Part shown: positions 1-64,000 of the stretch, one piece after another
Numbering within the stretch: position 1 is the first letter of the stretch
Layout of the letters: each line of letters begins with the position of its first letter
DNA from: an uncultured Phycisphaerales bacterium
Lineage (GTDB): Bacteria > Planctomycetota > Phycisphaerae > Sedimentisphaerales > Anaerobacaceae
Reading direction: 5' to 3'
Assembly (NCBI GenBank): GCA_963718665.1
Contig: OY970359.1
Location: forward strand, 1,856,001-1,920,000
Length of the DNA: 64,000 nucleotides
Program-made: the position numbers and the translations under genes
Notes under the pieces: generated by a model
Databases searched by the model: none
What the model was told of the DNA's origin: nothing
Seen by the model: the letters and a program-made list of their open reading frames with translations, nothing else

Positions 1-52
1 TTGGCCGGGGGTTCGATTTGTAATTTTATTTTACGCCTGTGCCTTCCGGCCG

Positions 53-517
53 TTATTTATTTTCGGCTGCCGGCGCTGCCGGCGGTGGGCTTGCTTGCCC
101 TGAGCTTGCCTGTGGTGAGCTTGTCGAACCAGCCGCCGAAGGGGTCGAACCTGCGCCTTTTGCCGGCTTTTCTTCGACCTTGCGTTCCGATTTCAGGAAC
201 GGCAGTCCTGCTGCTCTTGCCCGTTTTCTCGCCAATGCCCGGCGAGTTTTCTTTTGTGCCGCGTATTTATGCTTGATACCCTTGCGGAGCAGTATCTCTG
301 ATACCGAGTCCGAAGGTACCGCGCCTTTATCGAGCCAGAACTTGACTCGTTCAAGATCCAGAACTAACTGCTTATCGGTTGCTTTTTCGAGCGGGTCGTA
401 ATGCCCTAATTTCTCGATGATGCTGCCGTTTCGCGGCGTCCGGCTGTCTATCACGTTAATCCGGAAAAACGGTCTGTGCCGCCTTCCCTGCCGCGACATC
501 CTGATTTTTACTGACAT
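53..517 (-). CDS. rpsP: 30S ribosomal protein S16 with low-complexity C-terminal extension
   Basis: MSVKIRMSRQGRRHRPFFRINVIDSRTPRNG...LGHYDP is the S16 signature. ATG at 517 is preceded by AAGGAG. Confidence 0.97.
   Translation of the reverse strand: MSVKIRMSRQGRRHRPFFRINVIDSRTPRNGSIIEKLGHYDPLEKATDKQLVLDLERVKFWLDKGAVPSDSVSEILLRKGIKHKYAAQKKTRRALARKRARAAGLPFLKSERKVEEKPAKGAGSTPSAAGSTSSPQASSGQASPPPAAPAAENK
82..151. repeat. Three nested REP-like palindromic units (GYGGTGAGCTTGTCGAACC / CCCTGAGCTTGCCGAAGGG type) inside rpsP
   Basis: Outer GCGGTGGGCTT|GTCGAACC, middle GCTTGCCCTGAGCTT|GCCGCCGAAGGG, inner GCCTGTGGTGAGCTTGTCGAACCA (108-131, 24 bp). Confidence 0.7.
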
Positions 518-606
518 TTGCTTCTCCTTTTCAATTACGTTTATAATCAATTCCCGCCTTGGCCATACAAACTGACCGCGGGACACGTTAACTGTTAAAG
601 TTCGGA

Positions 607-635
607 AGTATAGCAGAATCGGCCCCAAATGACAA
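607..635 (-). promoter_or_regulatory. Sigma70-type promoter of rpsP
   Basis: TTGTCA-N17-TATACT with extended TGn on the minus strand. Confidence 0.6.
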
Positions 636-659
636 TGCCATTTTTCTGCTATTTGTGAG

Positions 660-1580
660 CTATTTGATGTCCATTACGTGCATCTTACGCAATTCTCTCT
701 TTTCGTATTCCCGATTTATTGTACGAAACAGAGCTACGGGCAGAATTGTGCACAGCAGACCTAACGAGACACCGATAATCAGTAGGGGATACCAAACTGC
801 ATACGGCTGAGAAAAAGCCAAAGCCGCCAAACCGCCCCCCAAACCCAGAGTCACAACAATCAGTCCAAAGACGGACATAATGCCAAGCAAGGATAGACAT
901 ACTTTTCGGGCACTCCCGATGCCAGTCAGGGTTCCTATGGCAGCACCCATAAGGCCGACGACTGAGCCGCAAATGCCGCCGAACAACCACCCGGCGGTCC
1001 GGGCGGTCCGGTCGGTCCACCACGCGTTTGTAGCGTCGCTGGTCGCGGCAGATCCATTTTTCTCAAACTGGACGAGTTTAAGCGGGCCAAGAAAAATTGT
1101 CCCCCGCCCGTGCAGCACGATGTTGAACTCCAGCTTGACCGGGCGCATTTTGGTAGTATCTCCGATGTAGAAAGGCAGTGTGAATGGCCGCCAGCCGGAT
1201 GAACCGGCCAATGATTGCATTGGGCCGGAATCTCCCAGAGTTCGGCTAAAATACATCTTGCCGTCGGGAAAATGGTTCCACATTTCAAGATAGCCCGTTC
1301 CCTCGACGCCTTCATACCTGACTTGTCCTGTTAGCGCATAACTTGTCGTTTTGATGCACGGGTCATTGATAGTCAAAATGGCGAATGTTTTCTTTTCGTT
1401 TTGCGAGCTTTGCACCTTCAGTTGTGCAAAAGGGCAATCGGCGTTTGGCTCGATGACTTCACCGGCAGTCAACTTACCTCGCAGGTTCGGGTCCGACCAC
1501 TCGATTTCGCGCAGGGTTTCTTCGGCCAAACAAGCCGATGTTAGAACGACCATACTAAGTATTAGCGTTATGTATCTCAT
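660..1580 (-). CDS. Membrane protein: signal peptide, beta-rich extracytoplasmic domain, about 3 C-terminal TM helices
   Basis: 306-aa ORF with hydrophobic N-terminus and three hydrophobic C-terminal segments. 4-bp overlap with the upstream DUF2089-like gene. Confidence 0.8.
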   Translation of the reverse strand: MRYITLILSMVVLTSACLAEETLREIEWSDPNLRGKLTAGEVIEPNADCPFAQLKVQSSQNEKKTFAILTINDPCIKTTSYALTGQVRYEGVEGTGYLEMWNHFPDGKMYFSRTLGDSGPMQSLAGSSGWRPFTLPFYIGDTTKMRPVKLEFNIVLHGRGTIFLGPLKLVQFEKNGSAATSDATNAWWTDRTARTAGWLFGGICGSVVGLMGAAIGTLTGIGSARKVCLSLLGIMSVFGLIVVTLGLGGGLAALAFSQPYAVWYPLLIIGVSLGLLCTILPVALFRTINREYEKRELRKMHVMDIK

Positions 1581-1885
1581 TTTTGGACCTCCATTTCTTT
1601 TTTGTGGGTTTCAAGCAATGTCTTGAATGTTGTAATATCGATTTTGCCTTCCGCGTAGAATGAGCGGATGAGTAGCTCGAATTCGCTTGCTTTTTCAAAA
1701 GCGTCAAAAACCTTGATTTTTTCAATCAGCCGGTCTAACCGCAGTCGTACCGTCGGGTAACTGATGTCGTATATCTCTGCCAGCTCTTTTAGCGAACCCG
1801 AGGCGAGAAGGAATCTTTTGATGAATCCTATGTCTTCTTCCGTCAAAAGCTGCATCCAATTGCCTGCCTGTTTTTCCTGTGTCAT
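1577..1885 (-). CDS. DUF2089-family HTH protein
   Basis: FIKRFLLASGSLKELAEIYDISYPTVRLRLDRLI matches the DUF2089 pattern. AT-rich upstream region contains TTGACT-N16-TATATT. Confidence 0.85.
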   Translation of the reverse strand: MTQEKQAGNWMQLLTEEDIGFIKRFLLASGSLKELAEIYDISYPTVRLRLDRLIEKIKVFDAFEKASEFELLIRSFYAEGKIDITTFKTLLETHKKEMEVQK

Positions 1886-2021
1886 AATCTCAACCTTTCA
1901 CTAATATTCAACTAAATATCAAATATAACATTAACATTATTAAAGTCAAGCTTAATTTTATTTATTTTTAGAAAATTTTTTCTCCCTAAGAATCTGTGGT
2001 CAGGATGGGTTAAAAAATTAC

Positions 2022-2264
2022 TTATGACCTTCGTTTTGCGTGCAGGGCGTAGCCGTTGATGAAAATAGCGAATAGGGCGGGGTCAACTTTCGCGTCGTCG
2101 GCGATTTTACGCACCTGGTCGTCGGTGAGATTCGCGGCGTTTTGCTTTTCCTGTGCAGTCATAATCGCCACCGCCCTGCGTAATTGTTCCAATTCCTCCG
2201 CCGTGGGGCTTGCCAACATACCAAGCTCGCTTATCCCTTCGTTATCTTTGAATTGCTCGCGCAC
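2022..2264 (-). CDS. Stand-alone SRP M-domain-like protein (true start uncertain; frame open to 2438)
   Basis: GISELGMLASPTAEELEQLRRAVAIMTAQEKQNAANLTDDQVRKIA aligns by eye with the Ffh M domain GAAELGDMDFDENELKKMEGIVYSMTLQERQDPDVIDSSRRRRIA. Confidence 0.6.
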   Translation of the reverse strand: MREQFKDNEGISELGMLASPTAEELEQLRRAVAIMTAQEKQNAANLTDDQVRKIADDAKVDPALFAIFINGYALHAKRRS

Positions 2265-2335
2265 AATTCGGCCGTATTCGTTGCCTACAAATTGCGCCAG
2301 CTTATCGAGATACTGGTTGATTGAGATGTTTTGGG

Positions 2336-3760
2336 TTACCGCCGTATTCTTTTGCCTTTGCGGATTATGACTTGTTTTCTTCTGGAGCGTTGTTTGATTT
2401 TTTTGCCCGATGCCATCGCCGCACTCATCGATTCGAGATTAAAGCCGCCCGAAAACAGCGACTTTAAGCCCGCCATTTTTCCTCCCGACAGCGTCTTGAG
2501 CATATCTCTGCTTCGCACAAATTGCTTGACCAGTCCTGATACGTCGTGCGGCTGCGTCCCTGAGCCGGCGGCAATCCTTCTGCGTCTCGATGAATCGATA
2601 ACGTCCGGGTCCTGGCGTTCCTGGAGCGTCATCGAATAAACGATTCCCTCCATTTTTTTAAGCTCGTTCTCGTCGAAATCCATATCGCCCAGTTCAGCGG
2701 CGCCGGGCATCATCTTCATCAGGTCTTTCATTCCCCCCATTTTCTTTACTGCCTGCATTTGCTGGAGGAAATCATCGAAGCCGAAGCTGCCTTTGGCCAT
2801 CTTTTCCTGCAATTTAGCGGCTTCCTCGGTGTCGAATTGCTCATGTGCCTTCTCGACGAGCGTAACGATATCGCCCATACCCAGGATTCTGCTGGCCATT
2901 CTGTCAGGGTGGAATTCTTCGAGCTTTTCGAGCTTTTCGCCTACGCCGATGAATTTTATGGGTTTGCCTGTAACCGCTTTTACGCTGAGCGCCGCGCCGC
3001 CTCTTGCGTCGCCGTCCAATTTTGTCAGGATAACGCCGTCAAGCTCTAAGCGCGAGTTGAATTCCTTGGCGGAATTGACCGCGTCCTGGCCGGTCATCGC
3101 GTCGCAGACGAGGTAAATCTGATGCGGCTGGACCGCCTTTGCGACGTCGCTTATCTGCGTCATCATTTCTTTGTCAACGTGCAGCCGGCCGGCGGTATCC
3201 AGAATCACAACGTCAACGCCGGTTGTTTTGGCGTGCTGGACGGCGTTTTTCGCGACCTTCACCGCGTCATGGCTTTGCTCGCTGTAAACCGGGATATTTA
3301 ACTGCTGGCCAAGGGTAATCAACTGGTCGATAGCGGCAGGTCTCTGCAAATCGTCGGCAACAAGCATCGGTTTCTTGCCGTTATCCATAACATATTTTGC
3401 CAGCTTCGCGGCTGTGGTTGTTTTGCCGCAGCCCTGAAGACCTGCCAAAAGTATCAGCGTCGGCCCGGGCGATACGTAATAAATCTGCGTATCCACAGGT
3501 CCCATCAGCTTAGTCAATTCATCGTTGACTATCTTGACGAAGACCTGTCCGGGATGCAGCGACTTGATGACCTCTGCGCCTATGGCCGCCTGGGTAACAT
3601 CCTTGCAGAATTGTTTGACGACCTGGTAATTGACGTCGGCTTCCAACAGCGCCTTGCGAACGTCGCGCACCGCGTCCGAAACGTTGGCCTCGGTTATCCT
3701 GCCCCTGCCCGAAAGCGCCCTGAACACCGACCCGAATTTTTGCGTTAATGCGTCAAACAC
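2336..3760 (-). CDS. ffh: Signal recognition particle protein Ffh
   Basis: GLQGCGKTTT, DTAGR, TKLDGDARGGAALS, SRRRRIAAGSG motifs. Confidence 0.98.
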   Translation of the reverse strand: MFDALTQKFGSVFRALSGRGRITEANVSDAVRDVRKALLEADVNYQVVKQFCKDVTQAAIGAEVIKSLHPGQVFVKIVNDELTKLMGPVDTQIYYVSPGPTLILLAGLQGCGKTTTAAKLAKYVMDNGKKPMLVADDLQRPAAIDQLITLGQQLNIPVYSEQSHDAVKVAKNAVQHAKTTGVDVVILDTAGRLHVDKEMMTQISDVAKAVQPHQIYLVCDAMTGQDAVNSAKEFNSRLELDGVILTKLDGDARGGAALSVKAVTGKPIKFIGVGEKLEKLEEFHPDRMASRILGMGDIVTLVEKAHEQFDTEEAAKLQEKMAKGSFGFDDFLQQMQAVKKMGGMKDLMKMMPGAAELGDMDFDENELKKMEGIVYSMTLQERQDPDVIDSSRRRRIAAGSGTQPHDVSGLVKQFVRSRDMLKTLSGGKMAGLKSLFSGGFNLESMSAAMASGKKIKQRSRRKQVIIRKGKRIRR

Positions 3761-3807
3761 AAGTTTTCAAACTTTCCTGATTAATAAAACCATACCGGAC
3801 AATTAAG

Positions 3808-3836
3808 ATTATAAGGTCATCTGGCTGTTTTTTCAA
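3808..3836 (-). promoter_or_regulatory. Sigma70-type promoter of ffh
   Basis: TTGAAA-N17-TATAAT on the minus strand. Confidence 0.65.
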
Positions 3837-3934
3837 CGCTCAAATGCTGCCGGCCGGTGAAACGGATAGTAATATGTTGATGGACTGTGCGATGCCTTGC
3901 ACGTTCATCAATTCTTTATTATCATATTTCATAA

Positions 3935-5452
3935 ATGACCCCAGGACCGCGGATAAAACAAAGGAACAATCGCACATCGGCTACGGTTGGCGGCGGTATT
4001 AAGCCAACTGACGATATCCCGGTAACATTGCGGTATGAACGGCTTGTTATTGCCGGGCTTTGTCTTGCCGCTGCGATTCGCGTCTTTGCCTTCAGCGCCG
4101 CATTTCCCTTTTTTAATAATGTTGACGAACAGGCGCATTTTGATTTGGTCTTTAAATACTCCAGGTGGCATCTGCCTGCAGCGCCGCTGGAGAAATACGA
4201 CCCGGAGGCCGCTGAAATCATTATAAATGCCGCGCAGGGCGATTTTTTTGATATCCCGGTTGACAAATCTCCCTACATGTGGACACAGGCCGTTGCTTTT
4301 CAGAGAAGCATCGACAACCGTGAAACGTGGGCCTGGCCGGCGTATTATCTTTTGGCTGGGCTGTGGTGCCGGTTAGGCGAATCGCTGGCGATAACAGGTA
4401 CCGAATTACTTTATTGGATTCGTTTTCTTGACATTCCCCTCATGGCTGTCTTCGTGTGGCTGTCGTGGCTGTTTTCCCGCAGGATCTTTGGCGATAATTT
4501 CCAGGAGCGAATTGCGATTCCTCTTCTCGCCGCGTTTTTCCCGCAGGATATTTTTTACGCGATTACGGGCGACGTTCTTTCTCCGGTTGTTTTTGCGGCG
4601 GCATTCTTTATGCTTTTCGAAATCTATTTGAGTTCCAAATCCTTGAAGTACCATTTATTTACGGGCCTGCTTGTTGCCGCGACGTTCCTTGCCAAAGCGT
4701 CAAATATTGCCATCATGCTGCTTGCCGCTCTGGTTATCCTGATTAAAATCATACGTGCATCTCGCCAAAAACAGATTAAGCAATATCTGCCGGCCCTGAT
4801 TGCATTTGCCTTTGCCGCAACTGTTCCCATAGCAATCTGGCTTGGCCGTAATTATGTGCTCTTTGGTGACGCAGTCGGAGCGGCCGCCTCGGCAAAGTCG
4901 CATACCTGGACGGTTAAACCTTTAAGCGAGATGTTTAATCATCCCATCTTTACTCCTTCGGGGTTTCTTTATTTCATTTCCGAGCTGACAAAAACCTTCT
5001 GGCGGGGCGAGTTTGTCTGGCATAACAGGATAATAGCTTCGGTGTTTGTGGACTGGTTTTATGTAATCTCGTCCGGTGTTTTCCTGCTTGCCCTTATTCT
5101 TGATAAAAGCAGGTCTGACGGGTCTTGCCGCACTGCCCTGGCTGGGAGTTTGTTTGTTGTTATCATATCGATTGCTTTTCTTGCGTTTATGTCTATGCGG
5201 TATGACTTCGGCACCTGTGTTTATCCTTCTGTTGATAAGCCCTACTTTACTTCCGGCCGGCTGATTGCGGGCGCCATTTTGCCGTTTCTGATTCTTTACA
5301 TTGACGGCCTGCGCCGTATTCTTTCCAAATTACGGTGTGCTTACGCGTTGCTCTTTGTAGTCGGCATTATCGTCGCTGCCGTAACCGTATCGGAAATAAT
5401 ACTTAGCTGGTCTGTTTTCGCCAACCCAAATAACTGGTTCCACCTGATGTAG
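3935..5452 (+). CDS. Polytopic membrane protein, DUF2142/GT-C glycosyltransferase-like (copy 1)
   Basis: PFFNNVDEQAHF after the first TM resembles the GT-C DExxH motif. Many TM segments. Confidence 0.75.
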   Translation: MTPGPRIKQRNNRTSATVGGGIKPTDDIPVTLRYERLVIAGLCLAAAIRVFAFSAAFPFFNNVDEQAHFDLVFKYSRWHLPAAPLEKYDPEAAEIIINAAQGDFFDIPVDKSPYMWTQAVAFQRSIDNRETWAWPAYYLLAGLWCRLGESLAITGTELLYWIRFLDIPLMAVFVWLSWLFSRRIFGDNFQERIAIPLLAAFFPQDIFYAITGDVLSPVVFAAAFFMLFEIYLSSKSLKYHLFTGLLVAATFLAKASNIAIMLLAALVILIKIIRASRQKQIKQYLPALIAFAFAATVPIAIWLGRNYVLFGDAVGAAASAKSHTWTVKPLSEMFNHPIFTPSGFLYFISELTKTFWRGEFVWHNRIIASVFVDWFYVISSGVFLLALILDKSRSDGSCRTALAGSLFVVIISIAFLAFMSMRYDFGTCVYPSVDKPYFTSGRLIAGAILPFLILYIDGLRRILSKLRCAYALLFVVGIIVAAVTVSEIILSWSVFANPNNWFHLM

Positions 5453-5640
5453 AAACCGGGGCGTCCTATGGTCGTAACTAAAAAAATCCAGGCCAGCACA
5501 AATGCTGATCGTTACCAGGGACAAAAAGGCCTTCAAAACTTTCTCCTATATTGCTCTTGCCGTCAACTGAGGTCTGGGTTGTAAATCGGCCAGTGTGATG
5601 CCTTGCACGTTCATCAATTCTTTATTATCATATTTCATAA

Positions 5641-7164
5641 ATGACCCCAGGACCGCGGATAAAACAAAGGAACAATCGCACATCGGCTACGGTCGGCGGC
5701 GGTATTAAGCCCACTGACGATATCCCGGTTTCATTCCGGTATGAACGGCTTATTATTGCCGGGCTTTGTCTTGCCGTTGCGATTCGTGTCTTTGCCTTCA
5801 GCGCTGCGTTTCCATTTTTTAATAACGTTGACGAAGTAGCCCATTTTGACCTGGTTTTCAAGTATTCCCGTGGACATTTGCCTGCCGCATCGCTGGAGAA
5901 ATACGACCCGGTGGCCGTTGAAATTATCGCCAATTCGGGAGGAGGGGGGGAGTTCTTGGGTGACCACATTGACAAAACTCCCGACATTTTGGTGAAGGAA
6001 ATTGATTTCCTGACAAACGCCTACAATTATGAAACATGGTCATTCCCCTCATACTATCTTTTGGCGGGGCTGTGGTGTCGGTTAGGCGAATCGCTGGCGA
6101 TAACAGGCGCCGAATTACTTTATTGGATTCGTTTTCTTGATGTTCCTCTCGCGGTTGTCTTTGTGTGGCTGTCCTGGCTGTTTTCGCGCAGGTTCTTTCG
6201 TGATAATTTCCAGGAGCGAATCGCGATTCCTCTTCTCGCCGCGTTTTTCCCACAGGATATTTTTTACGCAATTACAGGCGACGTCCTTTCTCCGGTTGTC
6301 TTTGCGGCGGCGTTATTTATGCTCCTCGAAATCTATTTGAGCGAAAAATCCTGGAAGTACCATTTGTTTGCGGGTCTGCTTGTTGCCGCGACGTTCCTTG
6401 CCAAGGCGTCAAATATTGCCATTATACCTTTTGCCGCCTTTGTTGTGCTGATTAAAGTAACACAAGCGGTTCGCCAAAGACGTCTCAGGCAATACCTGTT
6501 TCCTCCCGCTGCCCTGGTTATCGCAGCATTGTTGCCGGTTGTCTTCTGGCTCGGTCGTAATTATATACTCTTTGGCGATGCCGTCGGAGCGGCCGCCTCG
6601 GCAAAGTCGCATACCTGGACGGTTAAACCTTTAAGCGAAATATTTAATCATCCCATCTTTACTCCTTCGGGATTTATTTATTTCATTTCCGAGCTGACAA
6701 AAACCTTCTGGCGGGGCGAATTTGTCTGGCATAACAGGATAATAGCATCGGCGTTTATGGACGGGTTTTATGTAATCTCGTCCGGTGTTTTCCTGCTTGC
6801 CCTTATTCTTGATAAAACCAGGTCTGACGGGTCTTGTCGCACTGCCCTGGCGGGGAGTTTGTTTGTTGTTATCTTATCGATTGTTTTTCTTGCGTTTATG
6901 TCTATGCGGTACGACTTCGGCACCTGTGTTTATCCTTCTGTTGCTAAGCCCTATTTTACCTCGGGCCGGCTGATTGCAGGCGCCATTTTGCCATTTCTAA
7001 TTCTTTACATTGATGGCTTGCGCCGTATTCTTTCCAAATTACGATGTGCTTCCGCGTTGCTCTTTGTAGTCGGCATTATCGTCGCTGCCATAACCGTATC
7101 GGAAATAGTACTTAGCTGGTCTGTTTTCGCCAATCCAGATAACTGGTTCCATCTGATAAAGTGA
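5641..7164 (+). CDS. Polytopic membrane protein, DUF2142/GT-C glycosyltransferase-like (copy 2)
   Basis: Close paralog of 3935-5452, with PFFNNVDEVAHF. Confidence 0.75.
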   Translation: MTPGPRIKQRNNRTSATVGGGIKPTDDIPVSFRYERLIIAGLCLAVAIRVFAFSAAFPFFNNVDEVAHFDLVFKYSRGHLPAASLEKYDPVAVEIIANSGGGGEFLGDHIDKTPDILVKEIDFLTNAYNYETWSFPSYYLLAGLWCRLGESLAITGAELLYWIRFLDVPLAVVFVWLSWLFSRRFFRDNFQERIAIPLLAAFFPQDIFYAITGDVLSPVVFAAALFMLLEIYLSEKSWKYHLFAGLLVAATFLAKASNIAIIPFAAFVVLIKVTQAVRQRRLRQYLFPPAALVIAALLPVVFWLGRNYILFGDAVGAAASAKSHTWTVKPLSEIFNHPIFTPSGFIYFISELTKTFWRGEFVWHNRIIASAFMDGFYVISSGVFLLALILDKTRSDGSCRTALAGSLFVVILSIVFLAFMSMRYDFGTCVYPSVAKPYFTSGRLIAGAILPFLILYIDGLRRILSKLRCASALLFVVGIIVAAITVSEIVLSWSVFANPDNWFHLIK

Positions 7165-7181
7165 AAAAACCGGGGCATCCT

Positions 7182-7601
7182 ATGGTCGTAACCAAAAAAA
7201 TCCAGGTCAGCACAAAGGGCAACAGCGAGGTCATCGATTTAACCCCGCAGGCGGTAAAGGCAGTTGCCGAATCAGGCGTCTCGGCTGGGACAGCGACATT
7301 TTTTGTCATTGGCTCGACCGCCGCGATTACAACTACCGAATATGAGCCGGGACTGGTTAACCATGATATTAAAGCGGCATTTGAAAAAATTGCCCCTCGG
7401 AACGCCCGTTATGAGCACGAGGAGACCTGGCACGACGACAACGGGCATTCGCATGTTCGCGCATCGCTGCTTGGCCCTTCTCTGGCCGTGCCAATTGTAG
7501 ATGGCAAACTTACCCTCGGCACATGGCAGCAAATCATCCTTATTGACTTCGATACCCGTTCACGCAGCCGCCAGGTCATCTGCCAGATAATCGGTGAATA
7601 G
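7182..7601 (+). CDS. yjbQ: YjbQ/UPF0047 family protein
   Basis: GSTAAITTTEYEPGL, DNGHSHVRASLLG, LGTWQQI motifs. Confidence 0.93.
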   Translation: MVVTKKIQVSTKGNSEVIDLTPQAVKAVAESGVSAGTATFFVIGSTAAITTTEYEPGLVNHDIKAAFEKIAPRNARYEHEETWHDDNGHSHVRASLLGPSLAVPIVDGKLTLGTWQQIILIDFDTRSRSRQVICQIIGE

Positions 7602-7651
7602 TCCGTTTTTTCTTGCGACTGAGCGATTCTGAGAGGAAAATAAAGTGCATT

Positions 7652-8023
7652 ATGAAACCGGACGTTGAAAAACATCTTCGCATCGCAAATGAAACCCTGC
7701 GGGAGATGGAGCACCTGATAGCAGGGGGGTTTTATGAAGCAGTGGCGAAACGGACATATAACGCTATGCTCAACGCGGCTACCGCCGCCCTGCTGGCCAA
7801 AGAGGTCCCAAGCGACACGAGGCAGGCGATTGTATCCGAGTTTAACAATGCTTTTGTGAAAACGGGTCTTTTCGACGAAAAGTTTTATAAGTATTTTCGT
7901 CAGGCCTTCAACTCCGGGACCGAGTCCGACGCCTCATTTGCCTCTGTGGACCACAGGCAGGCACAGACAAACCTTCTCAGGGTCAAGGAATTCATAGCCG
8001 CCTGTCGCGTATTATGCGATTAA
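7652..8023 (+). CDS. HEPN-domain protein (degenerate, no adjacent nucleotidyltransferase)
   Basis: GFYEAVAKRTYNAMLNAATAALLAK...FVKTG resembles the HEPN pattern G.Y..A.SRAYYAMF.AA.ALL. Confidence 0.7.
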   Translation: MKPDVEKHLRIANETLREMEHLIAGGFYEAVAKRTYNAMLNAATAALLAKEVPSDTRQAIVSEFNNAFVKTGLFDEKFYKYFRQAFNSGTESDASFASVDHRQAQTNLLRVKEFIAACRVLCD

Positions 8024-8058
8024 ATGGTGTATCCGACGGCTTTTGGCCGATAAATCCA

Positions 8059-8087
8059 TTGACGAGTTTTAAAAAACTGTTTAGTAT
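8059..8087 (+). promoter_or_regulatory. Sigma70-type promoter
   Basis: TTGACG-N17-TAGTAT upstream of the FlgI-like gene. Confidence 0.55.
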
Positions 8088-8130
8088 TTTGCCTCGGCAG
8101 AGGCAGCCAAACTAATACGGGAGATACGTT

Positions 8131-9756
8131 TTGTTTATGAAAAATTATCTTCGCAAAACATTGTGGTGTGTAACATTAGTGTTTCTTGCGGCAACTTTTG
8201 GCTGTGCAGGCGGCAAGACCGCTAAAAACCCCAAGGCAGCCGACAGTAACGCGATAAACGATACTATCGGTATGTATGCGGAAATATTTGCTTCCGACGC
8301 GATACCGGTAAGCAATTATGCCTTGGTAGGGGGGCTTAACGGTACGGGTTCGTCTGAGTGTCCTCCACAGATAAGGGAGAATCTGAAAAAATACATCCTC
8401 CAGCGGCTCGGCGGCGCCAAAATCGATGTTGATGCGCTTATCAACAGCCCGGATACTGCCGTTGTAGTTGTCGAGGGTATGATTCCGCCCGCCGCTTCAA
8501 AAAATCAGCGGTTTGACCTCAGAGTTACCGCGTTGCCCGGCACACAAACAACCTCTCTCGAAGGCGGCTGGCTATATGGCATCGACCTCTTCGACACACA
8601 ACAGGGCGGCACCAGCATCAAGCCCCTTGCTGCTGCCGAAGGCCCGGTATTTGTCGATTCCACGGCTTCCGATTCGCAGGACCAGAAAGTCGGCTATGTT
8701 CTGGGCGGCGGCTCTGTAATCGAGGAATATAAAGTCAATCTTGCCCTTCGCGTGCCTGATTACCGCGCTGCAAGCCAAATCCGGAATCGTATAAACGAAC
8801 GGTTCGGCTACGAAACCGCCATGGCACTTGCGCCGGGCAATATCGAACTGCGAGTCCCGACAAAATACATAGACGCAAAAGGCAGATTCATTCAGCTCGT
8901 AAGGGCCACATATCTTTTTGATTCGCCTGAATTTACAGCCAAAAGGTTAATGACTAATATAGAGAAACTCGCCGGTTCCAAGGATAAAAATCCAAGTGAA
9001 ATAGCTCTCGAAGCCATGGGTAACATCGCAGTCCCGAAACTGGCGGCACTGCTAAATTCGTCCGACCCTGAAGTCCGCCTCCGCGCTGCTCGCTGTATGT
9101 TCAACCTCGGCGACCAGAGAGGCAGGGAAGCTCTCTGGGGCATGGCCACCGATAAAAACTCACCCTACCGTATAGAGGCGATTAATGCCCTTGCCAATAC
9201 GGCTGCCGGACAGGATGCCACCTCGATGTTTCGTTCGCTGCTGCGGGACGATAATTTGACTGTCCGCCTCATTGCCTATGATAAGCTTGTTCGCCTGAAA
9301 GACACCGCTGTTTCCCGAAGGTTGATAGCCAACAGTTTTTACCTTGACCAGGTAACAGAGGCGGGAAAACCTGCAATCCTGATTTCTCGTCGGGACCAGG
9401 CCTGCGTCGCAATCCTCGGCGCCCCGATATACTGCCGGAGTAATACTTTCGTTGAGACACCTGACGGGACTATTACCATAAATGTTCCTGCCAGCGAAAA
9501 ATACGCCACGATAATCCGAAAGCACCCCAAGCGGGCAGATACAATTATCCAGTTGAAAAGCTCGCTGGATATTGCTGATATCATTGAGACATTGTGCCGA
9601 GAGCCGTTGACCCCGACCGATGAGGGGGGGCCGGGACTTGGTGTCCCCTATTCTACTCTTGTGGGACTTCTTAGCAAGATGGTCGATTCCGGTGCCGTTG
9701 GGGCGGAATTTTACGCAGGCCCGTTCCCGAAAAACATGCCAATTATAAAGAAATAG
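8131..9756 (+). CDS. Flagellar P-ring (FlgI)-like lipoprotein with HEAT repeats
   Basis: YALVGGLNGTGSS, TAVVVVEGMIP, SLEGGWL resemble FlgI. LAALLNSSDPEVRLRAARCM is HEAT-like. Lipobox-like ATFGC. Confidence 0.8.
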   Translation: MFMKNYLRKTLWCVTLVFLAATFGCAGGKTAKNPKAADSNAINDTIGMYAEIFASDAIPVSNYALVGGLNGTGSSECPPQIRENLKKYILQRLGGAKIDVDALINSPDTAVVVVEGMIPPAASKNQRFDLRVTALPGTQTTSLEGGWLYGIDLFDTQQGGTSIKPLAAAEGPVFVDSTASDSQDQKVGYVLGGGSVIEEYKVNLALRVPDYRAASQIRNRINERFGYETAMALAPGNIELRVPTKYIDAKGRFIQLVRATYLFDSPEFTAKRLMTNIEKLAGSKDKNPSEIALEAMGNIAVPKLAALLNSSDPEVRLRAARCMFNLGDQRGREALWGMATDKNSPYRIEAINALANTAAGQDATSMFRSLLRDDNLTVRLIAYDKLVRLKDTAVSRRLIANSFYLDQVTEAGKPAILISRRDQACVAILGAPIYCRSNTFVETPDGTITINVPASEKYATIIRKHPKRADTIIQLKSSLDIADIIETLCREPLTPTDEGGPGLGVPYSTLVGLLSKMVDSGAVGAEFYAGPFPKNMPIIKK

Positions 9757-10011
9757 CGACTCTTCGACCGATAATGTTAGAGCAAAACATGGGAACTGAA
9801 TTGAAAGTTTATAAGTAAAGGCGAAGAATATCGGACTGTGTCGCCAGGACGGGACTGGCGTAGTAATAATAATGATTGTATAATTATAGGACTTTATGGC
9901 TTTGAGCTTCCTCGTGTTTGCGGCAGAAGAGCACCGGCAGGAGGGTTTTCGTCGTTCTTTGACTATTATCTCTTCCGCCCCTGGTTTTGCCTGATTATTA
10001 AGGATTAATAA

Positions 10012-13000
10012 ATGCGACTTGAAAAAGTTATTCTCGACGGCTTCAAAAGCTTTGCAGATAAAACGGAGTTCGTATTTTCAGCGGCGGTAACCGGCATTGT
10101 CGGCCCCAACGGATGCGGCAAAAGCAATGTTGTTGACGCTGTAAAATGGGTATTCGGCGAACAAAGCGCAAAGAGTTTGCGCAGCGGGCGAATGACGGAT
10201 GTCATTTTCAGCGGCAACGCCAGCAGGAAACCCGCTGGCAGCGCGGAAGTCAGCTTGTTCCTTTCCAATACCGCCGGGGCCGAGTCGGGTCGGCTGCCCA
10301 TCGATGCCGATGAGGTCCAGATTACCCGGCGCATCTATCAGAGCGGCGAATGCGAATACAGAATCAATAACAAACTCTGCCGATTAAAAGACATCCGCGA
10401 ATTGTTTATGGATACCGGCGTTGGCGTCAGGGCATATTCAATTATCGAGCAGGGACAGGTTGAGCGTCTGCTTACCGCGTCTTCCGTCGAGAGACGAGTA
10501 ATATTCGAAGAGGCGGCGGGCATAAGCAAATACAAGGCGCACAAAGAAGAAGCCCTTCGCAAGCTCGAACGCACCGAACAGAATCTTCTTCGTCTTGCCG
10601 ACATTGTCAGCGAGGTCGCCAGCCGATTGAGGAGCGTCAAGCTCGCCGCGGGCAAAGCCCGCAGCTATGTTCAATACACTCAACGGTTAAAGGAGCTTCA
10701 GGTCAACTACTCGCTGGCGGAATTCGATAAAATTTACAAGACCGCGGCCCAGAAGAAAGCCGCTCTCGATGAAGCGGAAAAGAATTTTGCCGTAGTTGCC
10801 GCTGACGTGGCAAGGCACGATACTCTGCTTAGCCAGATAGGCCAGCAGATAATCGATACGGAAAGCAGCATCAACCACACCGATAATTCGCTTGTGGCGG
10901 TGCAGAGCAAAATCGAACAGCAGATGCAGCGGATAGAATTCCTGCGAACCAGGATTAAAGAGCTTGAGCAGAGAAGGGCCGCCGCAGTAACGAGGGCGCA
11001 ACAACTCGCCGAACAAAAAAACGAGTTCACAATCGACCTCGAAAAATACCAGGCAAAGCAGCAGGAAAATGAAAAATCATTCGAACAGTGCAATCTTGAC
11101 GTCGAGCAAACCAGTCGGGAAATCGCCGATATTAACGCCCAGTGCTCTTCGCTTGAAGCTGAGCTTGAAGACGAGAAATCAGGCATAATCGATATTGTCC
11201 GGCATACCGCCCAGCTTCACAACGAGCTTCAAAGCATATCCGTATATCGCACCAATCTTTCTTCTCAAAAAGACCGCCTCGCTGGTCGTGCCCAGATAGC
11301 AGGCGCAGAGCTTGAAAAACTCCTGACCGAAAAGGCGCAGTGCGACGCAAGATTGAATGATATCGAAACCGTTTTATCCGAGCTGACGAAAAACCTCGAC
11401 AACAAACACAAGGAATCCGATACTTGTATCGCTCGCGCCGAGGCGGACAAAAAACGTTTAGCCAACAGCAAGGAAGCCAGAAGTGCACTGGCAAGTGAGC
11501 TTGCTGTTTTGACGGATATGGAAAACCGCCGGGAGGGTGTCAAGGCGGGGGCAAAACGCATACTCGAAAACCAGTCGCAGTTTGATTACGTCGAGGGTAT
11601 TCTTGCGGATATTATTACTGCTCATATTGATTATGCCGCAGCGGTTGAGGCGGCCCTTGAAGACAAGACCGATGCTGTAGTTATCGCCTCGACTGAGAAG
11701 TTGCTGGCGGGTAAAGACGCCGTGGATAAGCTCGATGGCCGGGTTCATTTCATAAGTTCAGACAAAATCGAGCCATTTGTGAATACCGATGACCTATCGA
11801 CGCTGTCGGGCGTGAAGGGGCGTCTTGTTGAGTTCGTAAATTATCAGCCCAAATACGCGTCGCTTGTCTGGGTGTTGTTGGGCAAGACCTTAATCGTTGA
11901 TTCAATCGATAACGTCGTCCAGTTATCAGAAGCGCTTGGGCCTGATTATAAGTTCGTTACTCTCAAAGGTGAGTTCGCCGCGGGCGACGGCTTCATCAAG
12001 CTTGGCCCTCTCGGCAGGGCGGCGGGGCTTATCTCCCGAAAAAGCCGGCTTCGCCAGTTACAGGACACCATTACCAATATCACTAATGAAATAGACACGC
12101 TTCAAAACCAGATTGACGAATCAATCCGCACGGGCGACCATCTTACGAAGCTCTGCAAAGACCTTCGCACCGCGGTTTACGAGGCGAATACCGAAAAGAC
12201 GCAGATAAACTCGAAACTGGCCTCACTCGAAGAGAGCATAAAACGGCTCAGGGAAGAACAGCCCCTCATCGCAGGCGAAATCGACCAGCTCGAAAAGCAA
12301 ATCGCGCAGTCCGTCCAGAAGGAATACGAGTCGAAGCAAAAGCTCCAGGAGCTTGAGACCGTCAACAACCAGCGCAATGCCCGAATCAACCAGCTTCAGG
12401 GCGATTACTCGAATCTCAAGGCGAATCAGCAGACGCTTTCCGACAAGCTGACCAACCTCAAGGTTTCGCTTGGCCAGATATCCGAACATCGCCAGTCGTT
12501 GATTCAGACAATCCAGTCGCTCCAGACCCAGCTTGCTGCCAACGCAGGAGCTGTTGCGGCTGCGGAATCCGAAATCAAAAGCTGCGTCGACCAGGCCCTG
12601 GCAGCCCAGAGCGACATCCTCGCTTCCGAATCGGCCGTCTCCGAGCTATTCAGCGAGAAAGACCAGAAGCAGCAAAGCAGCTCCCAATTGCACAAGCAAA
12701 TCGAAGAGCTTCTTGCCGAGCAAAAGAGCAATGAGCAGACGCTGCGTGAGAAACGCGTCGTGCAAAGCCATGTCGAACAGCAGATAAATGAGATTAAAAT
12801 CGAGCTTGGCCAGCTCGATGTGCGACAGCAGGACCTCATTTCAAGGGTCCGTGACGAATTACAGCTTGACCTGCTCCAGTCCTACCAGAATTATCAGGAC
12901 ACCGCTGTTGACTGGGAAAAGGTGCGTGAGGAAATCGCCGAGCTGCGGGGCAAAATCGAACGATTAGGCAACGTCAACCTCGACGCAATCCAGGAGCAGC

Positions 13001-13590
13001 AGGACCTCGAACAAAGGCACAACTTCCTTTCGACGCAGGTCGGGGACCTCAATTCCAGCAAGGGCCAGCTCCAGCAGTTAATCAACCGTCTCAACAAGGT
13101 CAGCAGGGAAAAGTTCCTTGAGACATTCGAGCTTGTCCGCGGTCATTTCCAGCAGATTTTCCGCAAGCTTTTCGGCGGCGGCAAAGCCGACATCATCCTC
13201 GAAGAAGCCCCCGATATCGATATTCTCGACGCGGGCATCGAAATAGTCGCGAAACCTCCCGGCAAGGAAACCCGGAGCATCTCGTTATTATCCGGCGGCG
13301 AAAAGGCAATGACCGCCATCGCGCTATTGTTCTCCGTCTTCAAGGCAAAACCGTCCCCGTTCTGCTTCTTAGACGAAGTTGACGCCGCCCTCGATGAGGC
13401 CAACAACGAACGCTTTGACGCCATTGTCAGGGAATTCCAAAAGGAATCACAGTTCATCATAATCACGCACTCCAAGCGAACGATGAGCGTTACGGATATG
13501 CTTTACGGCGTGACTATGCAGACGCAGGGTATCAGCAAGAAAATATCCGTCAACTTCGACCATTACAGCTCCGAACCCGCCGCCGCGTAA
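10012..13590 (+). CDS. smc: Chromosome segregation protein SMC
   Basis: GPNGCGKSN Walker A, long coiled coils with hinge, LSGGEK signature, FLDEVDAALD. Confidence 0.98.
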   Translation: MRLEKVILDGFKSFADKTEFVFSAAVTGIVGPNGCGKSNVVDAVKWVFGEQSAKSLRSGRMTDVIFSGNASRKPAGSAEVSLFLSNTAGAESGRLPIDADEVQITRRIYQSGECEYRINNKLCRLKDIRELFMDTGVGVRAYSIIEQGQVERLLTASSVERRVIFEEAAGISKYKAHKEEALRKLERTEQNLLRLADIVSEVASRLRSVKLAAGKARSYVQYTQRLKELQVNYSLAEFDKIYKTAAQKKAALDEAEKNFAVVAADVARHDTLLSQIGQQIIDTESSINHTDNSLVAVQSKIEQQMQRIEFLRTRIKELEQRRAAAVTRAQQLAEQKNEFTIDLEKYQAKQQENEKSFEQCNLDVEQTSREIADINAQCSSLEAELEDEKSGIIDIVRHTAQLHNELQSISVYRTNLSSQKDRLAGRAQIAGAELEKLLTEKAQCDARLNDIETVLSELTKNLDNKHKESDTCIARAEADKKRLANSKEARSALASELAVLTDMENRREGVKAGAKRILENQSQFDYVEGILADIITAHIDYAAAVEAALEDKTDAVVIASTEKLLAGKDAVDKLDGRVHFISSDKIEPFVNTDDLSTLSGVKGRLVEFVNYQPKYASLVWVLLGKTLIVDSIDNVVQLSEALGPDYKFVTLKGEFAAGDGFIKLGPLGRAAGLISRKSRLRQLQDTITNITNEIDTLQNQIDESIRTGDHLTKLCKDLRTAVYEANTEKTQINSKLASLEESIKRLREEQPLIAGEIDQLEKQIAQSVQKEYESKQKLQELETVNNQRNARINQLQGDYSNLKANQQTLSDKLTNLKVSLGQISEHRQSLIQTIQSLQTQLAANAGAVAAAESEIKSCVDQALAAQSDILASESAVSELFSEKDQKQQSSSQLHKQIEELLAEQKSNEQTLREKRVVQSHVEQQINEIKIELGQLDVRQQDLISRVRDELQLDLLQSYQNYQDTAVDWEKVREEIAELRGKIERLGNVNLDAIQEQQDLEQRHNFLSTQVGDLNSSKGQLQQLINRLNKVSREKFLETFELVRGHFQQIFRKLFGGGKADIILEEAPDIDILDAGIEIVAKPPGKETRSISLLSGGEKAMTAIALLFSVFKAKPSPFCFLDEVDAALDEANNERFDAIVREFQKESQFIIITHSKRTMSVTDMLYGVTMQTQGISKKISVNFDHYSSEPAAA

Positions 13591-13613
13591 ACCAATCGGG
13601 ACGGGTCTGGTTT

Positions 13614-13639
13614 GTCATTCCCGCGGAAGCAGAAATCCA
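13614..13639 (+). repeat. Degenerate GTCATTCCCGCG..GCGGGAATCCA-type palindromic repeat
   Basis: GTCATTCCCGCGGAAGCAGAAATCCA downstream of smc, related to the copy inside murE. Confidence 0.6.
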
Positions 13640-13649
13640 ATCGTCTGCT

Positions 13650-13678
13650 TTGACGAATCTCCACAAAGGTTCTATAAT
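13650..13678 (+). promoter_or_regulatory. Sigma70-type promoter of rmuC
   Basis: TTGACG-N17-TATAAT. Confidence 0.7.
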
Positions 13679-13704
13679 ACCCCGGTTCTATTAAGGGTTT
13701 GATT

Positions 13705-14718
13705 ATGGAAACGATTCTGCTGGTTATAGTGGCTGTTTTGCTGGCGATAGTTTTGATTCACCAGTTCAGCACCAGTTCTGCCAACAGAGATAAGCTCACA
13801 CAGCAGCAAACTGCTGTAACATCTCTCCAGCAGCAGCTCGATTCTATTCTGAAATCGGCTGATTCCACCCGAAGCACCATTCAGGATTCTCTTCAAAAAG
13901 GTCAATCTACATTGACTCAGGGCCTGCAATCTTCAACGGATACGCTAAGCAAACTCAACAATCAAATCGGTCAGTTAATGACCGCCAGCACGCAGATGCA
14001 GAAAGTCGGCGACGACGTAAAGCGTCTTCAGGAAATCCTCGCAAGTCCGAAGCTTCGCGGCGGTCTCGGCGAATGGTCGCTTGAGAACCTGCTTGCGCAA
14101 ATTCTGCCGAAGGATAGCTATGAGCTTCAATATTTCTTCAGGGATAGTCAGAAGGTCGATGCCTTGATTCATTTGGCCGGTTATAATGCCCCAATCGACG
14201 CCAAATTTCCGCTTTCGAGTTTTGAACTGCTGCTCAAGGCCGAGAAGGACGATGAACGGATTCGTCTGCGAAAACAGTTTCACAACGACATAATCAAGCA
14301 TATCGATAAAATCGCGGCGAGTTATATCAGGCCCGCCGAGGGCACTCTTGATTTTGCCCTTATGTATATCCCCGCTGAAAACGTTTATTATGAGGCGATT
14401 ATCAAATATCCTGATGACGCGAAGGATATTCTTCAGTATTCGCTTGATAAAAAAATCGTCCCTGTTTCGCCTAATCTGCTTTATGCGTATCTGATGACTG
14501 TTGTGATGGGACTTCACGGATTGCAAATCGAAAAACAGGCCGGTGAAATCCGCCAAAACCTCAAAAAACTCAACGCGTCCTTTGCTGATTTCACCGCCAC
14601 TTGGGATGTTCTCGGCAAGCACCTTCATAATGCCTACTCTCAGTATGACGAGGGGCATAAAAAGTTAGACAGATTCGGTATGGAACTCAATAACATTCAA
14701 GAGGAAGATAACAAATGA
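13705..14718 (+). CDS. rmuC: DNA recombination protein RmuC
   Basis: N-terminal TM plus coiled coil, RGGLGEWSL, PIDAKFP, TLDFALMYIPAE. Confidence 0.93.
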   Translation: METILLVIVAVLLAIVLIHQFSTSSANRDKLTQQQTAVTSLQQQLDSILKSADSTRSTIQDSLQKGQSTLTQGLQSSTDTLSKLNNQIGQLMTASTQMQKVGDDVKRLQEILASPKLRGGLGEWSLENLLAQILPKDSYELQYFFRDSQKVDALIHLAGYNAPIDAKFPLSSFELLLKAEKDDERIRLRKQFHNDIIKHIDKIAASYIRPAEGTLDFALMYIPAENVYYEAIIKYPDDAKDILQYSLDKKIVPVSPNLLYAYLMTVVMGLHGLQIEKQAGEIRQNLKKLNASFADFTATWDVLGKHLHNAYSQYDEGHKKLDRFGMELNNIQEEDNK

Positions 14719-16865
14719 TTTGCGATGACAGTAGAATGATAAAACGCTGTGTATATCACATATTAATTCTCTCAATGTTTTTTGTCCCCCCCGTTTTGTC
14801 CGCGGATAATTTGTATGACGGGTTTAAGAATCCGCCTATGTCCGTCAGGCCGATTATTCACTGGAACTGGGATGCCAATAGCCCGGGCAAGCAGGAAACA
14901 ATAAGCCGGCTTGAGGCATTCAAAAAAGCGGGCTTTGGCGGCGTTGAAATTTCCATTCTTGAAGATGTAAACGTGCAAATGTTGAAGTTTGCCGCGGACG
15001 CCGCGAAACAACGGGGAATGATTGTGGATTTGTCGCTTGGCTCGACACTGGGCGGCTCATTTATCTCGCCCGCCGAGCAGGGCCGGCAAATCGCAATAAG
15101 CAAAAAGAAGTTCACCGGGCCGACAAATTCTGTTGTGAACGTAAATGATTTAATTAAGGTTACTGACCCGAATTACAAGCTTGTTTTTCTGCGTCTGATT
15201 CGAGCGGAAGCGTCGAGTTTTTTGCCGGGCGAAGAACTAATCGGGAAAATCAAGCAGGATGGCACAGTTGTCATCGATATTAATGACGCCAACACCTATA
15301 CCCTTTACGCGGGCGTTTTGCAATCAGGGGCAGGCGCCACAGGCGATCCGGTTCTCGACGTGCTCAATAAGAATGCCGTAGAAAAATATTTCAACAACAT
15401 CTCCGCCAAACTTGGCCCTGTTTTTGGCAGCAAACTCGGGAATTCGATCCATGCGATTGTATGTTCTCCTGCCGAACCTGGCTTCGCAAACTGGACAGGC
15501 AATTTTCCGCAGCAGTTTATTAAGCGGTACGGATACGACGTACTTCCGTATTTGCCTGTTATTCTCGACACTGATATTCGCGCTGCCAGAACACGTTTTT
15601 ACGATACTATTCGCCGCGTACGTTATGATTTTTACTCGGCCATCATCGGGATGTATCACGAATACTTTACCGCGGCCTTTAAGGATTTTTGTCGCGATAA
15701 TGGTGCTCTGTCCCGCATTCCGGCGGGTTCCGTTAATATTCTCGACAGTTGCTCAGTGCCGCTCGATATATTTCAGGGAGATATACCAGGCACTGGCGCC
15801 AATATGAGATATCGAACCTGGGATAAGATAGTTTCCTCGGCTGCGCATCTTGCCGACAAGTCCCTCGTAGTCGGCGAGTCAACGGTCAGCGATTCAGAAA
15901 ATATTGAATCACTGAAGATAAACGACGACATGGCATTTGTTGCAGGGGACAATCAATCCATTCTGGCAGGGGTTTCCTTGCCCGGCGAGCACAATCCTGT
16001 GTGGCCGTATATCGGAAGCTGGACCGAACGCAACGCGAGATTGTCTTATTTATTCCAAAATGCCCGCCACCAGGCCCGGATTGCCATTTTCCTTCCGGCC
16101 GCCGACCTCTGGAGTGATTGCGGACCTTCTGAGACCAGGATGGCCGATTATATATGGTATCTGTTCCCTCTTTGGCAGGCCCTCAGTCAGAACGGTTATA
16201 CGGTTGATTTCATCAGCGATAAAATCGTCTCACAGGTAACTTTCGATGACGGCAAACTACACTTCGGCTCGCAGACCTACGAAGCCGTTATCGTCCCCGA
16301 TTTATTCTCAATAGAAGATTTTCTTGCTGCCAGGAATCTGCGTTTCTTTAGCGCAAAAGGCGGCAAAATCGTCTTCATAGGCCGAGAACCGCTGACCGGC
16401 ACCGGCTTCAGAAACCTCCTTCAACGAAGTGTTGCCGTCGATCTTACGATGCGTCATCTCAAAGAGAATGACCCAAACCGGGTTTTGTTCATTCAAGCCC
16501 CGGACAAAGACAAGGATAATCTGCTGTCCTGGACATCTGATATGATGAAAAAAATCGGCGTATTGCCAGCCGTCAGGATTTCTCCGCCGAGCGATAAGCT
16601 TCTTTTCGTCCATTACCTTGCCGAAGGCAGAGATATATTCTTTTTTGCCAATACCGATAACGTTGCCCCCGTATCTTTCCGCGCGGATTTCAATACCGCC
16701 GGCAAAACACCCTGGGTCTGGAATCCTGATACCGGCAAGCGCGACAAATTTACACATAGCGACAAGTCGGGCGCTTTGAATATCAGCATCAAGCCGGGGG
16801 ATTCGCTGTTGCTGGTTTTTGAACCGGATACTAAAACAAAACCTGCCAAACCAAAAAATAATTAG
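14715..16865 (+). CDS. Secreted glycoside hydrolase family 106-like protein
   Basis: FKNPPMSVRP..W.W, KAGFGGVEI, NWT..F...F.KRYGYD..PYLP, VRYDF, PWVWNPDTG. Confidence 0.75.
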   Translation: MICDDSRMIKRCVYHILILSMFFVPPVLSADNLYDGFKNPPMSVRPIIHWNWDANSPGKQETISRLEAFKKAGFGGVEISILEDVNVQMLKFAADAAKQRGMIVDLSLGSTLGGSFISPAEQGRQIAISKKKFTGPTNSVVNVNDLIKVTDPNYKLVFLRLIRAEASSFLPGEELIGKIKQDGTVVIDINDANTYTLYAGVLQSGAGATGDPVLDVLNKNAVEKYFNNISAKLGPVFGSKLGNSIHAIVCSPAEPGFANWTGNFPQQFIKRYGYDVLPYLPVILDTDIRAARTRFYDTIRRVRYDFYSAIIGMYHEYFTAAFKDFCRDNGALSRIPAGSVNILDSCSVPLDIFQGDIPGTGANMRYRTWDKIVSSAAHLADKSLVVGESTVSDSENIESLKINDDMAFVAGDNQSILAGVSLPGEHNPVWPYIGSWTERNARLSYLFQNARHQARIAIFLPAADLWSDCGPSETRMADYIWYLFPLWQALSQNGYTVDFISDKIVSQVTFDDGKLHFGSQTYEAVIVPDLFSIEDFLAARNLRFFSAKGGKIVFIGREPLTGTGFRNLLQRSVAVDLTMRHLKENDPNRVLFIQAPDKDKDNLLSWTSDMMKKIGVLPAVRISPPSDKLLFVHYLAEGRDIFFFANTDNVAPVSFRADFNTAGKTPWVWNPDTGKRDKFTHSDKSGALNISIKPGDSLLLVFEPDTKTKPAKPKNN

Positions 16866-16901
16866 TCCCGTGCGATTGCTGAAGGTGCAATAAGGAAATA
16901 T

Positions 16902-17666
16902 ATGATTTATCAGGACCTCAAAAACAAAAGGGTTCTCGTTACTGGCTCAAGCTCCGGCATAGGGCAGGCAACAGCTATTGAATTTGCCAAACAGGGCTGT
17001 TTCGTCGGCGTTCATTATTTCAGAACAAAACAGGGAGGCGAGCAGACGCTTGCTGAAGTGAAAAAGCACAGCGATGGTATCCTTCTCAATGCTGACGTTA
17101 GAAACCAAAGTCAGGTAAACAAAATGGTTGGTCGGTTTGCCAAAACGGCAGGGGGTCTGGATATTCTCGTTAACAATGCAGGCGACCTTATCGAACGCCA
17201 GCCATTCGAAACCGCCACCGCCGCATATCACGATAATATTTACGAAACAAATGTTCGCTCAATATTTTTTGTTACTCAGGCGGCCCTGGGCTGGTTAAAG
17301 AAATCCGCTGGCTGCGTTGTAAACGTCGGTTCCGTTGCCGGCCATCATGGCGGGGGTGATGGCGCAGGCATCTACGCCGGCGCAAAGGCGGCTGTCGCTA
17401 CTGAAACAATCGCTATCGCTAAGGAATTTGCCCGGTATGGCATACGCGTAAACACCGTCGTCCCGGGTTTCATTGAAACACGCTTCCACAAGCGATACAG
17501 CTCCGCGCAACGAGTAAAAGCAACTATTCAGCAAACCCCGCTGGGCAGAAACGGAACTCCCGAAGATATCGCCAGGGCAATTCTGTTTCTCGCCAGTTCC
17601 GAAGCTGCCGGATTCATCACGGGCGAATATATCGCAGTCAACGGCGGTCTTTATATGCGTGCCTGA
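16902..17666 (+). CDS. SDR family NAD(P)-dependent oxidoreductase
   Basis: TGSSSGIG, LVNNAG, YAGAK catalytic motif. Confidence 0.95.
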   Translation: MIYQDLKNKRVLVTGSSSGIGQATAIEFAKQGCFVGVHYFRTKQGGEQTLAEVKKHSDGILLNADVRNQSQVNKMVGRFAKTAGGLDILVNNAGDLIERQPFETATAAYHDNIYETNVRSIFFVTQAALGWLKKSAGCVVNVGSVAGHHGGGDGAGIYAGAKAAVATETIAIAKEFARYGIRVNTVVPGFIETRFHKRYSSAQRVKATIQQTPLGRNGTPEDIARAILFLASSEAAGFITGEYIAVNGGLYMRA

Positions 17667-17756
17667 ACAAATCCTTGAAAAACATACATCGTTCTGATAC
17701 ACTCTGTCTGTAAGCCATCATCACGATTATGTTGTAATATGACGGGATAGTTACTA

Positions 17757-19556
17757 ATGAGAACTTCTGCACGGACGCAAGGCAAGTCATCTTCCTGTGA
17801 ACCGCTTCACAAAAATCATCGGCGTACAAATTACGCGGAAAAAACCTGGGTTATATCGCCGGCTGACCCCCGTGCAGACCAACTCGCCAAATCGCTCAAG
17901 GTTTCGCCTTTGCTCGGCCAACTGCTCATCAATCGAGGCGTTACCGACCCGCAATCCGGCTCCGCGTTTCTCAGGCCCAAACTGACCGACTTAATCAGTC
18001 CGGAATTGCTTCCCGGCGTTCGCGACGCCGCTAAAAGAGTTCAATTAGCAGTTACCCAAAAACAGAAAATAACGCTCTATGGCGATTACGACGTCGATGG
18101 TATCACGGGCGTTGCGATTCTCTGGCAAATCCTTACGCTGCTCGGTGCAAACGTCGATTATTATATCCCGCATCGTATCGACGAGGGCTATGGTCTTAAT
18201 GTCGAGGCGGTCGAATCAATCGCCAAGTCCGGAACTCAACTCCTTATAACCGTTGATTGCGGTATTACCGCTAACGCCGCCGCCGACCTTGCGAAAAAAC
18301 TCGGTGTTGATTTGATAATCACGGACCACCACCAGTTCGCTGACACGCTGCCGCAGGCGTTAGTTATTGTCCATCCCTCGCTCGATAAATCATATCCCAA
18401 TCCTGATTCTTCCGGCTCATTAGTCGCCTTCAAACTGGGCTGGGCAGTCGCGGACCTTTTCAAAACAGGCCCCAAGCTCAATCCGCAGATGCGCGACTTT
18501 ATGCTCAATGCCACATCTTTAGCGGCTATGGGCGCCATTGCCGACGTTATGGAGCTTCGAGGCGAAAACAGGACGCTTACAAGTTTCGGTCTTAGTTTGC
18601 TTTCAGACACCAAATTACCCGGCCTGCAGGCCCTTATCGAATCCGCCGAGCTTACCGGCAAAGGCCTCGACAGCTATCACATCGGTTTTCGTCTTGCCCC
18701 TACGCTAAATGCCGCGGGCAGAATAGGCCACGCCCGTTTGGCAGTCGAGCTGCTGACTTCCACCTCGCTTGCCCACGCCACACAGGTTGCCGAATATCTC
18801 AAGAGCCAAAACGGGCAACGTCAGCGTTTCGAACGCAAAATTTACAACCATGCCTGCCAGATTATCGCCGAAAAGGGCCTCGACAACCCCGAAAGGAAAA
18901 CCATTGTGCTGGCTGACACTTCCTGGCACAGCGGTGTTGTTGGTATTGTCGCGTCTCGGATCGTCGATAAATTTTCCCGTCCCACGATTATAATTAACTC
19001 CGGCTCAACGCCCGCACAAGGGTCCGGTCGTTCTGTTCCCAGTTTTGATATTCTCGCAGCAATCTCCGCCTGTTCAGAGCATCTCGTTACTTTCGGCGGA
19101 CACAAAATGGCCGCGGGTGTAACCGTCCTGCCTGAAAATATCCAGAAGTTTGCCGATGCCCTCGAAATCTATGCTCAACAGCATTTGTCCAAGGAACACT
19201 GCGTCGGCAAGCTCAATATCGATGCCCTTGCGTCATTGTCCGAGTTCAGTTACGAAAGCGTTTGCGAAATGCAGGCCCTTGGCCCATTCGGGCAGGGCAA
19301 TCCTGAGCCGCTGTTTGCCACAAAGGGTGTTCATCTTTGTTCTCCGCCTCGCAGGGTAGGGGCGACCGCCGACCACCTCCAGTTTGCCGTTACTGACAAC
19401 ACCAACTCAATCCGCTGCATTGGCTTTAGGATGGGGCCGCTCGAAAAGAAACTGCTCGAACGTGATTGCTTTGATATTGCCTATCACGCCGCAATTGATT
19501 CGTTCAATGGCAACCATTCAGTCCAGTTGGTTATCGAAGACATCCGTTTCGAATGA
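17757..19556 (+). CDS. recJ: ssDNA exonuclease RecJ (start uncertain)
   Basis: YGDYDVDG, TVDCG, TDHH, NAAGR, GGHKMAAG, PFGQGNPEP. Confidence 0.96.
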   Translation: MRTSARTQGKSSSCEPLHKNHRRTNYAEKTWVISPADPRADQLAKSLKVSPLLGQLLINRGVTDPQSGSAFLRPKLTDLISPELLPGVRDAAKRVQLAVTQKQKITLYGDYDVDGITGVAILWQILTLLGANVDYYIPHRIDEGYGLNVEAVESIAKSGTQLLITVDCGITANAAADLAKKLGVDLIITDHHQFADTLPQALVIVHPSLDKSYPNPDSSGSLVAFKLGWAVADLFKTGPKLNPQMRDFMLNATSLAAMGAIADVMELRGENRTLTSFGLSLLSDTKLPGLQALIESAELTGKGLDSYHIGFRLAPTLNAAGRIGHARLAVELLTSTSLAHATQVAEYLKSQNGQRQRFERKIYNHACQIIAEKGLDNPERKTIVLADTSWHSGVVGIVASRIVDKFSRPTIIINSGSTPAQGSGRSVPSFDILAAISACSEHLVTFGGHKMAAGVTVLPENIQKFADALEIYAQQHLSKEHCVGKLNIDALASLSEFSYESVCEMQALGPFGQGNPEPLFATKGVHLCSPPRRVGATADHLQFAVTDNTNSIRCIGFRMGPLEKKLLERDCFDIAYHAAIDSFNGNHSVQLVIEDIRFE

Positions 19557-19561
19557 TGGCT

Positions 19562-21043
19562 TCACTTTCCGGATTCGACCGTTATTTTTTCAATTCTGAA
19601 TTTGCCTAATGTTGTCGCCATGTTAAAGAAGTTCGCCGGTTCGCCGTTACCGGATGCCAGGGTGATATGTCCCGCGTCGAATTTTCCCAGGGCGCCAGCT
19701 TTGAACGCCGAATCAAGCCCGACCCATTTGTCGCCTACATACGCCTCCGTCCAGGCATGCCCGCCAAAACCGGTCTTGCCTTCAAAATCATTTACGTATG
19801 CCACGCCCACTGTTACTTTTGCCGGTATTCCCGCCGCCCGGCACATCGCTGCGCACAGGACAGCGAATTCCGTGCAGTCGCCTCTTCTGCTCGCAGCAAC
19901 CTCTGTCGCCGAGGCGTATCCAACCGACAAGCTGATGTCTTTTACGTACTTAGACACAAACTCCTCGATTCTTTTTGCCGCCTCTGCCGAGTCCTTTGCG
20001 TCGCCAACCGCCTGTTTCGCAAGGGCTATTATATTCGCGTCGTCGCTCTGCACAAATCTGCCTGGCTTCATCATCTCTGCGATGTTTGCGTCTGTTCCCT
20101 TATATGGGAATGTTCTGCCCGTCGGAATACTCACTGGTTCTACTTTCACTATTACCGTTCCATCTTCGAGCTTCTGAACCTGCTGGTTATCGCTTGACGG
20201 TATCATAAGATTTGTTGTTTGAGCGGTCGGTTTCAGGTAATACGTGATTGATTTGGCCGACGCGGCGTCTTCAATCGGCTCAGGACTTGCCAAAAACATC
20301 TTGTCAATTATTTCAGCTGGCTGGTTATTGCTCATCGCGAATTCCTTTGTGCAGGCCAGCATTTCCACGTTCATACCTGCCATCTGCATTATGCTTTTTA
20401 ACGCCCGTAATTGCTCGTCAACATAACCAATCGAAGCAATCTCGCCGGTTCCGGGCATACTCATAACCGTCTCAACTTTTGTCAGCGACACGATTCTGCC
20501 CAGCAAATCGACATCCTGCTTTGCGCCGACTTTCACGCGGGAATAAACAGCGGCCATTATTCCGGGGCTGAACACATTTACATCGTAGCTTGTGCCTTCT
20601 TTCAGTTTTTTCTCCAGCTCAATCAGACGCAACCCCTCCGCCATAACCGCTCCCTTTGGCCAGACCAGAGTATTTTCCTGCACGGCCCCCATTCCTGTCG
20701 TCCGCATCCGGACAGTTCCGTCTTTGCCTACGTTGCCCTCTGTTTTCATCATTACTATTCCCATATCCTGTTCGGATGTGAACGATATCGGCTCCCCCTT
20801 TACCGTCTCAACGCAGATTTCCTTTGTCTTCATTAGAACGGTCTTTCCCATTCTATTTAGCGTCATATCAGCAGTTTCTGTTGTTGTAACCTGCTCGCCC
20901 GCCACGACCCTGCTGTGTATTGCGTGTCCGACCTTGGTCCCATCCACGAATACAGCGTAGTATTCGACGTCATCGGTTTGCCCCAGCGCCAAAACCGCGA
21001 ATTGCAGAACGATAAGCCCAATCGTGAAAATTTTTGCCTTCAT
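19562..21043 (-). CDS. Secreted transglutaminase-like domain protein
   Basis: Signal peptide. GDCTEF...HAWTE...WVGLD gives a Cys-His-Asp triad. Confidence 0.9.
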   Translation of the reverse strand: MKAKIFTIGLIVLQFAVLALGQTDDVEYYAVFVDGTKVGHAIHSRVVAGEQVTTTETADMTLNRMGKTVLMKTKEICVETVKGEPISFTSEQDMGIVMMKTEGNVGKDGTVRMRTTGMGAVQENTLVWPKGAVMAEGLRLIELEKKLKEGTSYDVNVFSPGIMAAVYSRVKVGAKQDVDLLGRIVSLTKVETVMSMPGTGEIASIGYVDEQLRALKSIMQMAGMNVEMLACTKEFAMSNNQPAEIIDKMFLASPEPIEDAASAKSITYYLKPTAQTTNLMIPSSDNQQVQKLEDGTVIVKVEPVSIPTGRTFPYKGTDANIAEMMKPGRFVQSDDANIIALAKQAVGDAKDSAEAAKRIEEFVSKYVKDISLSVGYASATEVAASRRGDCTEFAVLCAAMCRAAGIPAKVTVGVAYVNDFEGKTGFGGHAWTEAYVGDKWVGLDSAFKAGALGKFDAGHITLASGNGEPANFFNMATTLGKFRIEKITVESGK

Positions 21044-21168
21044 AATCAGCTCCAAAAATGTTGTCCCGTTTCAAATATGTTACGATTAGTATAAACCATC
21101 CGTTGCATCCGGCAAGTTATCTTCCTAAAATACCCTGATGACCTGGTTACCTGATGACCTGATATGCT

Positions 21169-22617
21169 ATGAATTTTGATGAACTGTTGACGCTTGTTTG
21201 TTCGGGCAATTCACCCCGGCTGTGCGACGATTCCCGTATCATCGAGCCGGACGACATTTTCGTTGCTGTCAAAGGCCCAAACGTCGATGGCCACGACTTT
21301 ATCCCGCAAGTTCTCGCCAAAGGAGCAAAATTCATCGTCTGCCAATCATCTTCTTCCGTTGTCGTTCCCGCGCAGGCGGGAATCCAGGTCATTACCGTCC
21401 CTGATCCCTCTCTTGCCCTTGCCTCTCTTGCCCAGGCCGCCAATGGTAACCCTGCTGATAAACTCACCAATCTTGCCGTTACGGGAACCAAGGGCAAAAC
21501 CACGGTAACTTTTCTTGTCCGCTCCTGCTTTCAGGCCGCCGGGGAAAAATGCGGCCTCATAGGGACCGTTATTTACGACACCGGCATCGATGTATCACCT
21601 GCGCCGCTCACCACCCCCGATTGCCTGACTATCGCAAAATCGCAATCGCAGATGCTAAAAGCCGGCGCAAAATATATGGTCATCGAGGCCAGCTCTCACG
21701 CCCTCGACCAGAATCGAGTCGCCGCGATTAATTTCAAAGCCGCTGCATTTACTAATCTCACAGGCGACCACCTCGATTACCATAAAACCACCGGAAATTA
21801 CCTGGCCGCCAAGTTAAAACTCTTCGCGATACTTTCTCCCGACGCTACAGCTGTTCTTAATAAGCAATCTCTTTACTCGAAGGAAATCGCCGCGATTACT
21901 AAAGCCAAAATTATCTGGTTTGCCGTTGATGATAAGGCCAACCTTTCCGCGGAAATTCACTCAATCGATGACTCAGGCACAGCGTTCACGCTTCGATATC
22001 AGGGGCAAAGTATCCGTATAAAAACGCCTTTGCTTGGCCGATTCAACGTCGCTAACCATCTCGCCGCCGCGGGCTTGTGTCTGTCTGCGGGTCTTGACCT
22101 CAAAACCGTTGCCCGTGGCTTGTCCGCTCTTGACGCAATCCCAGGCCGGCTTGAAAATGTAAAATCCGATGCGCCGTTTACCGTTCTCGTCGATTTCGCC
22201 CATACCGATGATGCTCTTGATAATGTTCTTTCAACTCTCAAGCCATTGTGTAAAGCTCGTCTAATTGTCGTATTCGGCTGCGGCGGCGACAGGGACAAAA
22301 CCAAACGACCTCGTATGGCAAAAGTAGTTGAAAAATACGCGGACTTAGGCATAGTAACAAGCGATAACCCAAGGACCGAAAATCCCGACGATATAATCAG
22401 TCAAATTGTCGCCGGCCTCAAAAACCCCGGCTCACCAAAAATCAAAATTGAACCAGACAGGAAAAAAGCGATAGCCCTTGCGATTGAATCAGCACGAAAA
22501 GATGACGTTGTTATCATAGCAGGCAAAGGTCACGAGAGTTATCAAATCATTGGCAAGCAAAAATTCCCCTTCAGCGACCAGCAAATCGCCCTCGATTTGC
22601 TAAAAACTAAAAAATGA
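21169..22617 (+). CDS. murE: UDP-MurNAc-tripeptide synthetase MurE
   Basis: VTGTKGKTT, EASSH, DHLDYH, DFAHT, CGGDRDK.KRP, SDNPRTE. Confidence 0.97.
   Translation: MNFDELLTLVCSGNSPRLCDDSRIIEPDDIFVAVKGPNVDGHDFIPQVLAKGAKFIVCQSSSSVVVPAQAGIQVITVPDPSLALASLAQAANGNPADKLTNLAVTGTKGKTTVTFLVRSCFQAAGEKCGLIGTVIYDTGIDVSPAPLTTPDCLTIAKSQSQMLKAGAKYMVIEASSHALDQNRVAAINFKAAAFTNLTGDHLDYHKTTGNYLAAKLKLFAILSPDATAVLNKQSLYSKEIAAITKAKIIWFAVDDKANLSAEIHSIDDSGTAFTLRYQGQSIRIKTPLLGRFNVANHLAAAGLCLSAGLDLKTVARGLSALDAIPGRLENVKSDAPFTVLVDFAHTDDALDNVLSTLKPLCKARLIVVFGCGGDRDKTKRPRMAKVVEKYADLGIVTSDNPRTENPDDIISQIVAGLKNPGSPKIKIEPDRKKAIALAIESARKDDVVIIAGKGHESYQIIGKQKFPFSDQQIALDLLKTKK
21361..21387 (+). repeat. Palindromic repeat in frame within murE
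   Basis: GTCGTTCCCGCGCAGGCGGGAATCCAG (TTCCCGC/GCGGGAA stem) encodes VVPAQAGIQ. Confidence 0.75.
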
Positions 22618-23990
22618 AAAAACTTTCGATTGAAAATTTGGCCAAAATAGTAAAGGCGGGTCATAGGACACTGGGCACAAGTTATGACGTTACTTATGTA
22701 AGTACTGATTCACGAACAGCAAAGCCCGGCGACTGTTTTTTTGCCATTTCGGGCGATAATTTCGATGGCCACAACTTTTTGGCCGACGTCTTTGATAAAG
22801 GCGCTGTTTGTGCGGTGGTAAGCAAAAACATTCCCGCAGGGAAATTTCCAGGTAAAGCGATTCTTCGGGTTTCCGACACAATAAAAGCCCTGGGCGACCT
22901 CGCCTGTTGGTATCGTAAGGATTGTAAATTCAAGGTCGTCGCAATCACCGGCTCAGCAGGCAAAACGACAACAAGACAAATTGCTCACCACGTTCTTAGC
23001 CGGCATTTCAAGGTCTTCCAGTCGCCGAAAAGTTTCAATAATTTTATAGGCCTGCCTTTGACATTGCTGGGGGCTGAGCCAAATCAGGAAATTATTATTG
23101 TCGAACTGGGCACCAACCATACCGGCGAAATCGAGTATCTGACCCGAATCGCCTCGCCGGATATTGCCGTGGTTACCAATGTTTATCCTGCCCATCTCGC
23201 CGGCTTCGGCTCTGTCGGTAAAATCGCTGAAGAAAAATTATCAATTACCAAAGGTCTCACGTCATCGGGCGCTCTTATCATTAACGCGGATTGTCCGCCA
23301 TTACTTGATACCGCCCGCCGGGCCGGCTTAATTTTCAAAACTTTTTCTTGTTCTTCATCCGCTGATTACTGCGCACGCGATATTACCATCGGGCCGCTTG
23401 CCAGTGAGTTGACTATCGATGGTGTGCCTGTCGAAGTTCCGCTTCCCGGCAGGGGGAATATTGAAAATGCCCTCGCTGCCTGGGCAATCTGCTCAAATCT
23501 TGGTATTACAGCCGCACAATTTGCCGACGTGATAAAATCAATAAGCCCCGTTTCGATGCGAACCGAAATGCTTAGGATTGGTTCACTTACCGTTATTTCT
23601 GATTGCTATAACGCCAATCCTGCCTCGATGAAAAACGCCCTTGATATCCTTGCAAACCTCGCCGGCAGTCAAAAACGCAGGGCCGTCTTTGTTTGCGGCG
23701 ATATGGCGGAACTCGGCGATTCAGAACAGATTTTACACCGTCAGCTCGGCGAACAAATCGCAAAAGCAGGGGTAAATCTCCTCATCACGCTCGGCAATCT
23801 TGCCGCCATTGCCGCAGAATCTGTGAAAAGTACCTCGCCCGACATTCAGGTCAGCAGCTTCACAAGCAATATAGACCTTTGCAATAACTTGCGGAATTTG
23901 ATAAAAGATTCTGATATAATACTGGTCAAGGGCTCACGCGTTAATAAGCTTGAGCTTGTTGTTGATAAACTAAAAAGTTATCGTCAGTGA
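22614..23990 (+). CDS. murF: UDP-MurNAc-pentapeptide synthetase MurF
   Basis: ITGSAGKTTT, DCYNANP, GDMAELG, LVKGSR. Confidence 0.97.
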   Translation: MKKLSIENLAKIVKAGHRTLGTSYDVTYVSTDSRTAKPGDCFFAISGDNFDGHNFLADVFDKGAVCAVVSKNIPAGKFPGKAILRVSDTIKALGDLACWYRKDCKFKVVAITGSAGKTTTRQIAHHVLSRHFKVFQSPKSFNNFIGLPLTLLGAEPNQEIIIVELGTNHTGEIEYLTRIASPDIAVVTNVYPAHLAGFGSVGKIAEEKLSITKGLTSSGALIINADCPPLLDTARRAGLIFKTFSCSSSADYCARDITIGPLASELTIDGVPVEVPLPGRGNIENALAAWAICSNLGITAAQFADVIKSISPVSMRTEMLRIGSLTVISDCYNANPASMKNALDILANLAGSQKRRAVFVCGDMAELGDSEQILHRQLGEQIAKAGVNLLITLGNLAAIAAESVKSTSPDIQVSSFTSNIDLCNNLRNLIKDSDIILVKGSRVNKLELVVDKLKSYRQ

Positions 23991-24064
23991 ATCGTTAGCC
24001 CGTCCGGTCCGGCCTGGTGCCGGCGGCGGGGCGGCGGTTACTGGTCACGGAAGACGAAAATAAA

Positions 24065-25204
24065 ATGATTTATCATCTTCTCTGGTTTTTTCGCAACACC
24101 GTTACCCATCGGCTGGGTTTCTACGCCTATCAGGAAGTGATGTTCCGCGCCTTCGCGGCCCTGCTGACGGGGCTGCTTATCGCGCTTGTGCTTGGTCCGC
24201 CTCTTATTCGCTGGCTTATGCGGAAAAAAATCGGCGACCGCCCCGAATTCTATCTGGCGTCCCTAAATGAGCTTACAAAGCAAAAAGCCAATACCCCGAC
24301 TATGGGAGGCCTGATTATAATTATCGCCGTGCTTGGCTCCACCGTTCTCTGGGCCAAGCTTAACAACCCCTTCATCCAAAAGGCAATCATTCTAGTCCTT
24401 TGGTTCGGCGCCCTCGGCGCAGTTGACGACTGGCTAAAGCTCACCGCAGAATCGCATCATCGCAGCCGAGACGGCCTCAAACCCTGGGAAAAAATTCTCT
24501 TCCAGTTCGGCGGCGCAGTTCTTATCGCTTCCTTCCTCTATATCGATTTCACCAATATCGAAGACGGCCGGAAATTCTGGCTTCCCTTCTATAAACACGG
24601 CTTGCCCTTGGCCAACTGGATGTTCATTCTCATTGCCATTCTGTATCTGTCCGCCACCAGCAACGCCGTCAATCTCACCGATGGTATGGATGGTCTCGCC
24701 GCCGGCTGCACGGGTATCGCTTCATTCGTTCTTGCCGTCCTCTGCTATGTCGCATCTGAACCAATGAGCCGGACATCTACAGCCACCTGGTCGAGCTATC
24801 TGCTATTGCCTGCTATCCCGCAGGCGGGCGAGCTGGCCATATTCTTTTCCGCTATTCTCGGGGCAGTCCTTGGCTTCCTGTGGTTTAACTGTCATCCCGC
24901 ACAGGTCTTTATGGGAGATATCGGCTCGCTGCCCCTCGGCGCCGCTATGGGCTACGGCGCACTTGCCACCAGAAATGAAATTCTTCTGCTTATTATCGGC
25001 GGCGTCTTTATGATAGAGCTTTTCAGCGTTATCCTGCAGGTTTCCTATTTCAAATACACGGGCGGCAAACGCCTTTTCCGGTGCGCGCCAATCCACCACC
25101 ATTTTCACCTTGCCGGCTGGTCCGAACCGCAGGTCGTTGTCCGTTTTTGGCTTGTTGCCGCCGCTTTTGCCGCTATCGCCCTCGCTACCCTCAAAATACG
25201 CTGA
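24065..25204 (+). CDS. mraY: Phospho-N-acetylmuramoyl-pentapeptide transferase
   Basis: TPTMGG, DD.LK, NAVNLTDGMDGL, FMGD.GS, APIHHHF. Confidence 0.97.
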   Translation: MIYHLLWFFRNTVTHRLGFYAYQEVMFRAFAALLTGLLIALVLGPPLIRWLMRKKIGDRPEFYLASLNELTKQKANTPTMGGLIIIIAVLGSTVLWAKLNNPFIQKAIILVLWFGALGAVDDWLKLTAESHHRSRDGLKPWEKILFQFGGAVLIASFLYIDFTNIEDGRKFWLPFYKHGLPLANWMFILIAILYLSATSNAVNLTDGMDGLAAGCTGIASFVLAVLCYVASEPMSRTSTATWSSYLLLPAIPQAGELAIFFSAILGAVLGFLWFNCHPAQVFMGDIGSLPLGAAMGYGALATRNEILLLIIGGVFMIELFSVILQVSYFKYTGGKRLFRCAPIHHHFHLAGWSEPQVVVRFWLVAAAFAAIALATLKIR

Positions 25205-25293
25205 ACAAATCGAATCACGGGTAAATCTGAAATAGAAAATAGTAAACAGGAAAATTTTTCGTTATAATACCCTTCCCCTGACAGGGGATATTT

Positions 25294-26418
25294 ATGTCTG
25301 ATGAACAGTTCATATCTGAGTTTGAGCCGGAGGCGCCTAAGCCGCCGCGAGTTGCTCTTATCGCGTCTCGCCGCACGCTTGCCGAATATCCTTCATATCT
25401 CAAGCACCTGCTCGTTGGCCTGGCTGATGAGTCCGTCCCTGTTCTTTTGGTGTGTCCGCCGGGAAGCGATGCCGACTCTATCATCCCGCCGGCTGTCGAG
25501 GTCGTCAGGCACCCGGCAATTGATATACCCCTGATGCAGCATTACAATCTTCGCGTTCTTCTCAATCGAGTCAGTAAATTCAAGCCGGAGATTATTCATT
25601 GTCTTTGCGAAACTTCCGCTGTAACGGCTCGCTGGCTTGCTCGCAACCTTGATATCCCATATCTGCTCAATATAAATTCGATTTCCTCGCACTGGTCTGT
25701 CATTTCCTTTTCCCCAACTCGTTGCGCCAATATCATCGTGCCCGCCAAAACCATCGCCGACCATTTCGTGGCGACTCACCCCAAATTCGCCGACCGTGTT
25801 CGCCAAATCAACGTCGGTGCTTTCGTTGAGGATTCCACAGCGTGTTTTATGCATCCTGAGCATCTGTCGGGTATTGTTGTAGTTCCGCCTCTCGATAATC
25901 ACGCCAATCTTGATAACCTCTTCCAGGCGTTGCATCGCCTGATTGTCGATGGTTGTCAGTTTATCGTTGCCATTATCGCTTCAGGACGACCCGAAGGGAC
26001 GCTCTGGAAACAAATTCACTCTTTTGACCTGCTTCACGCGGTTACTATTGTTCCTCGTTCGCTGGGCCTCTACTCCGCCGGTTCTGCCGCCGACGTATTC
26101 ATCGCACCCAGACCATCCAGCAGATTCAATATGCTGCTGTTGACCGCGATGAGCGCTGGCTCCGTCGTCGCAGCGTCCAAAGGCGGCGTCGATGACCTTA
26201 TTATCGAAGATAGAACCGCCTTTATTTTTAATCCCGATGACCAGCTCAGCGTTTATAATTGTCTTAAGCGTATTTTTGACAGGCCCGATGAAGCCAGGCG
26301 GCTTGCCGAGTCCGCCCAGCGATATCTTCGCCAAAACCACAATGTTAGCGGTATGGTTTCCGCTGCTATTTCTCTTTACAGGCAGGCCGTTAGTTCGAAA
26401 ATCCGGACAAACGCCTGA
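25294..26418 (+). CDS. Glycosyltransferase family 4-like protein
   Basis: FKPEIIHCL, AADVFIAP...AMSAG.VVAASKGG fit a GT-B fold. The EX7E glutamates are absent. Confidence 0.8.
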   Translation: MSDEQFISEFEPEAPKPPRVALIASRRTLAEYPSYLKHLLVGLADESVPVLLVCPPGSDADSIIPPAVEVVRHPAIDIPLMQHYNLRVLLNRVSKFKPEIIHCLCETSAVTARWLARNLDIPYLLNINSISSHWSVISFSPTRCANIIVPAKTIADHFVATHPKFADRVRQINVGAFVEDSTACFMHPEHLSGIVVVPPLDNHANLDNLFQALHRLIVDGCQFIVAIIASGRPEGTLWKQIHSFDLLHAVTIVPRSLGLYSAGSAADVFIAPRPSSRFNMLLLTAMSAGSVVAASKGGVDDLIIEDRTAFIFNPDDQLSVYNCLKRIFDRPDEARRLAESAQRYLRQNHNVSGMVSAAISLYRQAVSSKIRTNA

Positions 26419-26513
26419 TATTTGAAATAAATATAAATACCGGGACGTCTTACGTCTGAATGTTTTTGTGTCTAACGGAAATCTTTTTAACAGTTTTTTG
26501 GGAGAATTGAATT

Positions 26514-27266
26514 ATGAATACCAAAGTGATTGTGGCAGGCGTTGTGCTGACATGTCTTGCGCTGGCTCAGGTTGTAATAGCGGCAGAAGGTGTAGTCGGT
26601 GAGTGGGAATTCAAAAGCCAGATGCCGGCAAGGACTATGACAGCAACGATGACGATTACGAAGAACGCCGAGGGCAAACTCGCGGGAACGTGGTCGGCGC
26701 AATTCGGCGAAAGTGCCCTGTCGGATATTACCTTCGAGGCAGGCAAGGTGAAGTTTGTCCAGACGAACAACTTCGGCGGCCAGGAGACGAAGACAACCTA
26801 CGAAGGCGCCGTCGAAGCCGGCAAAATCAAGGGTACAGGCAAAGGCCAGTTTGGCGAATTTACATTTGAGGGAACATTGCAGGGAAAAGCAAAAACCGGA
26901 GCAGATGCGATTGTCGGTGAGTGGCAGATGAGCGTAAATATGCCGGCAAGAGATAACGTGGAGAAGCTGACCATAACAAAGAACGCCGACGGAACACTGG
27001 CGGGCAAATGGGAAGGCCGAAGAGGAGAAAACAAAATTTCGGATATAAAGTTCGAAGGCGGAAAACTTACTTTTATTCGCACCAGTGATTTCGGAGGCCG
27101 CATTATGGAGTCAGAGTTTGAAGGGACCGTTGAGGGTGATGCGATAAAGGGCGTAGTCAAGAGCGACAGGGGCAACAGGGATGCTAATGCCACCCGCGTC
27201 GGCGCCGCCAAGCCGGAACCGGCCAAGGCTGAGCCGAACAAGCCGGCTGCGCCAAAACCAAAATAA
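26514..27266 (+). CDS. Secreted protein with two tandem ~100-aa beta-rich repeats
   Basis: Signal peptide, then VVGEWEF...TITKNAEGKLAGTW and IVGEWQM...TITKNADGTLAGKW repeats. Confidence 0.85.
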   Translation: MNTKVIVAGVVLTCLALAQVVIAAEGVVGEWEFKSQMPARTMTATMTITKNAEGKLAGTWSAQFGESALSDITFEAGKVKFVQTNNFGGQETKTTYEGAVEAGKIKGTGKGQFGEFTFEGTLQGKAKTGADAIVGEWQMSVNMPARDNVEKLTITKNADGTLAGKWEGRRGENKISDIKFEGGKLTFIRTSDFGGRIMESEFEGTVEGDAIKGVVKSDRGNRDANATRVGAAKPEPAKAEPNKPAAPKPK

Positions 27267-27292
27267 AATCACACTATCGTAGAACAAGAACT

Positions 27293-27324
27293 AAAACCCC
27301 TCGATTCCTTATCGGGGGGTTTTT
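27293..27324. terminator. Bidirectional intrinsic terminator
   Basis: AAAACCCCTCGAT-TCCTT-ATCGGGGGGTTTT between convergent genes. Confidence 0.8.
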
Positions 27325-27985
27325 ATTTGCGCATTTCGTCGAGTAGCTTGAGGACGTCTAGCGGATTATCGATGAGGACTTTTGCGCCGGATTCGAGCAA
27401 TTCATCGGCTGTGCGATAGCCCCATAAGCATCCAACAGGAAACATTCCCGCGGCGACGGCTGTTTTCATATCTGTGTTGGTATCGCCTAAGTAAAGGAAT
27501 TGTTCGGGCGGAATACGGAGTTTCTTTGCGATTTGCAGCGCCATTATGGGGTCCGGCTTCAATGGAACATTCGGCAATGCCCCCTGAACAATTTTAAATC
27601 GCCACTGCGAAAGGATTTTTTCGACCATAACCTTTGTGAAGTGGTCGTTTTTATTGGAAAGGATTACCAAAGACAAGCCGCGTCGCGGAAGTTCCGTCAA
27701 AAGTTCCGGTATGCCGGCGTATGGGTGGGTATTATCGCCCCAGCATTTATCGTAGATTTCTTCCGAATACGCTGCGACTTTCCTGACGAATTCGGGGTCG
27801 CGCTCGGATTCAGGCAGGGCGCGTTGGGCCTCGGTTTCGACGCTTTCGCCTATGAAATACTTATACGCGTCAACAGGATGAGGCGAAAAGCCGAAGTGAA
27901 CGAGGGCTTTGTTCATCGCGTCGGCGACGTCTTTGAGCGTATAAAGCAGCGTGCCATCGAGGTCAAACAAAACGACTTTGAACAT
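27323..27985 (-). CDS. HAD family hydrolase (phosphoglycolate phosphatase-like)
   Basis: FDLDGTL, LSNK, KPDP, YLGDT..D. Confidence 0.92.
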   Translation of the reverse strand: MFKVVLFDLDGTLLYTLKDVADAMNKALVHFGFSPHPVDAYKYFIGESVETEAQRALPESERDPEFVRKVAAYSEEIYDKCWGDNTHPYAGIPELLTELPRRGLSLVILSNKNDHFTKVMVEKILSQWRFKIVQGALPNVPLKPDPIMALQIAKKLRIPPEQFLYLGDTNTDMKTAVAAGMFPVGCLWGYRTADELLESGAKVLIDNPLDVLKLLDEMRK

Positions 27986-28002
27986 ATCGAATTACCCGCC
28001 GG

Positions 28003-29262
28003 TTATGTGCCTTCGCCGAAGTCGGCGAGGTATTTGACCTGCTCAGGCGTCAGCTTGTCAATCGAGATACCCATCGATTTGAGTTTCAATGTGCAGACGA
28101 TATTTTCAATCTCGACTGGAACATTATAAACGGCGGCGGTCAGCGACTTGGCGTTTTTGATAACGTATTCGGCCTCTAACGCCTGCGTTGCGAAGCTCAT
28201 ATCCATAACCGAGGCGGGGTGACCTTTGGCGGCTGCGAGGTTAATCAGCCGGCCTTGACCGAGCAGATGTATGCGGTTGCCGTTCTTAAGAATGTATTCA
28301 TCGACGTGCTCTCGAACGCCTTTGTTTACTTTTTTGCTTAGTTTCGTCAGGGCAGGTATGTCGATTTCGACGTTGAAGTGGCCCGAGTTAGCGACGACAG
28401 CCCGGTCTTTCATAACGCGGAAATGCTCGCCGCGTATTACGTTTTTATTGCCTGTCAGTGTCAGGAATAAATCGCCTATTTTCGCGGCTTGCTGCATAGG
28501 CATAACGTCGAAGCCGTCCATTGAGGCCTCGATTGCCTTTATGGGGTCTATTTCGGTAACGATGACGATTGCGCCCATACCTTTGCATCGCATCGCAAAG
28601 CCCCGTCCGCACCAGCCATAACCGACGACCACGACTTTCTTACCTGCTATTAAGAGGTCGGTGGCTCGAATCACGCCATCGACGGTTGATTGCCCTGTCC
28701 CATAGCGGTTATCGAACAGATGTTTGCTTGCCGCGTCGTTTACCGCGATGACGGGGAATTTCAGTTTGCCGGATTTTTCGAGTGCGCGAAGCCGGATAAC
28801 GCCCGTTGTTGTTTCTTCCATACTGGCGATTATTCTTGGTGCGTCGGCAGTGCGTGATGTGTGCAGCTCTGTAACGAGGTCTGCGCCGTCATCGAAAGTA
28901 ATAACCGGCTTGTGGTCGAGGGCGGCGTGAATATGTTTGTAGTATGTTTTACGGTCTTCACCGCAGATTGCGAAAACGGGTATCCCAAAATCCTTAACAA
29001 GAGAGGCGGCGACGTCATCCTGGGTGCTGAGCGGATTCGATGCGCACAAAACCAGATTTGCGCCTGCTGCCTTGAGGGTCCGGGCAAGATTGGCGGTCTC
29101 GGCGGTTACGTGAAGACAGGCAGAAACGTTTTTGCCGGCCAACGGTTTCTGCTTTGCGAATCTTTCGCGTATCGATGCCAGAACCGGCATATCATTGTCC
29201 GCCCACAGTATGCGTTTTTTGCCTGCTACGGCAAGCGACATATTGGCTACATCTGATTTCAT
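28003..29262 (-). CDS. ahcY: Adenosylhomocysteinase
   Basis: SNPLSTQD, EETTTG, KHLFDNRYGTGQS, GHPASVMDMSF. Confidence 0.98.
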   Translation of the reverse strand: MKSDVANMSLAVAGKKRILWADNDMPVLASIRERFAKQKPLAGKNVSACLHVTAETANLARTLKAAGANLVLCASNPLSTQDDVAASLVKDFGIPVFAICGEDRKTYYKHIHAALDHKPVITFDDGADLVTELHTSRTADAPRIIASMEETTTGVIRLRALEKSGKLKFPVIAVNDAASKHLFDNRYGTGQSTVDGVIRATDLLIAGKKVVVVGYGWCGRGFAMRCKGMGAIVIVTEIDPIKAIEASMDGFDVMPMQQAAKIGDLFLTLTGNKNVIRGEHFRVMKDRAVVANSGHFNVEIDIPALTKLSKKVNKGVREHVDEYILKNGNRIHLLGQGRLINLAAAKGHPASVMDMSFATQALEAEYVIKNAKSLTAAVYNVPVEIENIVCTLKLKSMGISIDKLTPEQVKYLADFGEGT

Positions 29263-29290
29263 TCGGTTTTCCTTTCAAGTAAAAGCACGA

Positions 29291-29319
29291 ATTATACACA
29301 TCAGGCCTCTGATTTTCAA
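29291..29319 (-). promoter_or_regulatory. Sigma70-type promoter of ahcY
   Basis: TTGAAA-N17-TATAAT on the minus strand. Confidence 0.7.
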
Positions 29320-29353
29320 GCTAAAACGTTGGCTGATTGCGTTCCAGCCGGGC

Positions 29354-29538
29354 TAATTTTCGCCGGCAGGCAAATCTGTTATATAGTATAATTGCCGCTG
29401 GAATGGGTGAGCACGGACGCCAGCCTGTCATCATCTTCAGGCGGAAATTCATATACCCTGATTGTTAGACCTTCGATGCCAGCTTCGTTGCTATCGGTAA
29501 CTGTTCCGCTGATTGAACCGCAATAATCGGGTACCTGT
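29354..29538 (-). pseudogene. Fragment of a carboxypeptidase-regulatory-like (prealbumin-fold) domain gene
   Basis: Minus strand reads GSISGTVTDSNEAGIEGLTIRVY...THSSGNYTI*, then after a frameshift ITDLPAGEN*. Confidence 0.6.
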
Positions 29539-29602
29539 CAAATAAACCAGAAGGGACGTAACAGGTAAACTTTCGTTCCTGAGACGTTAAAGATATGACA
29601 AA

Positions 29603-29803
29603 ATGGGCGATACAGGACTCGAACACACCCCATTAGAGCAGTCAAAAACCCTGATTTCAGCAAGTGGCGGCGCAGAATCCGACGCGCGTAATGCGCCGAA
29701 CACCCTTCAAGACCCTGATTTGGCGTTGGTGGTCGAACAGTGGCCGAACCTGCCGTAGCATATCAAAGCAGCAATCAAAGCATTAGTTAAAATTCAATTT
29801 TAA
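29603..29803 (+). pseudogene. att-associated small ORF with internal stop
   Basis: MGDTGLEHTPLEQSK...GGAESDA...DPDLALVVEQWPNLP*HIKAAIKALVKIQF*. Followed by a truncated MTISEKQLEAKRT* at 29815 with an AAGGAG RBS. Confidence 0.55.
29604..29624 (-). repeat. att-like direct repeat of the tRNA-Val 3' end
   Basis: TGGGCGATACAGGACTCGAAC vs TGGGCGATACAGGGTTCGAAC at 39512-39532 (13 bp exact, 19/21 overall). Confidence 0.85.
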
Positions 29804-30298
29804 GGAGATACCCAATGACCATATCTGAAAAGCAGTTAGAAGCTAAACGCACTTGAACAAAGAATGGAGCGGGCACTATCGATTAGCGGGGAATTGCTGG
29901 GATTGTAGACCGGAAGCTGGTTGCCAGAGTAATTCTTATGCCGGGGCAGCACAGGGAATATTTTTGTTGCAATGTCGCCAGTTAAAAACGCGCGCACGCG
30001 CGCGATAAAGCGTCCGAAAACTCGTTTTTGAAGCGAAAACGCGTTTTCCGAGTCCATAAAAAAGGGGATTGTTTTCGGGTTTTTTGGGGGGAATTGTAAG
30101 CAATATCTTAGGTAGAATTATAAGTGCGGCAAGTAGTCATTGGAAATCCGATTTTGAATTCGGCTTTTGCGGAGCCGAATAGACACTGGAAGTTTGGCGA
30201 GCAGGGGATAACAAACGAAGTCGTGAAATCACAGCGGGCAAGTTCGTGCTAATCCGTAGCAAAAAAACCTTCGTATTTCTCTGTGATGTTTTAGTTGA

Positions 30299-30613
30299 TT
30301 AGTGGGATTGTTGATGTTCAGGCGATATATCTTCGTTGCTGACAAGAGTCAAGCCAACCGGATCGAATGGTTCCTGTGTCTGCCCGATATGGACTATGTT
30401 TTCTGCTTTAACGCTCACAACATTACCTTTTAGGCCTTTTTCATCTTCCCAGACGTAGTATTGGCCACAACTACTCTTGTCACTGGCCGGGATATAAAAA
30501 AGAGGGCAGCAGACCTTCGTGCTTGCATTACGGCCATTTTCACTGCGGTGTTTAATGAGAATCTTTTTCCTGCCTTTGATCGCCTGAATAAAAATATCAT
30601 GGTCACGGTGCAT
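30299..30613 (-). CDS. Small stand-alone WYL-like domain protein
   Basis: FIQAIKGRKKILIKH...TKVCCP...YYVW...NIVHIGQTQEPFDP follows the WYL layout (AI.....V...Y / R...P / I......T.E.F). Confidence 0.6.
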   Translation of the reverse strand: MHRDHDIFIQAIKGRKKILIKHRSENGRNASTKVCCPLFYIPASDKSSCGQYYVWEDEKGLKGNVVSVKAENIVHIGQTQEPFDPVGLTLVSNEDISPEHQQSH

Positions 30614-31016
30614 ATAATCTCCTGATTACTTTATTATTGTCGGAGGCGCAAATCCGAAATAGCTTATTGCGCACCCAGCAAATTAATCGGCTTGATGTGC
30701 CGGTTTCGCAGGCGACGAGATGCTCGGCTTTTTTATAAAGGTATAGTGCCCGACAAACACCATTTCTTTCTGTTTTGCTTATATTGCCGTCCATCCCGCA
30801 CGCATTGATAAAATAATCAGCAACCGCTTTGGCAACTTCCCCTGAAATCGTTTCGATGTATGCAAACTTGTGATTTTGTACCTTATGAAGGCGGGAAACT
30901 TCCGCGATGGGAGCGATGGGGTTATCAGCCAACCCTATGAACCAATCCTCATATTCGCCACCCCCTTGGCGGATATAGGTTTCCATCTGTTCAATGATGT
31001 ATTTCTGGTTACCCAC
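30603..31016 (-). CDS. Small protein with degenerate GIY-YIG-like fold
   Basis: GGEYEDWFIGLADNP...LHKV...AKAVADYF...GMDG...LYLYKK resembles the W-Y-V-G-I...P..RL..H family. GTG start; overlaps the next gene. Confidence 0.55.
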   Translation of the reverse strand: MGNQKYIIEQMETYIRQGGGEYEDWFIGLADNPIAPIAEVSRLHKVQNHKFAYIETISGEVAKAVADYFINACGMDGNISKTERNGVCRALYLYKKAEHLVACETGTSSRLICWVRNKLFRICASDNNKVIRRLYAP

Positions 31017-31107
31017 TGCCGTATTCGTCTATAGTTTTCTCTGAACGAGCCGCTTACCAGTCATTTGGCATATTAAGCCGCTGCTAATGCGGCCTGCCCT
31101 ACTGTTA

Positions 31108-31136
31108 AAGGCGACTGACTGCATAAAATGTTGACG
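31108..31136 (-). promoter_or_regulatory. ECF-type promoter copy A (GIY-YIG-like/mini-WYL operon)
   Basis: CGTCAACATTT-TATGCAGTCAGT-CGCCTT. Confidence 0.8.
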
Positions 31137-31197
31137 AAAAATTGCTTTTCAGGGGAAATTCATGCTGAATGGCTTCGCGCATTTGCGTCTTCGTGGT

Positions 31198-31236
31198 AAT
31201 AAAACTGGGGCAAAGAGGTTTTGTTCCCTTTGCCCC
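31198..31236 (-). terminator. Intrinsic terminator
   Basis: GGGGCAAAG-GGAACAAAACCT-CTTTGCCCC-AGTTTTATT on the minus strand. Confidence 0.7.
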
Positions 31237-31371
31237 ATTTCCAGCAGATCTGCTGGTGTGGAAGCTTCTGCTTAGAACACCCTTTTCACCATCCGAGGAC
31301 GCAGAAGGAAAGGAGAACCATCGTTCTACGCCCCGGTCGGTCTTGCGCAAGCAATCCCTAGCAAAAAACTA
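31198..31371 (-). ncRNA. Candidate ~175-nt small RNA
   Basis: Lies between promoter copy B and a terminator. Contains UUCUCCUUUCCUU and the palindrome CCAGCAGATCTGCTGG. No convincing ORF. Confidence 0.5.
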
Positions 31372-31377
31372 TTATTT

Positions 31378-31406
31378 AAGGCGTCTCAAGCCGCAAAATG
31401 TTGACG
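31378..31406 (-). promoter_or_regulatory. ECF-type promoter copy B (candidate sRNA)
   Basis: CGTCAACATTT-TGCGGCTTGAGA-CGCCTT. Confidence 0.8.
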
Positions 31407-31456
31407 GTTTTAATCCCAAAAACACTTGTTATTTTTACGAGATAACTGCGTCAGCC

Positions 31457-32455
31457 TTATTGTGAATCTACTATTCTCGATGCTATTTGAACAATCCTTT
31501 GTCTTAATGCCTTAGGCGCAAGGACCTCCACCTGGTCACCATAGCCTAAAATCCACCATGTTATCTCATTAAGCCCATCCACACGGAATTTCAGTACCAC
31601 CGAGCCATCATCCTCAAAAGAGGCGGTCTGTGTTTCATGCCATCGGACTTCAGCCACTTCCGCAGCGATTCGCGGGCAGAATCTCAATTCGACCTCGTAG
31701 ATTTGGCCTTCTCGCAATAATGACCAGGCATACCCAAAATACTCGCGAAGGTCGAATTTCTCATCTTCCACAAAATATCTGTCTAAAGGACTCAACTGTG
31801 TGATATGATTCAACTCGAAAGTATGCACCGCCTTGTGAAAACTCGATTCTCCGATTACATGCCAGGTGTGCGAGGAATATACCAGGTAATAAGGATTTAA
31901 GTCCGTTGTGACAGACCTTTGTTCGACAGGCAAATAGCAATGAATGGCCAAAACCCGCTTTACTTGAATAGCTTCCAGAACCTGCATAAATGTTTTATCC
32001 AACAGGTCCATACTGGCTTTAGGGGCAGGCCTAATTGAGATAAATCGAAACGATTCGTCGCAAAAATGTCTTACTTCCCGTCTCAGGCAATTCTCAATTT
32101 TAAGGGATAACAGCCGGGCAGGATAAGTAAAAGGAAGCTGTATATTGTGGCTCGCCTCGTGAAGCAGTAACAGCAAGCTGAATGCTTCCTCTTTGGACAG
32201 AGCAGGTGTTGGAAGAGGTGATTGAAGGTCTAAAGTATAACAGTGGCGCCTTGTGTTGAAACGACAAGGCAAACCCGCCCCTTGTAGCTCTTTCAGGTCT
32301 CTATATACAGTGCGACGGCTTTTTCCCAGTATCTCGGTTAATTCCGAAATTGCATAGCCCCTCCGGGATTGCAACGCTGTCAATAACTGCATTATTCTGC
32401 TGGTTCTGCTGTTTTTCATACGCCCTTTTGTTTTGATGCTCGGTTTATATGCCAT
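31457..32455 (-). CDS. HTH-WYL-WCX transcriptional regulator (PafC/DriD-like)
   Basis: ELTEILGKSRRTVYRDLKEL HTH; LNPYYLVYSSHTWHVIG...FELNHI WYL; EITWWILGYGDQVEVLAP..LR WCX. Confidence 0.93.
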   Translation of the reverse strand: MAYKPSIKTKGRMKNSRTSRIMQLLTALQSRRGYAISELTEILGKSRRTVYRDLKELQGAGLPCRFNTRRHCYTLDLQSPLPTPALSKEEAFSLLLLLHEASHNIQLPFTYPARLLSLKIENCLRREVRHFCDESFRFISIRPAPKASMDLLDKTFMQVLEAIQVKRVLAIHCYLPVEQRSVTTDLNPYYLVYSSHTWHVIGESSFHKAVHTFELNHITQLSPLDRYFVEDEKFDLREYFGYAWSLLREGQIYEVELRFCPRIAAEVAEVRWHETQTASFEDDGSVVLKFRVDGLNEITWWILGYGDQVEVLAPKALRQRIVQIASRIVDSQ

Positions 32456-32489
32456 ATTAGATGCTTGCTCATCGGTATCACCTTTTTAT

Positions 32490-32519
32490 AAGGCGTTTGG
32501 AAACAGCTAAAGGTTGATT
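32490..32519 (-). promoter_or_regulatory. ECF-type promoter copy D, variant (WYL regulator)
   Basis: AATCAACCTTT-N13-CGCCTT, about 35 bp upstream of the WYL start. Confidence 0.65.
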
Positions 32520-32548
32520 GTTTTTTGAGGCCATATCGCGTTTTTTGC

Positions 32549-32578
32549 TTGATTTTAGTAAACAAAATGTGCTATAAT
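32549..32578 (+). promoter_or_regulatory. Sigma70-type promoter of the dockerin-like gene
   Basis: TTGATT-N18-TATAAT with extended TGn. Confidence 0.55.
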
Positions 32579-32693
32579 GCCTGACGTTTAGACGGATAGA
32601 TGATGACAAGGGAGTAAGCAGACCGTTCACCTTCGGAGGGGAAGGTCGTATCTATTGATGCTGGGTTAAGGTTCTAAAAACTCATTAAAGGGA

Positions 32694-33398
32694 GTGTGGG
32701 CTGTGAAAAGATTGATTTTTTTCATACTGCTTCTGGTTGCAACAGTGCCAGCAGCGCACGCCGAAGTATTCACAAGAGTTTGTATGGCGGATGGCGATAC
32801 ACCGCTTGAGCTTGCCGACCCCTGTATTCCATTCGTTTACCGCCCAATTATGGTTGGAACGCACCTTACTATAGTTATTAGTTCTGATACGAGTGATTAC
32901 TGGGACGGCGGCGAACTGGCTCTTTGGGATGCAAACCAGAATTACGGTGTTTTGTCCGGAGGTTCACAATTACCGGCTGCCGGCGATATGGCCATAGTAT
33001 GGCCTGTTGTAGAAGCTGAGGAAGTGGACGGGCAGTGGCACGATGCCAATGGTTTTCAGTTTTCCGGGTCCCCGGACTCTACTGCCCTAATCGGCGACTG
33101 GTTTATAGTTGATTATAATGCCATTAGCGTGGGTACCTGTTCTGTTATCTTTTACAACTACGACGTGGATTGGAATAACCCGTTATACGCAATGTCTTTC
33201 ACTCATGTCGTAACACGCGATTTTAATGGTGATGGAATAGTCAACTTTGAGGATTTTGCGGTGCTTGGCTTGAATTGGCGAAGAACCGGCTGTTCTGAAC
33301 CGGATAATTGCTCGGGAACCGACCTTGATGCCGATGGGTATGTAGGTATCAGCGACTTAATGCAATTTGCCGAATACTGGCTGGAAAAGACCAGATAA
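32694..33398 (+). CDS. Secreted protein with C-terminal dockerin-like (paired EF-hand) module
   Basis: Signal peptide ending AHA. DFNGDGIVNFEDF...W and DLDADGYVGISDL...F...WL. Confidence 0.85.
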   Translation: MWAVKRLIFFILLLVATVPAAHAEVFTRVCMADGDTPLELADPCIPFVYRPIMVGTHLTIVISSDTSDYWDGGELALWDANQNYGVLSGGSQLPAAGDMAIVWPVVEAEEVDGQWHDANGFQFSGSPDSTALIGDWFIVDYNAISVGTCSVIFYNYDVDWNNPLYAMSFTHVVTRDFNGDGIVNFEDFAVLGLNWRRTGCSEPDNCSGTDLDADGYVGISDLMQFAEYWLEKTR

Positions 33399-33456
33399 TC
33401 AGCAACCTCGATTTAACCCTTGTGAGACCATTAAACCATAATAATTTTCTCTCAAT

Positions 33457-33473
33457 GGGTCAGGTTATGTCAC
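33457..33473. promoter_or_regulatory. Candidate WYL-regulator operator
   Basis: GGGTCAGGTTATGTCAC, 13/17 identical to GTGACAGGTTTTGACAC at 38799. Consensus GTGACA-N5-TGTCAC. Confidence 0.45.
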
Positions 33474-33488
33474 AGGAGGGCAGAAAAT

Positions 33489-33517
33489 CGTCAACATTTC
33501 CATTTTCACAACGCCTT
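33489..33517 (+). promoter_or_regulatory. ECF-type promoter copy C (C39 polyprotein)
   Basis: CGTCAACATTT-CCATTTTCACAA-CGCCTT. Confidence 0.8.
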
Positions 33518-33598
33518 CAATTTATGGGTGTTGCTGTAAACGCCCGGTGATGATTGGTTAAGGTGGTTTTTGTGATAACGCAGTAGATACGAGAGGAG

Positions 33599-35410
33599 AT
33601 GTGTTATGAACACACGAATATTTTAGGAATTATCGTCATAGTGCTGCTTGGCAGCGGAATCGCAGTTGCAGACAGACCCTTAGAGCGTGCGGAGCTTCTG
33701 CAAATCTTTGAACAATTAACCGCTCAACCCCGCAAGACCTGGATTGCTGCGGGCACAATTGAGGCGTCACATCAGGAATATGGTGCATCAGCCGTTACCG
33801 ACGAAAATGAGATTAACCGGCAAATCGCCGCGGAGATTCAGCGGTATCGGAATGAGTCAAACAAAAGAGAGCTTACCGAAGAGATGCAGAAAATGAAACT
33901 TGACGCGATGCCTTTTAACATTCGCCACAAGTTATCCAACGAATACACAATGAATTCTACGGAACAGGTAAAATTTGACAGTAAGCGGTTCTACTGGGAG
34001 ATTGACGTTGATTCAAGGTCTGATTCGGTAAAACCGGGCAGGGAGTTAGCCGGCAATTTCATGACTCAGCAATTCGACCTCGGCGGAAATCAAAAACGTA
34101 TATTTGCCTGGGATGGCGATAAGTACACCACGTATTTCCTGCCTGCCAACAATGCTATTGTCGATGCAGGGGGAAATAGCCCGCATTCTGTAAACGGGCC
34201 TTTAACCGCAGGGGTGGTGCCGTGGGGATACGGTCGCTACACATACAGTAATCTTTGTGCCGTTGAGTCATCGGGCATTGAATCGACCGCCAACGGTGAG
34301 ACACAAATAGTTTTGACGCTCAAAGAAGCCGACGGCAGCGAAAGTAACTTTACACTGGACTCCGCCAAAAACTATGCCTTAATAAATTGTTTAATAGGAA
34401 AACCGGATGGCTCGACAATTTCAAGACAGTATTCGGATTATGCATTTATCGCAGGCGGCTGGGTCCCTAAAACCATCCTGATTGAACGATTTGAAGCCGA
34501 CTCGAGTCGGCTGAAAGCCCGCGACTTGTGGAATCTGACTACTATAGACGATAATGTTCCAGAGGCAAACGCTTTTGATGTCCCTTATGGGTCGGATGCG
34601 CTGGTTGAGTATTATTCCGATGGGAGCACTAAGCCGGCAATGTACCGGCAATCAAACGCTGCTGATACAAACCAGCTCCTGACGAAACGTTTGGCGATAG
34701 TCAAATCAAATGGAGCGAATACGCGAAATTGCGCAACAATAGCGATAAGATACGTCGCGTCGGAATTCGGTGTTACAATTTCAGATAAAGATCTTGCATC
34801 CCTCGTTAATCAGACCAGTGGCACTACGAGTATGTACGATATGAAATACTTCCTGCAGGGATTTGGACTATATTGTCGAGCGGTTAAGACAAACATCGAT
34901 ACGCTCAAAAATCTAAACGGCTGCAAGGCAATTTTATATTTCCCAGGGAGGAACCATTACGTTGTCGTGGACCGCATTGATGACCAATATGTCTGGATAA
35001 CAGACCTTTCGTCGGCCAAATTCTATTACCGCACGGAAATCAGCTTTTTTGATATGGACTGGACAGACGGGGCGGCTTTACTTGTTTCGAAACAGCCGAT
35101 TCAGGGCGATTTTAATGAAATCGGCAGCGACCAGCAGGCAGGTATAACCGGCGGCGACGGTTACGCCTGCACATATCTAATTCAGCAATACAATGTCATC
35201 TTTTGCAGCTATGTTGCCGGTTTGTGTGGAGGTAATTACTATGTATATTACACACGCTATGGATGCCAAGCTGACGATAGCGGCGGCAGTTGCTCCAGCA
35301 CAAAAATGGTCAGATGTATGTCAACCCCCTGCATTAACGACCCTGATATCCTTGAGGCCTGCAATGTGACCGGCGTGTGGACATGTTATTATATGATGGC
35401 ATGTATGTAA
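33599..35410 (+). CDS. Secreted polyprotein: N-terminal beta-rich domain + C39-like peptidase + double-Gly leader + 10-Cys C-terminal peptide
   Basis: AGAGGAG RBS and signal peptide. RNCATIAI (Cys), GTTSMYDM, RNHYVVV (His), VWITD (Asp). FNEIGSDQQAGITGG followed by 84 aa with 10 Cys. Confidence 0.85.
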   Translation: MCYEHTNILGIIVIVLLGSGIAVADRPLERAELLQIFEQLTAQPRKTWIAAGTIEASHQEYGASAVTDENEINRQIAAEIQRYRNESNKRELTEEMQKMKLDAMPFNIRHKLSNEYTMNSTEQVKFDSKRFYWEIDVDSRSDSVKPGRELAGNFMTQQFDLGGNQKRIFAWDGDKYTTYFLPANNAIVDAGGNSPHSVNGPLTAGVVPWGYGRYTYSNLCAVESSGIESTANGETQIVLTLKEADGSESNFTLDSAKNYALINCLIGKPDGSTISRQYSDYAFIAGGWVPKTILIERFEADSSRLKARDLWNLTTIDDNVPEANAFDVPYGSDALVEYYSDGSTKPAMYRQSNAADTNQLLTKRLAIVKSNGANTRNCATIAIRYVASEFGVTISDKDLASLVNQTSGTTSMYDMKYFLQGFGLYCRAVKTNIDTLKNLNGCKAILYFPGRNHYVVVDRIDDQYVWITDLSSAKFYYRTEISFFDMDWTDGAALLVSKQPIQGDFNEIGSDQQAGITGGDGYACTYLIQQYNVIFCSYVAGLCGGNYYVYYTRYGCQADDSGGSCSSTKMVRCMSTPCINDPDILEACNVTGVWTCYYMMACM

Positions 35411-35529
35411 TTAGTTGTGACTTTATTGTGGTATTGCCACGTTAAGGTGGTACTGTAGTATACAGGTTATCATACATTGTTGCTCTGACGCACTTGACTT
35501 TCTTTGACGCAGGCCATACAGTGTTGGCT

Positions 35530-36354
35530 ATGCGGCGATTTGGGCTAGTCCTGATTGAATTGATTTTAGTAATAGGAATTATTGCTGTTCTCTTCGCGTT
35601 TTTGGTCCCTTCTCTTCAGAGGTCCCGGCTTCAGGCAAAAGCGGCTGTCTGTATGTCCAATATCAGACAGTTGAATACGGCCTTGTCAATGTACGTTACT
35701 GACACCGGCAAATTCCCTTACGGATTTTATGACCTGCCTCCACCTAATCCACCTATTCCGCCTCCGTCCGGTGGTTATGCTGGTTTATCTCAATATGACA
35801 GAAGGGGGTGGTGGTGGTTTAACTATCTTGAGGACATTTATAAGAAAAATATGGCTGGGAAGACCGTGCTTCAATGCCCTTCCAAACAGCTACAACAGAC
35901 AGCGCTAAAAAATGATATTCTTTGCGGAAACTACGGCGTTAATCTGTTGATTTGCAGAATGTCGAGTGGCGGCGGGGACCAGAATGAAATAGGTAATCCG
36001 ATAGGGATTTCGGAAGTTTTACGGCCGGGGCAGACATTGCTCATAGTCGATAGCGGCTACGCAATCATAAGCTGGCAGCACGCGGCTGATATTCTACCTC
36101 AGGGGATAACGCTTGGCACCATACCATTAGAAAATACTGCTTACGTTCCGGGCCTGTCGATAAATTGCCAAAGACAACTTTTGCCGGAACAGGAAACAGA
36201 TGCTTTATATGGGAGACATCCCCAGATGACGGTTAACGTTGGATTTGTTGATGGTCACGTAGCCCGCATCAAAGCGGAAGATTTGCTCGTCAAAAAAAAG
36301 CCCGACGGCACCTACGAAAATCGGTTTCCGCTATGGGCGCCATGTTCTCAATAG
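35530..36354 (+). CDS. Prepilin-type N-terminal / H-X9-DG (DUF1559-like) protein
   Basis: MRRFGLVLIELILVIGIIAVL..LVPSL, CMSNIRQL, CPS, RHPQMTVNVGFVDGHV. Confidence 0.9.
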   Translation: MRRFGLVLIELILVIGIIAVLFAFLVPSLQRSRLQAKAAVCMSNIRQLNTALSMYVTDTGKFPYGFYDLPPPNPPIPPPSGGYAGLSQYDRRGWWWFNYLEDIYKKNMAGKTVLQCPSKQLQQTALKNDILCGNYGVNLLICRMSSGGGDQNEIGNPIGISEVLRPGQTLLIVDSGYAIISWQHAADILPQGITLGTIPLENTAYVPGLSINCQRQLLPEQETDALYGRHPQMTVNVGFVDGHVARIKAEDLLVKKKPDGTYENRFPLWAPCSQ

Positions 36355-36361
36355 CTGCAGA

Positions 36362-38044
36362 TTAGAACGACATAGCTTCTGCTTTTGCAAGTATTTCTTT
36401 GTCGCCGGGGTATTCGATAATCATAATCGATTCGAGGACCGGCTGAAAATCAGATGCTGATTGTTTAAACCACTGAACTTTTTGTGGCAGATTAGTAGAG
36501 TTATCCATAAAAATACGCCAACTCTTTTGCGTCGTTGAACCATCATAGGCCTTCTCGGCCCAACTCAGTTCATATACTTTAGTATTGCTGGTTTTAACGG
36601 TAAGCTCGGAATTCGTTATCTCAGACCACCTTGCGTCCGCGGGGATGTCGGCGGATTTGTCGAATGGCATTATGCCTAATGAACCGTAAATCATATTCCT
36701 TAAAGCGACAAGATTATCACTGCTCAATGAAATCTGCTTAATTGCGCCGGTGCCCAAATCTTTATTCTTTTTCACTCGCTCGAAAGCGCTCCAAAGTGTA
36801 AATTCATTTTTTGTCTTAATAATGTAAATCTCAGAACTTCTGGATACCCAAACCTCCTGCACGGGTTTTTGATTATCGGCAACAAAGCTGGAAATATGGA
36901 TATTCTTAACCACATCGATGGCCCTGTAAATCTGTTCAATGCCAAGACCTTTTGCGGTATGAACGTTAATAAACAGGCCTACTGCCACCATTATCACCGC
37001 TGCAACCGGAATCGCCACTTTCAATAGCGGTCTAATACTCTTTGATGCAGATTTGAGTTTTACGGTTGGTTCAAACTTCTCAGAATGTGGTTGCTCCCGG
37101 CTGTCCAAATTGGCCATTTCCACCCTTACAGGGAAACCAGCGTATATGCTTTCTGTCTCAACCTTGGCAGTTGTGTCTATGTGGAAGACCGTCGCAACGC
37201 CGGATTCGGGCCTGTCGGCAATGTCATAAATCGTCTTGTGCAATTGCTGGATTTTGTCAAGGCACTCGGCGCAGCAGACAATGTGTGTGGTTAAAGATTT
37301 GCGGAATTTGGCATATTCGTCGCTTGTCGGGTCTATGCCGTATGGAATACAATAATCAAAGACATCAATTGCTCCTACGGATGAACATGGGAAGATACTC
37401 TTCTGTGTTTCATTATCGCTATGCAGTATTTTTGTTTGTTCCAGGATTATCTGACGGAATTTGTACAGTTCCTGCCGACATTTAGGACATAAAGATAAAT
37501 GCCTTAAAGTTTTTGCATCTGTTCGGCCAAAGGCCATCGCAACAACAGTTGGGATTGCCTCACGAGCTGTGGTGCAATCTGTTTCGTCGGTATCAAGTTC
37601 ATCTGCAAACAATTCACTGAGGGTTATAAGCTGTTTGTGGCTGAGGCCCAGATTTTGCAGCTTTTTGGAATCCTCTTTACATTGGTCGCAGTTATCGATA
37701 TGGGCCGTTATGGGCGTAGGCATCCTGATTTGCGTCGTCGGAGCCAAAAGATTCGGCAAAAAAGGCCTTACATCAGCGCAATTAACGTGTTTACCCACAA
37801 ACGAAAAGTGCAGCTTGAGTATGGCGGTAGTCGCCATCTGACGTTGTACCATGTGTGTTTGTGGATGCTCTTTGCATTCGGCCAGCATTGCTTCAAGCCG
37901 GCTCATTTGCTCACGACAGTAAAGACATCCCATGATGTGGTCGATGACTTCGCTGGGAACAGACCGTTCGGTCTCATCACGTAAAAAGTCAAAGTAGTGC
38001 CGCTCGGCTTCCGCACAAAATTTGTTATAATTGGGTGCTATCAT
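36362..38044 (-). CDS. Membrane-anchored anti-sigma factor with four tandem HxxxCxxC zinc-finger motifs and a periplasmic domain
   Basis: HIMGCLYC, HIDNCDQC, HLSLCPKC, HIVCCAEC; TM VAIPVAAVIMVAVGLFI; overlaps the ECF gene; GAGG RBS before ATG 38044. Confidence 0.85.
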   Translation of the reverse strand: MIAPNYNKFCAEAERHYFDFLRDETERSVPSEVIDHIMGCLYCREQMSRLEAMLAECKEHPQTHMVQRQMATTAILKLHFSFVGKHVNCADVRPFLPNLLAPTTQIRMPTPITAHIDNCDQCKEDSKKLQNLGLSHKQLITLSELFADELDTDETDCTTAREAIPTVVAMAFGRTDAKTLRHLSLCPKCRQELYKFRQIILEQTKILHSDNETQKSIFPCSSVGAIDVFDYCIPYGIDPTSDEYAKFRKSLTTHIVCCAECLDKIQQLHKTIYDIADRPESGVATVFHIDTTAKVETESIYAGFPVRVEMANLDSREQPHSEKFEPTVKLKSASKSIRPLLKVAIPVAAVIMVAVGLFINVHTAKGLGIEQIYRAIDVVKNIHISSFVADNQKPVQEVWVSRSSEIYIIKTKNEFTLWSAFERVKKNKDLGTGAIKQISLSSDNLVALRNMIYGSLGIMPFDKSADIPADARWSEITNSELTVKTSNTKVYELSWAEKAYDGSTTQKSWRIFMDNSTNLPQKVQWFKQSASDFQPVLESIMIIEYPGDKEILAKAEAMSF

Positions 38045-38624
38045 CTTCAACCTCTTGTTCAATTGCCAGAAATTTTTTAACCTTCCTAAGCCCGGTGGAA
38101 ATATATCTTACTACAGAACGATCATCAATACTCATTCTGTCAGCCGCTTCTTTTATGGATAAATCATCACAGTATCTTGATGCAATAGCTTTAAATTCAT
38201 TCTTCGTTACCCGATTTCTGATTAATTCTATCATCCGATCTGCCAGCTCTTTCTCTATTAAGGCGTCTTCGGGCAGCCGATTGTTGACGGTTATTTTGTT
38301 ATAATTGGCACATCTGTGTGTCATTTCCTGGTATTTTTTGAGGTGTCGGATATGGTCTGTTGTATCATTGATTATCGCCCTGTAGATATAACCTTTGATG
38401 TCCTGCACTTCCGCCGGGACAGGTCTTGATGCAAGCGAAAGGAAGAAATTATGGAACAAATCTTCGGCCATGCTTTCATCCTTAATTTTGTGGCGAATAA
38501 CAGCGCGGATAAAATCGCCGTGCTCAAAAAAGATTACCGTGGCACGTTGAACGTCGCCTGATACGTCACACCCCTGTTCTATGGTGTTCTTTTCGCTCAC
38601 CTGCGACTCACTCCCAAAAGGCAA
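38025..38624 (-). CDS. ECF sigma factor (start uncertain)
   Basis: AEDLFHNFFLSL, YIYRAIINDTTDHIR (region 2); LSIKEAADRMSIDDRSVVRYISTGLRKVK (region 4). Confidence 0.9.
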   Translation of the reverse strand: MPFGSESQVSEKNTIEQGCDVSGDVQRATVIFFEHGDFIRAVIRHKIKDESMAEDLFHNFFLSLASRPVPAEVQDIKGYIYRAIINDTTDHIRHLKKYQEMTHRCANYNKITVNNRLPEDALIEKELADRMIELIRNRVTKNEFKAIASRYCDDLSIKEAADRMSIDDRSVVRYISTGLRKVKKFLAIEQEVEDDSTQL

Positions 38625-38798
38625 AGAATCCGAATATAAACAGCCATATTACCAAATATGCCTTTTCTTATCAAGGGTAAGGTTTTGGCTAAATCATGCT
38701 GAATGGATTGATATTTGGGTGTGGTGATTAGTTCAATACTGAGTGTAGCTCTTAATATGCCTTGCTGGCTTTAAAAAAATCTCCTTTTTCCTTAGCCA

Positions 38799-38815
38799 GT
38801 GACAGGTTTTGACAC
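38799..38815. promoter_or_regulatory. Candidate WYL-regulator operator upstream of the ECF gene
   Basis: GTGACAGGTTTTGACAC, a near-palindrome. Confidence 0.45.
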
Positions 38816-39511
38816 TCCAGGTGTAAATTTCCTAAGATTTTCGTGCTTTTAGGCGATGTAGAGAATAGGCCTCCTTAGATTTTTGCTCGCTGGGCTTGGA
38901 ATGGGTGGGCTGGGAAAGAGCTTTGTGGGGATGAAGCTTTTCCCGGCCCACTTGGCCTCGTCCTTGCTGTGCCGTGAGTGGTCGTGATGCTCAAACCTGT
39001 AAAATTCGGATAGATAGTCCGATGGCATAAAATCATAAGCCGTTGAAAACATAGAACTTACAAACTCGCAGCCCCTCTGCTTACAAATAATTTAAGGACG
39101 ACAAGGCGGCTTAGATAGGCATAAATTGCTTCTCTTTTTCATTTTCTTAAACTGCTTGCCATTAGGGATGTGTGGATTACTATCACTTTGGTATCAAAAT
39201 CGAAAATACACCTGGAATCGTAAAAGAACTTTTCATAGCATCACAACCTGAGCAGATGTCTGGTTTTTATTACTGCTTGATGATTTGTTTTCGGTCGGTT
39301 TGCCTTTCGGTTGCTACGATGTTCACTTTCGGGGACATATCTATTGTCAACGCGCAATTTGGGTGGGCTACGGGGATTTCTACCAGCAATAATGAAGGCC
39401 CAGAGAATGATGTGCAAAATGCGGAATCGTGTTGCACGGCTTCGCACACAGGCGGAGAATCTGCGAAATTCAACACAGAACAACACATTACGACACAATG
39501 CGAAGGGGTAG

Positions 39512-39585
39512 TGGGCGATACAGGGTTCGAACCTGTGACCTCACGGGTGTGATCCGTGCGCTCTAACCAGCTGAGCTAATCGCCC
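39512..39585 (-). tRNA. tRNA-Val(CAC)
   Basis: GGGCGAT/ATCGCCC acceptor, GCTC/GAGC D stem, CACGG-ATCACAC-CCGTG anticodon arm, ACAGG-TTCGAAC-CCTGT T arm. CCA not encoded. Confidence 0.96.
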
Positions 39586-39650
39586 TGCACAATCATATTA
39601 GAAACGATTCGGCCTGTTATTGTCAAGTCCAAACGCGGGCATACTTTCGC

Positions 39651-40064
39651 TTACAGACCTTCGTTTGCCAGCAGATTAACGCGTCCAAGCTTGACGCCCT
39701 TAATGCTTATGAGTTTTTCGCCCATTTTGTTTATCTCGCCGACCTTGCCGCGCAGGACTATTACCTCAAGACAATTGTGATGGTCCAGATGAACGTGCAG
39801 AGAAGAAATAGTTTTCAGGACATGCGAATGCTGAAGCTCCGTCAGCCGTTCCATAATCGCGGCTGCGTGATGGTCATACACCAGGACAACCGCGGCGACC
39901 GCCTCGGCCTTGTCATTTCGCAGCCGATTATCGCTTAACTGCTGCCTTATTAAATCGCGTATTGCTTCCGACCGGCTCTGATAACCCTTCTCGGCAATCA
40001 ACTTGTCGAATGCTCCGAGCAATTCTTTCTCAAGCGACACACCAACTCGCTCTATACCCGCCAT
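39651..40064 (-). CDS. nikR: Nickel-responsive regulator NikR
   Basis: RVGVSL, SRSEAIRDLIR, YDHH, HVHLDHHNCLEV. Confidence 0.95.
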   Translation of the reverse strand: MAGIERVGVSLEKELLGAFDKLIAEKGYQSRSEAIRDLIRQQLSDNRLRNDKAEAVAAVVLVYDHHAAAIMERLTELQHSHVLKTISSLHVHLDHHNCLEVIVLRGKVGEINKMGEKLISIKGVKLGRVNLLANEGL

Positions 40065-40100
40065 TACATTTCTCCTGCAATACCCGTTGAGGTTCGCAAA

Positions 40101-41900
40101 CTAATCCCTGCTTGTTACATAAACTGCCTGCTCGGCGAAAAGATTCGGCACAAACTTCACCTGGCTGCCCCGCGTTTCGCTCAGCGCTATTTTCTTTTCA
40201 ACCTTTACGCCGAGCTTGTTGCAAAATCTGTCAAAATCCTTAATAGTGAAGAAGTGCACGTTCGGCGAATTATACCATTCGAAAGGCAGGTTGCCCGTTA
40301 CCGGCGCCTTGCCCAGAATCGCCATTTGTAATCTGCACCGCCAGTGCGCGAAATTCGGGAAGCTGACAATCACCTTTTTGCCGACCCGCAGCATTTCGAG
40401 AAGCGCCTTCTCGGGATTTTTCAGCGTCTGCACCGTCTGCGATAATATCACATAATCGAAGCTCTTGTCGGCATAATAATCAAGCCCCTGCTCGACATCC
40501 TGCTGGATAACAGGTAATCCCCGGCAGACACAATCCAGCACAAATTCCTGGCCAAGCTCGACGCCTTCGCCTTTTATGTGTTTGTCCCGGACAAGATTTG
40601 CAAGCAGTTCCCCGCTGCCACAGCCAACGTCAAGCACGCTGCTTCCCGGCTCTATGAGGGATTCAATGAGGTCATAATCGACACGCGCCCTTTGCGGCTG
40701 GTCAAAAACATCCAGCCCTTGTCCTCGCTTCGCGATACAGGAACATGGTTTGCGATTCTGCGGGTCATAGGTCGCTTTCAGAAAACAGCAGATAAGTTGT
40801 CCAAGTGTGTCAATCTCCAGCAAAAACGCGTCGTGACCATAAGGCGAGGCGATATCGCAGTAGCTGACATCCTTGCGATTCGCGGCAATCGCTTCGGCTA
40901 TCGCCCTCGATTGCGCAGGCGTGAAAAGCCAGTCGCTCGACAAGCTCACGACCAGAAATCGGCTTTTCGCGTTAGCGAACGCCTGTTGCAGTGAGCCGTA
41001 GTCCTTTGTAAGGTCGAAATAATCCGACGCCTTGGTAATGTAAAGGTAACTGTTGGCGTCGAAACGCTCGACGAAGCTCTGCCCCTGATAATCAAGATAC
41101 GTCTCGACGGCGAACTCCGAGGCAAAATCATATTTATAGTCGTCGGCAGTCCGAAGTTTTCTGCCGAATTTATCACGCATACTCTCTTCGGACAAATACG
41201 TAATATGCCCTATCATCCTGGCGATGCCAAGCCCCTGTGCGGGCTGGCCGGTTTCGTGGTATTGCCCGTCGGCAAAATTATGGTCCGCCAGTATCGCGTT
41301 TCGCCCCACCGCGTCAAACGCTATCGATTGTGCGCTTAAATGGCTTGTCGTCGCTATCGGTATCGCTGCTTTGACAAAATCCGGATACGAAATCGTCCAC
41401 TGCAAAACCTGCATCCCGCCTATCGAGCCGCCAATCACGGACAATAATTTTTTTACGCCGAGCTTATCGAGCAGGAGCTTTTGAACCTTCACCATATCTG
41501 TTATTGTGATAATCGGGAAATCAAGCCCGTACGGTTTGCCGGTTTTGGGGTTAATCGAAGATGGCCCAGTTGTTCCGGAACACCCGCCTAAAAAATTCGA
41601 GCAAATCACAAAATATTTATTGGTATCGATACCCTTTCCCGGCCCGACCGTATTATCCCACCAGCCGGGTTTGCGGTCATCAGGACTGTTTAATCCCGCA
41701 ACGTGGGCGTTGCCGCTGAGGGCATGGCAAACCAGGACAACATTATCCCCCGTCGCGTCGGGCTTGCCGTATGTTTCGTATGCCACGTCAATAGGCCCAA
41801 GCGTCTTGCCGCACGCGAGTTCCAGCGGATTATTCTCTTCGACAACCCGTATTATCTGCGTTTTAACTATACCAACCGAGTTTTCCTTCGAGTTTGCCAT
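40101..41900 (-). CDS. metX: Homoserine O-acetyltransferase fused to MetW methyltransferase
   Basis: CHALSG, GGSIGG, GHDAFL. C-terminal LDVGCGSG, ILSQT.Q, VSFPNFAHW (MetW). Confidence 0.95.
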   Translation of the reverse strand: MANSKENSVGIVKTQIIRVVEENNPLELACGKTLGPIDVAYETYGKPDATGDNVVLVCHALSGNAHVAGLNSPDDRKPGWWDNTVGPGKGIDTNKYFVICSNFLGGCSGTTGPSSINPKTGKPYGLDFPIITITDMVKVQKLLLDKLGVKKLLSVIGGSIGGMQVLQWTISYPDFVKAAIPIATTSHLSAQSIAFDAVGRNAILADHNFADGQYHETGQPAQGLGIARMIGHITYLSEESMRDKFGRKLRTADDYKYDFASEFAVETYLDYQGQSFVERFDANSYLYITKASDYFDLTKDYGSLQQAFANAKSRFLVVSLSSDWLFTPAQSRAIAEAIAANRKDVSYCDIASPYGHDAFLLEIDTLGQLICCFLKATYDPQNRKPCSCIAKRGQGLDVFDQPQRARVDYDLIESLIEPGSSVLDVGCGSGELLANLVRDKHIKGEGVELGQEFVLDCVCRGLPVIQQDVEQGLDYYADKSFDYVILSQTVQTLKNPEKALLEMLRVGKKVIVSFPNFAHWRCRLQMAILGKAPVTGNLPFEWYNSPNVHFFTIKDFDRFCNKLGVKVEKKIALSETRGSQVKFVPNLFAEQAVYVTSRD

Positions 41901-42005
41901 AATAAGCCCCAGTATACCTCAAATCACCGGCCTGTAAAGGATATGGCTGTCCTTATTCAATGCCTTTGGGGCATAATTTTATATTCCGATTGTCGCCAAA
42001 AACAC

Positions 42006-42034
42006 TTGACACAGCCGCGTCGTATATGTAGATT
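42006..42034 (+). promoter_or_regulatory. Sigma70-type promoter
   Basis: TTGACA-N17-TAGATT. Confidence 0.7.
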
Positions 42035-42103
42035 GTCACGTAATGGTGTCGTCCCTCGATGGGGATATATTATGACACCGAGCTTTTGTGAAAGGGGACA
42101 CAA

Positions 42104-42298
42104 ATGGCAAAGAAAAGAACTCCTAGAGGACAGTGGAGCAAACGGGACCTCAGTATGCTCAAAAAGTTGTTTCCCGTAACCGCCACTTCCAAAATCGCCA
42201 AAAAGGTTGGGCGCAAGACCGACGCCGTAAAAAAGAAGGCGTCCAGAATGGGACTTAAAAAGTCAAAGGCCTATCTGCGTCGCATCGGCAGGGCATAA
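42104..42298 (+). CDS. Small basic Myb/SANT-like HTH protein
   Basis: WSKRDLSMLKKLFP...IAKKVGRKTDAVKKKASRMGL; AAGGGG RBS; own promoter. Confidence 0.8.
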   Translation: MAKKRTPRGQWSKRDLSMLKKLFPVTATSKIAKKVGRKTDAVKKKASRMGLKKSKAYLRRIGRA

Positions 42299-42415
42299 CA
42301 TCTCGATAGTAACCGGGAGAAAAGCTCCGGGGAACGTCGAAGGGTTTGATTTCGCCTGCACAATTCAATATACTGAATCGGCGAAGCCGCAAGGTATATA
42401 TAGCAGGTAAAACCT

Positions 42416-43450
42416 ATGACAGCCCAGCGACATCTAAGACAAGCCGTCTTGTGGGAACAGGCACAAGGCAATAAGGTGCAGTGTTTTCTTTGCGCGCACC
42501 GTTGCCTGATTGGCGAGGGCAAAACCGGTATATGCGCCGTCCGCAGGAATATCGGGGGCGTTCTGTATTCGCTCAATTACGACAAGGTTGTCTCGGCGAA
42601 TCCCGACCCGATAGAGAAAAAGCCGTTGTTTCATTTCCAGCCGGGAAGTAAGAGTTTTTCGATTGCGACGATGGGCTGCAACTTCCGCTGCGAATTCTGC
42701 CAGAACTGGCAGATAAGCCAGGCGGTCGTCGAAACCGGCGAATTTGAGGGCGAGGCCATAAGCCCGGAACAAATTGTAAACGCCGCCATTCAGTACGGCT
42801 GCAGAAGCATTTCCTACACATATACCGAACCGACCATTTTTATGGAACTGGCCGCCGACTGCGCCAGATTGGCAAAGCAACACGGTCTGAAAAACGTCTT
42901 CGTCAGCAATGGATATCAGACCAGGGAGGCGATTGATTTCGCAGCCGAGTGGTTGGATGCAATCAATTTGGACCTCAAGGCCTTCAGCGAGGATTATTAT
43001 CACCGGCTGTGCAAGGCAAAGCTCCAGCCCGTCCTTGATACTATTGAATACATCGCCAAACATACCAATATATGGATGGAAACGACAACGCTGCTGCTGC
43101 CCGATGAAAATGATTCCGATGAGGAATTAAAACAGCTTGCCGATTTCCTTGTTACAAAAGCTGGCCCCGATTTCCCCTGGCACGTCAGCAGATTTTACCC
43201 GCAATATAAATATACCAACTCCCAGCCCACATCGCCCAAATCGCTCCAGCGGGCTTATGAAATCGGCAAACAGGCAGGCCTGCACTACGTCTATCTTGGC
43301 AACGTCCCCGGCTCAAAGCAGGAAAATACATATTGTTACAAATGCGGCCACCCGCTCATCGAACGAATCGGCTATAATGTCGCCTCGAACAAAATTAAAA
43401 AATCAACCTGCCCCGATTGCGGCACCCAAATCGCCGGGCGATGGGAATAG
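42416..43450 (+). CDS. amrS: AmmeMemoRadiSam system radical SAM enzyme
   Basis: CFLCAHRC, DPIEKKPLFHF.PG, CNFRCEFCQNWQISQ, YTYTEP. Confidence 0.93.
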   Translation: MTAQRHLRQAVLWEQAQGNKVQCFLCAHRCLIGEGKTGICAVRRNIGGVLYSLNYDKVVSANPDPIEKKPLFHFQPGSKSFSIATMGCNFRCEFCQNWQISQAVVETGEFEGEAISPEQIVNAAIQYGCRSISYTYTEPTIFMELAADCARLAKQHGLKNVFVSNGYQTREAIDFAAEWLDAINLDLKAFSEDYYHRLCKAKLQPVLDTIEYIAKHTNIWMETTTLLLPDENDSDEELKQLADFLVTKAGPDFPWHVSRFYPQYKYTNSQPTSPKSLQRAYEIGKQAGLHYVYLGNVPGSKQENTYCYKCGHPLIERIGYNVASNKIKKSTCPDCGTQIAGRWE

Positions 43451-43456
43451 TAAACA

Positions 43457-44600
43457 ATGAAAATTATCGCGGATGAAAATATACCGTTTGTCAAAGAATG
43501 CTTCGCATCAATAGGCGACGTTCAAACGCTATCCGGCAGAAAAAATAGCTCCTGATGCGATAGCAGAAGCGGATATTCTGCTTGTCCGCAGCATTACGCC
43601 GGTGAATGAAAAGCTTCTGGCCGGCAGCAAGGTCAAATTCGTTGCCACCGCGACAATCGGTTTCGAGCACGTCGATGTCGATTATCTGAAAAATCGAGGC
43701 ATTAGCTTCGCCTCGGCGCCCGGCTCAAATGCAAACTCGGTCGCTGATTATATTGTAGCAGCATTGCTCTCTGTTGCTCAAAAACACAAAATAACCCTCG
43801 AAGGCAAATCTGTCGGTGTTGTCGGCGTCGGCAACGTCGGCAGCAAAGTCGCAAAAAAGTGTGCCGCCCTTGGTATGAAGGTTAAACTCAACGACCCGCC
43901 ATTATCCCGCCAAACCGGCGATGCAAAATACCGGCCCATCAATGAGCTTTTTGATTGCGACTTCATAACATTGCACGCGCCTTTGACCCGTGAAGGACAG
44001 GACAAAACATACCATTTGGCAGATGAGAAATTTTTAGCGTCTCTCAAAACCGGCTGTGTCTTCATAAATACCTGTCGCGGGGCCGTTCACGATACTGCCG
44101 CACTCAAGGCCGCTATACAAAATAAAAAACTTGGCGCGGTTATTCTCGACGTCTGGGAAAACGAGCCGAATATCGATTGTGAATTGCTTCGGCTTGTTGA
44201 TATTTCCACGCCTCATATCGCCGGCTATTCTCTCGATGGCAAAATAGGGGGGATGATTATGATTTACAATGCCGCCTGCGAACACTTCGGCTTAAAACCA
44301 AAACACAAAATCGAGGATTTCCTTCCGTCGCCGACGGTGCCGCAAATAACAATTGATAAAATCGACACCGACCCGCAAAAGCTTCTTTACGAAATCGTTC
44401 AGCAGGTTTATGTAATCAACCGTGACGATTTCAACACGCGTGAAATTGCTATGGTAGAACAGGAAAAAAGAGGGAAATTCTTCGACGACCTCCGTAAAAA
44501 TTACCCTGTCCGCAGAGAATTTCAAAATACCAAAATCATAATGACTTCAGAAAACGCCTTGAAAACCAAGTTAAGCGGAATAGGGTTTCAAATAAAATAA
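43457..44600 (+). pseudogene. pdxB: 4-phosphoerythronate dehydrogenase PdxB with a one-base insertion in an A6 run (43540-43545)
   Basis: MKIIADENIP...SGRK, then the frame changes to IAPDAIAEADILLVRS...ATATIG, GVGNVG, TPHIAGYS. Confidence 0.88.
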
Positions 44601-45458
44601 ATGGCAGGCAATACCAAAAATACTCTCAAATGGCCGACGGGCAAACTGGACTTTTCCAGTGGTTGCCTTCTGATGGGCGTTCTTAATGTTACGCCCGATT
44701 CATTCAGCGACGGCGGACAATTTATCGACCGCGATAAGGCCATCGAACAGGGTATTAAAATGGTCGAAAACGGGGCGGCGATAATCGACGTCGGCCCCGA
44801 ATCCACAAGACCAGGTGCAGAATCCGTTTCAGCCGACGAGCAAATAAAACGCGCTATTCCCGTCATAAGCACAATTGCAAAAAAAACAAAGACCTGCATA
44901 AGTATCGATACGACAAATTACGAGGTCGCCAGGGCAGCGTTAGACGCCGGGGCAAATATCATAAACGACATCACCGCTTTAGCGGATGAGCGAATGGCGC
45001 AATTGGCCGCCAAACGAAAAGTCCCCGTGATTCTGATGCATATGCGGGGAACACCGCGGACGATGCAGGCCGAGCCGAAATATAAAGACGTGGTCAGCGA
45101 GGTTTTGAAATTTTTGCTCGATAAAGCAAAGCGTGCTGAAAAATCAGGAATACCTAAAGAGCGAATCTTCATCGACCCAGGCATCGGCTTCGGCAAGACC
45201 GTCGAGCATAATCTCAAGCTTTTGGCCAATATCGATAAACTCATAAAGACCGGCTACCGCGTCCTTGTCGGCCCAAGCAGGAAATGGTTTATCGGTAAAT
45301 TAACGGGCAAAGAAAATCCTGCCGACAGGATCTTCGGCACCGCCGCTGCCGTCGCACTTTGTGCCTCCGCGGGCGTATCAATTATACGCGTCCACGATGT
45401 TGCAGAAATGCTTGATGTTGTTAAAATTACAAACGCGATAATAAAAGAAAAGGTGTGA
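44601..45458 (+). CDS. folP: Dihydropteroate synthase
   Basis: MGVLNVTPDSFSDGG, DPGIGFGK, SRK, RVHDV. Confidence 0.97.
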   Translation: MAGNTKNTLKWPTGKLDFSSGCLLMGVLNVTPDSFSDGGQFIDRDKAIEQGIKMVENGAAIIDVGPESTRPGAESVSADEQIKRAIPVISTIAKKTKTCISIDTTNYEVARAALDAGANIINDITALADERMAQLAAKRKVPVILMHMRGTPRTMQAEPKYKDVVSEVLKFLLDKAKRAEKSGIPKERIFIDPGIGFGKTVEHNLKLLANIDKLIKTGYRVLVGPSRKWFIGKLTGKENPADRIFGTAAAVALCASAGVSIIRVHDVAEMLDVVKITNAIIKEKV

Positions 45459-45459
45459 T

Positions 45460-45627
45460 ATGGGTATAAGCAGTCATTTAGGTATGGTCCTTCTGGTGAT
45501 AATAGGGATGGCAACAGTCATCGGCGTTATCATCATAGCGACGATTGAAGCGAGACGCGCGGACAGCGGAAAACCTTCGATATTGCCGAACTCGCCGGAA
45601 ACCACGACGGATAAGAAAAAGAATTAA
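45460..45627 (+). CDS. 55-aa single-pass membrane protein (not in ORF track)
   Basis: MGISSHLGMVLLVIIGMATVIGVIIIATIEARRADSGKPSILPNSPETTTDKKKN; starts 1 nt after the folP stop, preceded by AAGGTG. Confidence 0.6.
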   Translation: MGISSHLGMVLLVIIGMATVIGVIIIATIEARRADSGKPSILPNSPETTTDKKKN

Positions 45628-45651
45628 CCGCAAACCTTGCCCGCTGTTTAA

Positions 45652-48105
45652 TTAATTCGCATTAAGGGCGATTTTCAGCACCTCGCTGGTGTTTTTAACG
45701 AACTTGAATTTCATGCCCTTTCTGGCTTCCTTCGGCACTTCCGGCAGGTCTTTTTTGTTGCGGGCGGGCAAAATCACCATCTTTATGCCGGCCTGTTTAG
45801 CGGCCAATATCTTTTCCTTCAATCCGCCTATCGGCAGCACCAAACCCCGTAGCGTAATCTCGCCCGTCATAGCCACATCGGGTCTCACCGGCTTATGCAA
45901 AAGCAAACTGACAAGCGAGCTGAACATCGCTACGCCCGCACTTGGCCCATCTTTTGGAATCGCGCCTGCTGGCACGTGAATATGGTAATCGAATTTGGTG
46001 AACTTACTTGCCTCGATGCCGAGCTTTCCTGCGTTGGATTTCAGGATTGAAAACGCCGCCTGTGCGCTTTCCTTCATCACGTCGCCGATTTGGCCCGTAA
46101 GCTGCAAAGCGCCCTTGCCGGGCATCGACGCCGACTCGATAAACAGTATCTCGCCACCCACGGGCGTAAACGCAAGCGCGGTCGCCACCCCCGGTATCCC
46201 GGCACGCAGGGCAAGCTCCGATTCATATTGTGTGGGCCCCAGTATCTTGGCCAAATCGTCCGCCTTGATGGTCGCCTTCCTCTTTTTGTTTTTCGCGATA
46301 TCAGTCGCCACGGCCCTGCATACCGCCGCGATATTTCTCTCAAGATTGCGTACGCCCGCCTCACGTGTATAACTCTTTATTATTGCAGCGATTGTCTCGC
46401 TTTTGATTTTGAGCCGGTTTTTATTCAGCCCGTGCTCTTTCAATTGCCGCGGCACAAGATATTTCTTCGCGATGTTAAGCTTTTCCGTCTCGGTATAGCC
46501 GGGCAGCTCAATGATTTCCATCCTGTCGTGAAGTGCTGGTGGTATCGGCTCGGTGTAGTTGGCCGTACCAATGAACATCACAGTCGATAAATCAAACGGC
46601 TGGTCTAAGTAATGGTCCGTGAAATTGGCATTCTGTTCCGGGTCAAGCACCTCCAGAAGCGCGCTTGCCGGGTCGCCCCTGAAATCTGCGCCGATTTTAT
46701 CAAGCTCATCCAGCATAAATACCGGGTTTTTGGAGTTCGCCTTTCGCAGTTCCTGCAGGATTCTGCCGGGGAGCGCACCGATATACGTTCGCCTGTGGCC
46801 GCGTATGTCGGCTTCGTCACGTATGCCGCCAAGCGATATACGGATAAATTTCCTGCCCAATGCGGCCGCGATTGATTTACCAAGTGAGGTCTTGCCTACC
46901 CCCGGCGGGCCAACAAAGCAAAGTATCGGGCTTTTGCCTGTCGGATTCAGTTTTCGCACCGCGAGGAATTCGAGAATACGTTTTTTCACCTTTTTAAGGT
47001 CATAGTGGTCGCGGTTAAGGATTCGCTGCGCCTGGTTTATGTCTATGCGGTCTTTTGTCCCCACAGACCACGGCAATTCGCACACAAAATCCAGATACGT
47101 CCTTATTACGCTGTATTCCGGCGAAGCGGACATCATTTTGCTCAGCCGGTCAAGCTCACGCATCGCCTCCGCCTCGACCCGCTCGGGCATCTTCGCCTTC
47201 TTGATATTATCACTGAGCAGCTTAAGCTCCTCGACTCTTGAGTCCTCTTTGCCAAGCTCCGTCTGAATCGCCTTCAACTGTTCCTGAAGAAAATACTCAC
47301 GTTGGCTTTTCTCGACCGAATCGCGAACCCGCCCCTGAATCTTGTGACTAAGCTCAAGGACGTCAAGCTGGTTGGCAAGCTCAACCGAAAGCCGTTCCAG
47401 ACGCCTCGCGGGGTCAAGCTCCTCCAAAAGCTTTTGCCTTTCATCGGTCTTCAAGCTGATATTGGCCGCAAGATAATCCGCCAGGGCGGACGGGTCTTCG
47501 ATTTCTTCGAGCAGGGCAGAAACCTCTTCCGGCACGTTGGGACTAAGCGAGATAACTTTATTAGCCGTCTGCCGGACATTCACCATCAGTGCCTGCAATC
47601 GCTTGGTCATTCTCGCTGTCGAGTCGAGCAGCCGAACCTTCGCCTTGAGGTATGGTTCGGTTGATACTACCCCCGTTACTTCAAAACGGGCTATGCCGTG
47701 AACGAAAATACTAATCGAACCCTGCGGCGCCCTGATAACTTTCAGCACCATTGCGGCTGTGCCCACATCGTAAAGATCCGGGAAATCCGGCTTGTTGGTA
47801 TCGGGCTTACGCTGTGTCAATATCCCGATAACCGTCTCATTCGGCACTACGTCTTTCAAAAGCGCTTTGCTTTTCTCCCTGCCGACCGCCAGCGGCGCGA
47901 CCGTCCCGGGAAAAACAACCGCGTTTCTTATCGCGAGAATTCCAAGCTCTTTGGGCAGCTCGAACTTGTTATTGTTTGCCTGGTTATTTTCCTTGTCGTT
48001 GCTCTGCCCGCCAGATGTAGAACGTTTCCTCGGCGGCTCTGGCGCCAATATCTCATCCGGCCATGTCTCCGCCGTATAAATAAAATCTTTCAAACTACTG
48101 CCCAT
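45652..48105 (-). CDS. lon: ATP-dependent protease Lon
   Basis: GPPGVGKTS, GHRRTYIGA.PG, PKDGPSAG, PIGGLKEK. Confidence 0.98.
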   Translation of the reverse strand: MGSSLKDFIYTAETWPDEILAPEPPRKRSTSGGQSNDKENNQANNNKFELPKELGILAIRNAVVFPGTVAPLAVGREKSKALLKDVVPNETVIGILTQRKPDTNKPDFPDLYDVGTAAMVLKVIRAPQGSISIFVHGIARFEVTGVVSTEPYLKAKVRLLDSTARMTKRLQALMVNVRQTANKVISLSPNVPEEVSALLEEIEDPSALADYLAANISLKTDERQKLLEELDPARRLERLSVELANQLDVLELSHKIQGRVRDSVEKSQREYFLQEQLKAIQTELGKEDSRVEELKLLSDNIKKAKMPERVEAEAMRELDRLSKMMSASPEYSVIRTYLDFVCELPWSVGTKDRIDINQAQRILNRDHYDLKKVKKRILEFLAVRKLNPTGKSPILCFVGPPGVGKTSLGKSIAAALGRKFIRISLGGIRDEADIRGHRRTYIGALPGRILQELRKANSKNPVFMLDELDKIGADFRGDPASALLEVLDPEQNANFTDHYLDQPFDLSTVMFIGTANYTEPIPPALHDRMEIIELPGYTETEKLNIAKKYLVPRQLKEHGLNKNRLKIKSETIAAIIKSYTREAGVRNLERNIAAVCRAVATDIAKNKKRKATIKADDLAKILGPTQYESELALRAGIPGVATALAFTPVGGEILFIESASMPGKGALQLTGQIGDVMKESAQAAFSILKSNAGKLGIEASKFTKFDYHIHVPAGAIPKDGPSAGVAMFSSLVSLLLHKPVRPDVAMTGEITLRGLVLPIGGLKEKILAAKQAGIKMVILPARNKKDLPEVPKEARKGMKFKFVKNTSEVLKIALNAN

Positions 48106-48222
48106 TTTGCCCCTGCACGTCTCTGTTTTCAGTTGTTTCCACAACAGTCGATTGTTATCCGTTCGCACAAACCTAACATACGTCTCGACCTATGCAAAGT
48201 TTAAATTTTAGAAAATTTCAGA

Positions 48223-49353
48223 TTACCCTTCCTCTGCCTGCCCGTTCCAGGCCGACATCCTGCCAAGCTGCTCATTACCCCACTGCGACATTTCTCCCTT
48301 TTCGATTTGTTTTCTTATCTCGCTCATCAGCCGCTGATAAAACCGCAGGTTGTGAATCGTCGCAAGAATAGGCCCCATCATTTCGCCCACATTGAAGAAG
48401 TGGCGGATAGCCGACCGCGGAAAATTCCTGCAGGCGTAACAGTCGCAACCCGGCTCAATAGGTCCCGCGTCGGTTATGTACTCGTTATTTCGCATACGCA
48501 GCGGCCCATTCATTGTGAACGCATACGCGTTTCGCCCGTTACGGGTAGGCAGCACGCAGTCGAACATATCCACGCCCACCATAACCGACGCGATAATATC
48601 CGCTGGATTCCCAACGCCCATCAAATATCTCGGCTTATCATCGGGCAATAGCGGTGCGGTATAGCGAACCGTATTTATCATATTTTCGTGCCCCTCGCCG
48701 ATGGCAAGCCCACCCAGCGCGTAGCCGGCAAAATCCATACTCACCAGCTCCACCGAGCAACGCTGCCTCATCGCCAAATCTATCCCTCCCTGCACTATCC
48801 CGAAAAGCATCTGCTTCGGGTTACTGTGCGCATTTTTGCATCGTTTTGCCCAGCGAATCGTCCTCTCAACCGCCCGTTCTAATTCCGCCTGTTCACAGCC
48901 GAAAGCAGGGCACTGGTCAAAACACATCGCGATATCGCAGCCCAGCCGATTCTGAATCTTAGTCGCGCCCTCCGCGTCGAGATATGCCTTCGCTCCGTCG
49001 ATATGACTGGCAAATTCGACGCCGCCGTCGTCAATCTTGGTCAGCGAGCTAAGCGAGAATACCTGGTAGCCGCCGCTGTCGGTCAATATGGGTCTGTCCC
49101 AGCCCATAAATTTGTGCAGTCCGCCGACGCCTTCTATCACGTCAACGCCTGGGCGGAGCATCAGGTGATATGTATTCGCAAGTATGATTTCCGCGCCAAC
49201 CTCCCGCAGTTGCTCTGGCGTGATACCTTTGACTGTTCCAGCCGTGCCAACGGGCATAAACGCCGGCGTCGAAACATCACCGTGCGCCGTCTTCAAAACA
49301 CCTCGCCTGGCTGCACTATTTTTGTCCCGGTACTTTACCTCAAAGCCATTCAT
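48223..49353 (-). CDS. tgt: tRNA-guanine transglycosylase
   Basis: TPAFMPVGT, LTDSGGYQV, FDCVLPTR, CDCYAC. Confidence 0.97.
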   Translation of the reverse strand: MNGFEVKYRDKNSAARRGVLKTAHGDVSTPAFMPVGTAGTVKGITPEQLREVGAEIILANTYHLMLRPGVDVIEGVGGLHKFMGWDRPILTDSGGYQVFSLSSLTKIDDGGVEFASHIDGAKAYLDAEGATKIQNRLGCDIAMCFDQCPAFGCEQAELERAVERTIRWAKRCKNAHSNPKQMLFGIVQGGIDLAMRQRCSVELVSMDFAGYALGGLAIGEGHENMINTVRYTAPLLPDDKPRYLMGVGNPADIIASVMVGVDMFDCVLPTRNGRNAYAFTMNGPLRMRNNEYITDAGPIEPGCDCYACRNFPRSAIRHFFNVGEMMGPILATIHNLRFYQRLMSEIRKQIEKGEMSQWGNEQLGRMSAWNGQAEEG

Positions 49354-50730
49354 TTAATAAGCTCTCACTAATTTTGAGCCGGGATAATAATACTGCAGAA
49401 TCTCGCTTGCGGTCTTACCTTGCATTGCCATACCCTGTGCGCCGCACTGGCACATCCCAACGCCGTGCCCAAACCCTCTGCCTGCCAAAAACGCAACCTT
49501 GCCTTCTATGATGGCAATTTTGCAGGCGGTGCTGCGAATCCTGTTGCCCGCCGGGTCAATCGTAAGCCGGAGGTCCTCCGCCCTCAAAAGTTCACTCCTG
49601 CCGTTTGTGCCGGTAAGTTTCACCATTGTTATACGCGAGAAATCCGGGTAGTCGCTCTGTTTGACCGCCGATATATTCGCGATATCACCAAGCCCTTTTA
49701 ACTGCGGATACTTTTTCTGTACGGCTGTCGTGACCATTTCTTTGTTAAACTGGACCATCGGCCAGAAAAATATATCCGGCCTTGCAACTGCCCTGCAATA
49801 CGGGCACACAACTCCTCCCAGCGGCCCGGCCGAATCCCCGAAAACGTTTTTGGCGTCCTCTGTATGTCCCCCGCAGCTTGAACTGTAATACGCAGGGAAA
49901 AGCTCTTCACCTGATGCCCCCGCGCCAGGCAGCCCTGCCTGCTCGCACATCAGGACTTCTCCCGATGTTTCGTTGACTGCTCTCCACACGCTCGCCGATT
50001 CACCCTTCAATCCTAGGTAAACCTGGCTGGTCTGTGTTCTTGCCATGTCCCAGTCGCGCGTGTAGCCGAATTTCTTCTTGTTATAAAGGCAATAGGTCCT
50101 CGCCGCGATTGCCTGTGCCTTCAATGCCTCCGCCTCCCAGCGGTCGGGCATTTCCGCACCCACAACCCCCGCCAGATACGGCTCAAGAGGCACAATGTTT
50201 ATCGCTTCGAATGTCTGGCCGTCAACGTTGGCTTTCAGCAGCAGTTTGCCGCGAAACTCGTTGCCGTCCATAACAAACGTGAAGGGCTCGTCCGGCAAAA
50301 TCGTTATCTCGCGGGCCGCGAATCTCCTGCCCCCGATAGTAAGCTCACCCCCCAGAACGCCCACGTTCATCAATTGCCCGCGCTCGGTAAATGTCGTCTC
50401 AGGAATCGGGACGCTGCCGTCGCTGTTAAATAAGCTGAATCCCCCTCGCATTTTTATCGTGCAGTGATTGACGTCGTCGGCCAGCAGCACCCGCACCGTA
50501 AACTGCTGCTCGGCGTTCATCTGCGGAGTGCTTTGCACGACCATTTGCTCGTGACAACTGAAAAACACCGCGCCTGCCGCCAGCACTAACCCGGCCAGCA
50601 GGCAATTGCCGATTGTTCGCCACGCCCCGAAATCTTTACGCCACCTGAATTGCCGAAACCGCATACTTTTCAGACCGCCTGCCATGCAAAATCTATTTCG
50701 CTGGCGCCCGCGAAACGTCTTCGCCCCCAT
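49354..50730 (-). CDS. SpoIID/LytB domain peptidoglycan-processing protein (start uncertain)
   Basis: LEPYLAGVVGAEMP..W..EALKAQAIAARTY, GHGVGMCQ.GA, ILQYYYPG. Confidence 0.93.
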   Translation of the reverse strand: MGAKTFRGRQRNRFCMAGGLKSMRFRQFRWRKDFGAWRTIGNCLLAGLVLAAGAVFFSCHEQMVVQSTPQMNAEQQFTVRVLLADDVNHCTIKMRGGFSLFNSDGSVPIPETTFTERGQLMNVGVLGGELTIGGRRFAAREITILPDEPFTFVMDGNEFRGKLLLKANVDGQTFEAINIVPLEPYLAGVVGAEMPDRWEAEALKAQAIAARTYCLYNKKKFGYTRDWDMARTQTSQVYLGLKGESASVWRAVNETSGEVLMCEQAGLPGAGASGEELFPAYYSSSCGGHTEDAKNVFGDSAGPLGGVVCPYCRAVARPDIFFWPMVQFNKEMVTTAVQKKYPQLKGLGDIANISAVKQSDYPDFSRITMVKLTGTNGRSELLRAEDLRLTIDPAGNRIRSTACKIAIIEGKVAFLAGRGFGHGVGMCQCGAQGMAMQGKTASEILQYYYPGSKLVRAY

Positions 50731-50742
50731 TTTGTAAAAACT

Positions 50743-52074
50743 TTATTCCAGCGTCCGCAGCGACAAACCGAGATTCGCCAGGACCCTTTTGACTTCGTTC
50801 AAGCTTGTTACGCCGAAATTTTTGCAGCCCAGCAGCTCCGCTTCCGTAATCCGCGTCAGCTCTCCGACCGTGCGCAGGTTGAGCTTCAGCAACGCCTTTT
50901 TCGCCCTGACTGACCACTGCAAATCCACTATCGGCTTGCCGGCCAATCCATGGTCGGCTGCGGGCTCTTCGGCAACACTGGCTGCCGGCACCGGGTCAGT
51001 CGGCCCGAACTGTCTGTCCTCCGGCATCATACCAAGCTGCAGGCCCTTGGAATCCAGGATCACTTTTATCTCACGCAAACTCGTCTCGCCGAAATTCTTA
51101 AACGCAAGCAGCTCCGCTTCGGTTGTCCTCAACAGGTCCCCGAGCGTATTGAGATTCATCTTCTTGAGGCAGTTCCTGCTTCGCACCGAAAGCTCAAAAT
51201 CAGACAACGGCGTTTCGAGAATCTGCATCTTACGGGTCTTCTTCTTCTCTGTCTCCTCGTCGTAAACCATCGTCTTGGAGCTTTGGATATCCTTCAGAAA
51301 CAAATTTGCCCGCTTGTGATTCGGATGACACGCCAGAACCTTCTGCACGCATCGCTCGGCCTTGTCGTAATCCGCCTTGTCCTCGTAAATCACCGCCAGG
51401 TTCAGCAATGCGCTTGTGTAAATCGGCGCCGATGATGTAATCGCCTTGTAGTAGTCAATCGCCGCGTCCTCATCGCCGGAAAGGTCGCAACGGTACGCCA
51501 GATGAAACATCGCTTCCTGATGCTTCGGCGAAAGCTCCAGCGCCGCCTTGTAATTTTCGGCCGCCTCATCATACAGCCCCTGCTTCTCACGCAGCCGGCC
51601 AAGCTGATAATGAAACTCCGCGCTTACGTTCTTAAAATTGGCACAACCTTTAAGCTCTTTTTCCGCTGACTCGAAATTGCCTGCCATGCGGTATGTGGCA
51701 GCTTTCTCCAGCGAAACCGCGAGCGAATCTGCCCCTTGTTTTGCACTGGCGTGGAAGTTCATTATCGCTTCGTCGTAATTGCCAAGCCGACGCAGAGTAG
51801 CCGCAAGGCACATAAACTTCTCTTTGCAGTCGTTGCCCTTCTGCAGTTTCTCGACCGCATCGGCGTCTTTCCCCAGGATAAACAGACCTATGCCCGCGGC
51901 CAGACACCCTTTGCCGCCGGTCTTGCTCATATTCTGCTCGACCTGCTCCGCAAAGGCCAACCGACTTGCCTCGCTCGAATGAACCTGCTCTGACAGCTTC
52001 TTTATTTGTTCTATGCTCAGTGTCTCTTCGCCGAACAAATTAATTCCGCTTTGTGTCTGTGTCGTTGCTTCCAT
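50743..52074 (-). CDS. TPR protein with two RNA polymerase alpha-CTD-like domains
   Basis: TPR repeats; FELSVRSRNCL...KNFGETSLREI and WSVRAKKAL...KNFGVTSLNEV; AGGAG RBS before ATG 52074. Confidence 0.9.
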   Translation of the reverse strand: MEATTQTQSGINLFGEETLSIEQIKKLSEQVHSSEASRLAFAEQVEQNMSKTGGKGCLAAGIGLFILGKDADAVEKLQKGNDCKEKFMCLAATLRRLGNYDEAIMNFHASAKQGADSLAVSLEKAATYRMAGNFESAEKELKGCANFKNVSAEFHYQLGRLREKQGLYDEAAENYKAALELSPKHQEAMFHLAYRCDLSGDEDAAIDYYKAITSSAPIYTSALLNLAVIYEDKADYDKAERCVQKVLACHPNHKRANLFLKDIQSSKTMVYDEETEKKKTRKMQILETPLSDFELSVRSRNCLKKMNLNTLGDLLRTTEAELLAFKNFGETSLREIKVILDSKGLQLGMMPEDRQFGPTDPVPAASVAEEPAADHGLAGKPIVDLQWSVRAKKALLKLNLRTVGELTRITEAELLGCKNFGVTSLNEVKRVLANLGLSLRTLE

Positions 52075-52222
52075 TAAATCTTCTCCTGAAAAAAAACCGC
52101 CGCCGCTCGGATCCTTGAATTTCGGTTTACCAATAGAAAGCAGCATTATAACCATCCTTACCTTTTTTGCAATACCTTTTTAACTATAGCAGCAATAAGC
52201 ACTTACGCAAAATATCAATCTT

Positions 52223-52258
52223 GCGCATAAAAAAGGCCGGACATTTATACCCGGCCTT
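52223..52258 (-). terminator. Intrinsic terminator, repeat family copy 1
   Basis: GCGCATAAAAAAGGCCGGACATTTATACCCGGCCTT. Confidence 0.8.
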
Positions 52259-52285
52259 ATGCTTGATTTCTTTCGCCTTATTGAC

Positions 52286-54481
52286 TTAATGCGAACCGCT
52301 GTAAAGTTCGCCAATCTCATTTTCCGACAAGGCGTAATTGTAAATCCGCACGTCGTCGATAAGGCCGTGGAAGCAACGCCCCTTCAGTTCGATGTTCTCG
52401 CCGATACAAACAGGGAAGCCATTTGTTGCGATGGGACCTGTCCGCGGCCTCGAAACATCCAGTTTCCCGTCAACGTATATGCTCATATTTTGTCCGTCAT
52501 AAACGCACATGACGTTATGCCACTGCCCCGAATCGACTGTGGTCTGACCGTTAAGATAATCACGGGCGGAAACGCCGAAGTGAAAGATGTTTTTGGCAAA
52601 AGAGGTTGACAATCGCCAGGCCGAATCGCCCTTGGTAACAATGCCCGTCCATTCCTGCGGGACGTCCGTTATATTTACCCATGCAGATACTGTTATCTGT
52701 TCGTTGATATCAAAATTCGCCTCGTTGCTGATTTCGACGTAATCACCCTTGCCACTGAATTCAAGAGCTCCGCCCGAAACACCGCCCGTCGGCCGCCATA
52801 CAGGATTGCCCTTTAGTGCGCCATTATTGCCGTTGCCGGAGTTGTCGTAGGCGATTGTCCCCGTGCTTTCGTCAAATTTCCACCATCCGACCAGTTTGCC
52901 GGTATTGAAACTCCATACATCGCCGGTCGTTACTTTGCCGTTGGCGTCAGTTCCGTCAACACGCCAGTAATAAGTCGTGTTCCTGTCCAGTTCCTGCACA
53001 ATCATATTACTATCGCCCGAGACATCAGCCAACAGTGATAACCCGTCTGAGGACGTCCCCATATATACCTTGTTTTCAACAGCATACATTCCGGGCATCC
53101 AGCTTAATTCCAAATCCGCAATCTGGCCGCACATAGTCGCATCAGCCGGTTTGGGTTTAATCGCCTTCGGCTGCCTGTTCAGCGGCATCGCCTCAAGTGC
53201 GGCAAGCTCATCGGCGCTTACGGTTTTAACCGTCAGATTGCCGAAGATGACACGGTACTGTTTATCCGAAACCTTCCACCGCATCAGGACGGAATCACCA
53301 AACTCGGCCGTCACTTTATCACCGTGATACACCGGCTCGTTACCTTCCTGAGTCAGCTTTTGGTAGAAAATGAATGGTCCCTGCAATTTCATTGCTTCAT
53401 TGATTAAGTTCTGCTGTAACTGGTCATTCGGCTCAGCACCGCGGGCAACATTTATCTTCTTTGTGAGCCCCTCTTGTGCCTCCAGTACCGCCGCCATGGC
53501 GTTCATTTGGCTTGGATACTTGCCGTCCGTGATTTCAGCAAATAGCTTAAACCCTTCAATCACACCCGTCTCGTCCTGGTTCGGCATTTTCATCTCGCCC
53601 ATCGTCGTGAAATCAGCCGGGATATTGGGTTCGAATAAATCCGGCAAAAGCTCCGTACCCCACTCGAAACCATCCATAACCATTATCATATTAATCTTCT
53701 GCTCGCCGAGTTTCATCTCCCCCTCGGTTTCTATCCTAACGGGATACTCCGTGGCGACATCAACCCACATACGGCCTGTGAAATTGCTGTAAATGCCTTG
53801 AACGGCCGGCGGATTATTAACTTCAATACCCTTGACTTCAACGCCGTTGATTGTATCTTTGCCGAGGTCCTTATATTGCCCCGACCCCCCGGACACAAAT
53901 TGAGTTACTATTGTCCGCGGGTCCTGCATTTGATTTTTTGACTTCGCCAGCTTTTCATCCGTCAGCGCCATACGCATATACTTTTTCTGGGTGGGCATCA
54001 CAATAATCATCGCCTTTTCGCTGGGATTCACATATATCTGCTGCATAGGGATACCATCAAGAGTGGTTTCTAATTTGGTTCCGTAGCTGGATGAGATATA
54101 CATCTTGGACTCGATTTGCTGACTCTTTTGACCGACAGCTCCTCCTGATTGTTGAATATGTATCCTGCAGACACACGTCTTTATCTGTGCCACTTTGTCT
54201 GCGATTTGTGCCCAGGCGCAGCACGTTACCACAGGCGCTTTGCCTGTTATGGCATATATGCCCGTCAAAACCGCGATGATAATTACCGCGGCAACAGCTA
54301 ATTTTGTAATCGGACTTCTCATGATTATCCTCCATGTACTCGGCTTGAACTGGGCCGATTGATTTTTCGTTTTCTCTGCCAGCGCATTATCGACAGCGTT
54401 ATGCACTCTCGCATCCAGCTCGGCGCTGGGGTTAATTTTCAAATCCGCGATTAACTTTTTAATATTGTCATTTGGTCTCAT
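52286..54481 (-). CDS. Anti-sigma-like membrane protein with LolA-like region, Fn3-like linker and C-terminal LamG domain
   Basis: Downstream of and overlapping an ECF gene; TM after WRIIMRSPITK; YYWRVD...GDVWSF; LVGWWKFDE...GLIDDVRIYNYALS. Confidence 0.85.
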   Translation of the reverse strand: MRPNDNIKKLIADLKINPSAELDARVHNAVDNALAEKTKNQSAQFKPSTWRIIMRSPITKLAVAAVIIIAVLTGIYAITGKAPVVTCCAWAQIADKVAQIKTCVCRIHIQQSGGAVGQKSQQIESKMYISSSYGTKLETTLDGIPMQQIYVNPSEKAMIIVMPTQKKYMRMALTDEKLAKSKNQMQDPRTIVTQFVSGGSGQYKDLGKDTINGVEVKGIEVNNPPAVQGIYSNFTGRMWVDVATEYPVRIETEGEMKLGEQKINMIMVMDGFEWGTELLPDLFEPNIPADFTTMGEMKMPNQDETGVIEGFKLFAEITDGKYPSQMNAMAAVLEAQEGLTKKINVARGAEPNDQLQQNLINEAMKLQGPFIFYQKLTQEGNEPVYHGDKVTAEFGDSVLMRWKVSDKQYRVIFGNLTVKTVSADELAALEAMPLNRQPKAIKPKPADATMCGQIADLELSWMPGMYAVENKVYMGTSSDGLSLLADVSGDSNMIVQELDRNTTYYWRVDGTDANGKVTTGDVWSFNTGKLVGWWKFDESTGTIAYDNSGNGNNGALKGNPVWRPTGGVSGGALEFSGKGDYVEISNEANFDINEQITVSAWVNITDVPQEWTGIVTKGDSAWRLSTSFAKNIFHFGVSARDYLNGQTTVDSGQWHNVMCVYDGQNMSIYVDGKLDVSRPRTGPIATNGFPVCIGENIELKGRCFHGLIDDVRIYNYALSENEIGELYSGSH

Positions 54482-55023
54482 TTGTGAACCTCGCCGTTCA
54501 GTGTGGACCGTAATTTTTCCAGGCCGTACCGGTATCGGCCTAATACCGTATTAACCGAAACATCCTGCGATTCGGCTATCGCGGCAAATTTCATTCCGCC
54601 GTGAATATGCAGCAGCACAACCTCTCTTTGCTCGTAGGGCAATTCTAAAATCGCCCGGCTCAAACGCCTGCTTTCCTCGCCGAAAACCGCTTCGCAATCG
54701 GGGCTGTTTGCTTTCGATGTAATCGGCTGCGCATCATCCAGCGAACCCTGGTTATGTCTGGAATTTGCCCTGATTACGTTTCGGGCGGCATTTGCCACGC
54801 AGGTTGCCAGAAAACCCTTCAAACTGCCCGTCAGCCGAAATCGCCTAAGCTGCAAAAACGATACAAACACATCGTGCACGACATCTTCCGCGGCTGCGGT
54901 ATTTTTCAGCAGAGCGACAGCCAGGGCCACGAGCTCGTGTTTATACTTCTCGTATATCCGCCTGACCGCCTCGCAGTCGCCGCGGTTAAATCGCCAGATA
55001 AGTAACTTATCTTCCAGATTCAC
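54478..55023 (-). CDS. ECF sigma factor
   Basis: AEDVVHDVFVSF, LPYEQREVVLLH, SVNTVLGRYRYGLEKLR. Confidence 0.95.
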   Translation of the reverse strand: MNLEDKLLIWRFNRGDCEAVRRIYEKYKHELVALAVALLKNTAAAEDVVHDVFVSFLQLRRFRLTGSLKGFLATCVANAARNVIRANSRHNQGSLDDAQPITSKANSPDCEAVFGEESRRLSRAILELPYEQREVVLLHIHGGMKFAAIAESQDVSVNTVLGRYRYGLEKLRSTLNGEVHK

Positions 55024-55098
55024 TCTTCAATTCCCAAGGGTTCGACAATCGACCGTCAATTATACAACACCGAACGAGGATGTTTTAGTATGTTTGGG

Positions 55099-55130
55099 CA
55101 CATAAAAAAGGCCGGACAAGTTGTCCGGCC
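55099..55130 (-). terminator. Intrinsic terminator, repeat family copy 2
   Basis: CACATAAAAAAGGCCGGACAAGTTGTCCGGCC. Confidence 0.8.
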
Positions 55131-55152
55131 ATGTTAATGAAGTTATTGTCGC

Positions 55153-56472
55153 TTATTGTTTATCAATCGGCCTGGGGAGGTCCGCTTCGGCGGCATCTTT
55201 GACGCTCAGGTCGCCGTAAATAACGTGGTATGTCTGTGAGCCGGCCGGACGATACCAGAAAATCGCGGTATTGGCATCGTCTAACTTGACGCCTTTGCCG
55301 GCATAAACCCATTTGCCTTCGCCCTTGAAGAACCTTATGAACATAACCCCCTTTTGCAGTTTAAGCCCCAGTTGGGTCTTTTCCTCATCCGACACCGTTA
55401 GCTTGTCAAATTTCTCTTTGATAGTCGCCGCATTTTTTACTATGTGCTCAATCGAGATGTCATCGGGGAAAACACCGTCACCAAGGACTTCGGCCTGAAC
55501 GCGCAGCCCCTCGATAAAATCCTCTTCGGTGGAGCTAAAAAGATTCATATCCTGTTTTTCAACTTTGTAACCCTCAGGGGCATTCATATCGAAAAGCGAC
55601 TCATTCATAGGCACGTCGAACCGCATGTTTTTGCAAATCACCTTCACTTGCCCTTCCTGCTGCAGTATTCGCACCGGAAGTCCTGTTTTCGGATCCGCCC
55701 ATATTTCTATCTCAACTTTGGGATGTTTTGCCTTTAAGCCATACAGGGTTTGGCCGTCGATAACCTGGTCACCTATATCTTCGACAGTAAAGCCCGGGAG
55801 TTTTTCAAGCATAGTTATAACGTTGCGAAGCTGGTCCATATAGTTGGGCATCTGCGGCAGGTCCTTAAGCGAGATATACACCGCTTTTTTGTTGGCGGGG
55901 TCGAGATACAGAATTTGCGAGGTGCCCAAATCAATAATACGCACTGCTTCCATACCGCTTAAAGTCCGCCTGATTTTTGACCCCATAATCATATCGTGAA
56001 TCACAGGCGCATTGCCTTCTTCGCCGACGATAATGTCAAATTCCGCGGTATTGGCGTCCAGAATCGAGCGGATGACACAGTCCCAGGCGAGGCACGGTTT
56101 TGTGCCGCTGCCCGCAAAATAGTGAATACCCACAATCACGGCCACGATTATTACCGCGGCCACAGCAAATTTTGTAATCGTACTTCTCATAATGAACCTC
56201 CAGAAGTTCAAGTTTTGTTTATCCTGATTCGCTTTCCGAAGTTTGAGTGCCTGTTCGCGGACGATTCTGTCCATCACTGCATTTTCGAGGTCATCTTTAA
56301 TGCTGCTGGTGCCATTGGCGATAAGACGCTTTTGAAGCGAGGTTATCTGTTCGAGTTCTTTGCGGCACTCGGCACATGTATTCAGATGTGATTTGACCGC
56401 CTGGTTCTGGCCGGCGTCAAGCAGTCCTTCAATGTAACCTACTAAAAGTTCTCTGCATTGGGAGCAATTCAT
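55153..56472 (-). CDS. Zinc-finger (ZAS) anti-sigma factor with TM and LolA-like periplasmic region
   Basis: MNCSQCRELL..YIEG.L...HLNTCAEC; WRFIMRSTITKFAVAAVII. Confidence 0.9.
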   Translation of the reverse strand: MNCSQCRELLVGYIEGLLDAGQNQAVKSHLNTCAECRKELEQITSLQKRLIANGTSSIKDDLENAVMDRIVREQALKLRKANQDKQNLNFWRFIMRSTITKFAVAAVIIVAVIVGIHYFAGSGTKPCLAWDCVIRSILDANTAEFDIIVGEEGNAPVIHDMIMGSKIRRTLSGMEAVRIIDLGTSQILYLDPANKKAVYISLKDLPQMPNYMDQLRNVITMLEKLPGFTVEDIGDQVIDGQTLYGLKAKHPKVEIEIWADPKTGLPVRILQQEGQVKVICKNMRFDVPMNESLFDMNAPEGYKVEKQDMNLFSSTEEDFIEGLRVQAEVLGDGVFPDDISIEHIVKNAATIKEKFDKLTVSDEEKTQLGLKLQKGVMFIRFFKGEGKWVYAGKGVKLDDANTAIFWYRPAGSQTYHVIYGDLSVKDAAEADLPRPIDKQ

Positions 56473-57023
56473 AACTGCACCTCACTTTCCTGTGCTGCTT
56501 CGTCTTTAAGTATCTCTCGCAACCGTGCATAAGCCCTCGAAAGAGACTTGGTCACCGTTCCTATGGGGATATTCATTATGGTCGCGACGTCTTTGCAGGT
56601 GTGCCCGCCATAGTATCGAAGCAAAATCAACTGCCTTGAAAAATCATCGAGCTTGGCAACTGTTTTTGCCAACGGCCAGTCACGTCCGCCTTCGGATTGG
56701 GCGGGCATTTGAGCCAGTTTCTCGGCGGTCTGACGCTCTTTTTGCTCGATTCTTACCTGCTCTTTGGCGACGCGATTGGCAACGCCTAACATCCAGGCGA
56801 AAAACGATTCCGGCTTTTCGAGTGAAGACAAGCCGAAATAGCACCTGACAAATACTTCCTGCAGCGCCTCTTCCGCCAAATCGCTTCTTCCAAGCTGCCC
56901 CGCCAAATACCCCAAAACAGGCCCTTTGTATCGCCGGACGAGGTGTCGAAAATCGTCCGGATGGCCGTCAAGGCAACGCTGAATGTAAAATCCGTCATTT
57001 TCAGGCATTTTCAAGCTCCACAT
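56469..57023 (-). CDS. ECF sigma factor
   Basis: AEEALQEVFVRCY, FFAWMLGVA.R, IPIGTVTKSLSRA. Confidence 0.95.
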   Translation of the reverse strand: MWSLKMPENDGFYIQRCLDGHPDDFRHLVRRYKGPVLGYLAGQLGRSDLAEEALQEVFVRCYFGLSSLEKPESFFAWMLGVANRVAKEQVRIEQKERQTAEKLAQMPAQSEGGRDWPLAKTVAKLDDFSRQLILLRYYGGHTCKDVATIMNIPIGTVTKSLSRAYARLREILKDEAAQESEVQL

Positions 57024-57092
57024 ACTAACATATCAAAAAAACCCTGGGTCTTCACTATATAGTGATGCAAACGCCCCTTTTGCGACAAAAAA

Positions 57093-57125
57093 ATAAAAAA
57101 GGCCGGGCAAAACCACCCGGCCTTT
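57093..57125 (-). terminator. Intrinsic terminator, repeat family copy 3
   Basis: ATAAAAAAGGCCGGGCAAAACCACCCGGCCTTT. Confidence 0.8.
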
Positions 57126-57147
57126 ATGTTTGTACACGATATTCAGG

Positions 57148-58773
57148 TCATAATCCGCCGTCAACAACCCATCGTTTTGCGGGATTGTCGTTTCTCACCG
57201 CCAGGTTAAACTTTTTAACACTTGACTCGCGGCACTTCACAAAGTAAGCAGATTGCTCCGCCAACCAGGAGGATTTTCCAACCTCCACGATTGGTAATTG
57301 CTTTTGCACATCCATCCCATACTTTGCTGCCATTTCGCACTCACTCTTGAATTTCTTAGCATAAGAGTCAGGCACGAATTTTCGCATTTCGTTGAAATCC
57401 AACCTTGAAACCGCACCGTAGTATTTCTTCAACACCTCTTGCGGTGACATTTTTGCATAAGTATCGTTATCCGCCAGAACCTCCGGCTCATTCGACCATT
57501 TTATTTCCTCTGTGAGTTGCAGTTTAGAATCATACTCTCCCGTTATTACAAATCGCTTAGCGGAGTTCGCGTTGGAGAGACGCACATTAACTTCTCTCGG
57601 ACGAAGTTTAATTTCATACGGTACAAACCAGCCCGGATACTGACCGGACTTGAATGGTTCTCCCAGAGAGATGACCTGCAATCCGCCAAGATAGCTCTTC
57701 AGATTATCATCCACAGCTGACATAGGCCATAATTTGAGGAATTCACCCCAGTTTTCATCCGCACAGGCCTTAAAAAATGCCTCAGCGGTCTGTTTGGGCG
57801 TCATACTCACATAGGTTTCATTGTCCGGCAGGACCTTGGGCTGCTGTGACCATATAACATCCTGCGGCAACTCAAGCGTGAACAGCCCATCGTCGATTTG
57901 CGGATTGTATTCAATCTCATTGACCTCGAAAATCAGGACATCTCCTTTGTCTGTGTGCACAAATACCTCAAAACCTTTCAGGAGCTTGGTTTCCGCGTCA
58001 AAATAATAGACCTTCTTGTTGTTGGAGTCCGAGATGAACTTGTTCCTGAGGTAATCATTTGTATAGTTGCCGGTTGCTTTACTCTCAATCTCAAGCACTG
58101 ATTTTGGTCTGCTGCTCGATACTTCTCGTCGCAGATGCAATTCACTATCCGGTCGATTTTTAGCTTCCTGTATAGCGCTATCGAGAAGGCCATCAACGTT
58201 CAACAGATGTCCGAACCAGGTATCGAAACAGCCAATAGGATACGGCCTCTCTGCTTTGACGGCGTAATTGGGCCTCATTAACATTATTGTCGAGTTGCCG
58301 TCCGTAACAATCACGCGCTGGGGTTTCTCGATTCGCCATCGCAAAATACCCGCGTCGTCCACTTTCTTCCACATCTCGATTGGCACAAAATCATACTCCA
58401 GGCCGATTAACGCGAAGTTGTCGCCCGGAAGGGTTCGCATCTGCGCCTTGATGTGGATTGACCGCACGTCTTGAATTGCCTTAGTTGCCTCGGTAAGCAC
58501 TTGGACTGCTGCCGAAGCCGTTGGATTTGTCCTGTTCCATATCGTTGCTAAAACCACTACCCCTATTGTTATCACCGCCGCAGCGGCGAATTTGGTTATT
58601 CTGTTGTTCATAATCGTTCTCCATAAACTCATTCCGGCGGCCGGTGCCTTTGCTGCTATGGCCCTGTCAAGGGCGTTCGCGGCGTCGGCAAGAATCCGGT
58701 CTTTGTTAATAACATCCGGTTTGATTCGTATTTCTTTGGCCAGTTTTTCTATCTTTTCGTTATTCATTTTCAC
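57148..58773 (-). CDS. Anti-sigma-like membrane protein with LolA-like region and duplicated C-terminal domain
   Basis: Overlaps an ECF gene; WRTIMNNRITKFAAAAVI; repeats VLPDNETY.SMTP / VLADNDTY.KMSP and N.N.AKR(F/W)V. Confidence 0.85.
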   Translation of the reverse strand: MKMNNEKIEKLAKEIRIKPDVINKDRILADAANALDRAIAAKAPAAGMSLWRTIMNNRITKFAAAAVITIGVVVLATIWNRTNPTASAAVQVLTEATKAIQDVRSIHIKAQMRTLPGDNFALIGLEYDFVPIEMWKKVDDAGILRWRIEKPQRVIVTDGNSTIMLMRPNYAVKAERPYPIGCFDTWFGHLLNVDGLLDSAIQEAKNRPDSELHLRREVSSSRPKSVLEIESKATGNYTNDYLRNKFISDSNNKKVYYFDAETKLLKGFEVFVHTDKGDVLIFEVNEIEYNPQIDDGLFTLELPQDVIWSQQPKVLPDNETYVSMTPKQTAEAFFKACADENWGEFLKLWPMSAVDDNLKSYLGGLQVISLGEPFKSGQYPGWFVPYEIKLRPREVNVRLSNANSAKRFVITGEYDSKLQLTEEIKWSNEPEVLADNDTYAKMSPQEVLKKYYGAVSRLDFNEMRKFVPDSYAKKFKSECEMAAKYGMDVQKQLPIVEVGKSSWLAEQSAYFVKCRESSVKKFNLAVRNDNPAKRWVVDGGL

Positions 58774-59305
58774 ACTCTGTATTCAAAAGGGACCTTACTT
58801 TTTCAATCCCGTAACGATATCTGCTTTGCACCGTGTTGATTGAAGCTCCAACTTGTTCGGCAATCTGCTGAAAGGTCATATCTCCCTGTACGTGCAGGAT
58901 AAATACCTCTCGCTGCTCATAAGGCAGTTGGCCAAGCGCGTCAAACACCTGCTTGGCGCCTTCACTGGTTGTTAGCCGGCTGCTCGGCTCATCGGTATTC
59001 GCCGCAAGCTCAACCAGCCCTACATCCACGTTCGCCGACCTTGTTCTTTTTCGCAGCAGGTCGCGCGCACGGTTTGCGACGCAGCTTATCAGGTAACTCC
59101 GCAGGTTACTGTGAATCCGCAAACCCGGCACAGCCGCCGCAAAATCAATAAACGCGTCGTGAAGGCAATCTTCAGCGGTTTGAACGTCGTGAACAAGCGT
59201 CACGGCAACACTGACTAAAATATCCGTATACTTTTCATAGAGCTGGCGTAAGGCGTCTTTGTCGCCCCTTTGCAGTCGTTTCAATATTTGTTTGTCTTGC
59301 GCCAT
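58760..59305 (-). CDS. ECF sigma factor
   Basis: AEDCLHDAFIDF, LPYEQREVFILH, SINTVQSRYRYGIEKVR. Confidence 0.95.
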   Translation of the reverse strand: MAQDKQILKRLQRGDKDALRQLYEKYTDILVSVAVTLVHDVQTAEDCLHDAFIDFAAAVPGLRIHSNLRSYLISCVANRARDLLRKRTRSANVDVGLVELAANTDEPSSRLTTSEGAKQVFDALGQLPYEQREVFILHVQGDMTFQQIAEQVGASINTVQSRYRYGIEKVRSLLNTECENE

Positions 59306-59435
59306 TCCCAAACTTTCCAAAGCTATATAGCCGTTGAAGCTTCAACTATTAACCTGACGATTTTAGCGAGTGTTTTAGTTTAAAAAAACCATTTTTTTGG
59401 CCGGATTACTTTTTCGGGGTGGATAAACGTCTTTT

Positions 59436-59472
59436 GCGCATAAAAAAAGCCGGGCATAAATACCCGGCCTTT
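59436..59472 (-). terminator. Intrinsic terminator, repeat family copy 4
   Basis: GCGCATAAAAAAAGCCGGGCATAAATACCCGGCCTTT. Confidence 0.8.
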
Positions 59473-59487
59473 TGGTTTTTGCCTGTA

Positions 59488-60342
59488 TTAATCTTTTAAT
59501 TCGCGAATCCAGATATTTCTGAATCTCACCGGGTTGCCATTATGGTCCTGCAAAGATAATGAACCTTTATCGCCATGTGGGAAGTAATCGCTCATAGCGT
59601 GGGGGCCCATCCAGCCGGTCCCGCCCTGAAGCTCGACGTTATCCTGGATGAGAACCCCATTTTGAAATACGGTAAATCTCGCTTTCCTGTCCACCTTGCC
59701 GTCCTTGAAAGTCGGCCTGTGGAATACCACGTCGTATGACTGCCATTCGCCGGGCTTTCGAGACGAATTGACTAACGGCACATTGCGACCATAAAGCGCA
59801 CCGCACTGGCCGTCTGCGTAAGTGGGATTGTTATATGAATCGAGCACCTGAATCTCATAGAACTGTCGGTGGTCATTCGTCTCCATCAAAAACACGCCGC
59901 TGTTGCCGCGTCCTTGGGAACTCCCCATTACCTTCTCCGGCGTGGCGAATTCGACATGAAGCTGACAGGAGCCGAATTTCTCCTTTGTGCGAATGTCGCC
60001 GGCGTCTTTTACGACTTCGATATACCCTTCGCCAACCTTCCAGGGGAATGGCCCCTTGGGGTTCTTTACGCCTTCCCACTTGGAAACATCGTTACCCTCA
60101 AGCAGCACAACCGCATCCGATGGGGCGGTGCCGACCTTGCCATAACAGCTCGCCTCACCAGGCGTAACCACAGGCGCCATGGGCCGATTCACATCGTGAA
60201 CCATCCATTTTTGACCATCAGCTTCCACCCACTGAATTACTTCCGGCTTTTTCGGCGCCGGGGCCGCATTCGGCTCTGCGCAATTCGCAACCGTTGCCAA
60301 CAAAACAATTACCCCCAAACCCAAAATCATGTTCCTGACCAT
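59488..60342 (-). CDS. DUF1080 / 3-keto-disaccharide hydrolase family secreted protein
   Basis: APSDAVVL, GRGNSGVF, YEIQVLDS, GEWQSYD, LQDHNG.PVRFRNIWIREL. Confidence 0.92.
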   Translation of the reverse strand: MVRNMILGLGVIVLLATVANCAEPNAAPAPKKPEVIQWVEADGQKWMVHDVNRPMAPVVTPGEASCYGKVGTAPSDAVVLLEGNDVSKWEGVKNPKGPFPWKVGEGYIEVVKDAGDIRTKEKFGSCQLHVEFATPEKVMGSSQGRGNSGVFLMETNDHRQFYEIQVLDSYNNPTYADGQCGALYGRNVPLVNSSRKPGEWQSYDVVFHRPTFKDGKVDRKARFTVFQNGVLIQDNVELQGGTGWMGPHAMSDYFPHGDKGSLSLQDHNGNPVRFRNIWIRELKD

Positions 60343-60455
60343 TTTTGTTATCCTTTCAAACCCGGCTTCGCCTCGCTACGCCGAGGCGAGAACTATTAAT
60401 GTTTCCAAACCCCAGCTTTATACCCCAAACCGCCTCGCTTGCCAAGTGCAAGGTT

Positions 60456-61241
60456 TCACATTGCGTAACTGTGCAGGCCGGGGAAAAGGTGGGAGAGGTT
60501 CACCCATAACAGGGTTATTATAATGACGACAAGGCCGACGACTGCCCAGAGGGAATTTATCTGCGTGAGTCGCCTGCCGAACATATAGCGGAAATGGAAA
60601 TAGCCAATGTAAACCAGCCAGGATGCGAGCGACCATAATTCCTTCGGGTCCCAGCCCCACCAGTCACCCCAGGCGTTCTGCCCCCAGATGCTTCCGAGAA
60701 CAAGACCAAGCGTCAACAGCGGAAAACCCGCACAGACCATTCGATACGTCGCCTCTTCGGGCGAAAGCAAGTTCTCGGATTGCCTGCCCGTCAGTTGTGC
60801 TGCCGCCTGTACGGCCGCCTTTGTCATAAGGATATACGAAAGCATATAAACAAGGACGTGAGGGCCGAAAAGCCAGCTTTGCAAAGCGGGAGGCAATTGC
60901 ATCGGCTCGGCGCTGAAAACGAATCCCGCGGGAAAAAGCACAATCACCCCTATAAGCATATCAGCCGCGACGCCGCCTACCCGCAGAACGCTATTGCAGA
61001 AAATAGAAATAGGATAAGCCAAAACCCCAAGGCACAAAAACACCTCGAAAAGATTCTGCAACGGGATATGCCTGACATCAACCCAGCGATAAGCGAGAGC
61101 CGTGCAGCCGACGAGAAACCCGGCCAAGAATAAAATATGCCCCGTCTTTCGCTGACGCGATAACATAACGACAAACGCGAGGAGATACGCAGACATCGCG
61201 GCGTAAATCAGCAAACCCTGAATGGTATATTTAATCGCCAT
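60456..61241 (-). CDS. ccsA: Cytochrome c biogenesis protein CcsA/ResC
   Basis: LPPALQS.W...HV, WGQNAWGDWWGWDPKE, GLHSY. Confidence 0.95.
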   Translation of the reverse strand: MAIKYTIQGLLIYAAMSAYLLAFVVMLSRQRKTGHILFLAGFLVGCTALAYRWVDVRHIPLQNLFEVFLCLGVLAYPISIFCNSVLRVGGVAADMLIGVIVLFPAGFVFSAEPMQLPPALQSWLFGPHVLVYMLSYILMTKAAVQAAAQLTGRQSENLLSPEEATYRMVCAGFPLLTLGLVLGSIWGQNAWGDWWGWDPKELWSLASWLVYIGYFHFRYMFGRRLTQINSLWAVVGLVVIIITLLWVNLSHLFPGLHSYAM

Positions 61242-61244
61242 TAT

Positions 61245-62273
61245 TTAATCTTCCATCTCCCTGTCGCCGAAGAGGTGCCGAAGCCAGAAATGCCAGAAGA
61301 CCCCGGCGCAGAGCAGGATGTAACCGAGAAAAACTACGCCCAGCCCCTTGTCGCATGTCACGCCAAGCACCGTATATCGGCCCGCATCGCTGTCGTAACC
61401 CTGCTGATAAAAAAGATACCCGCCATAATGCAACGGTTTATTGACCTCGATATTTTTCCGTATAACGACCTTATTATCTTTAACGACCTCAACGTCGCTG
61501 AGAAAATCCTTAATCGACCTGCGATAAAAAAGCTGCAGATTGTCATCGGGCCTGGCGTGGCCGGGAAAACGCTCGAATACATATCTTGTCGTCTCGCTGC
61601 CATCGGGCTTTTTAAGCAGCAGTTCAAGTGTCGGATTAGGCCCGCCGTTGGCATCCTCAATCGCGATTTGCTTGTCACCTTCCTGCGTCAGTTTGAAATT
61701 CTCAAATCGCCTGACAATCTCAACACTGCCCAAATCAGCACCAAGTACATACTTTTGTCCCTCCTGGGCGGGAATTTTAAAACCCTCGCCCTTTTGTGTC
61801 CTGATAATTAATTGCCCGGGCTGATAATACTCGATTTTGAAATCCACGAGTTTTACCGCGAAGGGCAGCGTCTTTGTTATGCCATCTTCCAATTCCACCG
61901 CCCGCTCGGTAGTTCCCTTATTGATTATCATTTGGCCAGCGTGAATCGTGTCCGTGCCGAACAATTTATCCTGAATCCTGAACCCCGTCTGTGAGCCGAT
62001 TATGCCGCCCGCGAGGATAATTATGCAGCCCAGATGAATCAGGAAAAGCCCCCGAAAACAAAGCAGCCGGCGAAATATGGCTATTGCCGAGATTAACAGG
62101 ATTGCGAACGCAAGCCAGTAAACAGCTAATGGTATCGAATTGAAAACCCCCTTTGCCGATTCTGCCCCGATAAATGCCCCGTATATCGAAAGCAAAGTCA
62201 AAAGCAGGATAAGCAACAATCCTGCCCACAAGGCAACACGTCTTAAACCGCTTTTTAATCCCGCTGATTGCAT
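61245..62273 (-). CDS. ccsB: Cytochrome c biogenesis protein ResB/CcsB
   Basis: FLIHLG.IIILAG, LPFAVKL.DF.IEYY, IEVNKPLHYGGY.FYQ; adjacent to ccsA. Confidence 0.88.
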   Translation of the reverse strand: MQSAGLKSGLRRVALWAGLLLILLLTLLSIYGAFIGAESAKGVFNSIPLAVYWLAFAILLISAIAIFRRLLCFRGLFLIHLGCIIILAGGIIGSQTGFRIQDKLFGTDTIHAGQMIINKGTTERAVELEDGITKTLPFAVKLVDFKIEYYQPGQLIIRTQKGEGFKIPAQEGQKYVLGADLGSVEIVRRFENFKLTQEGDKQIAIEDANGGPNPTLELLLKKPDGSETTRYVFERFPGHARPDDNLQLFYRRSIKDFLSDVEVVKDNKVVIRKNIEVNKPLHYGGYLFYQQGYDSDAGRYTVLGVTCDKGLGVVFLGYILLCAGVFWHFWLRHLFGDREMED

Positions 62274-62403
62274 AATCGCCTTCAAAACCCGACAAAATGA
62301 AAAACGCATTATCACAAAAACAACTGCATTCGCAAGCACAATGCGGTTTTTGGCATCCTAAGATATGGCAGTAGGGGGTAACGGGGGTTATAATAGGCCC
62401 GAT

Positions 62404-63678
62404 ATGGAATTAGTGCTTCAGAGCGTAAATTATCACGATTGCCCGATTGGCCAGCGGGAAAAGGTGTCGCTCGCCAATGGCCAACAACAGGAGATGCTGC
62501 GTGCGCTGCTTGATAAGGATGGCATCGTCGAGGCAGCCATTTTGCAAACCTGCAACCGCACCGAGATTTACCTTTACGCTAAAAAAAATATCGACTGGAT
62601 AAAGCCCGTCAGCGAGCTGATGGGGCAACTCGGTGATGAAGCAGGGCAAACTTGGCAAAAGTACTGCCTGCAAAAACGTGGTATCGACGTCGCGCGACAC
62701 CTTTTTGCTGTTGCCGCGGGCCTTGATTCGCAAATGCTGGGCGAAAACCAGATACTCTCACAGGTAAAGGCCGCTTATATTGAGTCAATCGGATGCCGGG
62801 CGAGCAGGTTTATATTTCATCGGCTATTTCATACTGCGTTTCGCGTAGGCAAGGCAGTGCGAACACAAACCGATATCAACTGTGGTGCCGTCTCAATAAG
62901 TTTGGCAGCCGTCGAGCTGGCAAAAGAAAAAATCAAGTCCGGTAAAGCAGTCGCAATGATAATCGGCGCGGGTGAAAACGCGGAGCTGGCGGCAAGATAT
63001 TTAGTCAAGGCGGGACTTAAGCAACTTATTATCGCCAACAGGAACAAAGCCAACGCCGACGAGCTTTGCGAACGCTTAGGCACAGGTCGTGTAATAGGTC
63101 TCGATGAAATACCTGCCTGCTTAGATGAAGCCGACTTGGTAATTGCCTCAACAGGCGCAACGCAACCCGTAGTCAATTACGAAAACGTTAAAGATGTCCT
63201 GAACAAACGTAAAAAACCGCTGCTGATGATTGATATAGCTGTCCCCAGGGACATCGATGAGCGAATCGCGCAATTCGACTGCGTAACAATCGTCAATATC
63301 GACGACCTCGACAAGCGAATAGCCGTCAACAGGGAAAAACGCTCGACCGAAATCCCCAAAGCCGAAAAAATCATCGATGACTTCACAAAACAATTCGCAA
63401 GCTGGCGCGACTCGTTATCCGTCGTCCCAGTTGTTACCCAGCTCACTCAAAGGGCGATTGAATTGGCGCGTGCCGAGGCCAGACGCTACGCCAAGGACTT
63501 TGGCATCGAAAATGCAGCCAAACTCGAAACCTTCGCCGAATCGCTTGCCAAAAAGCTCCTCCACGGCCCGGTCACTTTCCTCAAAGACGCTGGCGACGAT
63601 GACCCCACCACCCAGCAGCTTCGCGCCCTTGACCTGGTAAATAAAATGTTCCTTCTCGACGAAGAGCAGCCGAAATGA
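62404..63678 (+). CDS. hemA: Glutamyl-tRNA reductase
   Basis: TCNRTEIY, VAAGLDSQMLGENQIL.QVK, IGAGE, DIAVPRDI. Confidence 0.97.
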   Translation: MELVLQSVNYHDCPIGQREKVSLANGQQQEMLRALLDKDGIVEAAILQTCNRTEIYLYAKKNIDWIKPVSELMGQLGDEAGQTWQKYCLQKRGIDVARHLFAVAAGLDSQMLGENQILSQVKAAYIESIGCRASRFIFHRLFHTAFRVGKAVRTQTDINCGAVSISLAAVELAKEKIKSGKAVAMIIGAGENAELAARYLVKAGLKQLIIANRNKANADELCERLGTGRVIGLDEIPACLDEADLVIASTGATQPVVNYENVKDVLNKRKKPLLMIDIAVPRDIDERIAQFDCVTIVNIDDLDKRIAVNREKRSTEIPKAEKIIDDFTKQFASWRDSLSVVPVVTQLTQRAIELARAEARRYAKDFGIENAAKLETFAESLAKKLLHGPVTFLKDAGDDDPTTQQLRALDLVNKMFLLDEEQPK

Positions 63679-64000
63679 AAAAAACGCTCACCATCGCGAC
63701 TCGCACTGGCTCGCTGGCTATTGTCCAAACCAAAATCGTCGTAGCCGCAATACAAAAACTTTTTCCCGCCCTTGATATCCGCATAAAAAAAATTGCAAGC
63801 CAGGGCGACAAAGACCGACGAACAACACTCTGGGAATTGAAAGAGACCGGCTTTTTCACGTCTTTGCTCGAAGACGCATTGCTCGCGGGCCAGGCGGATG
63901 CAGCCGTTCACAGTTTCAAAGACCTCCCGACCGCAATCCGCAAAGGACTCACAATCGAAGCTGTACTTGAACGGAAATTTCCCGAAGATTGTCTCGTAAC
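63675..64000 (+). CDS. hemC: Hydroxymethylbilane synthase, 5' part (runs off the window)
   Basis: MKKTLTIATRTGSLAIVQT...GD...GFFT..LE.ALL...ADAAVHSFKDLP; ATGA overlap with hemA. Confidence 0.93.
   Translation, partial: MKKTLTIATRTGSLAIVQTKIVVAAIQKLFPALDIRIKKIASQGDKDRRTTLWELKETGFFTSLLEDALLAGQADAAVHSFKDLPTAIRKGLTIEAVLERKFPEDCLV

Follow-up and report, generated by a model that had tools for sequence, protein, structure and literature searches.

We propose that the conserved cargo of an integrase-deleted island at a tRNA-Val gene is an ECF-controlled export module with a self-cutting C39 precursor, a reading to which we give an even chance. The island spans positions 29604-39532 of the window, that is, of the whole 64,000-nt stretch of DNA analysed (GenBank GCA_963718665.1, contig OY970359.1), and combines an integrase deletion with a conserved order of genes and of protein domains, a conserved catalytic triad, a leader consensus and an upstream motif shared by several genes. 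The literature searched, in which few subscription journals were covered, holds no account of the C39 fusion or of the cassette.

In the proposed mechanism the anti-sigma factor would hold the ECF sigma factor until an envelope cue arrives, as is established for this class of pair. The ECF would then read the motif TCAAC-N16/17-CGC and switch on the C39-DUF1559 operon, the WYL gene, a small RNA and the gene pair for proteins of 137 and 104 aa, a step that we hold with good confidence. After Sec export the C39 domain would probably cut behind Gly519, in cis or between copies, while the LolA-like domain would hold or carry the core, and the freed 84-residue Cys-rich beta core would act at or beyond the cell surface. 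That the core serves as a ligand in signalling, perhaps with feedback on the anti-sigma factor, is a tentative idea. Its fullest form appears unlikely to us, namely that, without a transporter, a single Sec-exported chain with protease, leader and carrier frees a disulfide-rich miniprotein with an unrecognised fold that is a cell-to-cell signal of the Sedimentisphaerales, sensed by the multi-zinc anti-sigma factor and closing an ECF loop that drives the sRNA and the WYL gene.

A tRNA-Val island that lost its integrase

The edges of the island carry the following features.

29604..29624, no strand: attL-type copy of the tRNA-Val 3' end, left junction (19/21 repeat and empty sites)
29603..29794, + strand: decayed short ORF beginning inside the att copy, an edge marker of the element family (stop at 29756-29758)
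39165..39366, + strand: remnant of a pentapeptide-repeat gene from the parent element (90.6% match to L055 3487-3292)
39355..39552, + strand: last codons of a tyrosine integrase, running into the tRNA 3' end (81% match to L055 2057-1809)
39511..39585, - strand: tRNA-Val(CAC), its 3' end at 39512-39532 being the right junction

A first-pass annotation of this DNA had noticed that the tRNA 3' end is repeated at 29604 and 39512 and had taken this as a sign of integrative origin. The two copies (29604-29624 and 39512-39532) are identical at 19 of 21 nt, and taken alone this pair is no better than many chance repeats. It counts as a junction because its position coincides with the junction to empty sites: the two relatives G019 and G006 have the empty ahcY-tRNA-Val site whose presence the annotation had proposed to check, and their alignment to the window stops at 29624 and restarts at 39512. 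Both the repeat and the integrative origin are thereby upheld, every listed ORF was found again in the sequence, and the GC profile, also proposed as a check, gives 45.2% for the island as against 49.2% for the genome, with equally low values in 4.0% of windows of the same length.

The edge ORFs are decayed, as had been said. The left one, with its early stop, has homologues that begin at tRNA 3' copies in L019, L020, L023, L028 and L043, and one in L022 that lies about 90 nt away from such a copy. The right one consists of the final ~60 codons of an integrase fused to the remnant of the pentapeptide gene; the intact counterparts are a 426-aa PF00589 integrase in G016 and a protein matching PF00805. 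The earlier statement that no integrase is seen holds in so far as a search across the island found no intact integrase domain, and fails in that the right-edge ORF is itself an integrase remnant. The integrase was lost from the island by deletion. Contigs of four runs of one study, a kind of data that drops rare forms, contain no joints and hence no sign of an excised circle or of a site left empty. The island as such is ordinary.

The conserved cassette and its C39 polyprotein

The cargo contains a cassette in which the C39 gene is followed by a DUF1559 gene on the same strand and then by the anti-sigma and ECF genes on the opposite one, usually with a dockerin gene ahead.

32694..33398, + strand: secreted protein of 234 aa, variable N-domain and dockerin-like domain, upstream of the C39 gene
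33599..35410, + strand: C39 polyprotein with signal peptide, LolA-like domain, C39 peptidase, double-glycine leader and Cys-rich core (likely start ATG 33607)
33668..34633, + strand: LolA/LolB-superfamily domain, residues ~24-345 (Foldseek E 1e-7 to LolA3)
34712..35089, + strand: C39 peptidase domain, Cys378-His453-Asp469 (Pfam E 2e-17)
35111..35155, + strand: double-glycine leader-like linker, F(-15) I(-12) Q(-7) I(-4) GG (consensus of 78)
35156..35410, + strand: core of 84 aa with 8 conserved cysteines (10 here), all-beta and anionic, the predicted released product
35494..36354, + strand: DUF1559-type pilin-like protein, likely start ATG 35530 (GspG-like N-terminus, DUF1559)
36362..38062, - strand: candidate membrane-spanning anti-sigma factor, HxxxCxxC motif repeated four times, outer domain of 200 aa
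38025..38624, - strand: ECF sigma factor (TIGR02937 above cut-off; sigma2 and sigma4)

This order is kept across loci: DUF1559 stands directly behind the C39 gene in 67/70, the anti-sigma gene is in place in 57/58 and the ECF gene in 54/55, and the dockerin gene lies upstream of the C39 gene in 59/71 and is truly absent from about 11. A further 20 distant loci have DUF1559 and the anti-sigma gene in 19 cases. Co-occurrence and synteny elsewhere, which the first-pass annotation had asked about, thus extend over the whole order. Among the genomes searched the cassette is confined to Sedimentisphaerales; it is patchy (24/41 genomes), single-copy in 39/39 positive genomes and found at several different tRNAs. 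A single match came from beyond the order (G637, E 8e-4) and was discarded for its four stops. To call the cargo a module domesticated at this site is too local a view, given a cassette that spans the order and became fixed at several tRNAs. In L160 the C39 gene stands alone, the other cassette genes being missing.

The C39 and ECF labels, like that of the HTH-WYL-WCX regulator described below, lie above curated cut-offs, whereas the dockerin-like and DUF1559 labels rest on matches in which the window copies fall slightly short (18/25 dockerin homologues match at E<=0.1; GspG-like N-terminus E 2e-8 and DUF1559 E 1e-4, both under cut-off). Dockerin proteins of the distant families have 390-500 aa and an extra domain, and an Atlas search with the N-domain of the dockerin protein gave a best score of 0.78, which is chance level.

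A one-base error in the assembly shifts the start of the C39 gene in the window; behind 33620, three of the four runs have contigs with an extra T, on which ground a genuine lesion was rejected. The N-terminus of the protein is signal-peptide-like and ends at a conserved A24-D25, and we infer a location outside the cytoplasm. In fold comparison the LolA-like domain reaches Z 11-12.6 (rmsd 5.1-5.4, ~200 aligned), and the C39 domain finds its best match in the LahT protease 6mpz (Z 13.6, rmsd 2.6, 127 aligned). The triad is conserved (C 78/78, H 78/78, D 75/78); the glutamine that PCAT1 has six residues before the catalytic Cys is not. The leader is hydrophobic at -12 in 76/78, at -7 in 47/78 (Q here) and at -4 in 72/78 sequences, with G at -2 in 74/78 and G/A/S at -1 in 72/78, the other 6/78 having none of these at -1. 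These positions agree with the ComA/LahT recognition motif, -7 more weakly (PMC10885120). Every one of the 39 positive genomes has leader and core joined to the peptidase, in open frames of 550-629 aa.

Would such a chain release its own C-terminus? A reading without self-release is in our view rather improbable. It takes the protein for a protease of the periplasm that has its active site blocked or aimed by its own leader-like linker and Cys-rich tail, and it assigns control of the anti-sigma factor to the LolA-like domain. RseB/MucB provide the model for a LolA-like domain in such a role, and the LolA-like fold is indeed found beside an anti-sigma gene. The missing oxyanion glutamine speaks for it too, as does the confident prediction of the whole chain as a single body (pTM 0.88); because of this model, and because one LolB alignment extends into the core, the core may remain bound to the rest of the chain. 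Excised C39 domains are not always active (PMC10885120). Against this, -2 and -1 carry small residues in 72-74/78 leaders, as a cut site requires, and the core also exists without the peptidase, either as signal peptide, leader and core (P0231, P0240, P0248, P0251, P0257, P0271) or directly behind a signal peptide (P0207, P0241, P0256). In P0256 the hydrophobic signal-like stretch stops right before GYACT, so that its end and the predicted cut differ by one residue. These stand-alone forms are singletons or pairs; of two metagenome scans aimed at them the first returned none and the second one fused form. Since the same core occurs directly behind signal peptides, they support release as a mature product, and with FapD there is a C39 peptidase that is exported by Sec and can work in the periplasm (PMC5557850).

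The core forms the C-terminal end of the protein in 145/149 sequences, keeps each of its eight cysteines in 76-78/78 and, with the predicted signal peptide, bears out the secreted Cys-rich product of the first-pass annotation. It is Tyr-rich and extended, and modelled alone it reaches pLDDT 93.6. Fold searches with it gave no Z above 3.8 and no Foldseek E under 0.68, from which fold novelty does not follow; two cystine-knot chains, at Z 3.7 (rmsd 4.5, 60 aligned) and 3.0, are level with unrelated rows, and the best score in an Atlas search (0.83) is at chance level. The family of these 8-Cys beta miniproteins counts about 148 sequence clusters and has no clear match in structure.

Two other uses of a released core have to be weighed. 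With the same processing, the core could be a bacteriocin-like or polymorphic toxin against kin and one of the neighbours its immunity protein, which we consider improbable. Bacteriocin systems typically have double-glycine leaders and C39 domains (PMC10885120), and in polymorphic toxin systems C-terminal toxins are freed by papain-like autoprocessing domains (PMC3482391). No part of the protein varies more than the core (74% identity; omega 0.39 vs 0.17), and the patchy presence (24/41) and repeated carriage on tRNA islands would fit a toxin. However, the net charge of the core is negative (median -5, positive in 4/79), its 8-Cys scaffold is constant with no swapped toxin domains, the cassette is single-copy in all positive genomes, and omega stays below 1, so that positive selection on the core was not found. 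Neither orphan cores nor a small conserved immunity gene turned up among 375 flanking ORFs in 295 families.

Alternatively, the core could be a structural or adhesive surface subunit that acts with the DUF1559 and dockerin proteins, the LolA-like domain serving as chaperone and the C39 cut triggering assembly; this we regard as quite unlikely. The linkage to the pilin-like gene (67/70) and the dockerin gene (59/71) and the extended, all-beta, Tyr-rich core would suit such a subunit, and a cut by FapD has been proposed to trigger assembly in the Fap amyloid system (PMC5557850). Yet amyloid-like repeats are missing, no conserved outer-membrane channel was found in the cassette flanks, one core per 600-residue precursor would be a costly route to a polymer, and the dockerin gene is truly absent from some loci. 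If the core is released as in our preferred reading, the enzyme-leader-product fusion behind a signal peptide would be a new maturation route for secreted peptides. It would also give the periplasmic C39 peptidases, a poorly understood class, a substrate built into the enzyme itself, and disulfide-rich proteins could be expressed with it as a tag that releases itself.

The putative ECF regulon and its accessory genes

Upstream of the C39 gene and of several accessory genes lies the bipartite motif TCAAC-N16/17-CGC.

33486..33519, + strand: putative ECF promoter of the C39 gene (49/56 loci)
32489..32522, - strand: putative ECF promoter of the WYL gene (score 23.6)
31376..31409, - strand: putative ECF promoter of the RNA (score 26.7, best in the genome)
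31106..31139, - strand: putative ECF promoter of the 137-aa gene (score 24.5, second best in the genome)
38259..38292, - strand: weaker copy of the motif within the ECF gene, ahead of the anti-sigma start (score 19.5)
31457..32455, - strand: HTH-WYL-WCX regulator, 332 aa, accessory (Pfam HTH_11, WYL and WCX above cut-off)
31195..31372, - strand: structured non-coding RNA candidate, ~170 nt, with a terminator-like hairpin at its end (ends inferred)
30603..31016, - strand: 137-aa protein, accessory, overlapping the 104-aa gene (paralogue at G000 883,809)
30299..30613, - strand: 104-aa protein, accessory (no family match; weak WYL-domain likeness)

The anti-sigma candidate has the four zinc motifs (HxxxCxxC) that had been described and a single transmembrane stretch at ~342-370; its outer domain found no match in a PDB sequence search and no family match. 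A complex prediction of this domain with the core scored 0.01, which has no bearing either way.

At the C39 gene the motif sits at a near-fixed distance and is present in 49/56 non-redundant loci (47/56 with leave-one-out; 0.04 in shuffles). Four of the five best sites in the genome lie in the island, three of them at genes outside the training set. Genome-wide there are 33 matches as against 11-15 in shuffles, so that many weak genomic sites are due to chance. The motif upstream of the 137-aa gene is kept in 8/8 close relatives, that of the WYL gene scores 16-24 in 8/8 close and 7-12 in two distant ones, and in that of the RNA TCAACAT and ACG are invariant in 16/16 aligned copies. The matrix scores the distant family poorly, and there a variant TCAA-N17-ACGA precedes the dockerin gene in 8/17 cases. 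Directly upstream of the ECF gene we found 0/50 sense matches; ECFs usually autoregulate (PMC7826278).

The first-pass annotation had coupled the WYL regulator to the ECF unit, and the motif shared with the C39 gene together with repeated adjacency argues for this. Its further proposal, a two-input circuit in which WYL senses nucleic acid, the anti-sigma factor senses the envelope and both are required for the peptide, is very improbable. The WYL gene adjoins the cassette in 21/56 complete loci, on the dockerin side in 12, on the ECF side in 8 and within the operon in 1, and such repeated linkage at three positions suggests functional coupling. It is missing, however, from 35/56 loci and 23/30 clusters, and the two are distributed independently: 10/24 cassette-bearing genomes have no full WYL match, 11 genomes have the WYL gene without the cassette, and the motif is present in G002, G018 and G021, all without it. 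The WYL gene is dispensable for the cassette. Because the putative ECF promoter of the C39 gene recurs in front of it, we place it downstream of the ECF, likely as a target rather than a second input.

The sRNA candidate gained support from its fold (z -4.5), 15 further copies and an alignment with 94.6% of cells paired and 7/35 pairs changed on both sides. It matches no Rfam family, its model found no copy in 77 other sources, and a small ORF inside it was rejected, the start codon not being conserved. The label GIY-YIG-like for the 137-aa protein was not sustained by sequence-level searches of Pfam, NCBIfam, PADLOC and the PDB, the last run with the whole family. The 104-aa gene, the mini-WYL of the first-pass annotation, is near the cassette in 8/23 loci; its likeness to WYL domains (hhalign E 0.009, probability 4.6%) comes without a Pfam match. 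Defence-system models match the island only through generic WYL/HTH models. As a whole, the cassette offers an ECF regulon open to testing, with promoter, operon and sRNA, in an order that is largely uncultured.

Relation to known systems

The island shares with tRNA-targeting tyrosine-integrase islands (genomic islets) the 3' tRNA duplication, an integrase running into the tRNA, a lower GC and empty sites. It differs in that the integrase is deleted and in that the same cargo has become fixed, in different genomes, at copies of the tRNAs for Val, Lys, Tyr, Arg and Cys. The WYL regulator has the PafC/DriD-like layout of HTH, WYL and WCX. As in known pairs of an ECF and a zinc-binding (HxxxCxxC) transmembrane anti-sigma factor, the ECF gene and that of its membrane-spanning partner are adjacent and overlap, and neighbouring genes carry a bipartite promoter-like motif. 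Here, however, two to four zinc motifs stand in tandem, the outer domain is without family or PDB match, and in place of the motif upstream of the ECF gene expected of autoregulation there is the weaker copy inside it.

With polymorphic toxins (Tox-PL1, Tox-PLC39) the C39 protein has in common that a thiol peptidase inside a secreted polyprotein precedes a C-terminal module, whereas its C-terminal scaffold is fixed, RHS or filament repeats and an immunity array are lacking, and the cut signal is a double-glycine leader. FapD of the Pseudomonas Fap amyloid system is likewise a transporter-free C39 peptidase exported by Sec, as is predicted here, and the NCBIfam FapD model matches the C39 protein with E 2e-5 (24 bits vs a cut-off of 330). 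Yet FapD is a stand-alone enzyme whose substrate is unresolved, while here the enzyme is followed in one chain by a canonical leader and core, and fapABCEF neighbours, a FapF-like channel and amyloid repeats are absent.

In the known cases an ABC transporter links C39 peptidase and double-glycine leader, which are separate molecules. The C39 protein has the C39 fold, the Cys-His-Asp triad, the leader with hydrophobic positions -12/-7/-4 and the GG/GA/GS ending in common with the PCAT/AMS systems (ComA-ComC, LahT, PCAT1). It differs in that the oxyanion glutamine is not conserved and in that a signal peptide and a LolA-like domain take the place of the ABC transporter; the genome has no full-size PCAT, its other two C39 ORFs being 285-297 aa long. 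Peptidase and substrate are united in one chain with no separate precursor gene, and given export by a signal peptide, processing would be extracytoplasmic.

The tRNA-Val island and the loss of its integrase

The island abuts the only tRNA gene of the window:

39511-39585, minus strand: tRNA-Val(CAC), the sole tRNA within the window

The 3' end of this gene is copied at 29604-29624 with 19 of 21 positions matching, a repeat that the first-pass annotation had taken as the mark of an integrative element. It had proposed looking for an empty ahcY-tRNA-Val site, and among 40 relatives two (G019 and G006) indeed carry ahcY about 200 bases from tRNA-Val; their DNA tracks the window up to 29624 and picks up again at 39512. 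Since both alignments break at these positions, the repeat is the junction. The suggested GC comparison agrees, the 9.9-kb interior having 45.2% GC versus 49.2% for the 2.61-Mb genome, with 4.0% of equal-sized genome windows as low. The site holds the same cargo in G017 and G007 and a different one in G020, and no joints were found in the contigs of four sequencing runs (one study). The two empty sites lack some 130 bases that the window has between ahcY and its att copy (29413-29546), a small insertion or deletion distinct from the island and lying outside it. The left att copy is absent in L020 and L025, the loci of G007 and G017 (window equivalent 29328-30026), where a deletion has fused DNA upstream of ahcY with the interior of the island; G007 has an extra att copy and edge ORF right of the cassette.

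The observation that no integrase is to be seen still holds, as PF00589 has no match within the island. At the same tRNA-Val, G016 carries an element whose tyrosine integrase (426 aa) is intact and runs on into the 3' end of the tRNA, with a pentapeptide-repeat gene ahead of it. Window 39165-39366 matches that gene (90.6%), 39355-39600 matches the integrase end plus the tRNA (81%), and about 1.2 kb between the two remnants was deleted at a short shared stretch. The integrase was therefore lost from the island and not overlooked. The G016 locus (L055, 1857-13862) is an intact parent-type element with the integrase, the pentapeptide-repeat gene, HTH_17, a DnaB-N/AAA_25 helicase-like gene and further genes that resemble, by eye, type I restriction-modification subunits. 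In G020 (L043, 2500-16110) the cargo at this tRNA-Val site is a different set of secreted proteins, several of which terminate in a dockerin-like domain or in what looks by eye like a PEP-CTERM tail. A truncated integrase and a second, intact one adjoin this cargo.

Outside the island, a NikR-type regulator lies beside a 599-aa fusion of a MetX-like alpha/beta-hydrolase with a MetW methyltransferase (window 39651-41900), a pair conserved beside tRNA-Val in the genus, and window 26514-27266 encodes a protein of 250 aa that looks secreted, contains an internal repeat and has no match in Pfam. The island itself is an ordinary decayed tRNA island carrying an unusual conserved module.

Distribution and mobility of the cassette

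Source records assign homologues of the central protein to Sedimentisphaerales or Phycisphaerae, and the C39 protein is present in 24 of 41 genomes. In 23 loci of relatives the dockerin gene lies upstream in all 23, DUF1559 is next in 21, and anti-sigma and ECF genes follow in 20 and 19, every missing gene coinciding with a contig end. A wider comparison of synteny, which had been proposed as a check on co-occurrence, bears this out: in the best 80 of 178 loci found by scanning genomes, counting only those with enough flank, DUF1559 is in place in 67/70, anti-sigma in 57/58, ECF in 54/55 and the dockerin gene in 59/71. DUF1559 and anti-sigma are also in place in 19 of 20 further, more distant loci, the exception being L160. 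Searching 401 genomes from the class with a profile of leader plus core gave 39 genomes with a match, in one order only and as a single copy each; 401 from across the phylum gave 7 credible matches, in the same order. The cargo is an order-wide cassette.

Its flanks are variable (375 flanking ORFs form 295 families, the largest found in 8 loci). Copies of tRNA 3' ends bracket it at Val (window), Lys (L023), Tyr (L028) and Arg (L101), and a Cys tRNA copy adjoins it in L022. The cassette has a tRNA no more than 2.6 kb away in 9 of 30 sequence clusters, versus 8.6% for a random stretch of G000, the genome holding the window, although kin are not independent. A tblastn search with two integrases found nothing beyond remnants near the cassette; in L098 an integrase fragment of 194 aa is located 6 kb away. 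Identities to G000 (ahcY 91% and C39 53% in G018; 90% and 85% in G011) would be compatible with lateral replacement. In L025 (9178-14195, G017) the C39, DUF1559, anti-sigma and ECF genes carry frameshifts, either decay or long-read errors.

The C39 protein and its cysteine-rich core

In relatives the C39 protein opens with a stretch that resembles a signal peptide and stops at a conserved Ala-Asp. The shifted start in the window is an assembly error, because contigs of three of four runs have an extra T behind 33620. An AlphaFold model built from 107 sequences (pLDDT 90.8, pTM 0.88) has a LolA/LolB-superfamily domain at residues ~24-345 (E 1e-7, Z 11-12.6), followed by a C39 domain whose best fold match is the double-glycine protease LahT (Z 13.6, rmsd 2.6, 127 aligned). 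In 78 full-length cluster representatives the catalytic triad is kept (C 78, H 78, D 75); the glutamine found in PCAT1 six positions ahead of the cysteine has not been retained. The linker behind the domain is hydrophobic at -12 (76/78), -7 (47/78) and -4 (72/78), with Gly at -2 (74/78) and Gly, Ala or Ser at -1 (72/78). This pattern is the ComA/LahT recognition motif, which PMC10885120 gives as hydrophobic -12/-7/-4 plus a double-glycine-type -2/-1. G000 encodes two more transporter-free C39 proteins (622,398 and 2,265,607), which are 285-297 aa long and contain hydrophobic segments.

The core comprises the last 84 residues, with eight cysteines conserved in 76-78 of 78 and a median net charge of -5. 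Modelled alone it is an all-beta domain (pLDDT 93.6), for which fold searches gave no clear structural match. Among 11 close relatives it is the least conserved part (74% versus 85-87%), and its omega of 0.39, versus 0.17 elsewhere, points to purifying selection.

A profile search matched 148 clusters at 50% identity, and the core is the C-terminal end in 145 of 149 sequences examined. Ninety have the LolA-like, C39 and core architecture, 23 keep C39 and core but lack the N-domain, and 25 are short sequences without signal, mostly fragments. Six carry signal peptide, leader and core without a peptidase. In three a signal peptide is followed immediately by the core, as in P0256, where the signal-like stretch stops right before GYACT. 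All nine are singletons or pairs, their signal peptides having been called with a crude hydropathy criterion and visual inspection. They are natural evidence for core release. In P0238, P0264 and P0197 the core follows other, shorter secreted N-domains without C39 or clear leader. By analogy, a Sec-exported C39 can be active: in PMC5557850, FapD is such a protein whose activity needs its cysteine, its substrate being unresolved. For polymorphic toxins, PMC3482391 proposes that internal papain-like peptidases free C-terminal modules. In P0195 an anti-sigma of cassette type (zinc repeats, transmembrane stretch, half of the outer domain) runs straight into leader and core. This singleton on a 2.6-kb contig may be a chimera; if real, it would link core to anti-sigma.

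Putative ECF regulon, accessory genes and known systems

ECF promoters usually have AAC and CG boxes 16-17 apart. A bipartite motif with the consensus TCAACATTT-N12-CGCyTA lies mostly 95-136 bases ahead of the C39 start in 49 of 56 non-redundant loci (leave-one-out 47; shuffles 0.04). On the sense strand it precedes WYL genes in 8 of 25 upstream regions, and dockerin (0/47), ECF (0/50) and DUF1559 (0/59) genes in none. In the distant family, where dockerin and C39 genes are butted together, a variant is present ahead of the former (8 of 17). The island holds four of the five best sites in G000 (window positions 31409, 31139, 33486 and 32522), three of them before genes outside the training set; genome-wide there are 33 matches versus 11-15 in shuffles, weak sites being unreliable. 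The motif is not a WYL site, because G002, G018 and G021 (completeness 89-95%) keep it and have no WYL-gene match. What counts against a putative ECF promoter is that no copy lies directly upstream of the ECF gene, given that ECFs usually autoregulate (PMC7826278); group descriptions accompanying that paper may already cover this ECF. Stress-responsive DUF1559 genes are described in Rhodopirellula (PMC2754498).

Strong G000 sites at 461,393, 614,125, 2,227,498 and 121,708 include some that precede a secreted protein (461,604) and a two-copy gene (614,258 and 2,227,631); the genes behind these sites are candidate distant targets. A paralogue of the 137-aa gene at 883,809 has a near-match upstream (score 12.3). 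The anti-sigma has four HxxxCxxC motifs in the window copy and two to four in 18 homologues. In close relatives dS is about twice that of the rest of the gene both in its outer domain (window 36365-36967; 0.62 versus 0.32), which looks mosaic, and in the dockerin protein N-domain (32760-33215; 0.78 versus 0.49), hinting at recombination of outward-facing parts.

Of the 56 complete loci, 21 have the WYL gene next to the cassette (12 on the dockerin side, 8 on the ECF side, 1 within the operon), as do 7 of 30 clusters. Cassette and WYL gene occur together in 14 of 41 genomes; 10 carry just the cassette (among them G032, where a truncated WYL adjoins it), 11 just the WYL gene, and 6 lack both. 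The earlier proposal of a WYL regulator within the circuit stands as to coupling and falls as to need; the gene is dispensable and looks like an output. For the 137-aa and 104-aa genes the searches gave no family assignment. The small RNA suggested at that stage is borne out as a candidate:

31195-31372: structured RNA candidate, fold z -4.5

After removal of one duplicate locus it has 15 further copies, 8 in a window-like position and 7 directed away from the ECF gene. All of them follow the motif and finish with a hairpin and a T-rich run. In the alignment 94.6% of cells are paired, and 7 of the 35 pairs are altered on both sides, in sequences that are close kin and from which the structure itself was derived. 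The RNA has no match in Rfam, and a search of 77 other sources turned up no copy.

The best reading, to which we give an even chance, is an export system under ECF control that processes itself to release a disulfide-rich miniprotein, for which a role as signal is slightly ahead of surface structure and toxin. A literature search, most subscription journals lying outside its scope, found no description of a C39-leader-core fusion or of the cassette. On the features tested the cassette belongs neither to the Fap nor to the polymorphic-toxin systems, nor is it a PCAT, yet it is a PCAT that it most resembles in the way it works.

Follow-up and report, generated by a model that had tools for sequence, protein, structure and literature searches.

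The stretch of DNA that we analysed (64 kb, hereafter the window) contains a 9.9-kb segment bounded on one side by a tRNA-Val gene and on the other by a direct repeat of the 3' end of that gene (Table 1). GC content inside this segment is 45.2%, compared with 49.2% for the genome, and its spread is patchy, with an ortholog of its sigma factor gene in 10 of 23 genomes of the genus. A tRNA gene with a repeat of its 3' end, deviant composition and patchy spread are the marks of a tRNA-integrated island; a Pfam scan of the ORFs found no integrase gene. The island encodes an ECF sigma factor, a predicted membrane anti-sigma factor, a C39-peptidase protein, a DUF1559 pilin-like protein, a WYL regulator, a dockerin-tailed secreted protein and two small proteins, o137 and o104, as well as a candidate small RNA. 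Three further ECF-like sigma factors are encoded in the window. Searches of Pfam, NCBIfam and PADLOC gave no family match for o137, o104, o73 or o67, and Atlas look-ups for o137 and o104 returned only clusters of hypothetical proteins, in which GIY-YIG (rank 24) and WYL were weak leads, shared by 14% and 24% of members, respectively. We dropped the label "GIY-YIG-like" that had been given to the o137-o104 operon.

Table 1. Features of the island and its borders (positions within the window)
Feature	Position	Strand	Details
tRNA-Val(CAC), one island border	39511..39585	-	tRNA and Rfam scans
Direct repeat of tRNA-Val 3' end, opposite border	29603..29624	-	19 of 22 positions; 0/100 shuffles
o137-o104 target operon	30299..31016	-	Two small proteins, 137 and 104 aa; terminator 29989-30004
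Site A	31108..31136	-	CGTCAACATTT-N12-CGCCTT, 28.9 bits; predicted ECF-type promoter of o137-o104 operon, 92 nt before start at 31016
Candidate small RNA	31200..31372	-	Invariant 21-nt core; intrinsic terminator 31206-31237
Site B	31378..31406	-	Exact motif, 31.4 bits; predicted promoter of ~170-nt small RNA
HTH-WYL-WCX regulator, target gene	31457..32455	-	Family profile matches
Site D	32490..32519	-	ATCAACCTTT-N13-CGCCTT, 25.5 bits; predicted promoter of WYL regulator, 35 nt before 32455
Dockerin-tailed secreted protein of module	32694..33398	+	Own sigma-70-like promoter 32549-32578; not itself an ECF-type target here
Site C	33489..33517	+	Exact motif, 31.4 bits; predicted promoter of C39-peptidase and pilin-like genes, 82 nt before 33599
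C39-peptidase/pilin-like target operon	33599..36354	+	C39-peptidase protein 33599-35410; DUF1559 pilin-like protein 35494-36354
Predicted membrane anti-sigma factor, 566 aa	36362..38062	-	Start overlaps end of sigma gene; four H-x3-C-x2-C motifs; one hydrophobic segment, roughly residues 346-368
ECF sigma factor gene, 199 aa	38025..38624	-	TIGR02937 (sigma70-ECF): 52.8 bits, cut-off 42.9
Site E	38260..38288	-	GTCAACAATC-N12-ACGCCTT inside sigma gene, 25.5 bits, 198 nt before anti-sigma start; predicted sigma-dependent promoter of anti-sigma gene; missed in the preliminary description
Sigma-70-like promoter	38646..38674	-	TTGATA-17-TAATAT, upstream of sigma gene; kept in 11/11 genus loci

The sigma factor passes the curated ECF model over residues 33-186; its Pfam matches for r2 and r4_2 are weak and lie under their cut-offs, and it has no paralogue among the genome's 18 region-4 hits. 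No Pfam family was found for the 566-aa protein encoded next to it. The RsrA model matches residues 96-131 of that protein with an E-value of 0.006, below the family cut-off.

A bipartite motif, CGTCAACATTT-N12-CGCCTT, occurs in three exact copies in the window (sites A to C), and sequence comparison showed the spacers of these copies to be unrelated. The number expected by chance is 0.00, with no copy in any of 100 shuffles. The variant reported at site D, AATCAACCTTT-N13-CGCCTT, is also present, and all four of these strong sites are intergenic, each facing the unit that the preliminary description had assigned to it. ECF promoters typically carry AAC in their -35 box, about 16-17 nt from a -10 box that begins with CG. 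As had been claimed, AAC-N16-CGCC with unrelated spacers matches that pattern: the distance from AAC to CGCC is 16 nt at sites A, B and C and at C1:121677, and 17 nt at sites D and E and at C1:461397. The site at C1:121677 (-) is the fourth and last exact copy in the 2.61-Mb genome.

We scanned the genome with a weight matrix, which detected 15 sites of at least 20 bits, compared with none in a reversed-sequence control. Five of the 13 top sites fall in the island, which makes up 0.38% of the genome (binomial P ~1e-9). Twelve of the 13 are intergenic and face an ORF; the remaining one is site E. Seven of the 13 top sites formed the training set for the matrix, and all six of the others are intergenic. 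For 11 of the 12 intergenic sites an ORF starts 28-179 nt downstream. The twelfth, C1:2468005, is followed at 130-171 nt by doubtful ORFs of 71-72 aa alone; it lies between a transposase gene and a convergent gene with no plausible ORF, and resembles a leftover promoter whose 5' stretch is small-RNA-like.

Contrary to what had been proposed, the regulon is not confined to the island: at least eight sites of equal quality are found in other parts of the genome, mostly ahead of genes for secreted, dockerin-tailed proteins. Searches of Pfam, NCBIfam and PADLOC gave no match for the 201-aa protein encoded after C1:121677 or for the 434-aa and 275-aa targets. The sites outside the island are not conserved ahead of homologs in other sigma-positive genomes, with the motif found in G000 only for a 503-aa protein and in G000 and G008 only for a 740-aa protein, but this comparison is uninformative because the families concerned are paralogous and multi-copy, and the flanks of many loci may stop short of the gene start. 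Some of these sites could be taken as signs that the copies have no function and are left over from duplicated DNA, such as the ends of a small mobile element, and that they resemble promoters by chance. The spacer at C1:361917 is similar to that at C1:1519821 and to one at G017:C1:337092, the sites at C1:614129 and C1:2227502 lie in an exact duplicate, and one site is beside a transposase gene. Nonetheless, we consider this explanation highly improbable, since spacers and flanks are unrelated among the three exact island copies, and neither a longer similarity around all copies nor a random orientation to genes was seen. Moreover, the boxes are constant at orthologous sites of at least 11 genomes while the spacers drift. 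The boxes are real, and they are conserved in related bacteria.

We propose that the GTCAACATTT-N12-CGCCTT boxes serve as -35 and -10 elements of promoters that RNA polymerase reads when it carries the island ECF sigma factor, a reading to which we give a probability of roughly 0.78. Across the genus, the motif follows the sigma gene. Each of the 10 genomes with a sigma ortholog (56-83% identity) has 2-5 strict matches, and 12 of the 13 genomes without an ortholog have 0-1; in the thirteenth, G016, the contig that carries the module stops short of the sigma gene. The site A position is kept in all nine genus loci that hold o137, and site D was found in all nine with a WYL gene. Good matches also occur, at 1-3 per genome, where no member of the sigma family was detected (two in G006, and one each in G010, G012, G022 and G023); these are either relics after loss of the island or sites read by another factor. 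Such copies, and those outside the island, are what one would expect if the promoters were read by one of the genome's 17 other ECF-like sigma factors, which the island would borrow. We regard this as very unlikely, given the way in which motif counts follow the island sigma in the genus, and given that the motif is absent from the 350 nt upstream of each of those 17 sigma genes. The motif inside the operon of the island sigma itself, where it is under synonymous constraint, is a further argument against a borrowed factor.

That internal motif is site E. Among 10 orthologs from the genus both of its boxes are invariant and seven spacer positions vary. We compared the sigma codons of 14 homologs, down to 36-41% identity, and found that a single codon is kept in only 6 of 36 degenerate columns in which the amino acid is invariant; all three box columns of this kind in site E are among the six (Fisher P 0.0028). 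Thus, site E is under synonymous-site conservation. A weaker site, AAGCAATTTAT-N12-CGCCTT at 39103-39131 (-), had been put forward as a possible promoter by which the sigma factor acts on its own gene. The letters are indeed there, but they lack the TCAAC core and score below 14 bits, and neither G017 nor G007, the two closest syntenic relatives, has a counterpart; we therefore rejected the site. The region upstream of the sigma gene instead has the conserved sigma-70-like promoter and lacks the motif, such that classical autoregulation of the sigma gene is not seen.

The association of these genes extends well beyond the genus. We sampled 201 genomes of the order and found members of the sigma family in 110 of them; in 20 distant loci the sigma gene adjoins the anti-sigma gene (20/20), a pilin-like gene (20/20) and a C39 gene (18/20). 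Hence, the core of sigma, anti-sigma, C39 and pilin-like genes is order-wide rather than island-specific. This qualifies the earlier suggestion that the boxes tie apparently unrelated island cargo into one system: they do link the C39 operon, the WYL regulator, the small RNA and the o137-o104 operon, which are syntenic in at least 11 genomes, but the core recurs across the order and is not unrelated cargo.

Linkage alone cannot tell the sigma factor from the WYL regulator, since the latter is also linked in 8 of the 20 loci. The motif might be no site of sigma recognition but an operator, bound by a regulator that the module encodes, for instance the HTH-WYL-WCX protein, and the variant ahead of the WYL gene itself is as autoregulation would predict. 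However, the motif consists of two different boxes and is neither a repeat nor a palindrome, the spacing from AAC to CG is fixed at 16-17 nt, and no site departs from the coding strand, each preceding a start by 28-198 nt. In addition, the motif upstream of C39 persists with no WYL gene nearby in 8 of 14 motif-bearing loci outside the genus (including L064, L065, L066, L069, L073 and L079). We therefore think an operator very unlikely.

The behaviour of the -35 box outside the genus bears on both the operator and the borrowed factor. Upstream of C39, a CGC[CT] -10 box is kept about 100-130 nt before the gene in 14 of 18 loci, and the -35 pentamer, which we assigned by eye, varies. Five loci with a GAAAA -35 box form one clade (100/98), in which the region-4 helix R[ST][VI]SRY is replaced by [TIM][AV]AWRY and site E is lost. 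In G163 the -35 box is TCCGT, the helix is altered in a second way (ETVKRY), and site E has a matching TACGT. This co-variation, which amounts to two evolutionary events in separate lineages, has the -35 box shifting with region 4 of the island-type sigma, as neither an operator nor another sigma factor would predict. Together with the co-occurrence in the genus and the conserved motif in its own operon, it makes the island ECF factor by far the best candidate for the reader of the boxes.

Site B precedes a candidate small RNA. We aligned 14 copies, each of which is preceded by the motif, and found compensatory changes from G-C to A-U in the terminator stem. A scan of positions 28000-41000 against Rfam, with E-values up to 1, returned the tRNA alone, so the small RNA has no Rfam family. 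An 81-aa ORF at 31105-31350 was ruled out as a protein, since it overlaps the terminator and site A and the conservation is at the nucleotide level (the 21-nt core and the covarying stem).

In the circuit that we infer, the sigma gene would be transcribed from its conserved housekeeping-type promoter, and the co-translated 566-aa protein, with its zinc-finger-like motifs, would act as a membrane anti-sigma factor that keeps the sigma factor inactive. Some envelope or redox signal may free the sigma factor, and transcription would then start at the boxes in a sigma-dependent manner. Five island units would be turned on: the C39-peptidase/pilin-like operon, the WYL regulator, the small RNA of about 170 nt, the o137-o104 operon and the anti-sigma gene. 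Extra anti-sigma factor made from the promoter within the sigma gene would provide negative feedback. Free sigma factor would also turn on about eight chromosomal promoters, mostly ahead of genes for secreted proteins with dockerin-like tails.

Such a circuit has much in common with E. coli sigma-E and RseA. PMC2909356, citing Rhodius 2006, places a sigma-dependent promoter between rpoE and rseA, directly upstream of the anti-sigma gene, and PMC4102768 lists the small RNAs MicA, RybB and MicL among the strongest sigma-E targets. Likewise, the island has an ECF sigma gene predicted to be co-transcribed with that of a membrane anti-sigma factor, a predicted sigma-type promoter ahead of the anti-sigma gene, a predicted small RNA target, and many predicted targets that are envelope or secreted proteins. 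By contrast with sigma-E, the promoter of the island sigma gene looks housekeeping-type rather than sigma-dependent, that of the anti-sigma gene lies within the coding sequence for sigma, 198 nt ahead of the anti-sigma start, and the system is on a tRNA-linked island with a patchy distribution in the order. The putative anti-sigma factor, with its four H-x3-C-x2-C motifs, has no similarity to RseA, and the small RNA has no sequence relation to those of sigma-E. It is also reminiscent of the zinc-binding anti-sigma (ZAS) pairs SigR/RsrA and RpoE/ChrR, in that it is encoded directly after the ECF gene and bears H-x3-C-x2-C close to its N-terminus. Unlike the anti-sigma factors of those pairs, the island protein has 566 aa, four motifs, a membrane segment and an outside domain of about 200 aa; its RsrA match is sub-threshold, and binding of zinc and sigma factor is putative.

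The bioinformatic ECF groups of Staron (2009) are said to have a group-specific promoter motif and a conserved neighbourhood. The module described here resembles such groups in that it has a conserved neighbourhood (anti-sigma, C39 and pilin-like genes) and a lineage-specific -35/-10 motif. Promoter motif and neighbourhood also characterise the ECF groups of Casas-Pastor 2021 (PMC7826278), and C39, DUF1559, SBP_bac_10 and WYL do not occur in the part of its supplement text that we considered, which gave no numbered group for the island sigma factor. Our search of the literature on ECF sigma factors with C39 or DUF1559, and on planctomycete ECF promoters, found no description of the module.

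An ECF sigma factor with a readable motif and linked targets is textbook, and the circuit is of an ordinary regulatory kind, if unusually readable from sequence alone. More tentatively, and with the odds somewhat against it, the island may be a mobile, self-contained cassette of sigma factor, anti-sigma factor and promoters, belonging to an order-wide family in which the region-4 helix and the -35 box switched together at least twice (TCAAC to GAAAA, TCAAC to TCCGT), with naturally orthogonal sigma-promoter pairs as the outcome. After arrival, such a cassette would bring host genes that encode dockerin-tailed secreted proteins into its regulon, along with a small RNA specific to the genus, with feedback through the promoter in the sigma coding sequence. 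For an uncultured lineage without genetics, our analysis provides a concrete predicted regulon of one sigma factor, one predicted anti-sigma factor, and five island and about eight chromosomal promoters. An unusual C39 protease-cargo protein would thereby gain a defined regulatory input, and a new sigma-dependent small RNA is predicted. The paired changes in region-4 helix and -35 box across genera constitute a natural specificity series, which may be usable as a source of orthogonal sigma/promoter parts.

The preliminary description had reported three exact copies of a two-box motif in the window, with mutually unrelated spacers, and an N13 variant before the gene for a WYL regulator. All were recovered as candidate ECF-type promoters (sites A to D in the table), and none of 100 dinucleotide-preserving shuffles contained a match to the exact motif. 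The window lies wholly inside a contig (C1) of 2,610,871 bp and 49.2% GC, and the whole genome (G000) holds four exact copies. We scanned this genome with a two-block weight matrix trained on seven of its own sites (A to E, C1:121677 and C1:461397), permitting the gap to shift by one base and using the reversed, uncomplemented genome as control. Fifteen sites scored at least 20 bits, against none in the control; the corresponding numbers were 18 against 2 at 18 bits or more, and 47 against 19 at 14 bits or more. Twelve of the 13 best sites lie outside all ORFs of at least 150 aa, each directed at an ORF that starts 28-179 nt downstream in 11 cases; for the twelfth, C1:2468005, the downstream ORFs are doubtful (71-72 aa, at 130-171 nt). 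The remaining one is site E, within the sigma gene, and matches at 20.6 bits and lower are intragenic. The best six non-training sites (C1:2468005, 1519821, 361917, 371761 and the duplicated 614129/2227502) are all intergenic. Given the counts against the control and this intergenic, ORF-directed placement, which extends to untrained sites, we regard the motif as rare, oriented and promoter-placed rather than common genome-wide without orientation bias.

Candidate promoters and associated features (window positions unless prefixed C1, the source contig)
Feature	Position	Strand	Basis or downstream sequence
Site A, exact CGTCAACATTT-N12-CGCCTT	31108-31136	-	pattern search; o137, then o104, leftward
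Site B, exact CGTCAACATTT-N12-CGCCTT	31378-31406	-	pattern search; small RNA, leftward
Site C, exact CGTCAACATTT-N12-CGCCTT	33489-33517	+	pattern search; C39 protein, then DUF1559 pilin-like protein, rightward
Site D, N13 variant	32490-32519	-	pattern search; WYL regulator, leftward
Site E, GTCAACAATC-N12-ACGCCTT	38260-38288	-	inside sigma gene
Candidate small RNA	31200-31372	-	
Leader of dockerin-tailed gene	32579-32693	+	234-aa dockerin-tailed protein, rightward
C39 protein gene	33599-35410	+	
ECF sigma gene	38025-38624	-	566-aa protein gene, leftward
Gene of 566-aa protein, predicted anti-sigma	36362-38062	-	
tRNA-Val(CAC), island border	39511-39585	-	
19/22 direct-repeat copy of tRNA-Val 3' end, other border	29603-29624	-	
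Clustered ECF-like sigma genes, none with upstream motif	about 54478-55023, 56469-57023, 58760-59320	-	
Fourth exact copy	C1:121677	-	201-aa protein, no family
Matrix site	C1:361917		740-aa beta-helix/DUF11 protein, dockerin-like tail as in 503-aa protein
Matrix site	C1:371761		77-aa and 434-aa ORFs
Matrix site	C1:461397		503-aa GLUG-repeat secreted protein, dockerin-like tail
Duplicated site with its gene, copies identical	C1:614129-616063, C1:2227502-2229436		601-aa membrane-anchored protein
Matrix site	C1:1519821		PD-(D/E)XK_3 gene, then another GLUG/dockerin homolog
Orphan site (L034 5006-5033)	C1:2468005-2468032		beside transposase

The regulon had been thought private to the tRNA-linked island that carries the sigma gene, and this does not hold, with eight of the 13 best sites elsewhere in the genome; the expected enrichment is nonetheless clear, the other five falling within 0.38% of the genome (binomial P ~1e-9). 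Sites outside the island look evolutionarily labile. Homologs of the 740-aa protein have the motif upstream in G000 and its relative G008 only, and those of the 503-aa protein in G000 only, although this is a weak test because both families are multi-copy. The strong orphan copy, flanked by an IS-type transposase gene on one side and the 3' end of a convergent gene on the other, is probably a remnant, since the sequence that follows it is similar to the 5' portion of the small RNA.

Conservation within the genus follows the sigma gene. Allowing at most one mismatch, 14 of 23 congeneric genomes contain the motif, as against a single one of the 37 genomes from other genera, and a backwards control pattern gives 0-1 matches per genome. 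The same syntenic block holds sites in 11 genomes, with boxes kept and spacers drifting. Orthologs of the sigma (56-83% identity) occur in 10 of the 23 genomes, each with 2-5 motif matches; 12 of the 13 genomes without a detected ortholog have 0-1 matches, and in the thirteenth (G016) the contig carries the block and stops before sigma. Good matches in genomes with no detected sigma-family member (two in G006, one each in G010, G012, G022 and G023) may have been left behind when the island was lost, or may be read by another factor. A weak site at 39103-39131 (-), suggested earlier as a possible promoter of the sigma gene itself, is absent from the corresponding region of G017 and G007, where the sigma-to-tRNA spacer lacks that stretch; TTGATA-17-TAATAT, ~25-55 nt upstream of the sigma start, is kept in 11 of 11 genus loci. 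In G017 (L023 13522-15786) the sigma and predicted anti-sigma orthologs are split into several frames with many stops, which could reflect real decay or assembly indel errors.

The island between tRNA-Val and the repeat spans 9,886 bp (45.2% GC), and we saw no integrase gene among its ORFs scanned. A partial tRNA 3' end likewise adjoins the module in G007 (L024, about 15950-16100). The dockerin-tailed gene has a sigma-70-like promoter (TTGATT-18-TATAAT), followed by a ~115-nt leader with a hairpin at 32629-32646 and no Rfam match. The C39 protein has a Gly-Gly followed by a cysteine-rich C-terminal tail of about 85 aa.

The sigma-family profile matches once in G000, and across the order it finds members in 110 of 201 genomes (56 of 97 genera). 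Among 20 loci fetched from other genera, a homolog of the 566-aa protein and a pilin-like gene adjoin sigma in all 20, a C39 gene is found in 18 (one contig is cut, one locus has no C39), the dockerin-tailed gene in 17 and the WYL gene in eight. Because the family is order-wide and these neighbours are shared, the island genes, previously described as apparently unrelated cargo, instead have as their core an old, patchy and probably mobile module. A CGC[CT] box lies ~100-130 nt before the C39 start in 14 of the 18 loci, with a -35 pentamer 16-17 nt upstream of it, as assigned by eye and anchored on position: TCAAC (three loci), TCCAC (three), TCTAC, TCAAT and TCCGT (one each) and GAAAA (five). 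No motif was recognisable by eye before C39 in the four most distant loci. In this comparison the C39 protein stands out as the conserved core of what the sigma is predicted to control.

In the sigma tree, all five loci with GAAAA group in a single clade (support 100/98), in which the region-4 helix reads N-N-[TIM]-[AV]-A-W-R-Y instead of N-x-R-[ST]-[VI]-S-R-Y and both boxes of the internal site are lost. In G163, whose sister group is four TCAAC/TCCAC/TCTAC loci from its own genus, the C39 gene is preceded by TCCGT, the internal site has TACGT and the helix reads I-E-T-V-K-R-Y. Since -35 box and DNA-reading helix change together in both, we count two matched switches. Although two events is a small number, they are the strongest sequence-only evidence that the island sigma would read these boxes. 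The island sigma, a 199-aa protein, passes a curated ECF model and has no paralogue among the genome's 18 region-4 matches, and no AAC-N15-17-CG match resembling the motif occurs within 350 nt upstream of the other 17 region-4 genes.

Overlapping the end of the sigma gene is the gene for the 566-aa protein, which we infer to be an anti-sigma. Its sequence contains four H-x3-C-x2-C motifs (at residues 42, 121, 188 and 260, about 70 residues apart), one hydrophobic, membrane segment C-terminal of all four (about 346-368) and a sub-threshold match to the RsrA model; such a tandem of four is unusual for a zinc-type anti-sigma. Site E ends 198 nt before this gene and codes for V-N-N...D-A-L in the linker joining regions 2 and 4. 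Both boxes are invariant in 10 genus orthologs, with seven spacer positions variable. In an alignment of 14 homologs, four of them at only 36-41% identity to the G000 sigma, 36 columns show a fixed amino acid whose codon is degenerate, and one codon is kept in only six; these six include all three box columns of that type (Asn AAC, Ala GCC, Leu TTA; Fisher P 0.0028). ATGCC replaces ACGCC in three of the four distant homologs. This retention is a constraint at the nucleotide level and fits what is expected of a promoter giving the anti-sigma gene sigma-dependent transcription of its own. A sigma-E-dependent promoter directly upstream of rseA has been described in E. coli (PMC2909356); the arrangement predicted here is similar, but with the promoter inside the sigma gene.

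The unit downstream of site B is a candidate small RNA of ~170 nt. A 21-nt core is invariant in it, and the stem of its terminator shows G-C to A-U compensatory changes. There are one or two copies per genome, the second (in G002, G008, G014, G015 and G018) following a further motif site divergent from the sigma gene, and every copy found has a perfect core and the motif upstream. The core was absent outside the genus at up to four mismatches in the loci searched, and no Rfam family matched. Sigma-E-dependent small RNAs, as described in PMC4102768, offer a known parallel. In relatives (L021 13870-14215, L022 9745-10027 and others), a conserved stretch of ~300 nt bearing a GTGACAGATTCTGTCAC hairpin separates the small-RNA terminator from site A; it is largely missing in G000.

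A full-text literature search found no description of this sigma/anti-sigma/C39 module. Together, these observations point to an ECF regulon that is real, conserved and readable from sequence, with a probably mobile module at its centre; it is notable for a promoter embedded in coding sequence, a dependent small RNA and matched sigma/-35 changes, all as predicted from sequence.

Follow-up and report, generated by a model that had tools for sequence, protein, structure and literature searches.

The gene described here occupies 33599..35410 on the + strand of the window (the whole stretch of DNA that was analysed, 64,000 nucleotides from an uncultured Phycisphaerales bacterium) and encodes a 603-aa protein made up of a LolA-like domain, a C39 peptidase domain, a leader-like segment and a Cys-rich tail. 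A first-pass annotation had placed the open reading frame here, and both the frame and the codon positions given for it (C378 at 34730, H453 at 34955 and D469 at 35003) are correct. New in the present analysis are the LolA/LolB-like fold of the N-terminal 330 aa, the compact one-chain model, the docking of the leader and a conserved five-gene cassette. The searches returned 761 homologs of the 603-aa protein at E<=1e-3 (257 representatives after 50% clustering). Genome searches found the gene as a single copy per genome and vertically conserved in one order of Phycisphaerae (27 of the 44 genomes searched there), and it was absent from the 257 genomes searched in other orders of the class. The combination of a C39 peptidase, its own leader and a Cys-rich cargo in one chain is undescribed in the full-text literature searched, a coverage that excludes subscription journals.

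The cassette, whose conservation in that Phycisphaerae order was counted over 80 loci, runs as follows: dockerin-like protein, C39 protein, pseudopilin, anti-sigma factor and ECF sigma factor. Its first gene (32694..33398, + strand) encodes a secreted 234-aa protein whose N-terminal domain is unique and whose C-terminal module resembles a dockerin/EF-hand (Dockerin_1 at E 0.0011, below the cut-off); this gene lies about 1 kb upstream of the C39 gene on the same strand in 67/80 loci, and its dockerin-like module is common to 16 other ORFs of the genome. The third gene (35494..36354, + strand) encodes a prepilin-type pseudopilin with a GspG-like N-terminus, of the DUF1559 or H-X9-DG type (TIGR01710, E 1.9e-8; PF07596, E 1.3e-4; both below cut-offs); in 70/80 loci it is found on the same strand, about 1.9 kb downstream of the C39 start. 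The remaining two lie on the - strand. Gene four (36362..38062), fixed in position and strand in 67/80 loci, encodes a 566-aa membrane protein with four HxxxCxxC motifs, one transmembrane segment and an outer domain of about 195 aa; the motifs are conserved in a 51-sequence alignment, the protein has no Pfam match, and its putative anti-sigma role follows from these motifs and the adjacent sigma gene. That last gene (38025..38624), present in 58/80 loci, encodes an ECF-type sigma factor (Sigma70_r2, 8e-5; r4_2, 1.8e-4; Sigma70_ECF, 7.7e-4; all just below cut-offs).

A WYL/WCX-HTH regulator (31457..32455, - strand; WCX, E 5.1e-20; WYL, 4.3e-7) is a loosely attached member that accompanies the cassette in 36/80 loci, on the upstream side (at about 2.2 kb) or on the downstream side (at about 5 kb). 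Neither a modifying enzyme nor an exporter nor a small immunity-like gene belongs to the conserved cassette. A radical SAM gene at 42416-43450 was considered as a member of the system and set aside, as it occurs in 0/80 loci, and the outer domain of the anti-sigma factor is not a homolog of the C39 protein (hhalign probability 1.4%). A search for a promoter motif that would connect the sigma factor with the genes on the + strand returned sigma-70-like hexamers and common k-mers only, and Rfam gave nothing in 31000-39500 at E<=0.1.

The protein is probably exported by a Sec-type signal peptide, predicted at residues 1-24 (33599..33670, + strand) from a hydrophobic core and the junction AVA/DRP; around its end, all aligned sequences have A24 and R26, and at least 90% have D25. 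The 5' end of this copy is unusual in that all five close relatives aligned at the DNA level (L002, L003, L004, L005 and L008) carry one extra base at 33624..33625. The relatives' start ATG corresponds to window position 33606, from which the window runs into a stop after 6 codons; because of the one-base deficit, the usable start is shifted to the ATG at 33599. The window's protein consequently begins MCYEHTN..., without a basic residue, and those of the relatives begin MNTRIF... or MKTR.... This deficit, which leaves the mature protein untouched, may be either an assembly error or a genuine change, and it may leave the window's copy poorly expressed.

Residues 25-350 (33671..34648, + strand) are predicted to form a LolA/LolB-like half-barrel. 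Foldseek matched this domain to the LolA3 structure 9tp6 (E 1.6e-7), 3bk5 (9.6e-7), 3buu (1.1e-6) and also 4z48; VIA-align superposed it on LolB 9tpm (Z 12.6, rmsd 5.3, 217 aligned), 4z48 (Z 11.6) and 3bk5 (Z 11.5), with rmsd values of about 5 for these alignments. The unclosed beta-barrel with a helical lid that defines the superfamily is present, and it is shared, over residues of about 30-330, with lipoprotein carriers, DUF1329 and RseB/MucB-type sensors; the domain here differs from these in lacking a sequence-family match (neither Pfam nor NCBIfam matched a family in residues 25-350) and in being fused to a protease. The predicted fold agrees with the carrier role that the first-pass annotation had proposed for the N-terminal region. 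A second C39 gene in the genome accompanies a 353-aa secreted protein, which was rejected as a LolA-like homolog (none by BLASTP; hhalign probability 0.8%).

The peptidase domain spans residues 355-499 (34661..35095, + strand). Residues 374-499 match Pfam Peptidase_C39 (PF03412; MEROPS C39) with E 2.2e-17 and 63.5 bits, where the cut-off is 22, a score well outside what chance would give; the same domain was recovered at 67 bits in a genome scan, and the family profile finds the ComA PEP structure 3k8u in the PDB at E 8.7e-9. VIA-align places the predicted domain closest to LahT150 (6mpz_A, Z 14.0, rmsd 2.5, 127 aligned), ComA PEP (5xe8_A, Z 13.9) and PCAT1 (8vp3_A, Z 13.9), and Foldseek gives TM 0.72-0.75 on the target. 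Cys378 (NCAT; 34730..34732), His453 (34955..34957) and Asp469 (35003..35005), all on the + strand, align with the Cys of ComA DTRDCG, the His of LQHYYVV and the Asp of IIGDPDP, so that the fold and triad proposed earlier are both borne out. Of 216 unique relatives, 215 have the Cys, 215 the His and 212 the Asp, and the catalytic residues are retained down to about 28% identity; judged from the sequences, this is a real C39 domain under selection for catalysis. The oxyanion Gln, which we take to stand 6 residues before the Cys in C39 peptidases, is not apparent at that position (mostly G or a gap), but Q occurs at -2 in 121/216 relatives and at -4 in 92/216, and N precedes the catalytic Cys at -1 in 212/216.

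The genome holds three C39 ORFs (open frames of 607, 297 and 285 aa), none of them fused to an ABC exporter, and no ABC domain was found in the protein or its neighbours, as the first-pass annotation had noted for the vicinity. Assignment to the PCAT/AMS transporters was rejected: TIGR01193 scores 10 bits against a cut-off of 524, the protein lacks the six-helix membrane domain and the ATP-binding domain to which C39 is joined in that class, and its chain runs on into the leader and tail to end at residue 603.

Directly after the peptidase comes the leader-like segment, residues 500-519 (35096..35155, + strand), identified from position tallies, spacing, the AF2 model and docking. Its residues 505-519, FNEIGSDQQAGITGG, place F505 at -15, I508 at -12, Q513 at -7, I516 at -4 and G518-G519 (35150..35155, + strand) at -2 and -1, the proposed site of a cut after G519. 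The published ComA recognition sequence is Phe-15/Ile-12/Leu-7/Ile-4 plus GG, GA or GS (PMC10885120). Tallied over 232 unique sequences, the family has F at -15 in 148, I/L/V/M at -12 in 230 (I/L in 218), L at -7 in 164 (Q, as here, in 19), I/L/V/M at -4 in 216 (I in 191), G at -2 in 226 and G/A/S at -1 in 208. The final pair is GG, GA or GS in 202/232 (GA 88, GG 73, GS 41); the other 30 include GL in 10 and single cases of T, D, R, V, I, Y, M, Q, N, E or K at -1. Spacing from -12 to -2 is fixed in 232/235, and the flanking connectors vary (11-17 and 6-12 residues). Such a pattern is family-wide conservation and not a chance string, and the GG site singled out earlier is thus conserved in homologs in the form of G at -2 and a small residue at -1. 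The segment has the attributes of a double-glycine leader in its helical register of hydrophobic positions (-15/-12/-7/-4), its G at -2 and its G/A/S at -1; it departs from that class in position, being internal (residues 500-519 of 603) and not N-terminal on a small separate precursor. NCBIfam, whose models include bacteriocin-type signals, returned nothing at E<=10 for pieces of 35, 84 and 109 aa; leader models as short as these readily drop out at the filtering step.

The tail, residues 520-603 (35156..35407, + strand), is small, Cys-rich, aromatic and beta-rich, and translation confirms the 84 residues and 10 Cys reported for it; eight of the Cys are conserved (C524, C536, C543, C556, C565, C578, C588 and C602). 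Its identity among homologs is 0.35, against 0.34-0.37 in the other domains, which contradicts the earlier suggestion that the tail varies among homologs. No match was found in the Atlas or NCBIfam; profile search of the PDB gave a best E of 0.24, and Pfam gave credible matches for 0/45 members (best E 0.0035, in one member). The structure-library fold searches scarcely covered residues 501-603. The tail would be disulfide-rich, and oxidative folding is plausible, the genome encoding two DsbA-like Thioredoxin_4 proteins and one MauE/DoxX protein.

No other substrate carrying such a leader was found. A leader-plus-tail query (104 aa) against proteins of 57-182 aa returned three, all of them N-truncated fragments of the long form. 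A strict leader regex matched 59/81 C39 proteins; among the other proteins of the cassette it matched only 1/66, 1/71, 1/68 (the anti-sigma factor), 1/59 and 0/37. When 49,260 six-frame segments of the genome were scanned with a leader HMM, this protein alone was recovered (E 0.0013; next best 3.7).

AF2, given 96 sequences, models the full chain as one compact protein (mean pLDDT 94.0, pTM 0.90), superseding a run on only 20 close sequences that reached pLDDT 49.8. Within the model, segment 500-520 has pLDDT 90-98, with a helix at 510-515 and an extended stretch at 517-518, and the tail has pLDDT 84-97. When the C39 domain (352-499) and the leader piece (500-534) were docked as separate chains, the score was 0.62 and the best of 3 controls reached 0.05; the mark used is reached by 116/157 solved complexes and 2/215 mismatched pairs. 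The docking runs share at least 76% of contacts, with partner pLDDT of at least 62, and the predicted interface includes 377-379 (with Cys378), 407-413 (SGTTSMY, part of the stretch that the first-pass annotation had likened to a C39 GTS..DL motif), 452-454 (with His453) and 512-521 (with G518-G519); on the connector, residues 492, 495 and 497 touch positions 500-501 and 508 of the leader. The leader-like piece is therefore predicted to dock at the C39 active site, the arrangement that the first-pass annotation had put forward for checking. It may be that the model has memorised solved complexes of C39 with a leader (6mpz, 6v9z and 7s5j, all three among the structure-search matches) and owes this outcome to them, and the score is to be read as likeness and not as proof that the window's copy binds or cuts.

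We consider it somewhat better than an even bet that the protein is a Sec-exported three-domain pro-protein that processes itself once, in cis, and frees its Cys-rich tail. The computed basis consists of the domains, the conservation of catalytic and leader positions, the predicted docking, the cassette and the lack of any other leader-bearing substrate in the searches; from these we infer export, the disulfides, the cut, its occurrence in cis and not in trans, single turnover and the action of the freed tail. Once the signal peptide is removed, the chain would fold into the LolA-like domain, a competent C39 peptidase and, at its C-terminal end, a beta domain of 84 aa that is rich in disulfides. 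The linker that joins the peptidase to this tail would lie as a ComA-type double-glycine leader in the peptidase's own groove, with G518-G519 at Cys378/His453, and the peptidase would cut after G519 in cis. Because the leader is N-terminal to the cut, it would stay tethered to the peptidase and probably keep the groove filled, which would make this a single-use enzyme. Its sole job would be to give the tail a free N-terminus and to unlatch it, and the LolA-like domain would hold the tail or pass it on. Several observations speak against the proposal: no Gln is apparent at -6 from the Cys, 30/232 sequences lack GG, GA or GS, the window's own protein has Q in place of L at -7, and its 5' end carries the one-base deficit. 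Since the tail is modelled packed on the body, "release" may mean unlatching and not diffusion; the tight packing and body-like rate of evolution would suit a permanent domain as well as a pro-form.

That last point bears on the rival that we take most seriously, though we regard it as distinctly less probable: the linker could be an uncleaved pseudo-substrate, a permanent or displaceable auto-inhibitor of a peptidase whose real substrate is some other protein of the periplasm or surface (possibly the anti-sigma factor's outer domain), with the tail as a fixed accessory domain. The compact model with the tail packed on the body (pTM 0.90), a tail as conserved as the other domains and the non-canonical -2/-1 pair in 30/232 sequences all fit this reading. 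So does relative P0209, where the C39 copy ahead of leader and tail is degenerate (Cys to Tyr, His to Asn), so that a leader docked on its neighbouring domain is not necessarily cut by that domain. A sigma/anti-sigma pair is also a regular neighbour, and ECF sigma/anti-sigma pairs are commonly switched through regulated proteolysis. However, with G at -2 (226/232) and G/A/S at -1 (208/232) held in exact register at an intact Cys/His, cutting would be expected, and the searches turned up no ComA-type leader in the anti-sigma factor (the 1/68 above), the other cassette proteins or the genome. Moreover, the C39 domain of StbD-CT cuts such a linker in cis. The StbD-CT precedent counts likewise against processing in trans, in which one molecule's peptidase would cut another's leader, in a dimer or at the surface, and depend on concentration or assembly; the single-chain model, which puts the leader on its own C39 domain at pLDDT 90-98, and the contacts of connector residues 492, 495 and 497 with the leader point the same way. 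The isolated leader piece nevertheless docks as a separate chain, so that a covalent link is unneeded for recognition, and P0209 implies that an active domain can act on a leader behind a different domain; even so, we think processing in trans improbable.

The first-pass annotation had named a toxin as one possible product, and double-glycine leaders do classically precede bacteriocins and RiPP cores (PMC10885120), while the tail's size, Cys content and aromatic residues would suit an antibacterial product exported for competition. The results tell heavily against a bacteriocin, RiPP or polymorphic toxin, which we judge very unlikely: the tail evolves no faster than the rest, which in itself makes a polymorphic toxin unlikely; there is one copy per genome, conserved vertically in one order (27/44 genomes, 0/257 elsewhere in the class); the cassette lacks genes for modifying enzymes, for an exporter and for small immunity-like proteins; and the three short matches to leader and tail are fragments and not stand-alone precursors. 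The least credible of the alternatives, to which we attach hardly any weight, makes the C39 domain a non-catalytic binding module that merely holds the linker, like the C39-like domains of RTX exporters. The C39-like domain of HlyB is indeed a structural neighbour (3zua, Z 13.3), but to our knowledge such domains lack the catalytic Cys, while here Cys and His are kept in 215/216.

If self-processing in cis is taken as the starting point, the cassette as a whole could be a self-contained extracytoplasmic signalling device, a conjecture we hold to be a long shot: the single-use C39 peptidase would free a disulfide-locked 9-kDa domain, and the LolA-like carrier, together with the dockerin-like protein and the pseudopilin, would pass that domain to the outer domain of the four-zinc-motif anti-sigma factor, activating the ECF sigma factor. 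Were this so, it would amount to an autocrine or quorum signal that is encoded as a protein and produced by autoprocessing in the manner of Hedgehog, and a C39 domain with its own leader at a fixed distance would constitute a portable self-cleaving module, employed again in several exported architectures.

C39 peptidases are cytoplasmic gatekeepers of ABC exporters, and their substrates are separately encoded bacteriocin, quorum-signal and RiPP precursors; the family described here appears to unite the enzyme with its recognition sequence and its cargo within a single Sec-exported chain. Self-cutting, if it does occur, would mean that the double-glycine system has been turned into a maturation switch that works once and outside the cytoplasm. 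The protein would then also offer a small, genetically encoded tag that cleaves itself and whose recognition code is known, and a way into an unstudied, order-wide cassette of anaerobic Phycisphaerae from peat, fen and sediment.

The PEP domains of the PCAT/AMS transporters (LahT150, ComA and PCAT1) share their fold, Pfam family and aligned triad with this protein, and their substrates carry the same motif, with hydrophobic residues at -15/-12/-7/-4 and GG, GA or GS. In contrast to them, the protein here has no membrane or ATPase domain and is predicted to be exported by a signal peptide and not to remain in the cytoplasm; its leader is internal and C-terminal to the protease, whereas theirs is N-terminal on a separate small precursor, and it would remain on the enzyme after the cut.

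The closest functional precedent is StbD-CT, a CdiA-like C39 toxin of Citrobacter rodentium, whose structures 8ssm and 8ssk are neighbours of the C39 domain here (Z 11.5 and 11.2). StbD-CT processes itself in cis after a linker Gly-Gly that lies N-terminal to the peptidase, the peptidase is itself the toxin and cuts topoisomerases, and the setting is CDI with an immunity protein (bioRxiv 10.64898/2026.05.07.723447). The site here is instead C-terminal, with a full ComA-type leader and no CDI context. Membership of the same class of auto-processing toxins was rejected on these differences of architecture and neighbours, there being neither a CdiA-like context nor a cognate immunity gene. FapD, the periplasmic C39-type peptidase of the Pseudomonas Fap amyloid system, is likewise exported and works outside an ABC transporter; its NCBIfam match to our protein is weak and partial (E 1.6e-5; 24 bits, where the cut-off is 330), it lacks the LolA-like domain, the in-chain leader and the Cys-rich tail, and no fap genes lie nearby here.

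In overall logic the proposed scheme resembles the autoprocessing pro-proteins (Hedgehog, self-cleaving autotransporters and SEA/GPS domains), in which a one-shot intramolecular cleavage separates two functional parts after export. Their chemistry and folds are unrelated, however, to those of the protein described here, which would reach the same end with a conventional papain-like endopeptidase acting on a conventional substrate motif.

We favour, with some reserve, the best-supported reading of the C39 protein, that of a one-shot pro-protein which would process itself in cis. Its gene is an uninterrupted plus-strand ORF of 603 aa (33599..35410), and every coordinate assigned in the first-pass annotation holds: the ORF itself and, in plus-strand translation, Cys378 (34730), His453 (34955), Asp469 (35003), FNEIGSDQQAGITGG as residues 505-519, and an 84-residue tail with 10 Cys (35156-35407). 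Short ORFs of 50 and 76 aa on the opposite strand at this gene are without support. Compared with five of five close relatives, the DNA here is one base short behind a T-run, at the junction of 33624 and 33625. The start codon that these relatives use is 33606 in the window, 7 nt past AGGAG; as a result of the deficit, translation from 33606 gives the six codons of MNTRIF and then meets TAG. Only the ATG at 33599, immediately next to the ribosome-binding AGGAG, keeps the long frame open. The deficit reflects an assembly error or else a genuine 5' change. The C39 gene follows the dockerin-like gene after a gap (33399-33598) that measures 96-437 nt across loci, about 200-300 in most, and returned no Rfam match; some 110 nt before the C39 start, about half of 80 loci carry a TCAACATTTT-like word.

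Pfam confirmed the proposed peptidase: residues 374-499 match Peptidase_C39 with 63.5 bits against a cut-off of 22 (E 2.2e-17); the NCBIfam models for FapD and ABC-fused C39 exporters match only far below threshold. When 96 family members are aligned as a profile to 3k8u, the peptidase domain of ComA (E 8.7e-9), the family NC, H and D coincide with the ComA Cys (DTRDCG), His (LQHYYVV) and Asp (IIGDPDP). The AF2 full-chain model, built from 96 diverse sequences (20 close ones gave a pLDDT of only 49.8), has a mean pLDDT of 94.0, a pTM of 0.90 and a tail pLDDT of 84-97. In this model residues 355-500 resemble LahT150 (6mpz; Z 14.0, rmsd 2.5, 127 aligned), ComA PEP (13.9) and PCAT1 (13.9), and residues ~30-330 resemble LolA/LolB-type proteins, both by Foldseek (9tp6, E 1.6e-7; also 3bk5, 3buu, 4z48) and by VIA-align (9tpm Z 12.6, 4z48 11.6, 3bk5 11.5; rmsd ~5). 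The LolB alignment row covers model residues 31..575, which hints that the predicted tail strands may lie against the LolA-like sheet.

According to a review of RiPP leader proteases (PMC10885120), ComA recognizes Phe(-15), Ile(-12), Leu(-7) and Ile(-4) followed by GG, GA or GS, and LahT recognizes a helix by its hydrophobic residues at -4, -7 and -12. Among 232 unique family sequences, numbered from the proposed cut after G519, we find F at -15 in 148, I (167) or L (51) at -12, L at -7 in 164, I at -4 in 191 and G at -2 in 226, with GA (88), GG (73) or GS (41) as the -2/-1 pair; Q/E occupies -8 in 143 and E/D -13 in 160. The distance from -12 to -2 is identical in 232 of 235 sequences. Lengths differ on both sides of it: the connector that follows the last C39 strand has 11 to 17 residues, and the part running from G518 to the first Cys of the tail has 6 to 12. 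This is the pattern of a recognized helix held in fixed register between free linkers.

The suggested docking of this helix at the active site is also predicted when residues 352-499 (C39 domain) and 500-534 (leader piece) are supplied as two separate chains: the score is 0.62 (runs 0.59, 0.62, 0.66) against 0.05 for the best of three controls, with contact agreement between runs of at least 76% and partner pLDDT of at least 62. Of 157 solved complexes 116 attain the mark, as do 2 of 215 mismatched pairs. The confident predicted interface joins 377-379 (Cys378), 452-454 (His453), 407-413 and 425-431 of the enzyme to 505-510 and 512-521 of the peptide; the predicted contacts of 411/409 with 516/517 and of 428-430 with 506-508 appear to fit the two-residue strands 410-411, 506-507 and 517-518 of the full-chain model. 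Because C39-leader complexes have already been solved, this pass may be model memory, and we read it as likeness to those complexes rather than proof of binding or cutting.

A word-indexed search with the C39 protein gave 761 matches at E<=1e-3, the best 120 of which all carry PF03412, are mostly ~600 aa (56-91% identity over ~98% of the query), come from Sedimentisphaerales/Phycisphaerae MAGs and, where named, are called "cysteine peptidase family C39 domain-containing protein" or "hypothetical." Exhaustive HMMER against cluster representatives gave 257 at E<=1e-3, of which 137 reach E<=1e-30; the complete architecture is retained by many of them, down to ~28% identity. The family occurs in 27 of 301 genomes sampled from the class, once each (also in the window's own, 2.61 Mb on one contig), and all carriers belong to the window's order (27/44 genomes there, 0/257 elsewhere in the class). 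Full-text searches found no description of the architecture, and database annotations of relatives mention only the C39 domain.

In 80 loci, examined out of 164 genome stretches encoding a relative, the neighbors keep a constant order, spacing and strand. About 1 kb upstream is the gene of a secreted dockerin-like protein (67/80), and ~1.9 kb past the C39 start that of a prepilin-type pseudopilin (70/80). The gene of an anti-sigma-like membrane protein, present in 67/80, is convergent; an ECF sigma factor is found in 58/80 and a WYL regulator, on one side or the other, in 36/80. Absences fall mostly at contig ends; genes outside the cassette are housekeeping and without synteny, and G+C is slightly lower within (0.45-0.46) than in the flanks (0.48-0.55). 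The anti-sigma-like protein (36362-38062, minus strand) has a cytoplasmic part with four HxxxCxxC motifs of the zinc anti-sigma type, all conserved in a 51-sequence alignment; a single TM segment comes next, and then an outer domain of ~195 aa that is conserved and has no Pfam match. The C-terminal module of the dockerin-like protein (gene at 32694-33398) recurs on 16 further ORFs of the genome (open frames 257-1121 aa) and the prepilin-type N-terminus of the pseudopilin (gene at 35494-36354) on 18, the remainder of each protein being unique. The WYL/WCX regulator, mostly on the minus strand, lies by lineage ~2.2 kb upstream of the C39 gene or ~5 kb downstream past the sigma gene. Two overlapping minus-strand ORFs of 104 and 137 aa next to the cassette (30299-31016) match no Pfam family; their conservation at this place is limited mainly to the window's closest relatives (11/80 loci).

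The window's genome has two further C39 ORFs, neither ABC-fused. One, a 276-aa signal-peptide/C39/TM protein, stands between a 353-aa secreted protein and a MauE/DoxX membrane protein (L083, G000:C1:620898-624287), and this locus may be a split counterpart tied to disulfide formation; no sequence similarity was detected between the 353-aa protein and the LolA-like domain. Two DsbA-like Thioredoxin_4 genes lie near it, ~1.5 kb upstream (G000:C1:619354) and ~5 kb downstream (629463). The other encodes a 272-aa protein in which TM segments at the N-terminus precede a C39 domain at the C-terminus (L084, G000:C1:2264107-2267511); a 373-aa ORF ~270 nt from its gene looks, by eye, like a PilT-type ATPase.

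The main rival, to which we give a distinctly smaller chance, is that the segment is an uncleaved pseudo-substrate latch and the peptidase acts on another substrate. Two observations count against a leader: GG, GA and GS are absent in 30 of 232 sequences (GL in 10), and in the window's protein -7 is Q. As for other substrates, a strict leader regex matches 59 of 81 C39 proteins and, among the other cassette proteins, 1/66 dockerin-like, 1/71 pseudopilin, 1/68 anti-sigma, 1/59 sigma and 0/37 WYL, and a leader HMM run over 49,260 six-frame genome segments retrieves the C39 protein alone (E 0.0013; next 3.7). Processing of the C39 protein in trans we consider improbable.

That the freed tail is a toxin seems very improbable. 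Eight of its Cys are invariant or nearly so, and exactly 8 occur in 55 of 96 tails (10 in the window's copy). The first-pass annotation had expected a conserved triad and GG with a fast-evolving tail; the triad and G at -2 bear this out, and the tail does not, since its mean pairwise identity (0.35) is comparable to that of the LolA-like (0.34) and C39 (0.37) domains. No stand-alone form of the tail was found, nor relatives in Pfam, NCBIfam, PDB or Atlas, the fold searches of the full-chain model having barely covered it. The genome encodes two DsbA-like proteins; neither DsbB nor VKOR was found in it (completeness 94.6%). Least credible of all is a non-catalytic C39 module: among 216 unique domain-covering sequences Cys and His are each retained in 215, and Asp469 in 212. 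The single exception is a degenerate C39 copy in P0209, a variant of 804 aa. This variant has tandem C39 domains, the first intact and the second, the degenerate one, without Cys and His, and its leader-like segment and Cys-rich tail follow the second.

If the C39 protein does process itself in cis, the leader, being upstream of the cut, would stay tethered to the peptidase, and should thereby keep the groove filled and leave the enzyme spent. To our knowledge, this consequence of a tethered leader has not been pointed out before for C39 enzymes. Cis self-cleavage by a C39 domain itself has a precedent in StbD-CT, which carries its Gly-Gly on the opposite side of the C39 domain from that of the C39 protein (bioRxiv 10.64898/2026.05.07.723447).

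Follow-up and report, generated by a model that had tools for sequence, protein, structure and literature searches.

Anti-sigma genes are usually read as one gene encoding one regulator. RseB and MucB are described as protecting their anti-sigma factors until LPS displaces them (PMC7593790), and the RsiV-sigmaV pair of Bacillus subtilis comprises a single-pass anti-sigma factor that serves as its own receptor (PMC6066255; PMC7593790). In-frame internal starts have been noted in the Escherichia coli genes arcB (yielding ArcB-C) and speA (Meydan et al., 10.1101/520783), and CheA-S and SpaO-S are isoforms made from internal starts (PMC13515050, which also notes that N-terminomics by itself misses the start once cleavage has occurred). 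The term anti-sigma is absent from the main text of the latter review of internal initiation, and our search of openly readable full-text literature found no anti-sigma factor with an internal start. At the locus analyzed here, a single gene would give both an anti-sigma factor and a predicted sigma-blind, exported copy of its sensor or effector part, a reading of the sequence to which we assign a probability of about 0.7. The window (the whole 64,000-nucleotide stretch of DNA analyzed, from an uncultured Phycisphaerales bacterium) contains three such cassettes, with the following features:

54478..55023, minus strand: ECF sigma factor 1 (Pfam)
52286..54481, minus strand: anti-sigma gene 1, long form of 731 aa, ATGA overlap
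54320..54333, minus strand: internal Shine-Dalgarno (SD) sequence and ATG of gene 1 (GGAGG 54333-54329, ATG 54322, codon 54; predicted short form of 678 aa)
52233..52258, minus strand: terminator-like hairpin 3′ of cassette 1
55061..55090, minus strand: putative autoregulated ECF promoter of sigma 1 (TACTAAAA ... TGTTGTATA), the genome's best match
56469..57023, minus strand: ECF sigma factor 2 (Pfam)
55153..56472, minus strand: anti-sigma gene 2, long form of 439 aa, ATGA overlap with the sigma stop
56188..56201, minus strand: internal SD and ATG of gene 2 (GGAGG 56201-56197, ATG 56190, codon 95; predicted short form of 345 aa)
56149..56205, minus strand: conserved junction block (−15 to +42), with sigma/anti-sigma domain (ASD) versus ectodomain exchange (equivalents 54281-54337 and 58570-58626)
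55110..55130, minus strand: terminator-like hairpin 3′ of cassette 2
57041..57070, minus strand: class-specific upstream motif of sigma 2, putative −10 region, the genome's best match
58760..59320, minus strand: ECF sigma factor 3 (Pfam Sigma70_r2/r4_2/ECF)
57148..58767, minus strand: anti-sigma gene 3, long form of 539 aa, start overlapping the sigma stop
58609..58622, minus strand: internal SD and ATG of gene 3 (GGAG 58622-58619, ATG 58611, codon 53; predicted short form of 487 aa)
58510..58611, minus strand: signal-peptide-like segment of short form 3 (MNNRITK, hydrophobic core, A-S-A as putative cleavage site)
57098..57125, minus strand: intrinsic-terminator-like hairpin 3′ of cassette 3

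Each cassette appears self-contained, with its own promoter, sigma factor, anti-sigma factor, and terminator, and with two putative in-frame starts in the anti-sigma gene. Throughout the genome, the anti-sigma gene lies immediately 3′ of an ECF sigma gene and is coupled to it (5/5). The own promoters were the top genome matches for three sigma classes in a motif scan, whose rough matrix separated only weakly (two genic matches score 20, the own promoters 23 and 20), and few strong sites of the sigma promoter motif were seen besides the cassettes themselves.

As judged from sequence comparison and predicted models, the anatomy of these genes is an anti-sigma domain, a signal-like helix with an AxA site, and a LolA/RseB-fold ectodomain. 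Gene 2 comprises a zf-HC2/ASD (1-57), a signal-like TM, a LolA/LprG/RseB fold (128-308), and a C-terminal domain, and its N-terminus matches the anti-sigma folds of MucA-cyto (Z 7.5, rmsd 2.0/53) and RsiW (Z 7.3, rmsd 1.5/56). The N-termini of genes 1 and 3 (52-53 aa) are helical, with a pLDDT of about 50, are absent from the fold list, and align to the second half of the gene 2 ASD (hhalign). Gene 1 continues from this short N-terminal domain into a signal-like TM with A-W-A, an ectodomain, and a C-terminal LamG domain; given its ectodomain is homologous to that of gene 2 (hhalign 99.8%), we consider it LolA-like. In gene 3, the short helical domain is followed by a signal-like TM, a LolA/RseB fold (83-308), and an NTF2-like domain (320-539). 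The LolA/RseB fold begins directly past the A-x-A site (residue 83 in gene 3), and the predicted models place a helix just past the TM/A-x-A (130-138 and 83-97). The A-x-A lies about 12-15 residues past the hydrophobic core (34-38 aa signal), exceeding the usual c-region length. An AxA-like site, scored by a simple pattern, is found in 121/148 homologs with the internal start versus 8/28 without. A search of PDB sequences with the A2 query gave no match below E 0.2. Neither the LolA/RseB fold nor the module-swapping junction featured in the earlier, sequence-only reading of this DNA.

That reading had pointed to an internal SD and in-frame ATG in each of the three anti-sigma genes, and the minus-strand strings are exactly as it gave them, with the A of the ATG at 54322, 56190, and 58611 and the claimed 6-7 nt between the end of GGAGG or GGAG and the ATG. 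Sites of the form TGG-AGR-NNN-ATH-ATG are present in 5/5 sigma/anti-sigma pairs of the genome, a genome search having found the same pattern (TGG AGA NNN ATT ATG) in two further anti-sigma genes outside the window. GGAG starts 11 nt 5′ of each window ATG, within the native SD range of the genome (−9 to −14, mode −12, in 450 constrained starts), and the anti-SD CCUCC was found in the genome. Scored with a log-odds matrix of native starts against internal ATGs, the three sites of the window fall at percentiles 99.5, 99.5, and 99.9 among 10,112 internal ATGs (top 0.5%), and at percentiles 50, 51, and 74 among the native starts. For comparison, an ordinary secreted-protein gene of this genome (C1:625022) starts in the context TGGAGAATAATTATG.

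To follow the site beyond this genome, we used 188 sigma-linked homologs collected blind to it, of which 160 keep the internal ATG. The proposal that the Arg codon upstream of the ATG is biased to AGR, as opposed to a free use of CGN, was borne out, with Arg(−3), where the ATG is kept, encoded by AGR in 124/124 and Arg(−4) by AGG in 38/41; AGR accounts for only 9/51 ectodomain W-R of the same homologs, 14% of W-R dipeptides genome-wide (n = 444), and 34.5% of all Arg codons. AGR holds at this Arg in 33/33 from other families of the order and 25/29 from other orders, versus about 6 expected, and in 15/16 versus 2.2 expected in genomes of GC3 > 0.65. The SD motif occurs in 148/160 ATG-bearing homologs, compared to 45 expected after synonymous recoding and to 9/28 homologs lacking the ATG (Fisher 1e-11, kin not being independent), and is nearly always GGAGA (121 AGA versus 3 AGG), as homogenisation would also give. 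Third-position A/T is highest at codons −6 to +7, RNA folding is weakest at −30..+24, and the site holds in 16/21 ectodomain clusters (30% identity). Conserved RNA structure at the site (alifold) was limited to a weak hairpin of six pairs (−1.8 kcal), located in the Ala codons. The long frame is intact in 188/188, with an ATGA/GTGA overlap with sigma in 95 and a third-position excess in the ASD.

Both SD and ATG are present in 117/138 long-ectodomain genes, while four unrelated classes with short ectodomains (14 genes) have neither. The ATG is missing in 13/138 long-ectodomain members (one of the 13 has GTG, and L052 is an anchor register error), and the short form would therefore be dispensable in some lineages; among all 28 genes without the ATG, two have Val or Leu as GTG/TTG at its position. 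A stand-alone gene starting at the same Met was seen once (L193). By profile, homologs were found in 44/301 genomes of the class; a strict DNA pattern, too strict to count absence, matched this genome alone among 251 genomes of the phylum, and the viral contigs searched held no relative.

The same ~55 bases are, in these comparisons, also a crossover zone at which sigma modules and ectodomains are swapped, a feature new here. Sigmas are <40% identical in 41/62 pairs with ectodomains >55% identical, ectodomains are <30% identical in 18/27 pairs with sigmas >70% identical, and the switch in identity falls exactly at −15..+42; one L054 gene shares its sigma with window gene 2 (92%) and its ectodomain with window gene 3 (85%). 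Such swapping is real and frequent, which makes homogenisation the leading rival explanation for part of the conserved DNA, and we considered whether the junction reflects recombination only, i.e., exchange and gene conversion among tandem cassettes, with the SD-ATG as a seldom-used, hitch-hiking relic, possibly the former start of a stand-alone secreted ancestor. The Ala codons at +8..+13 would suit this account, as their synonymous conservation (0.50 versus 0.27 expected) extends to genes without the ATG, and initiation therefore does not explain it. However, genes that lost the ATG lose the SD but keep the Ala codons, and the SD bin follows the sigma module (identity 0.80 versus 0.62-0.65 otherwise), mostly outside the exchanged tract, with GGAG still kept in many sigma classes. 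The base adjoining the SD varies freely (−12: T58 A23 G17%) while −11..−8 are G96 G95 A90 G86%, GGAG also occurs in shifted registers (−10, as L-E or W-E; −12, as G-E), and in distant orders the SD is a different word (AAAGGA, AGGAAA, AGGAGG) at a different spacing. Paralogous junctions are also barely more alike within a genome (0.63) than between genomes (0.57; baseline 0.35 versus 0.32), and we regard recombination alone as an unlikely account of the site.

Scarcely credible is a W-R-x-I-M-K juxtamembrane protein motif with AGR as a local codon bias. W and R/K are frequent where the membrane borders the cytoplasm, but the W is present in only 54% of the family and gives way to R (AGG) or G (GGG), not to F/Y, with GGAG persisting; elsewhere in these genes, and in the genome at large, W-R shuns AGR, and the Met would be unneeded. 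The conserved W-R-x-I-M motif of the sequence-only reading thus did not hold as protein, whereas its GGAG/ATG did, and these alignments show constraint acting on the nucleotides rather than on the residues. It is also very improbable that the SD acts on elongating ribosomes (as a membrane-targeting pause or frameshift stimulator) rather than in initiation. Internal SDs can stimulate frameshifts, e.g., in dnaX and prfB, and GAAAAGY follows in 84/148, but an X XXY YYZ heptamer is absent, the window genes do not even have GAAAAG, SD and ATG are coupled at initiation spacing, and the upstream +1 frame is not conserved open (median 4 codons). An overlapping +1-frame ORF ending at the ATGA was rejected as not conserved, as was an internal ECF promoter 5′ of the second start (class motifs ≤6 bits versus 17-36 at promoters), where sigma70-like promoters show no excess (11 versus 10.3). 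A further alternative, possible if rather doubtful, keeps the internal start in use and differs only in role: the short form would be an RseB/MucB-like co-sensor or decoy, binding the long form or titrating signal peptidase and so shielding the long form from site-1 cleavage until ligand arrives, with one gene encoding RseA and RseB together. The fold, the top Foldseek match of the gene 3 ectodomain (RseB, E 7e-8), and the protection until LPS displacement described for RseB and MucB agree with this; the LolA/LprG/LppX carriers, however, score higher (Z 12-13.6) than RseB (Z 8-9), and in AF2 models the long form offers hardly any free periplasmic peptide like that of RseA for an RseB to grip.

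We return to the second start as the source of an exported sensor or effector copy, which the Arg codons and the nucleotide constraint support. The 5′ start, coupled to the sigma stop, gives, as judged by sequence and fold, the long form, with a cytoplasmic anti-sigma domain, one TM helix, and a periplasmic sensor. The internal SD and ATG, at which the observed selection suggests initiation, would give a short form that, as proposed earlier, starts like a signal peptide (a Sec-type n-region, then the helix shared with the long form) and has no sigma-binding domain. This form would be exported and probably released at A-x-A by signal peptidase, or may stay anchored, and would bind in the periplasm the same lipid or hydrophobic ligand that the long form senses. 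More copies would be made once sigma fires, also buffering the signal by negative feedback, and the long form is probably destroyed RsiV-style, by signal peptidase and then an M50 protease, families both encoded in the genome. Because the sigma motif has few strong sites besides the cassettes, the short form would most likely be the cassette's output. The ~55 bases would be a homologous crossover point, every new pairing inheriting both products. More tentatively, and as something we would not yet bet on, this element may hold three jobs (sigma-blind isoform start, signal/anchor, and crossover), each gene giving a regulator of the RseA type together with a free partner resembling RseB/LolA, their ratio set by an SD tuned to GGAGA; such an arrangement may have evolved repeatedly in different phyla.

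Should the second start be in use, a large ECF cassette family makes a sensor plus a soluble effector or co-sensor out of a single frame. This would account for the output of a two-gene cassette without an obvious regulon, and would show that moving the start lets a membrane anchor act as a signal peptide as well. It would also offer a design rule for synthetic ECF circuits, with the junction as a natural swap point for sensor domains. More generally, ‘conserved motifs’ adjoining membrane helices can be nucleotide signals.

Like RsiV, the long form is predicted to be a single-pass anti-sigma factor and its own receptor, with a signal-peptidase-type site and then a helix outside the membrane. 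RsiV, however, binds lysozyme with a different ectodomain, the RsiV domain DUF4179 being found in only 1/83 members (weakly, E 0.0028), and its descriptions in the sources cited above do not include a second start. The cassettes share with RseA-RseB (E. coli sigmaE) and MucA-MucB (P. aeruginosa AlgU) a class I ASD and a periplasmic LolA-fold partner, which in those systems are encoded by two genes; here, there would be one frame with two starts and extra LamG, NTF2-like, and TPR domains. The sigma operons have no separate RseB-like gene, the ectodomain being fused in frame and terminator-like hairpins ending the cassettes. As in the internal-initiation systems cited above, an SD and in-frame start at a domain boundary would give a truncated isoform with another localisation or role, and the hallmarks of such initiation (SD at initiation spacing, start codon, weak structure, and synonymous-site selection) are all seen. 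In the present family the internal start is family-wide across several Phycisphaerae orders, as read from sequence, and whereas internal starts in the cited precedents drop a signal or release a cytoplasmic domain, the one described here would turn an anchor into a signal peptide.

The genome that holds the window is 2.6 Mb in size (49% GC), and its closest homologs are found in Sedimentisphaerales, Phycisphaerae or Planctomycetota records. The locus is laid out as follows:

52.3-59.3 kb, minus strand: three cassettes in tandem, in each of which an ECF sigma gene overlaps a single-pass partner (anti-sigma) gene and a terminator-like hairpin follows
52233-52258, 55110-55130, 57098-57125 and 59449-59468: terminator-like hairpins (GGCCGG...CCGGCC), near-identical to each other

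One such hairpin stands at the end of each cassette and of the upstream 3-keto-disaccharide hydrolase gene, and two further sigma/partner pairs lie elsewhere in the genome. On their downstream side, the cassettes adjoin a gene for a protein that combines TPR repeats and two alpha-CTD domains of RNA polymerase (50743-52155, minus strand). In another sequence record we also noted an integrase-like frame that is split in two, close to a tRNA-like end (L001:518-1361); the second cluster of sigma/anti-sigma pairs lies downstream of it. A further record encodes, in an AT-rich cluster of toxin/immunity-like layout, two cysteine-rich, secreted-looking proteins with common repeats (L002:3109-4020 and 5228-6094) that are interleaved with secreted partners.

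Besides the start coupled to the sigma stop codon (long form), each anti-sigma gene contains a Shine-Dalgarno (SD) sequence and in-frame ATG ahead of the membrane helix (short form). The three motifs and ATGs described in the sequence-only reading (54322, 56190 and 58611 in genes 1, 2 and 3) matched when re-read from the sequence, and TGG AGA NNN ATT ATG also occurs in both pairs outside the window. Native starts in this genome are SD-led, with GGAG at -9 to -14 and an anti-SD present, and TGG-AGR is avoided within genes (AGA or AGG in 14% of W-R, n=444, genome-wide). A scoring matrix built from 450 native starts of this genome places the three sites among the best 0.5% of 10,112 internal ATGs, and none of them falls below the median for real starts.

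Homologs were gathered using patterns limited to the downstream hydrophobic motif, and hence blind to the SD and ATG, giving 231 distinct sites; the 188 with an upstream sigma gene form the strict set, and the other 43 were excluded from counts. An in-frame ATG lies 5-7 codons ahead of the conserved Lys in 160/188. The predicted AGR bias was borne out, with AGR encoding the Arg at codon -3 in 124/124 ATG-bearing homologs against 9/51 for ectodomain W-R of the same genes; an Arg at -4 is AGG in 38/41. The SD word occurs in 148 of the 160 ATG-bearing homologs, compared to 45 expected on recoding the same peptides. The TGG-encoded Trp, described as conserved, holds in all three window genes but not family-wide (W 54%, R 26%, G 16%); the first base of this codon varies while GGAG is constant, also appearing one base earlier or later as G-E, L-E or W-E. 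GGAGA predominates over GGAGG (121/124 versus 3, the latter including two of the three window genes), whereas native GGAG starts are GGAGG in a quarter, possibly reflecting tuning of the isoform ratio. Third-position A/T reaches 0.7-0.9 across codons -6 to +7, where 0.5-0.6 is expected, and the stretch from -30 to +24 shows the weakest folding. The pattern is kept in 16/21 ectodomain clusters (30% identity), relatives within the counts not being independent. In a second set, recruited with a profile of which the motif, as protein sequence, was a part, two groups showed Met in 33/35 and 26/28 and AGR in 33/33 and 25/29 (~6 expected each), and AGR persists there in 15/16 among genes with GC3 >0.65. 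The internal-start motif is real and strongly selected.

The SD and ATG also disappear together above chance, the SD being present in 9/28 genes without the ATG versus 148/160 with it. Both occur in 117/138 long-ectodomain genes and 3/18 short-ectodomain genes, these three ending in N runs or seeming truncated; the 14 intact short-ectodomain genes, of four unrelated classes, have both in 0/14. Against a start, the ATG is absent in 13 long-ectodomain genes (one through a misplaced anchor), several of which retain the SD with ATA, ACG or GTA instead. Two single cases show the module in other settings: a stand-alone LolA-like gene, located between two cassettes, whose first codon is the "internal" Met and which has neither a sigma nor an anti-sigma domain (ASD; record L193:2942-3631), and an SD-ATG-signal-ectodomain module joined in frame to a preceding membrane domain of several helices and unrelated type (record L173:39-786), upstream of which no sigma was detected.

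The main rival is that module exchange at this junction drives the DNA conservation around the internal start. Sigma/ASD modules and ectodomains are re-assorted here: similar-ectodomain pairs have unrelated sigmas in 41/62, similar-sigma pairs have unrelated ectodomains in 18/27, and the identity switch lies within -15 to +42. In its favor, the silent sites of Ala codons +8 to +13 (GCC GCY GCG GCG GTG ATA; e.g., 54281-54298), which form a small hairpin, are conserved family-wide, even in genes without the ATG. Swapping does not, however, explain the SD, given that this segment moves with the sigma module, its neighboring base varies, its register and wording differ among lineages, and it decays once the ATG is lost; within-genome paralogs are also barely more alike than other pairs. 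Start and junction functions probably coexist, and the GGCCGG...CCGGCC hairpins, with a similar one 3' of 50/139 homologs, might serve as another site of exchange, involving entire cassettes.

Judged by its sequence, the long form is also real. The frame from sigma stop to helix is open in 188/188 (longer intergenic gap in four), 95 of 188 overlap the sigma stop as ATGA/GTGA, 136/184 have their own SD, and N-terminal domain differences fall mostly at third positions (0.22/0.12/0.37). In a rough scan, class-specific upstream motifs had no match before the internal start, so one mRNA would yield both forms; their best genome matches were the cassettes themselves, which suggests that targets beyond them may be few.

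The gene 2 model comprises an ASD (MucA-cyto Z 7.5, RsiW Z 7.3) and, at 128-308, a domain of LolA/LprG/RseB type (Z 12.1; Foldseek E 1e-8). This LolA/RseB fold recurs in gene 3 at 83-308 (Z 13.6; top Foldseek match RseB), with an added NTF2-like part. Genes 1 and 2 are homologous across 384 columns, gene 1 having LamG in addition. The short forms (678, 345 and 487 aa for genes 1, 2 and 3) open with the signal-like N-terminus anticipated earlier: a basic n-region, hydrophobic core and A-x-A-like site (121/148 with the start, 8/28 without) where the fold begins. As this site lies 12-15 residues beyond the core, release of the short form is uncertain; the genome encodes signal peptidase I and M50 proteases. 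Cysteines flank the putative cleavage site in this subfamily (gene 1 residues 87-88, CCAWA; gene 2 residues 127 and 132, PCLAWDC), possibly for redox or disulfide control, and by eye neither is a lipobox.

These genes combine two well-formed starts under selection with this domain layout and swapping at the junction. We put the probability that the second start is used at about 0.8; that two products arise, with export, is somewhat less certain and still likely, leaving aside the role of the short form. A search of freely accessible full texts found no anti-sigma with an internal start. In-frame internal starts are already known (bioRxiv 10.1101/520783 and PMC13515050), as are RseA-RseB and RsiV (PMC7593790 and PMC6066255). 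The long form would be cleaved in an RsiV-like manner, and the short form would be exported and released and may act as output and buffer rather than as an RseB-like shield.
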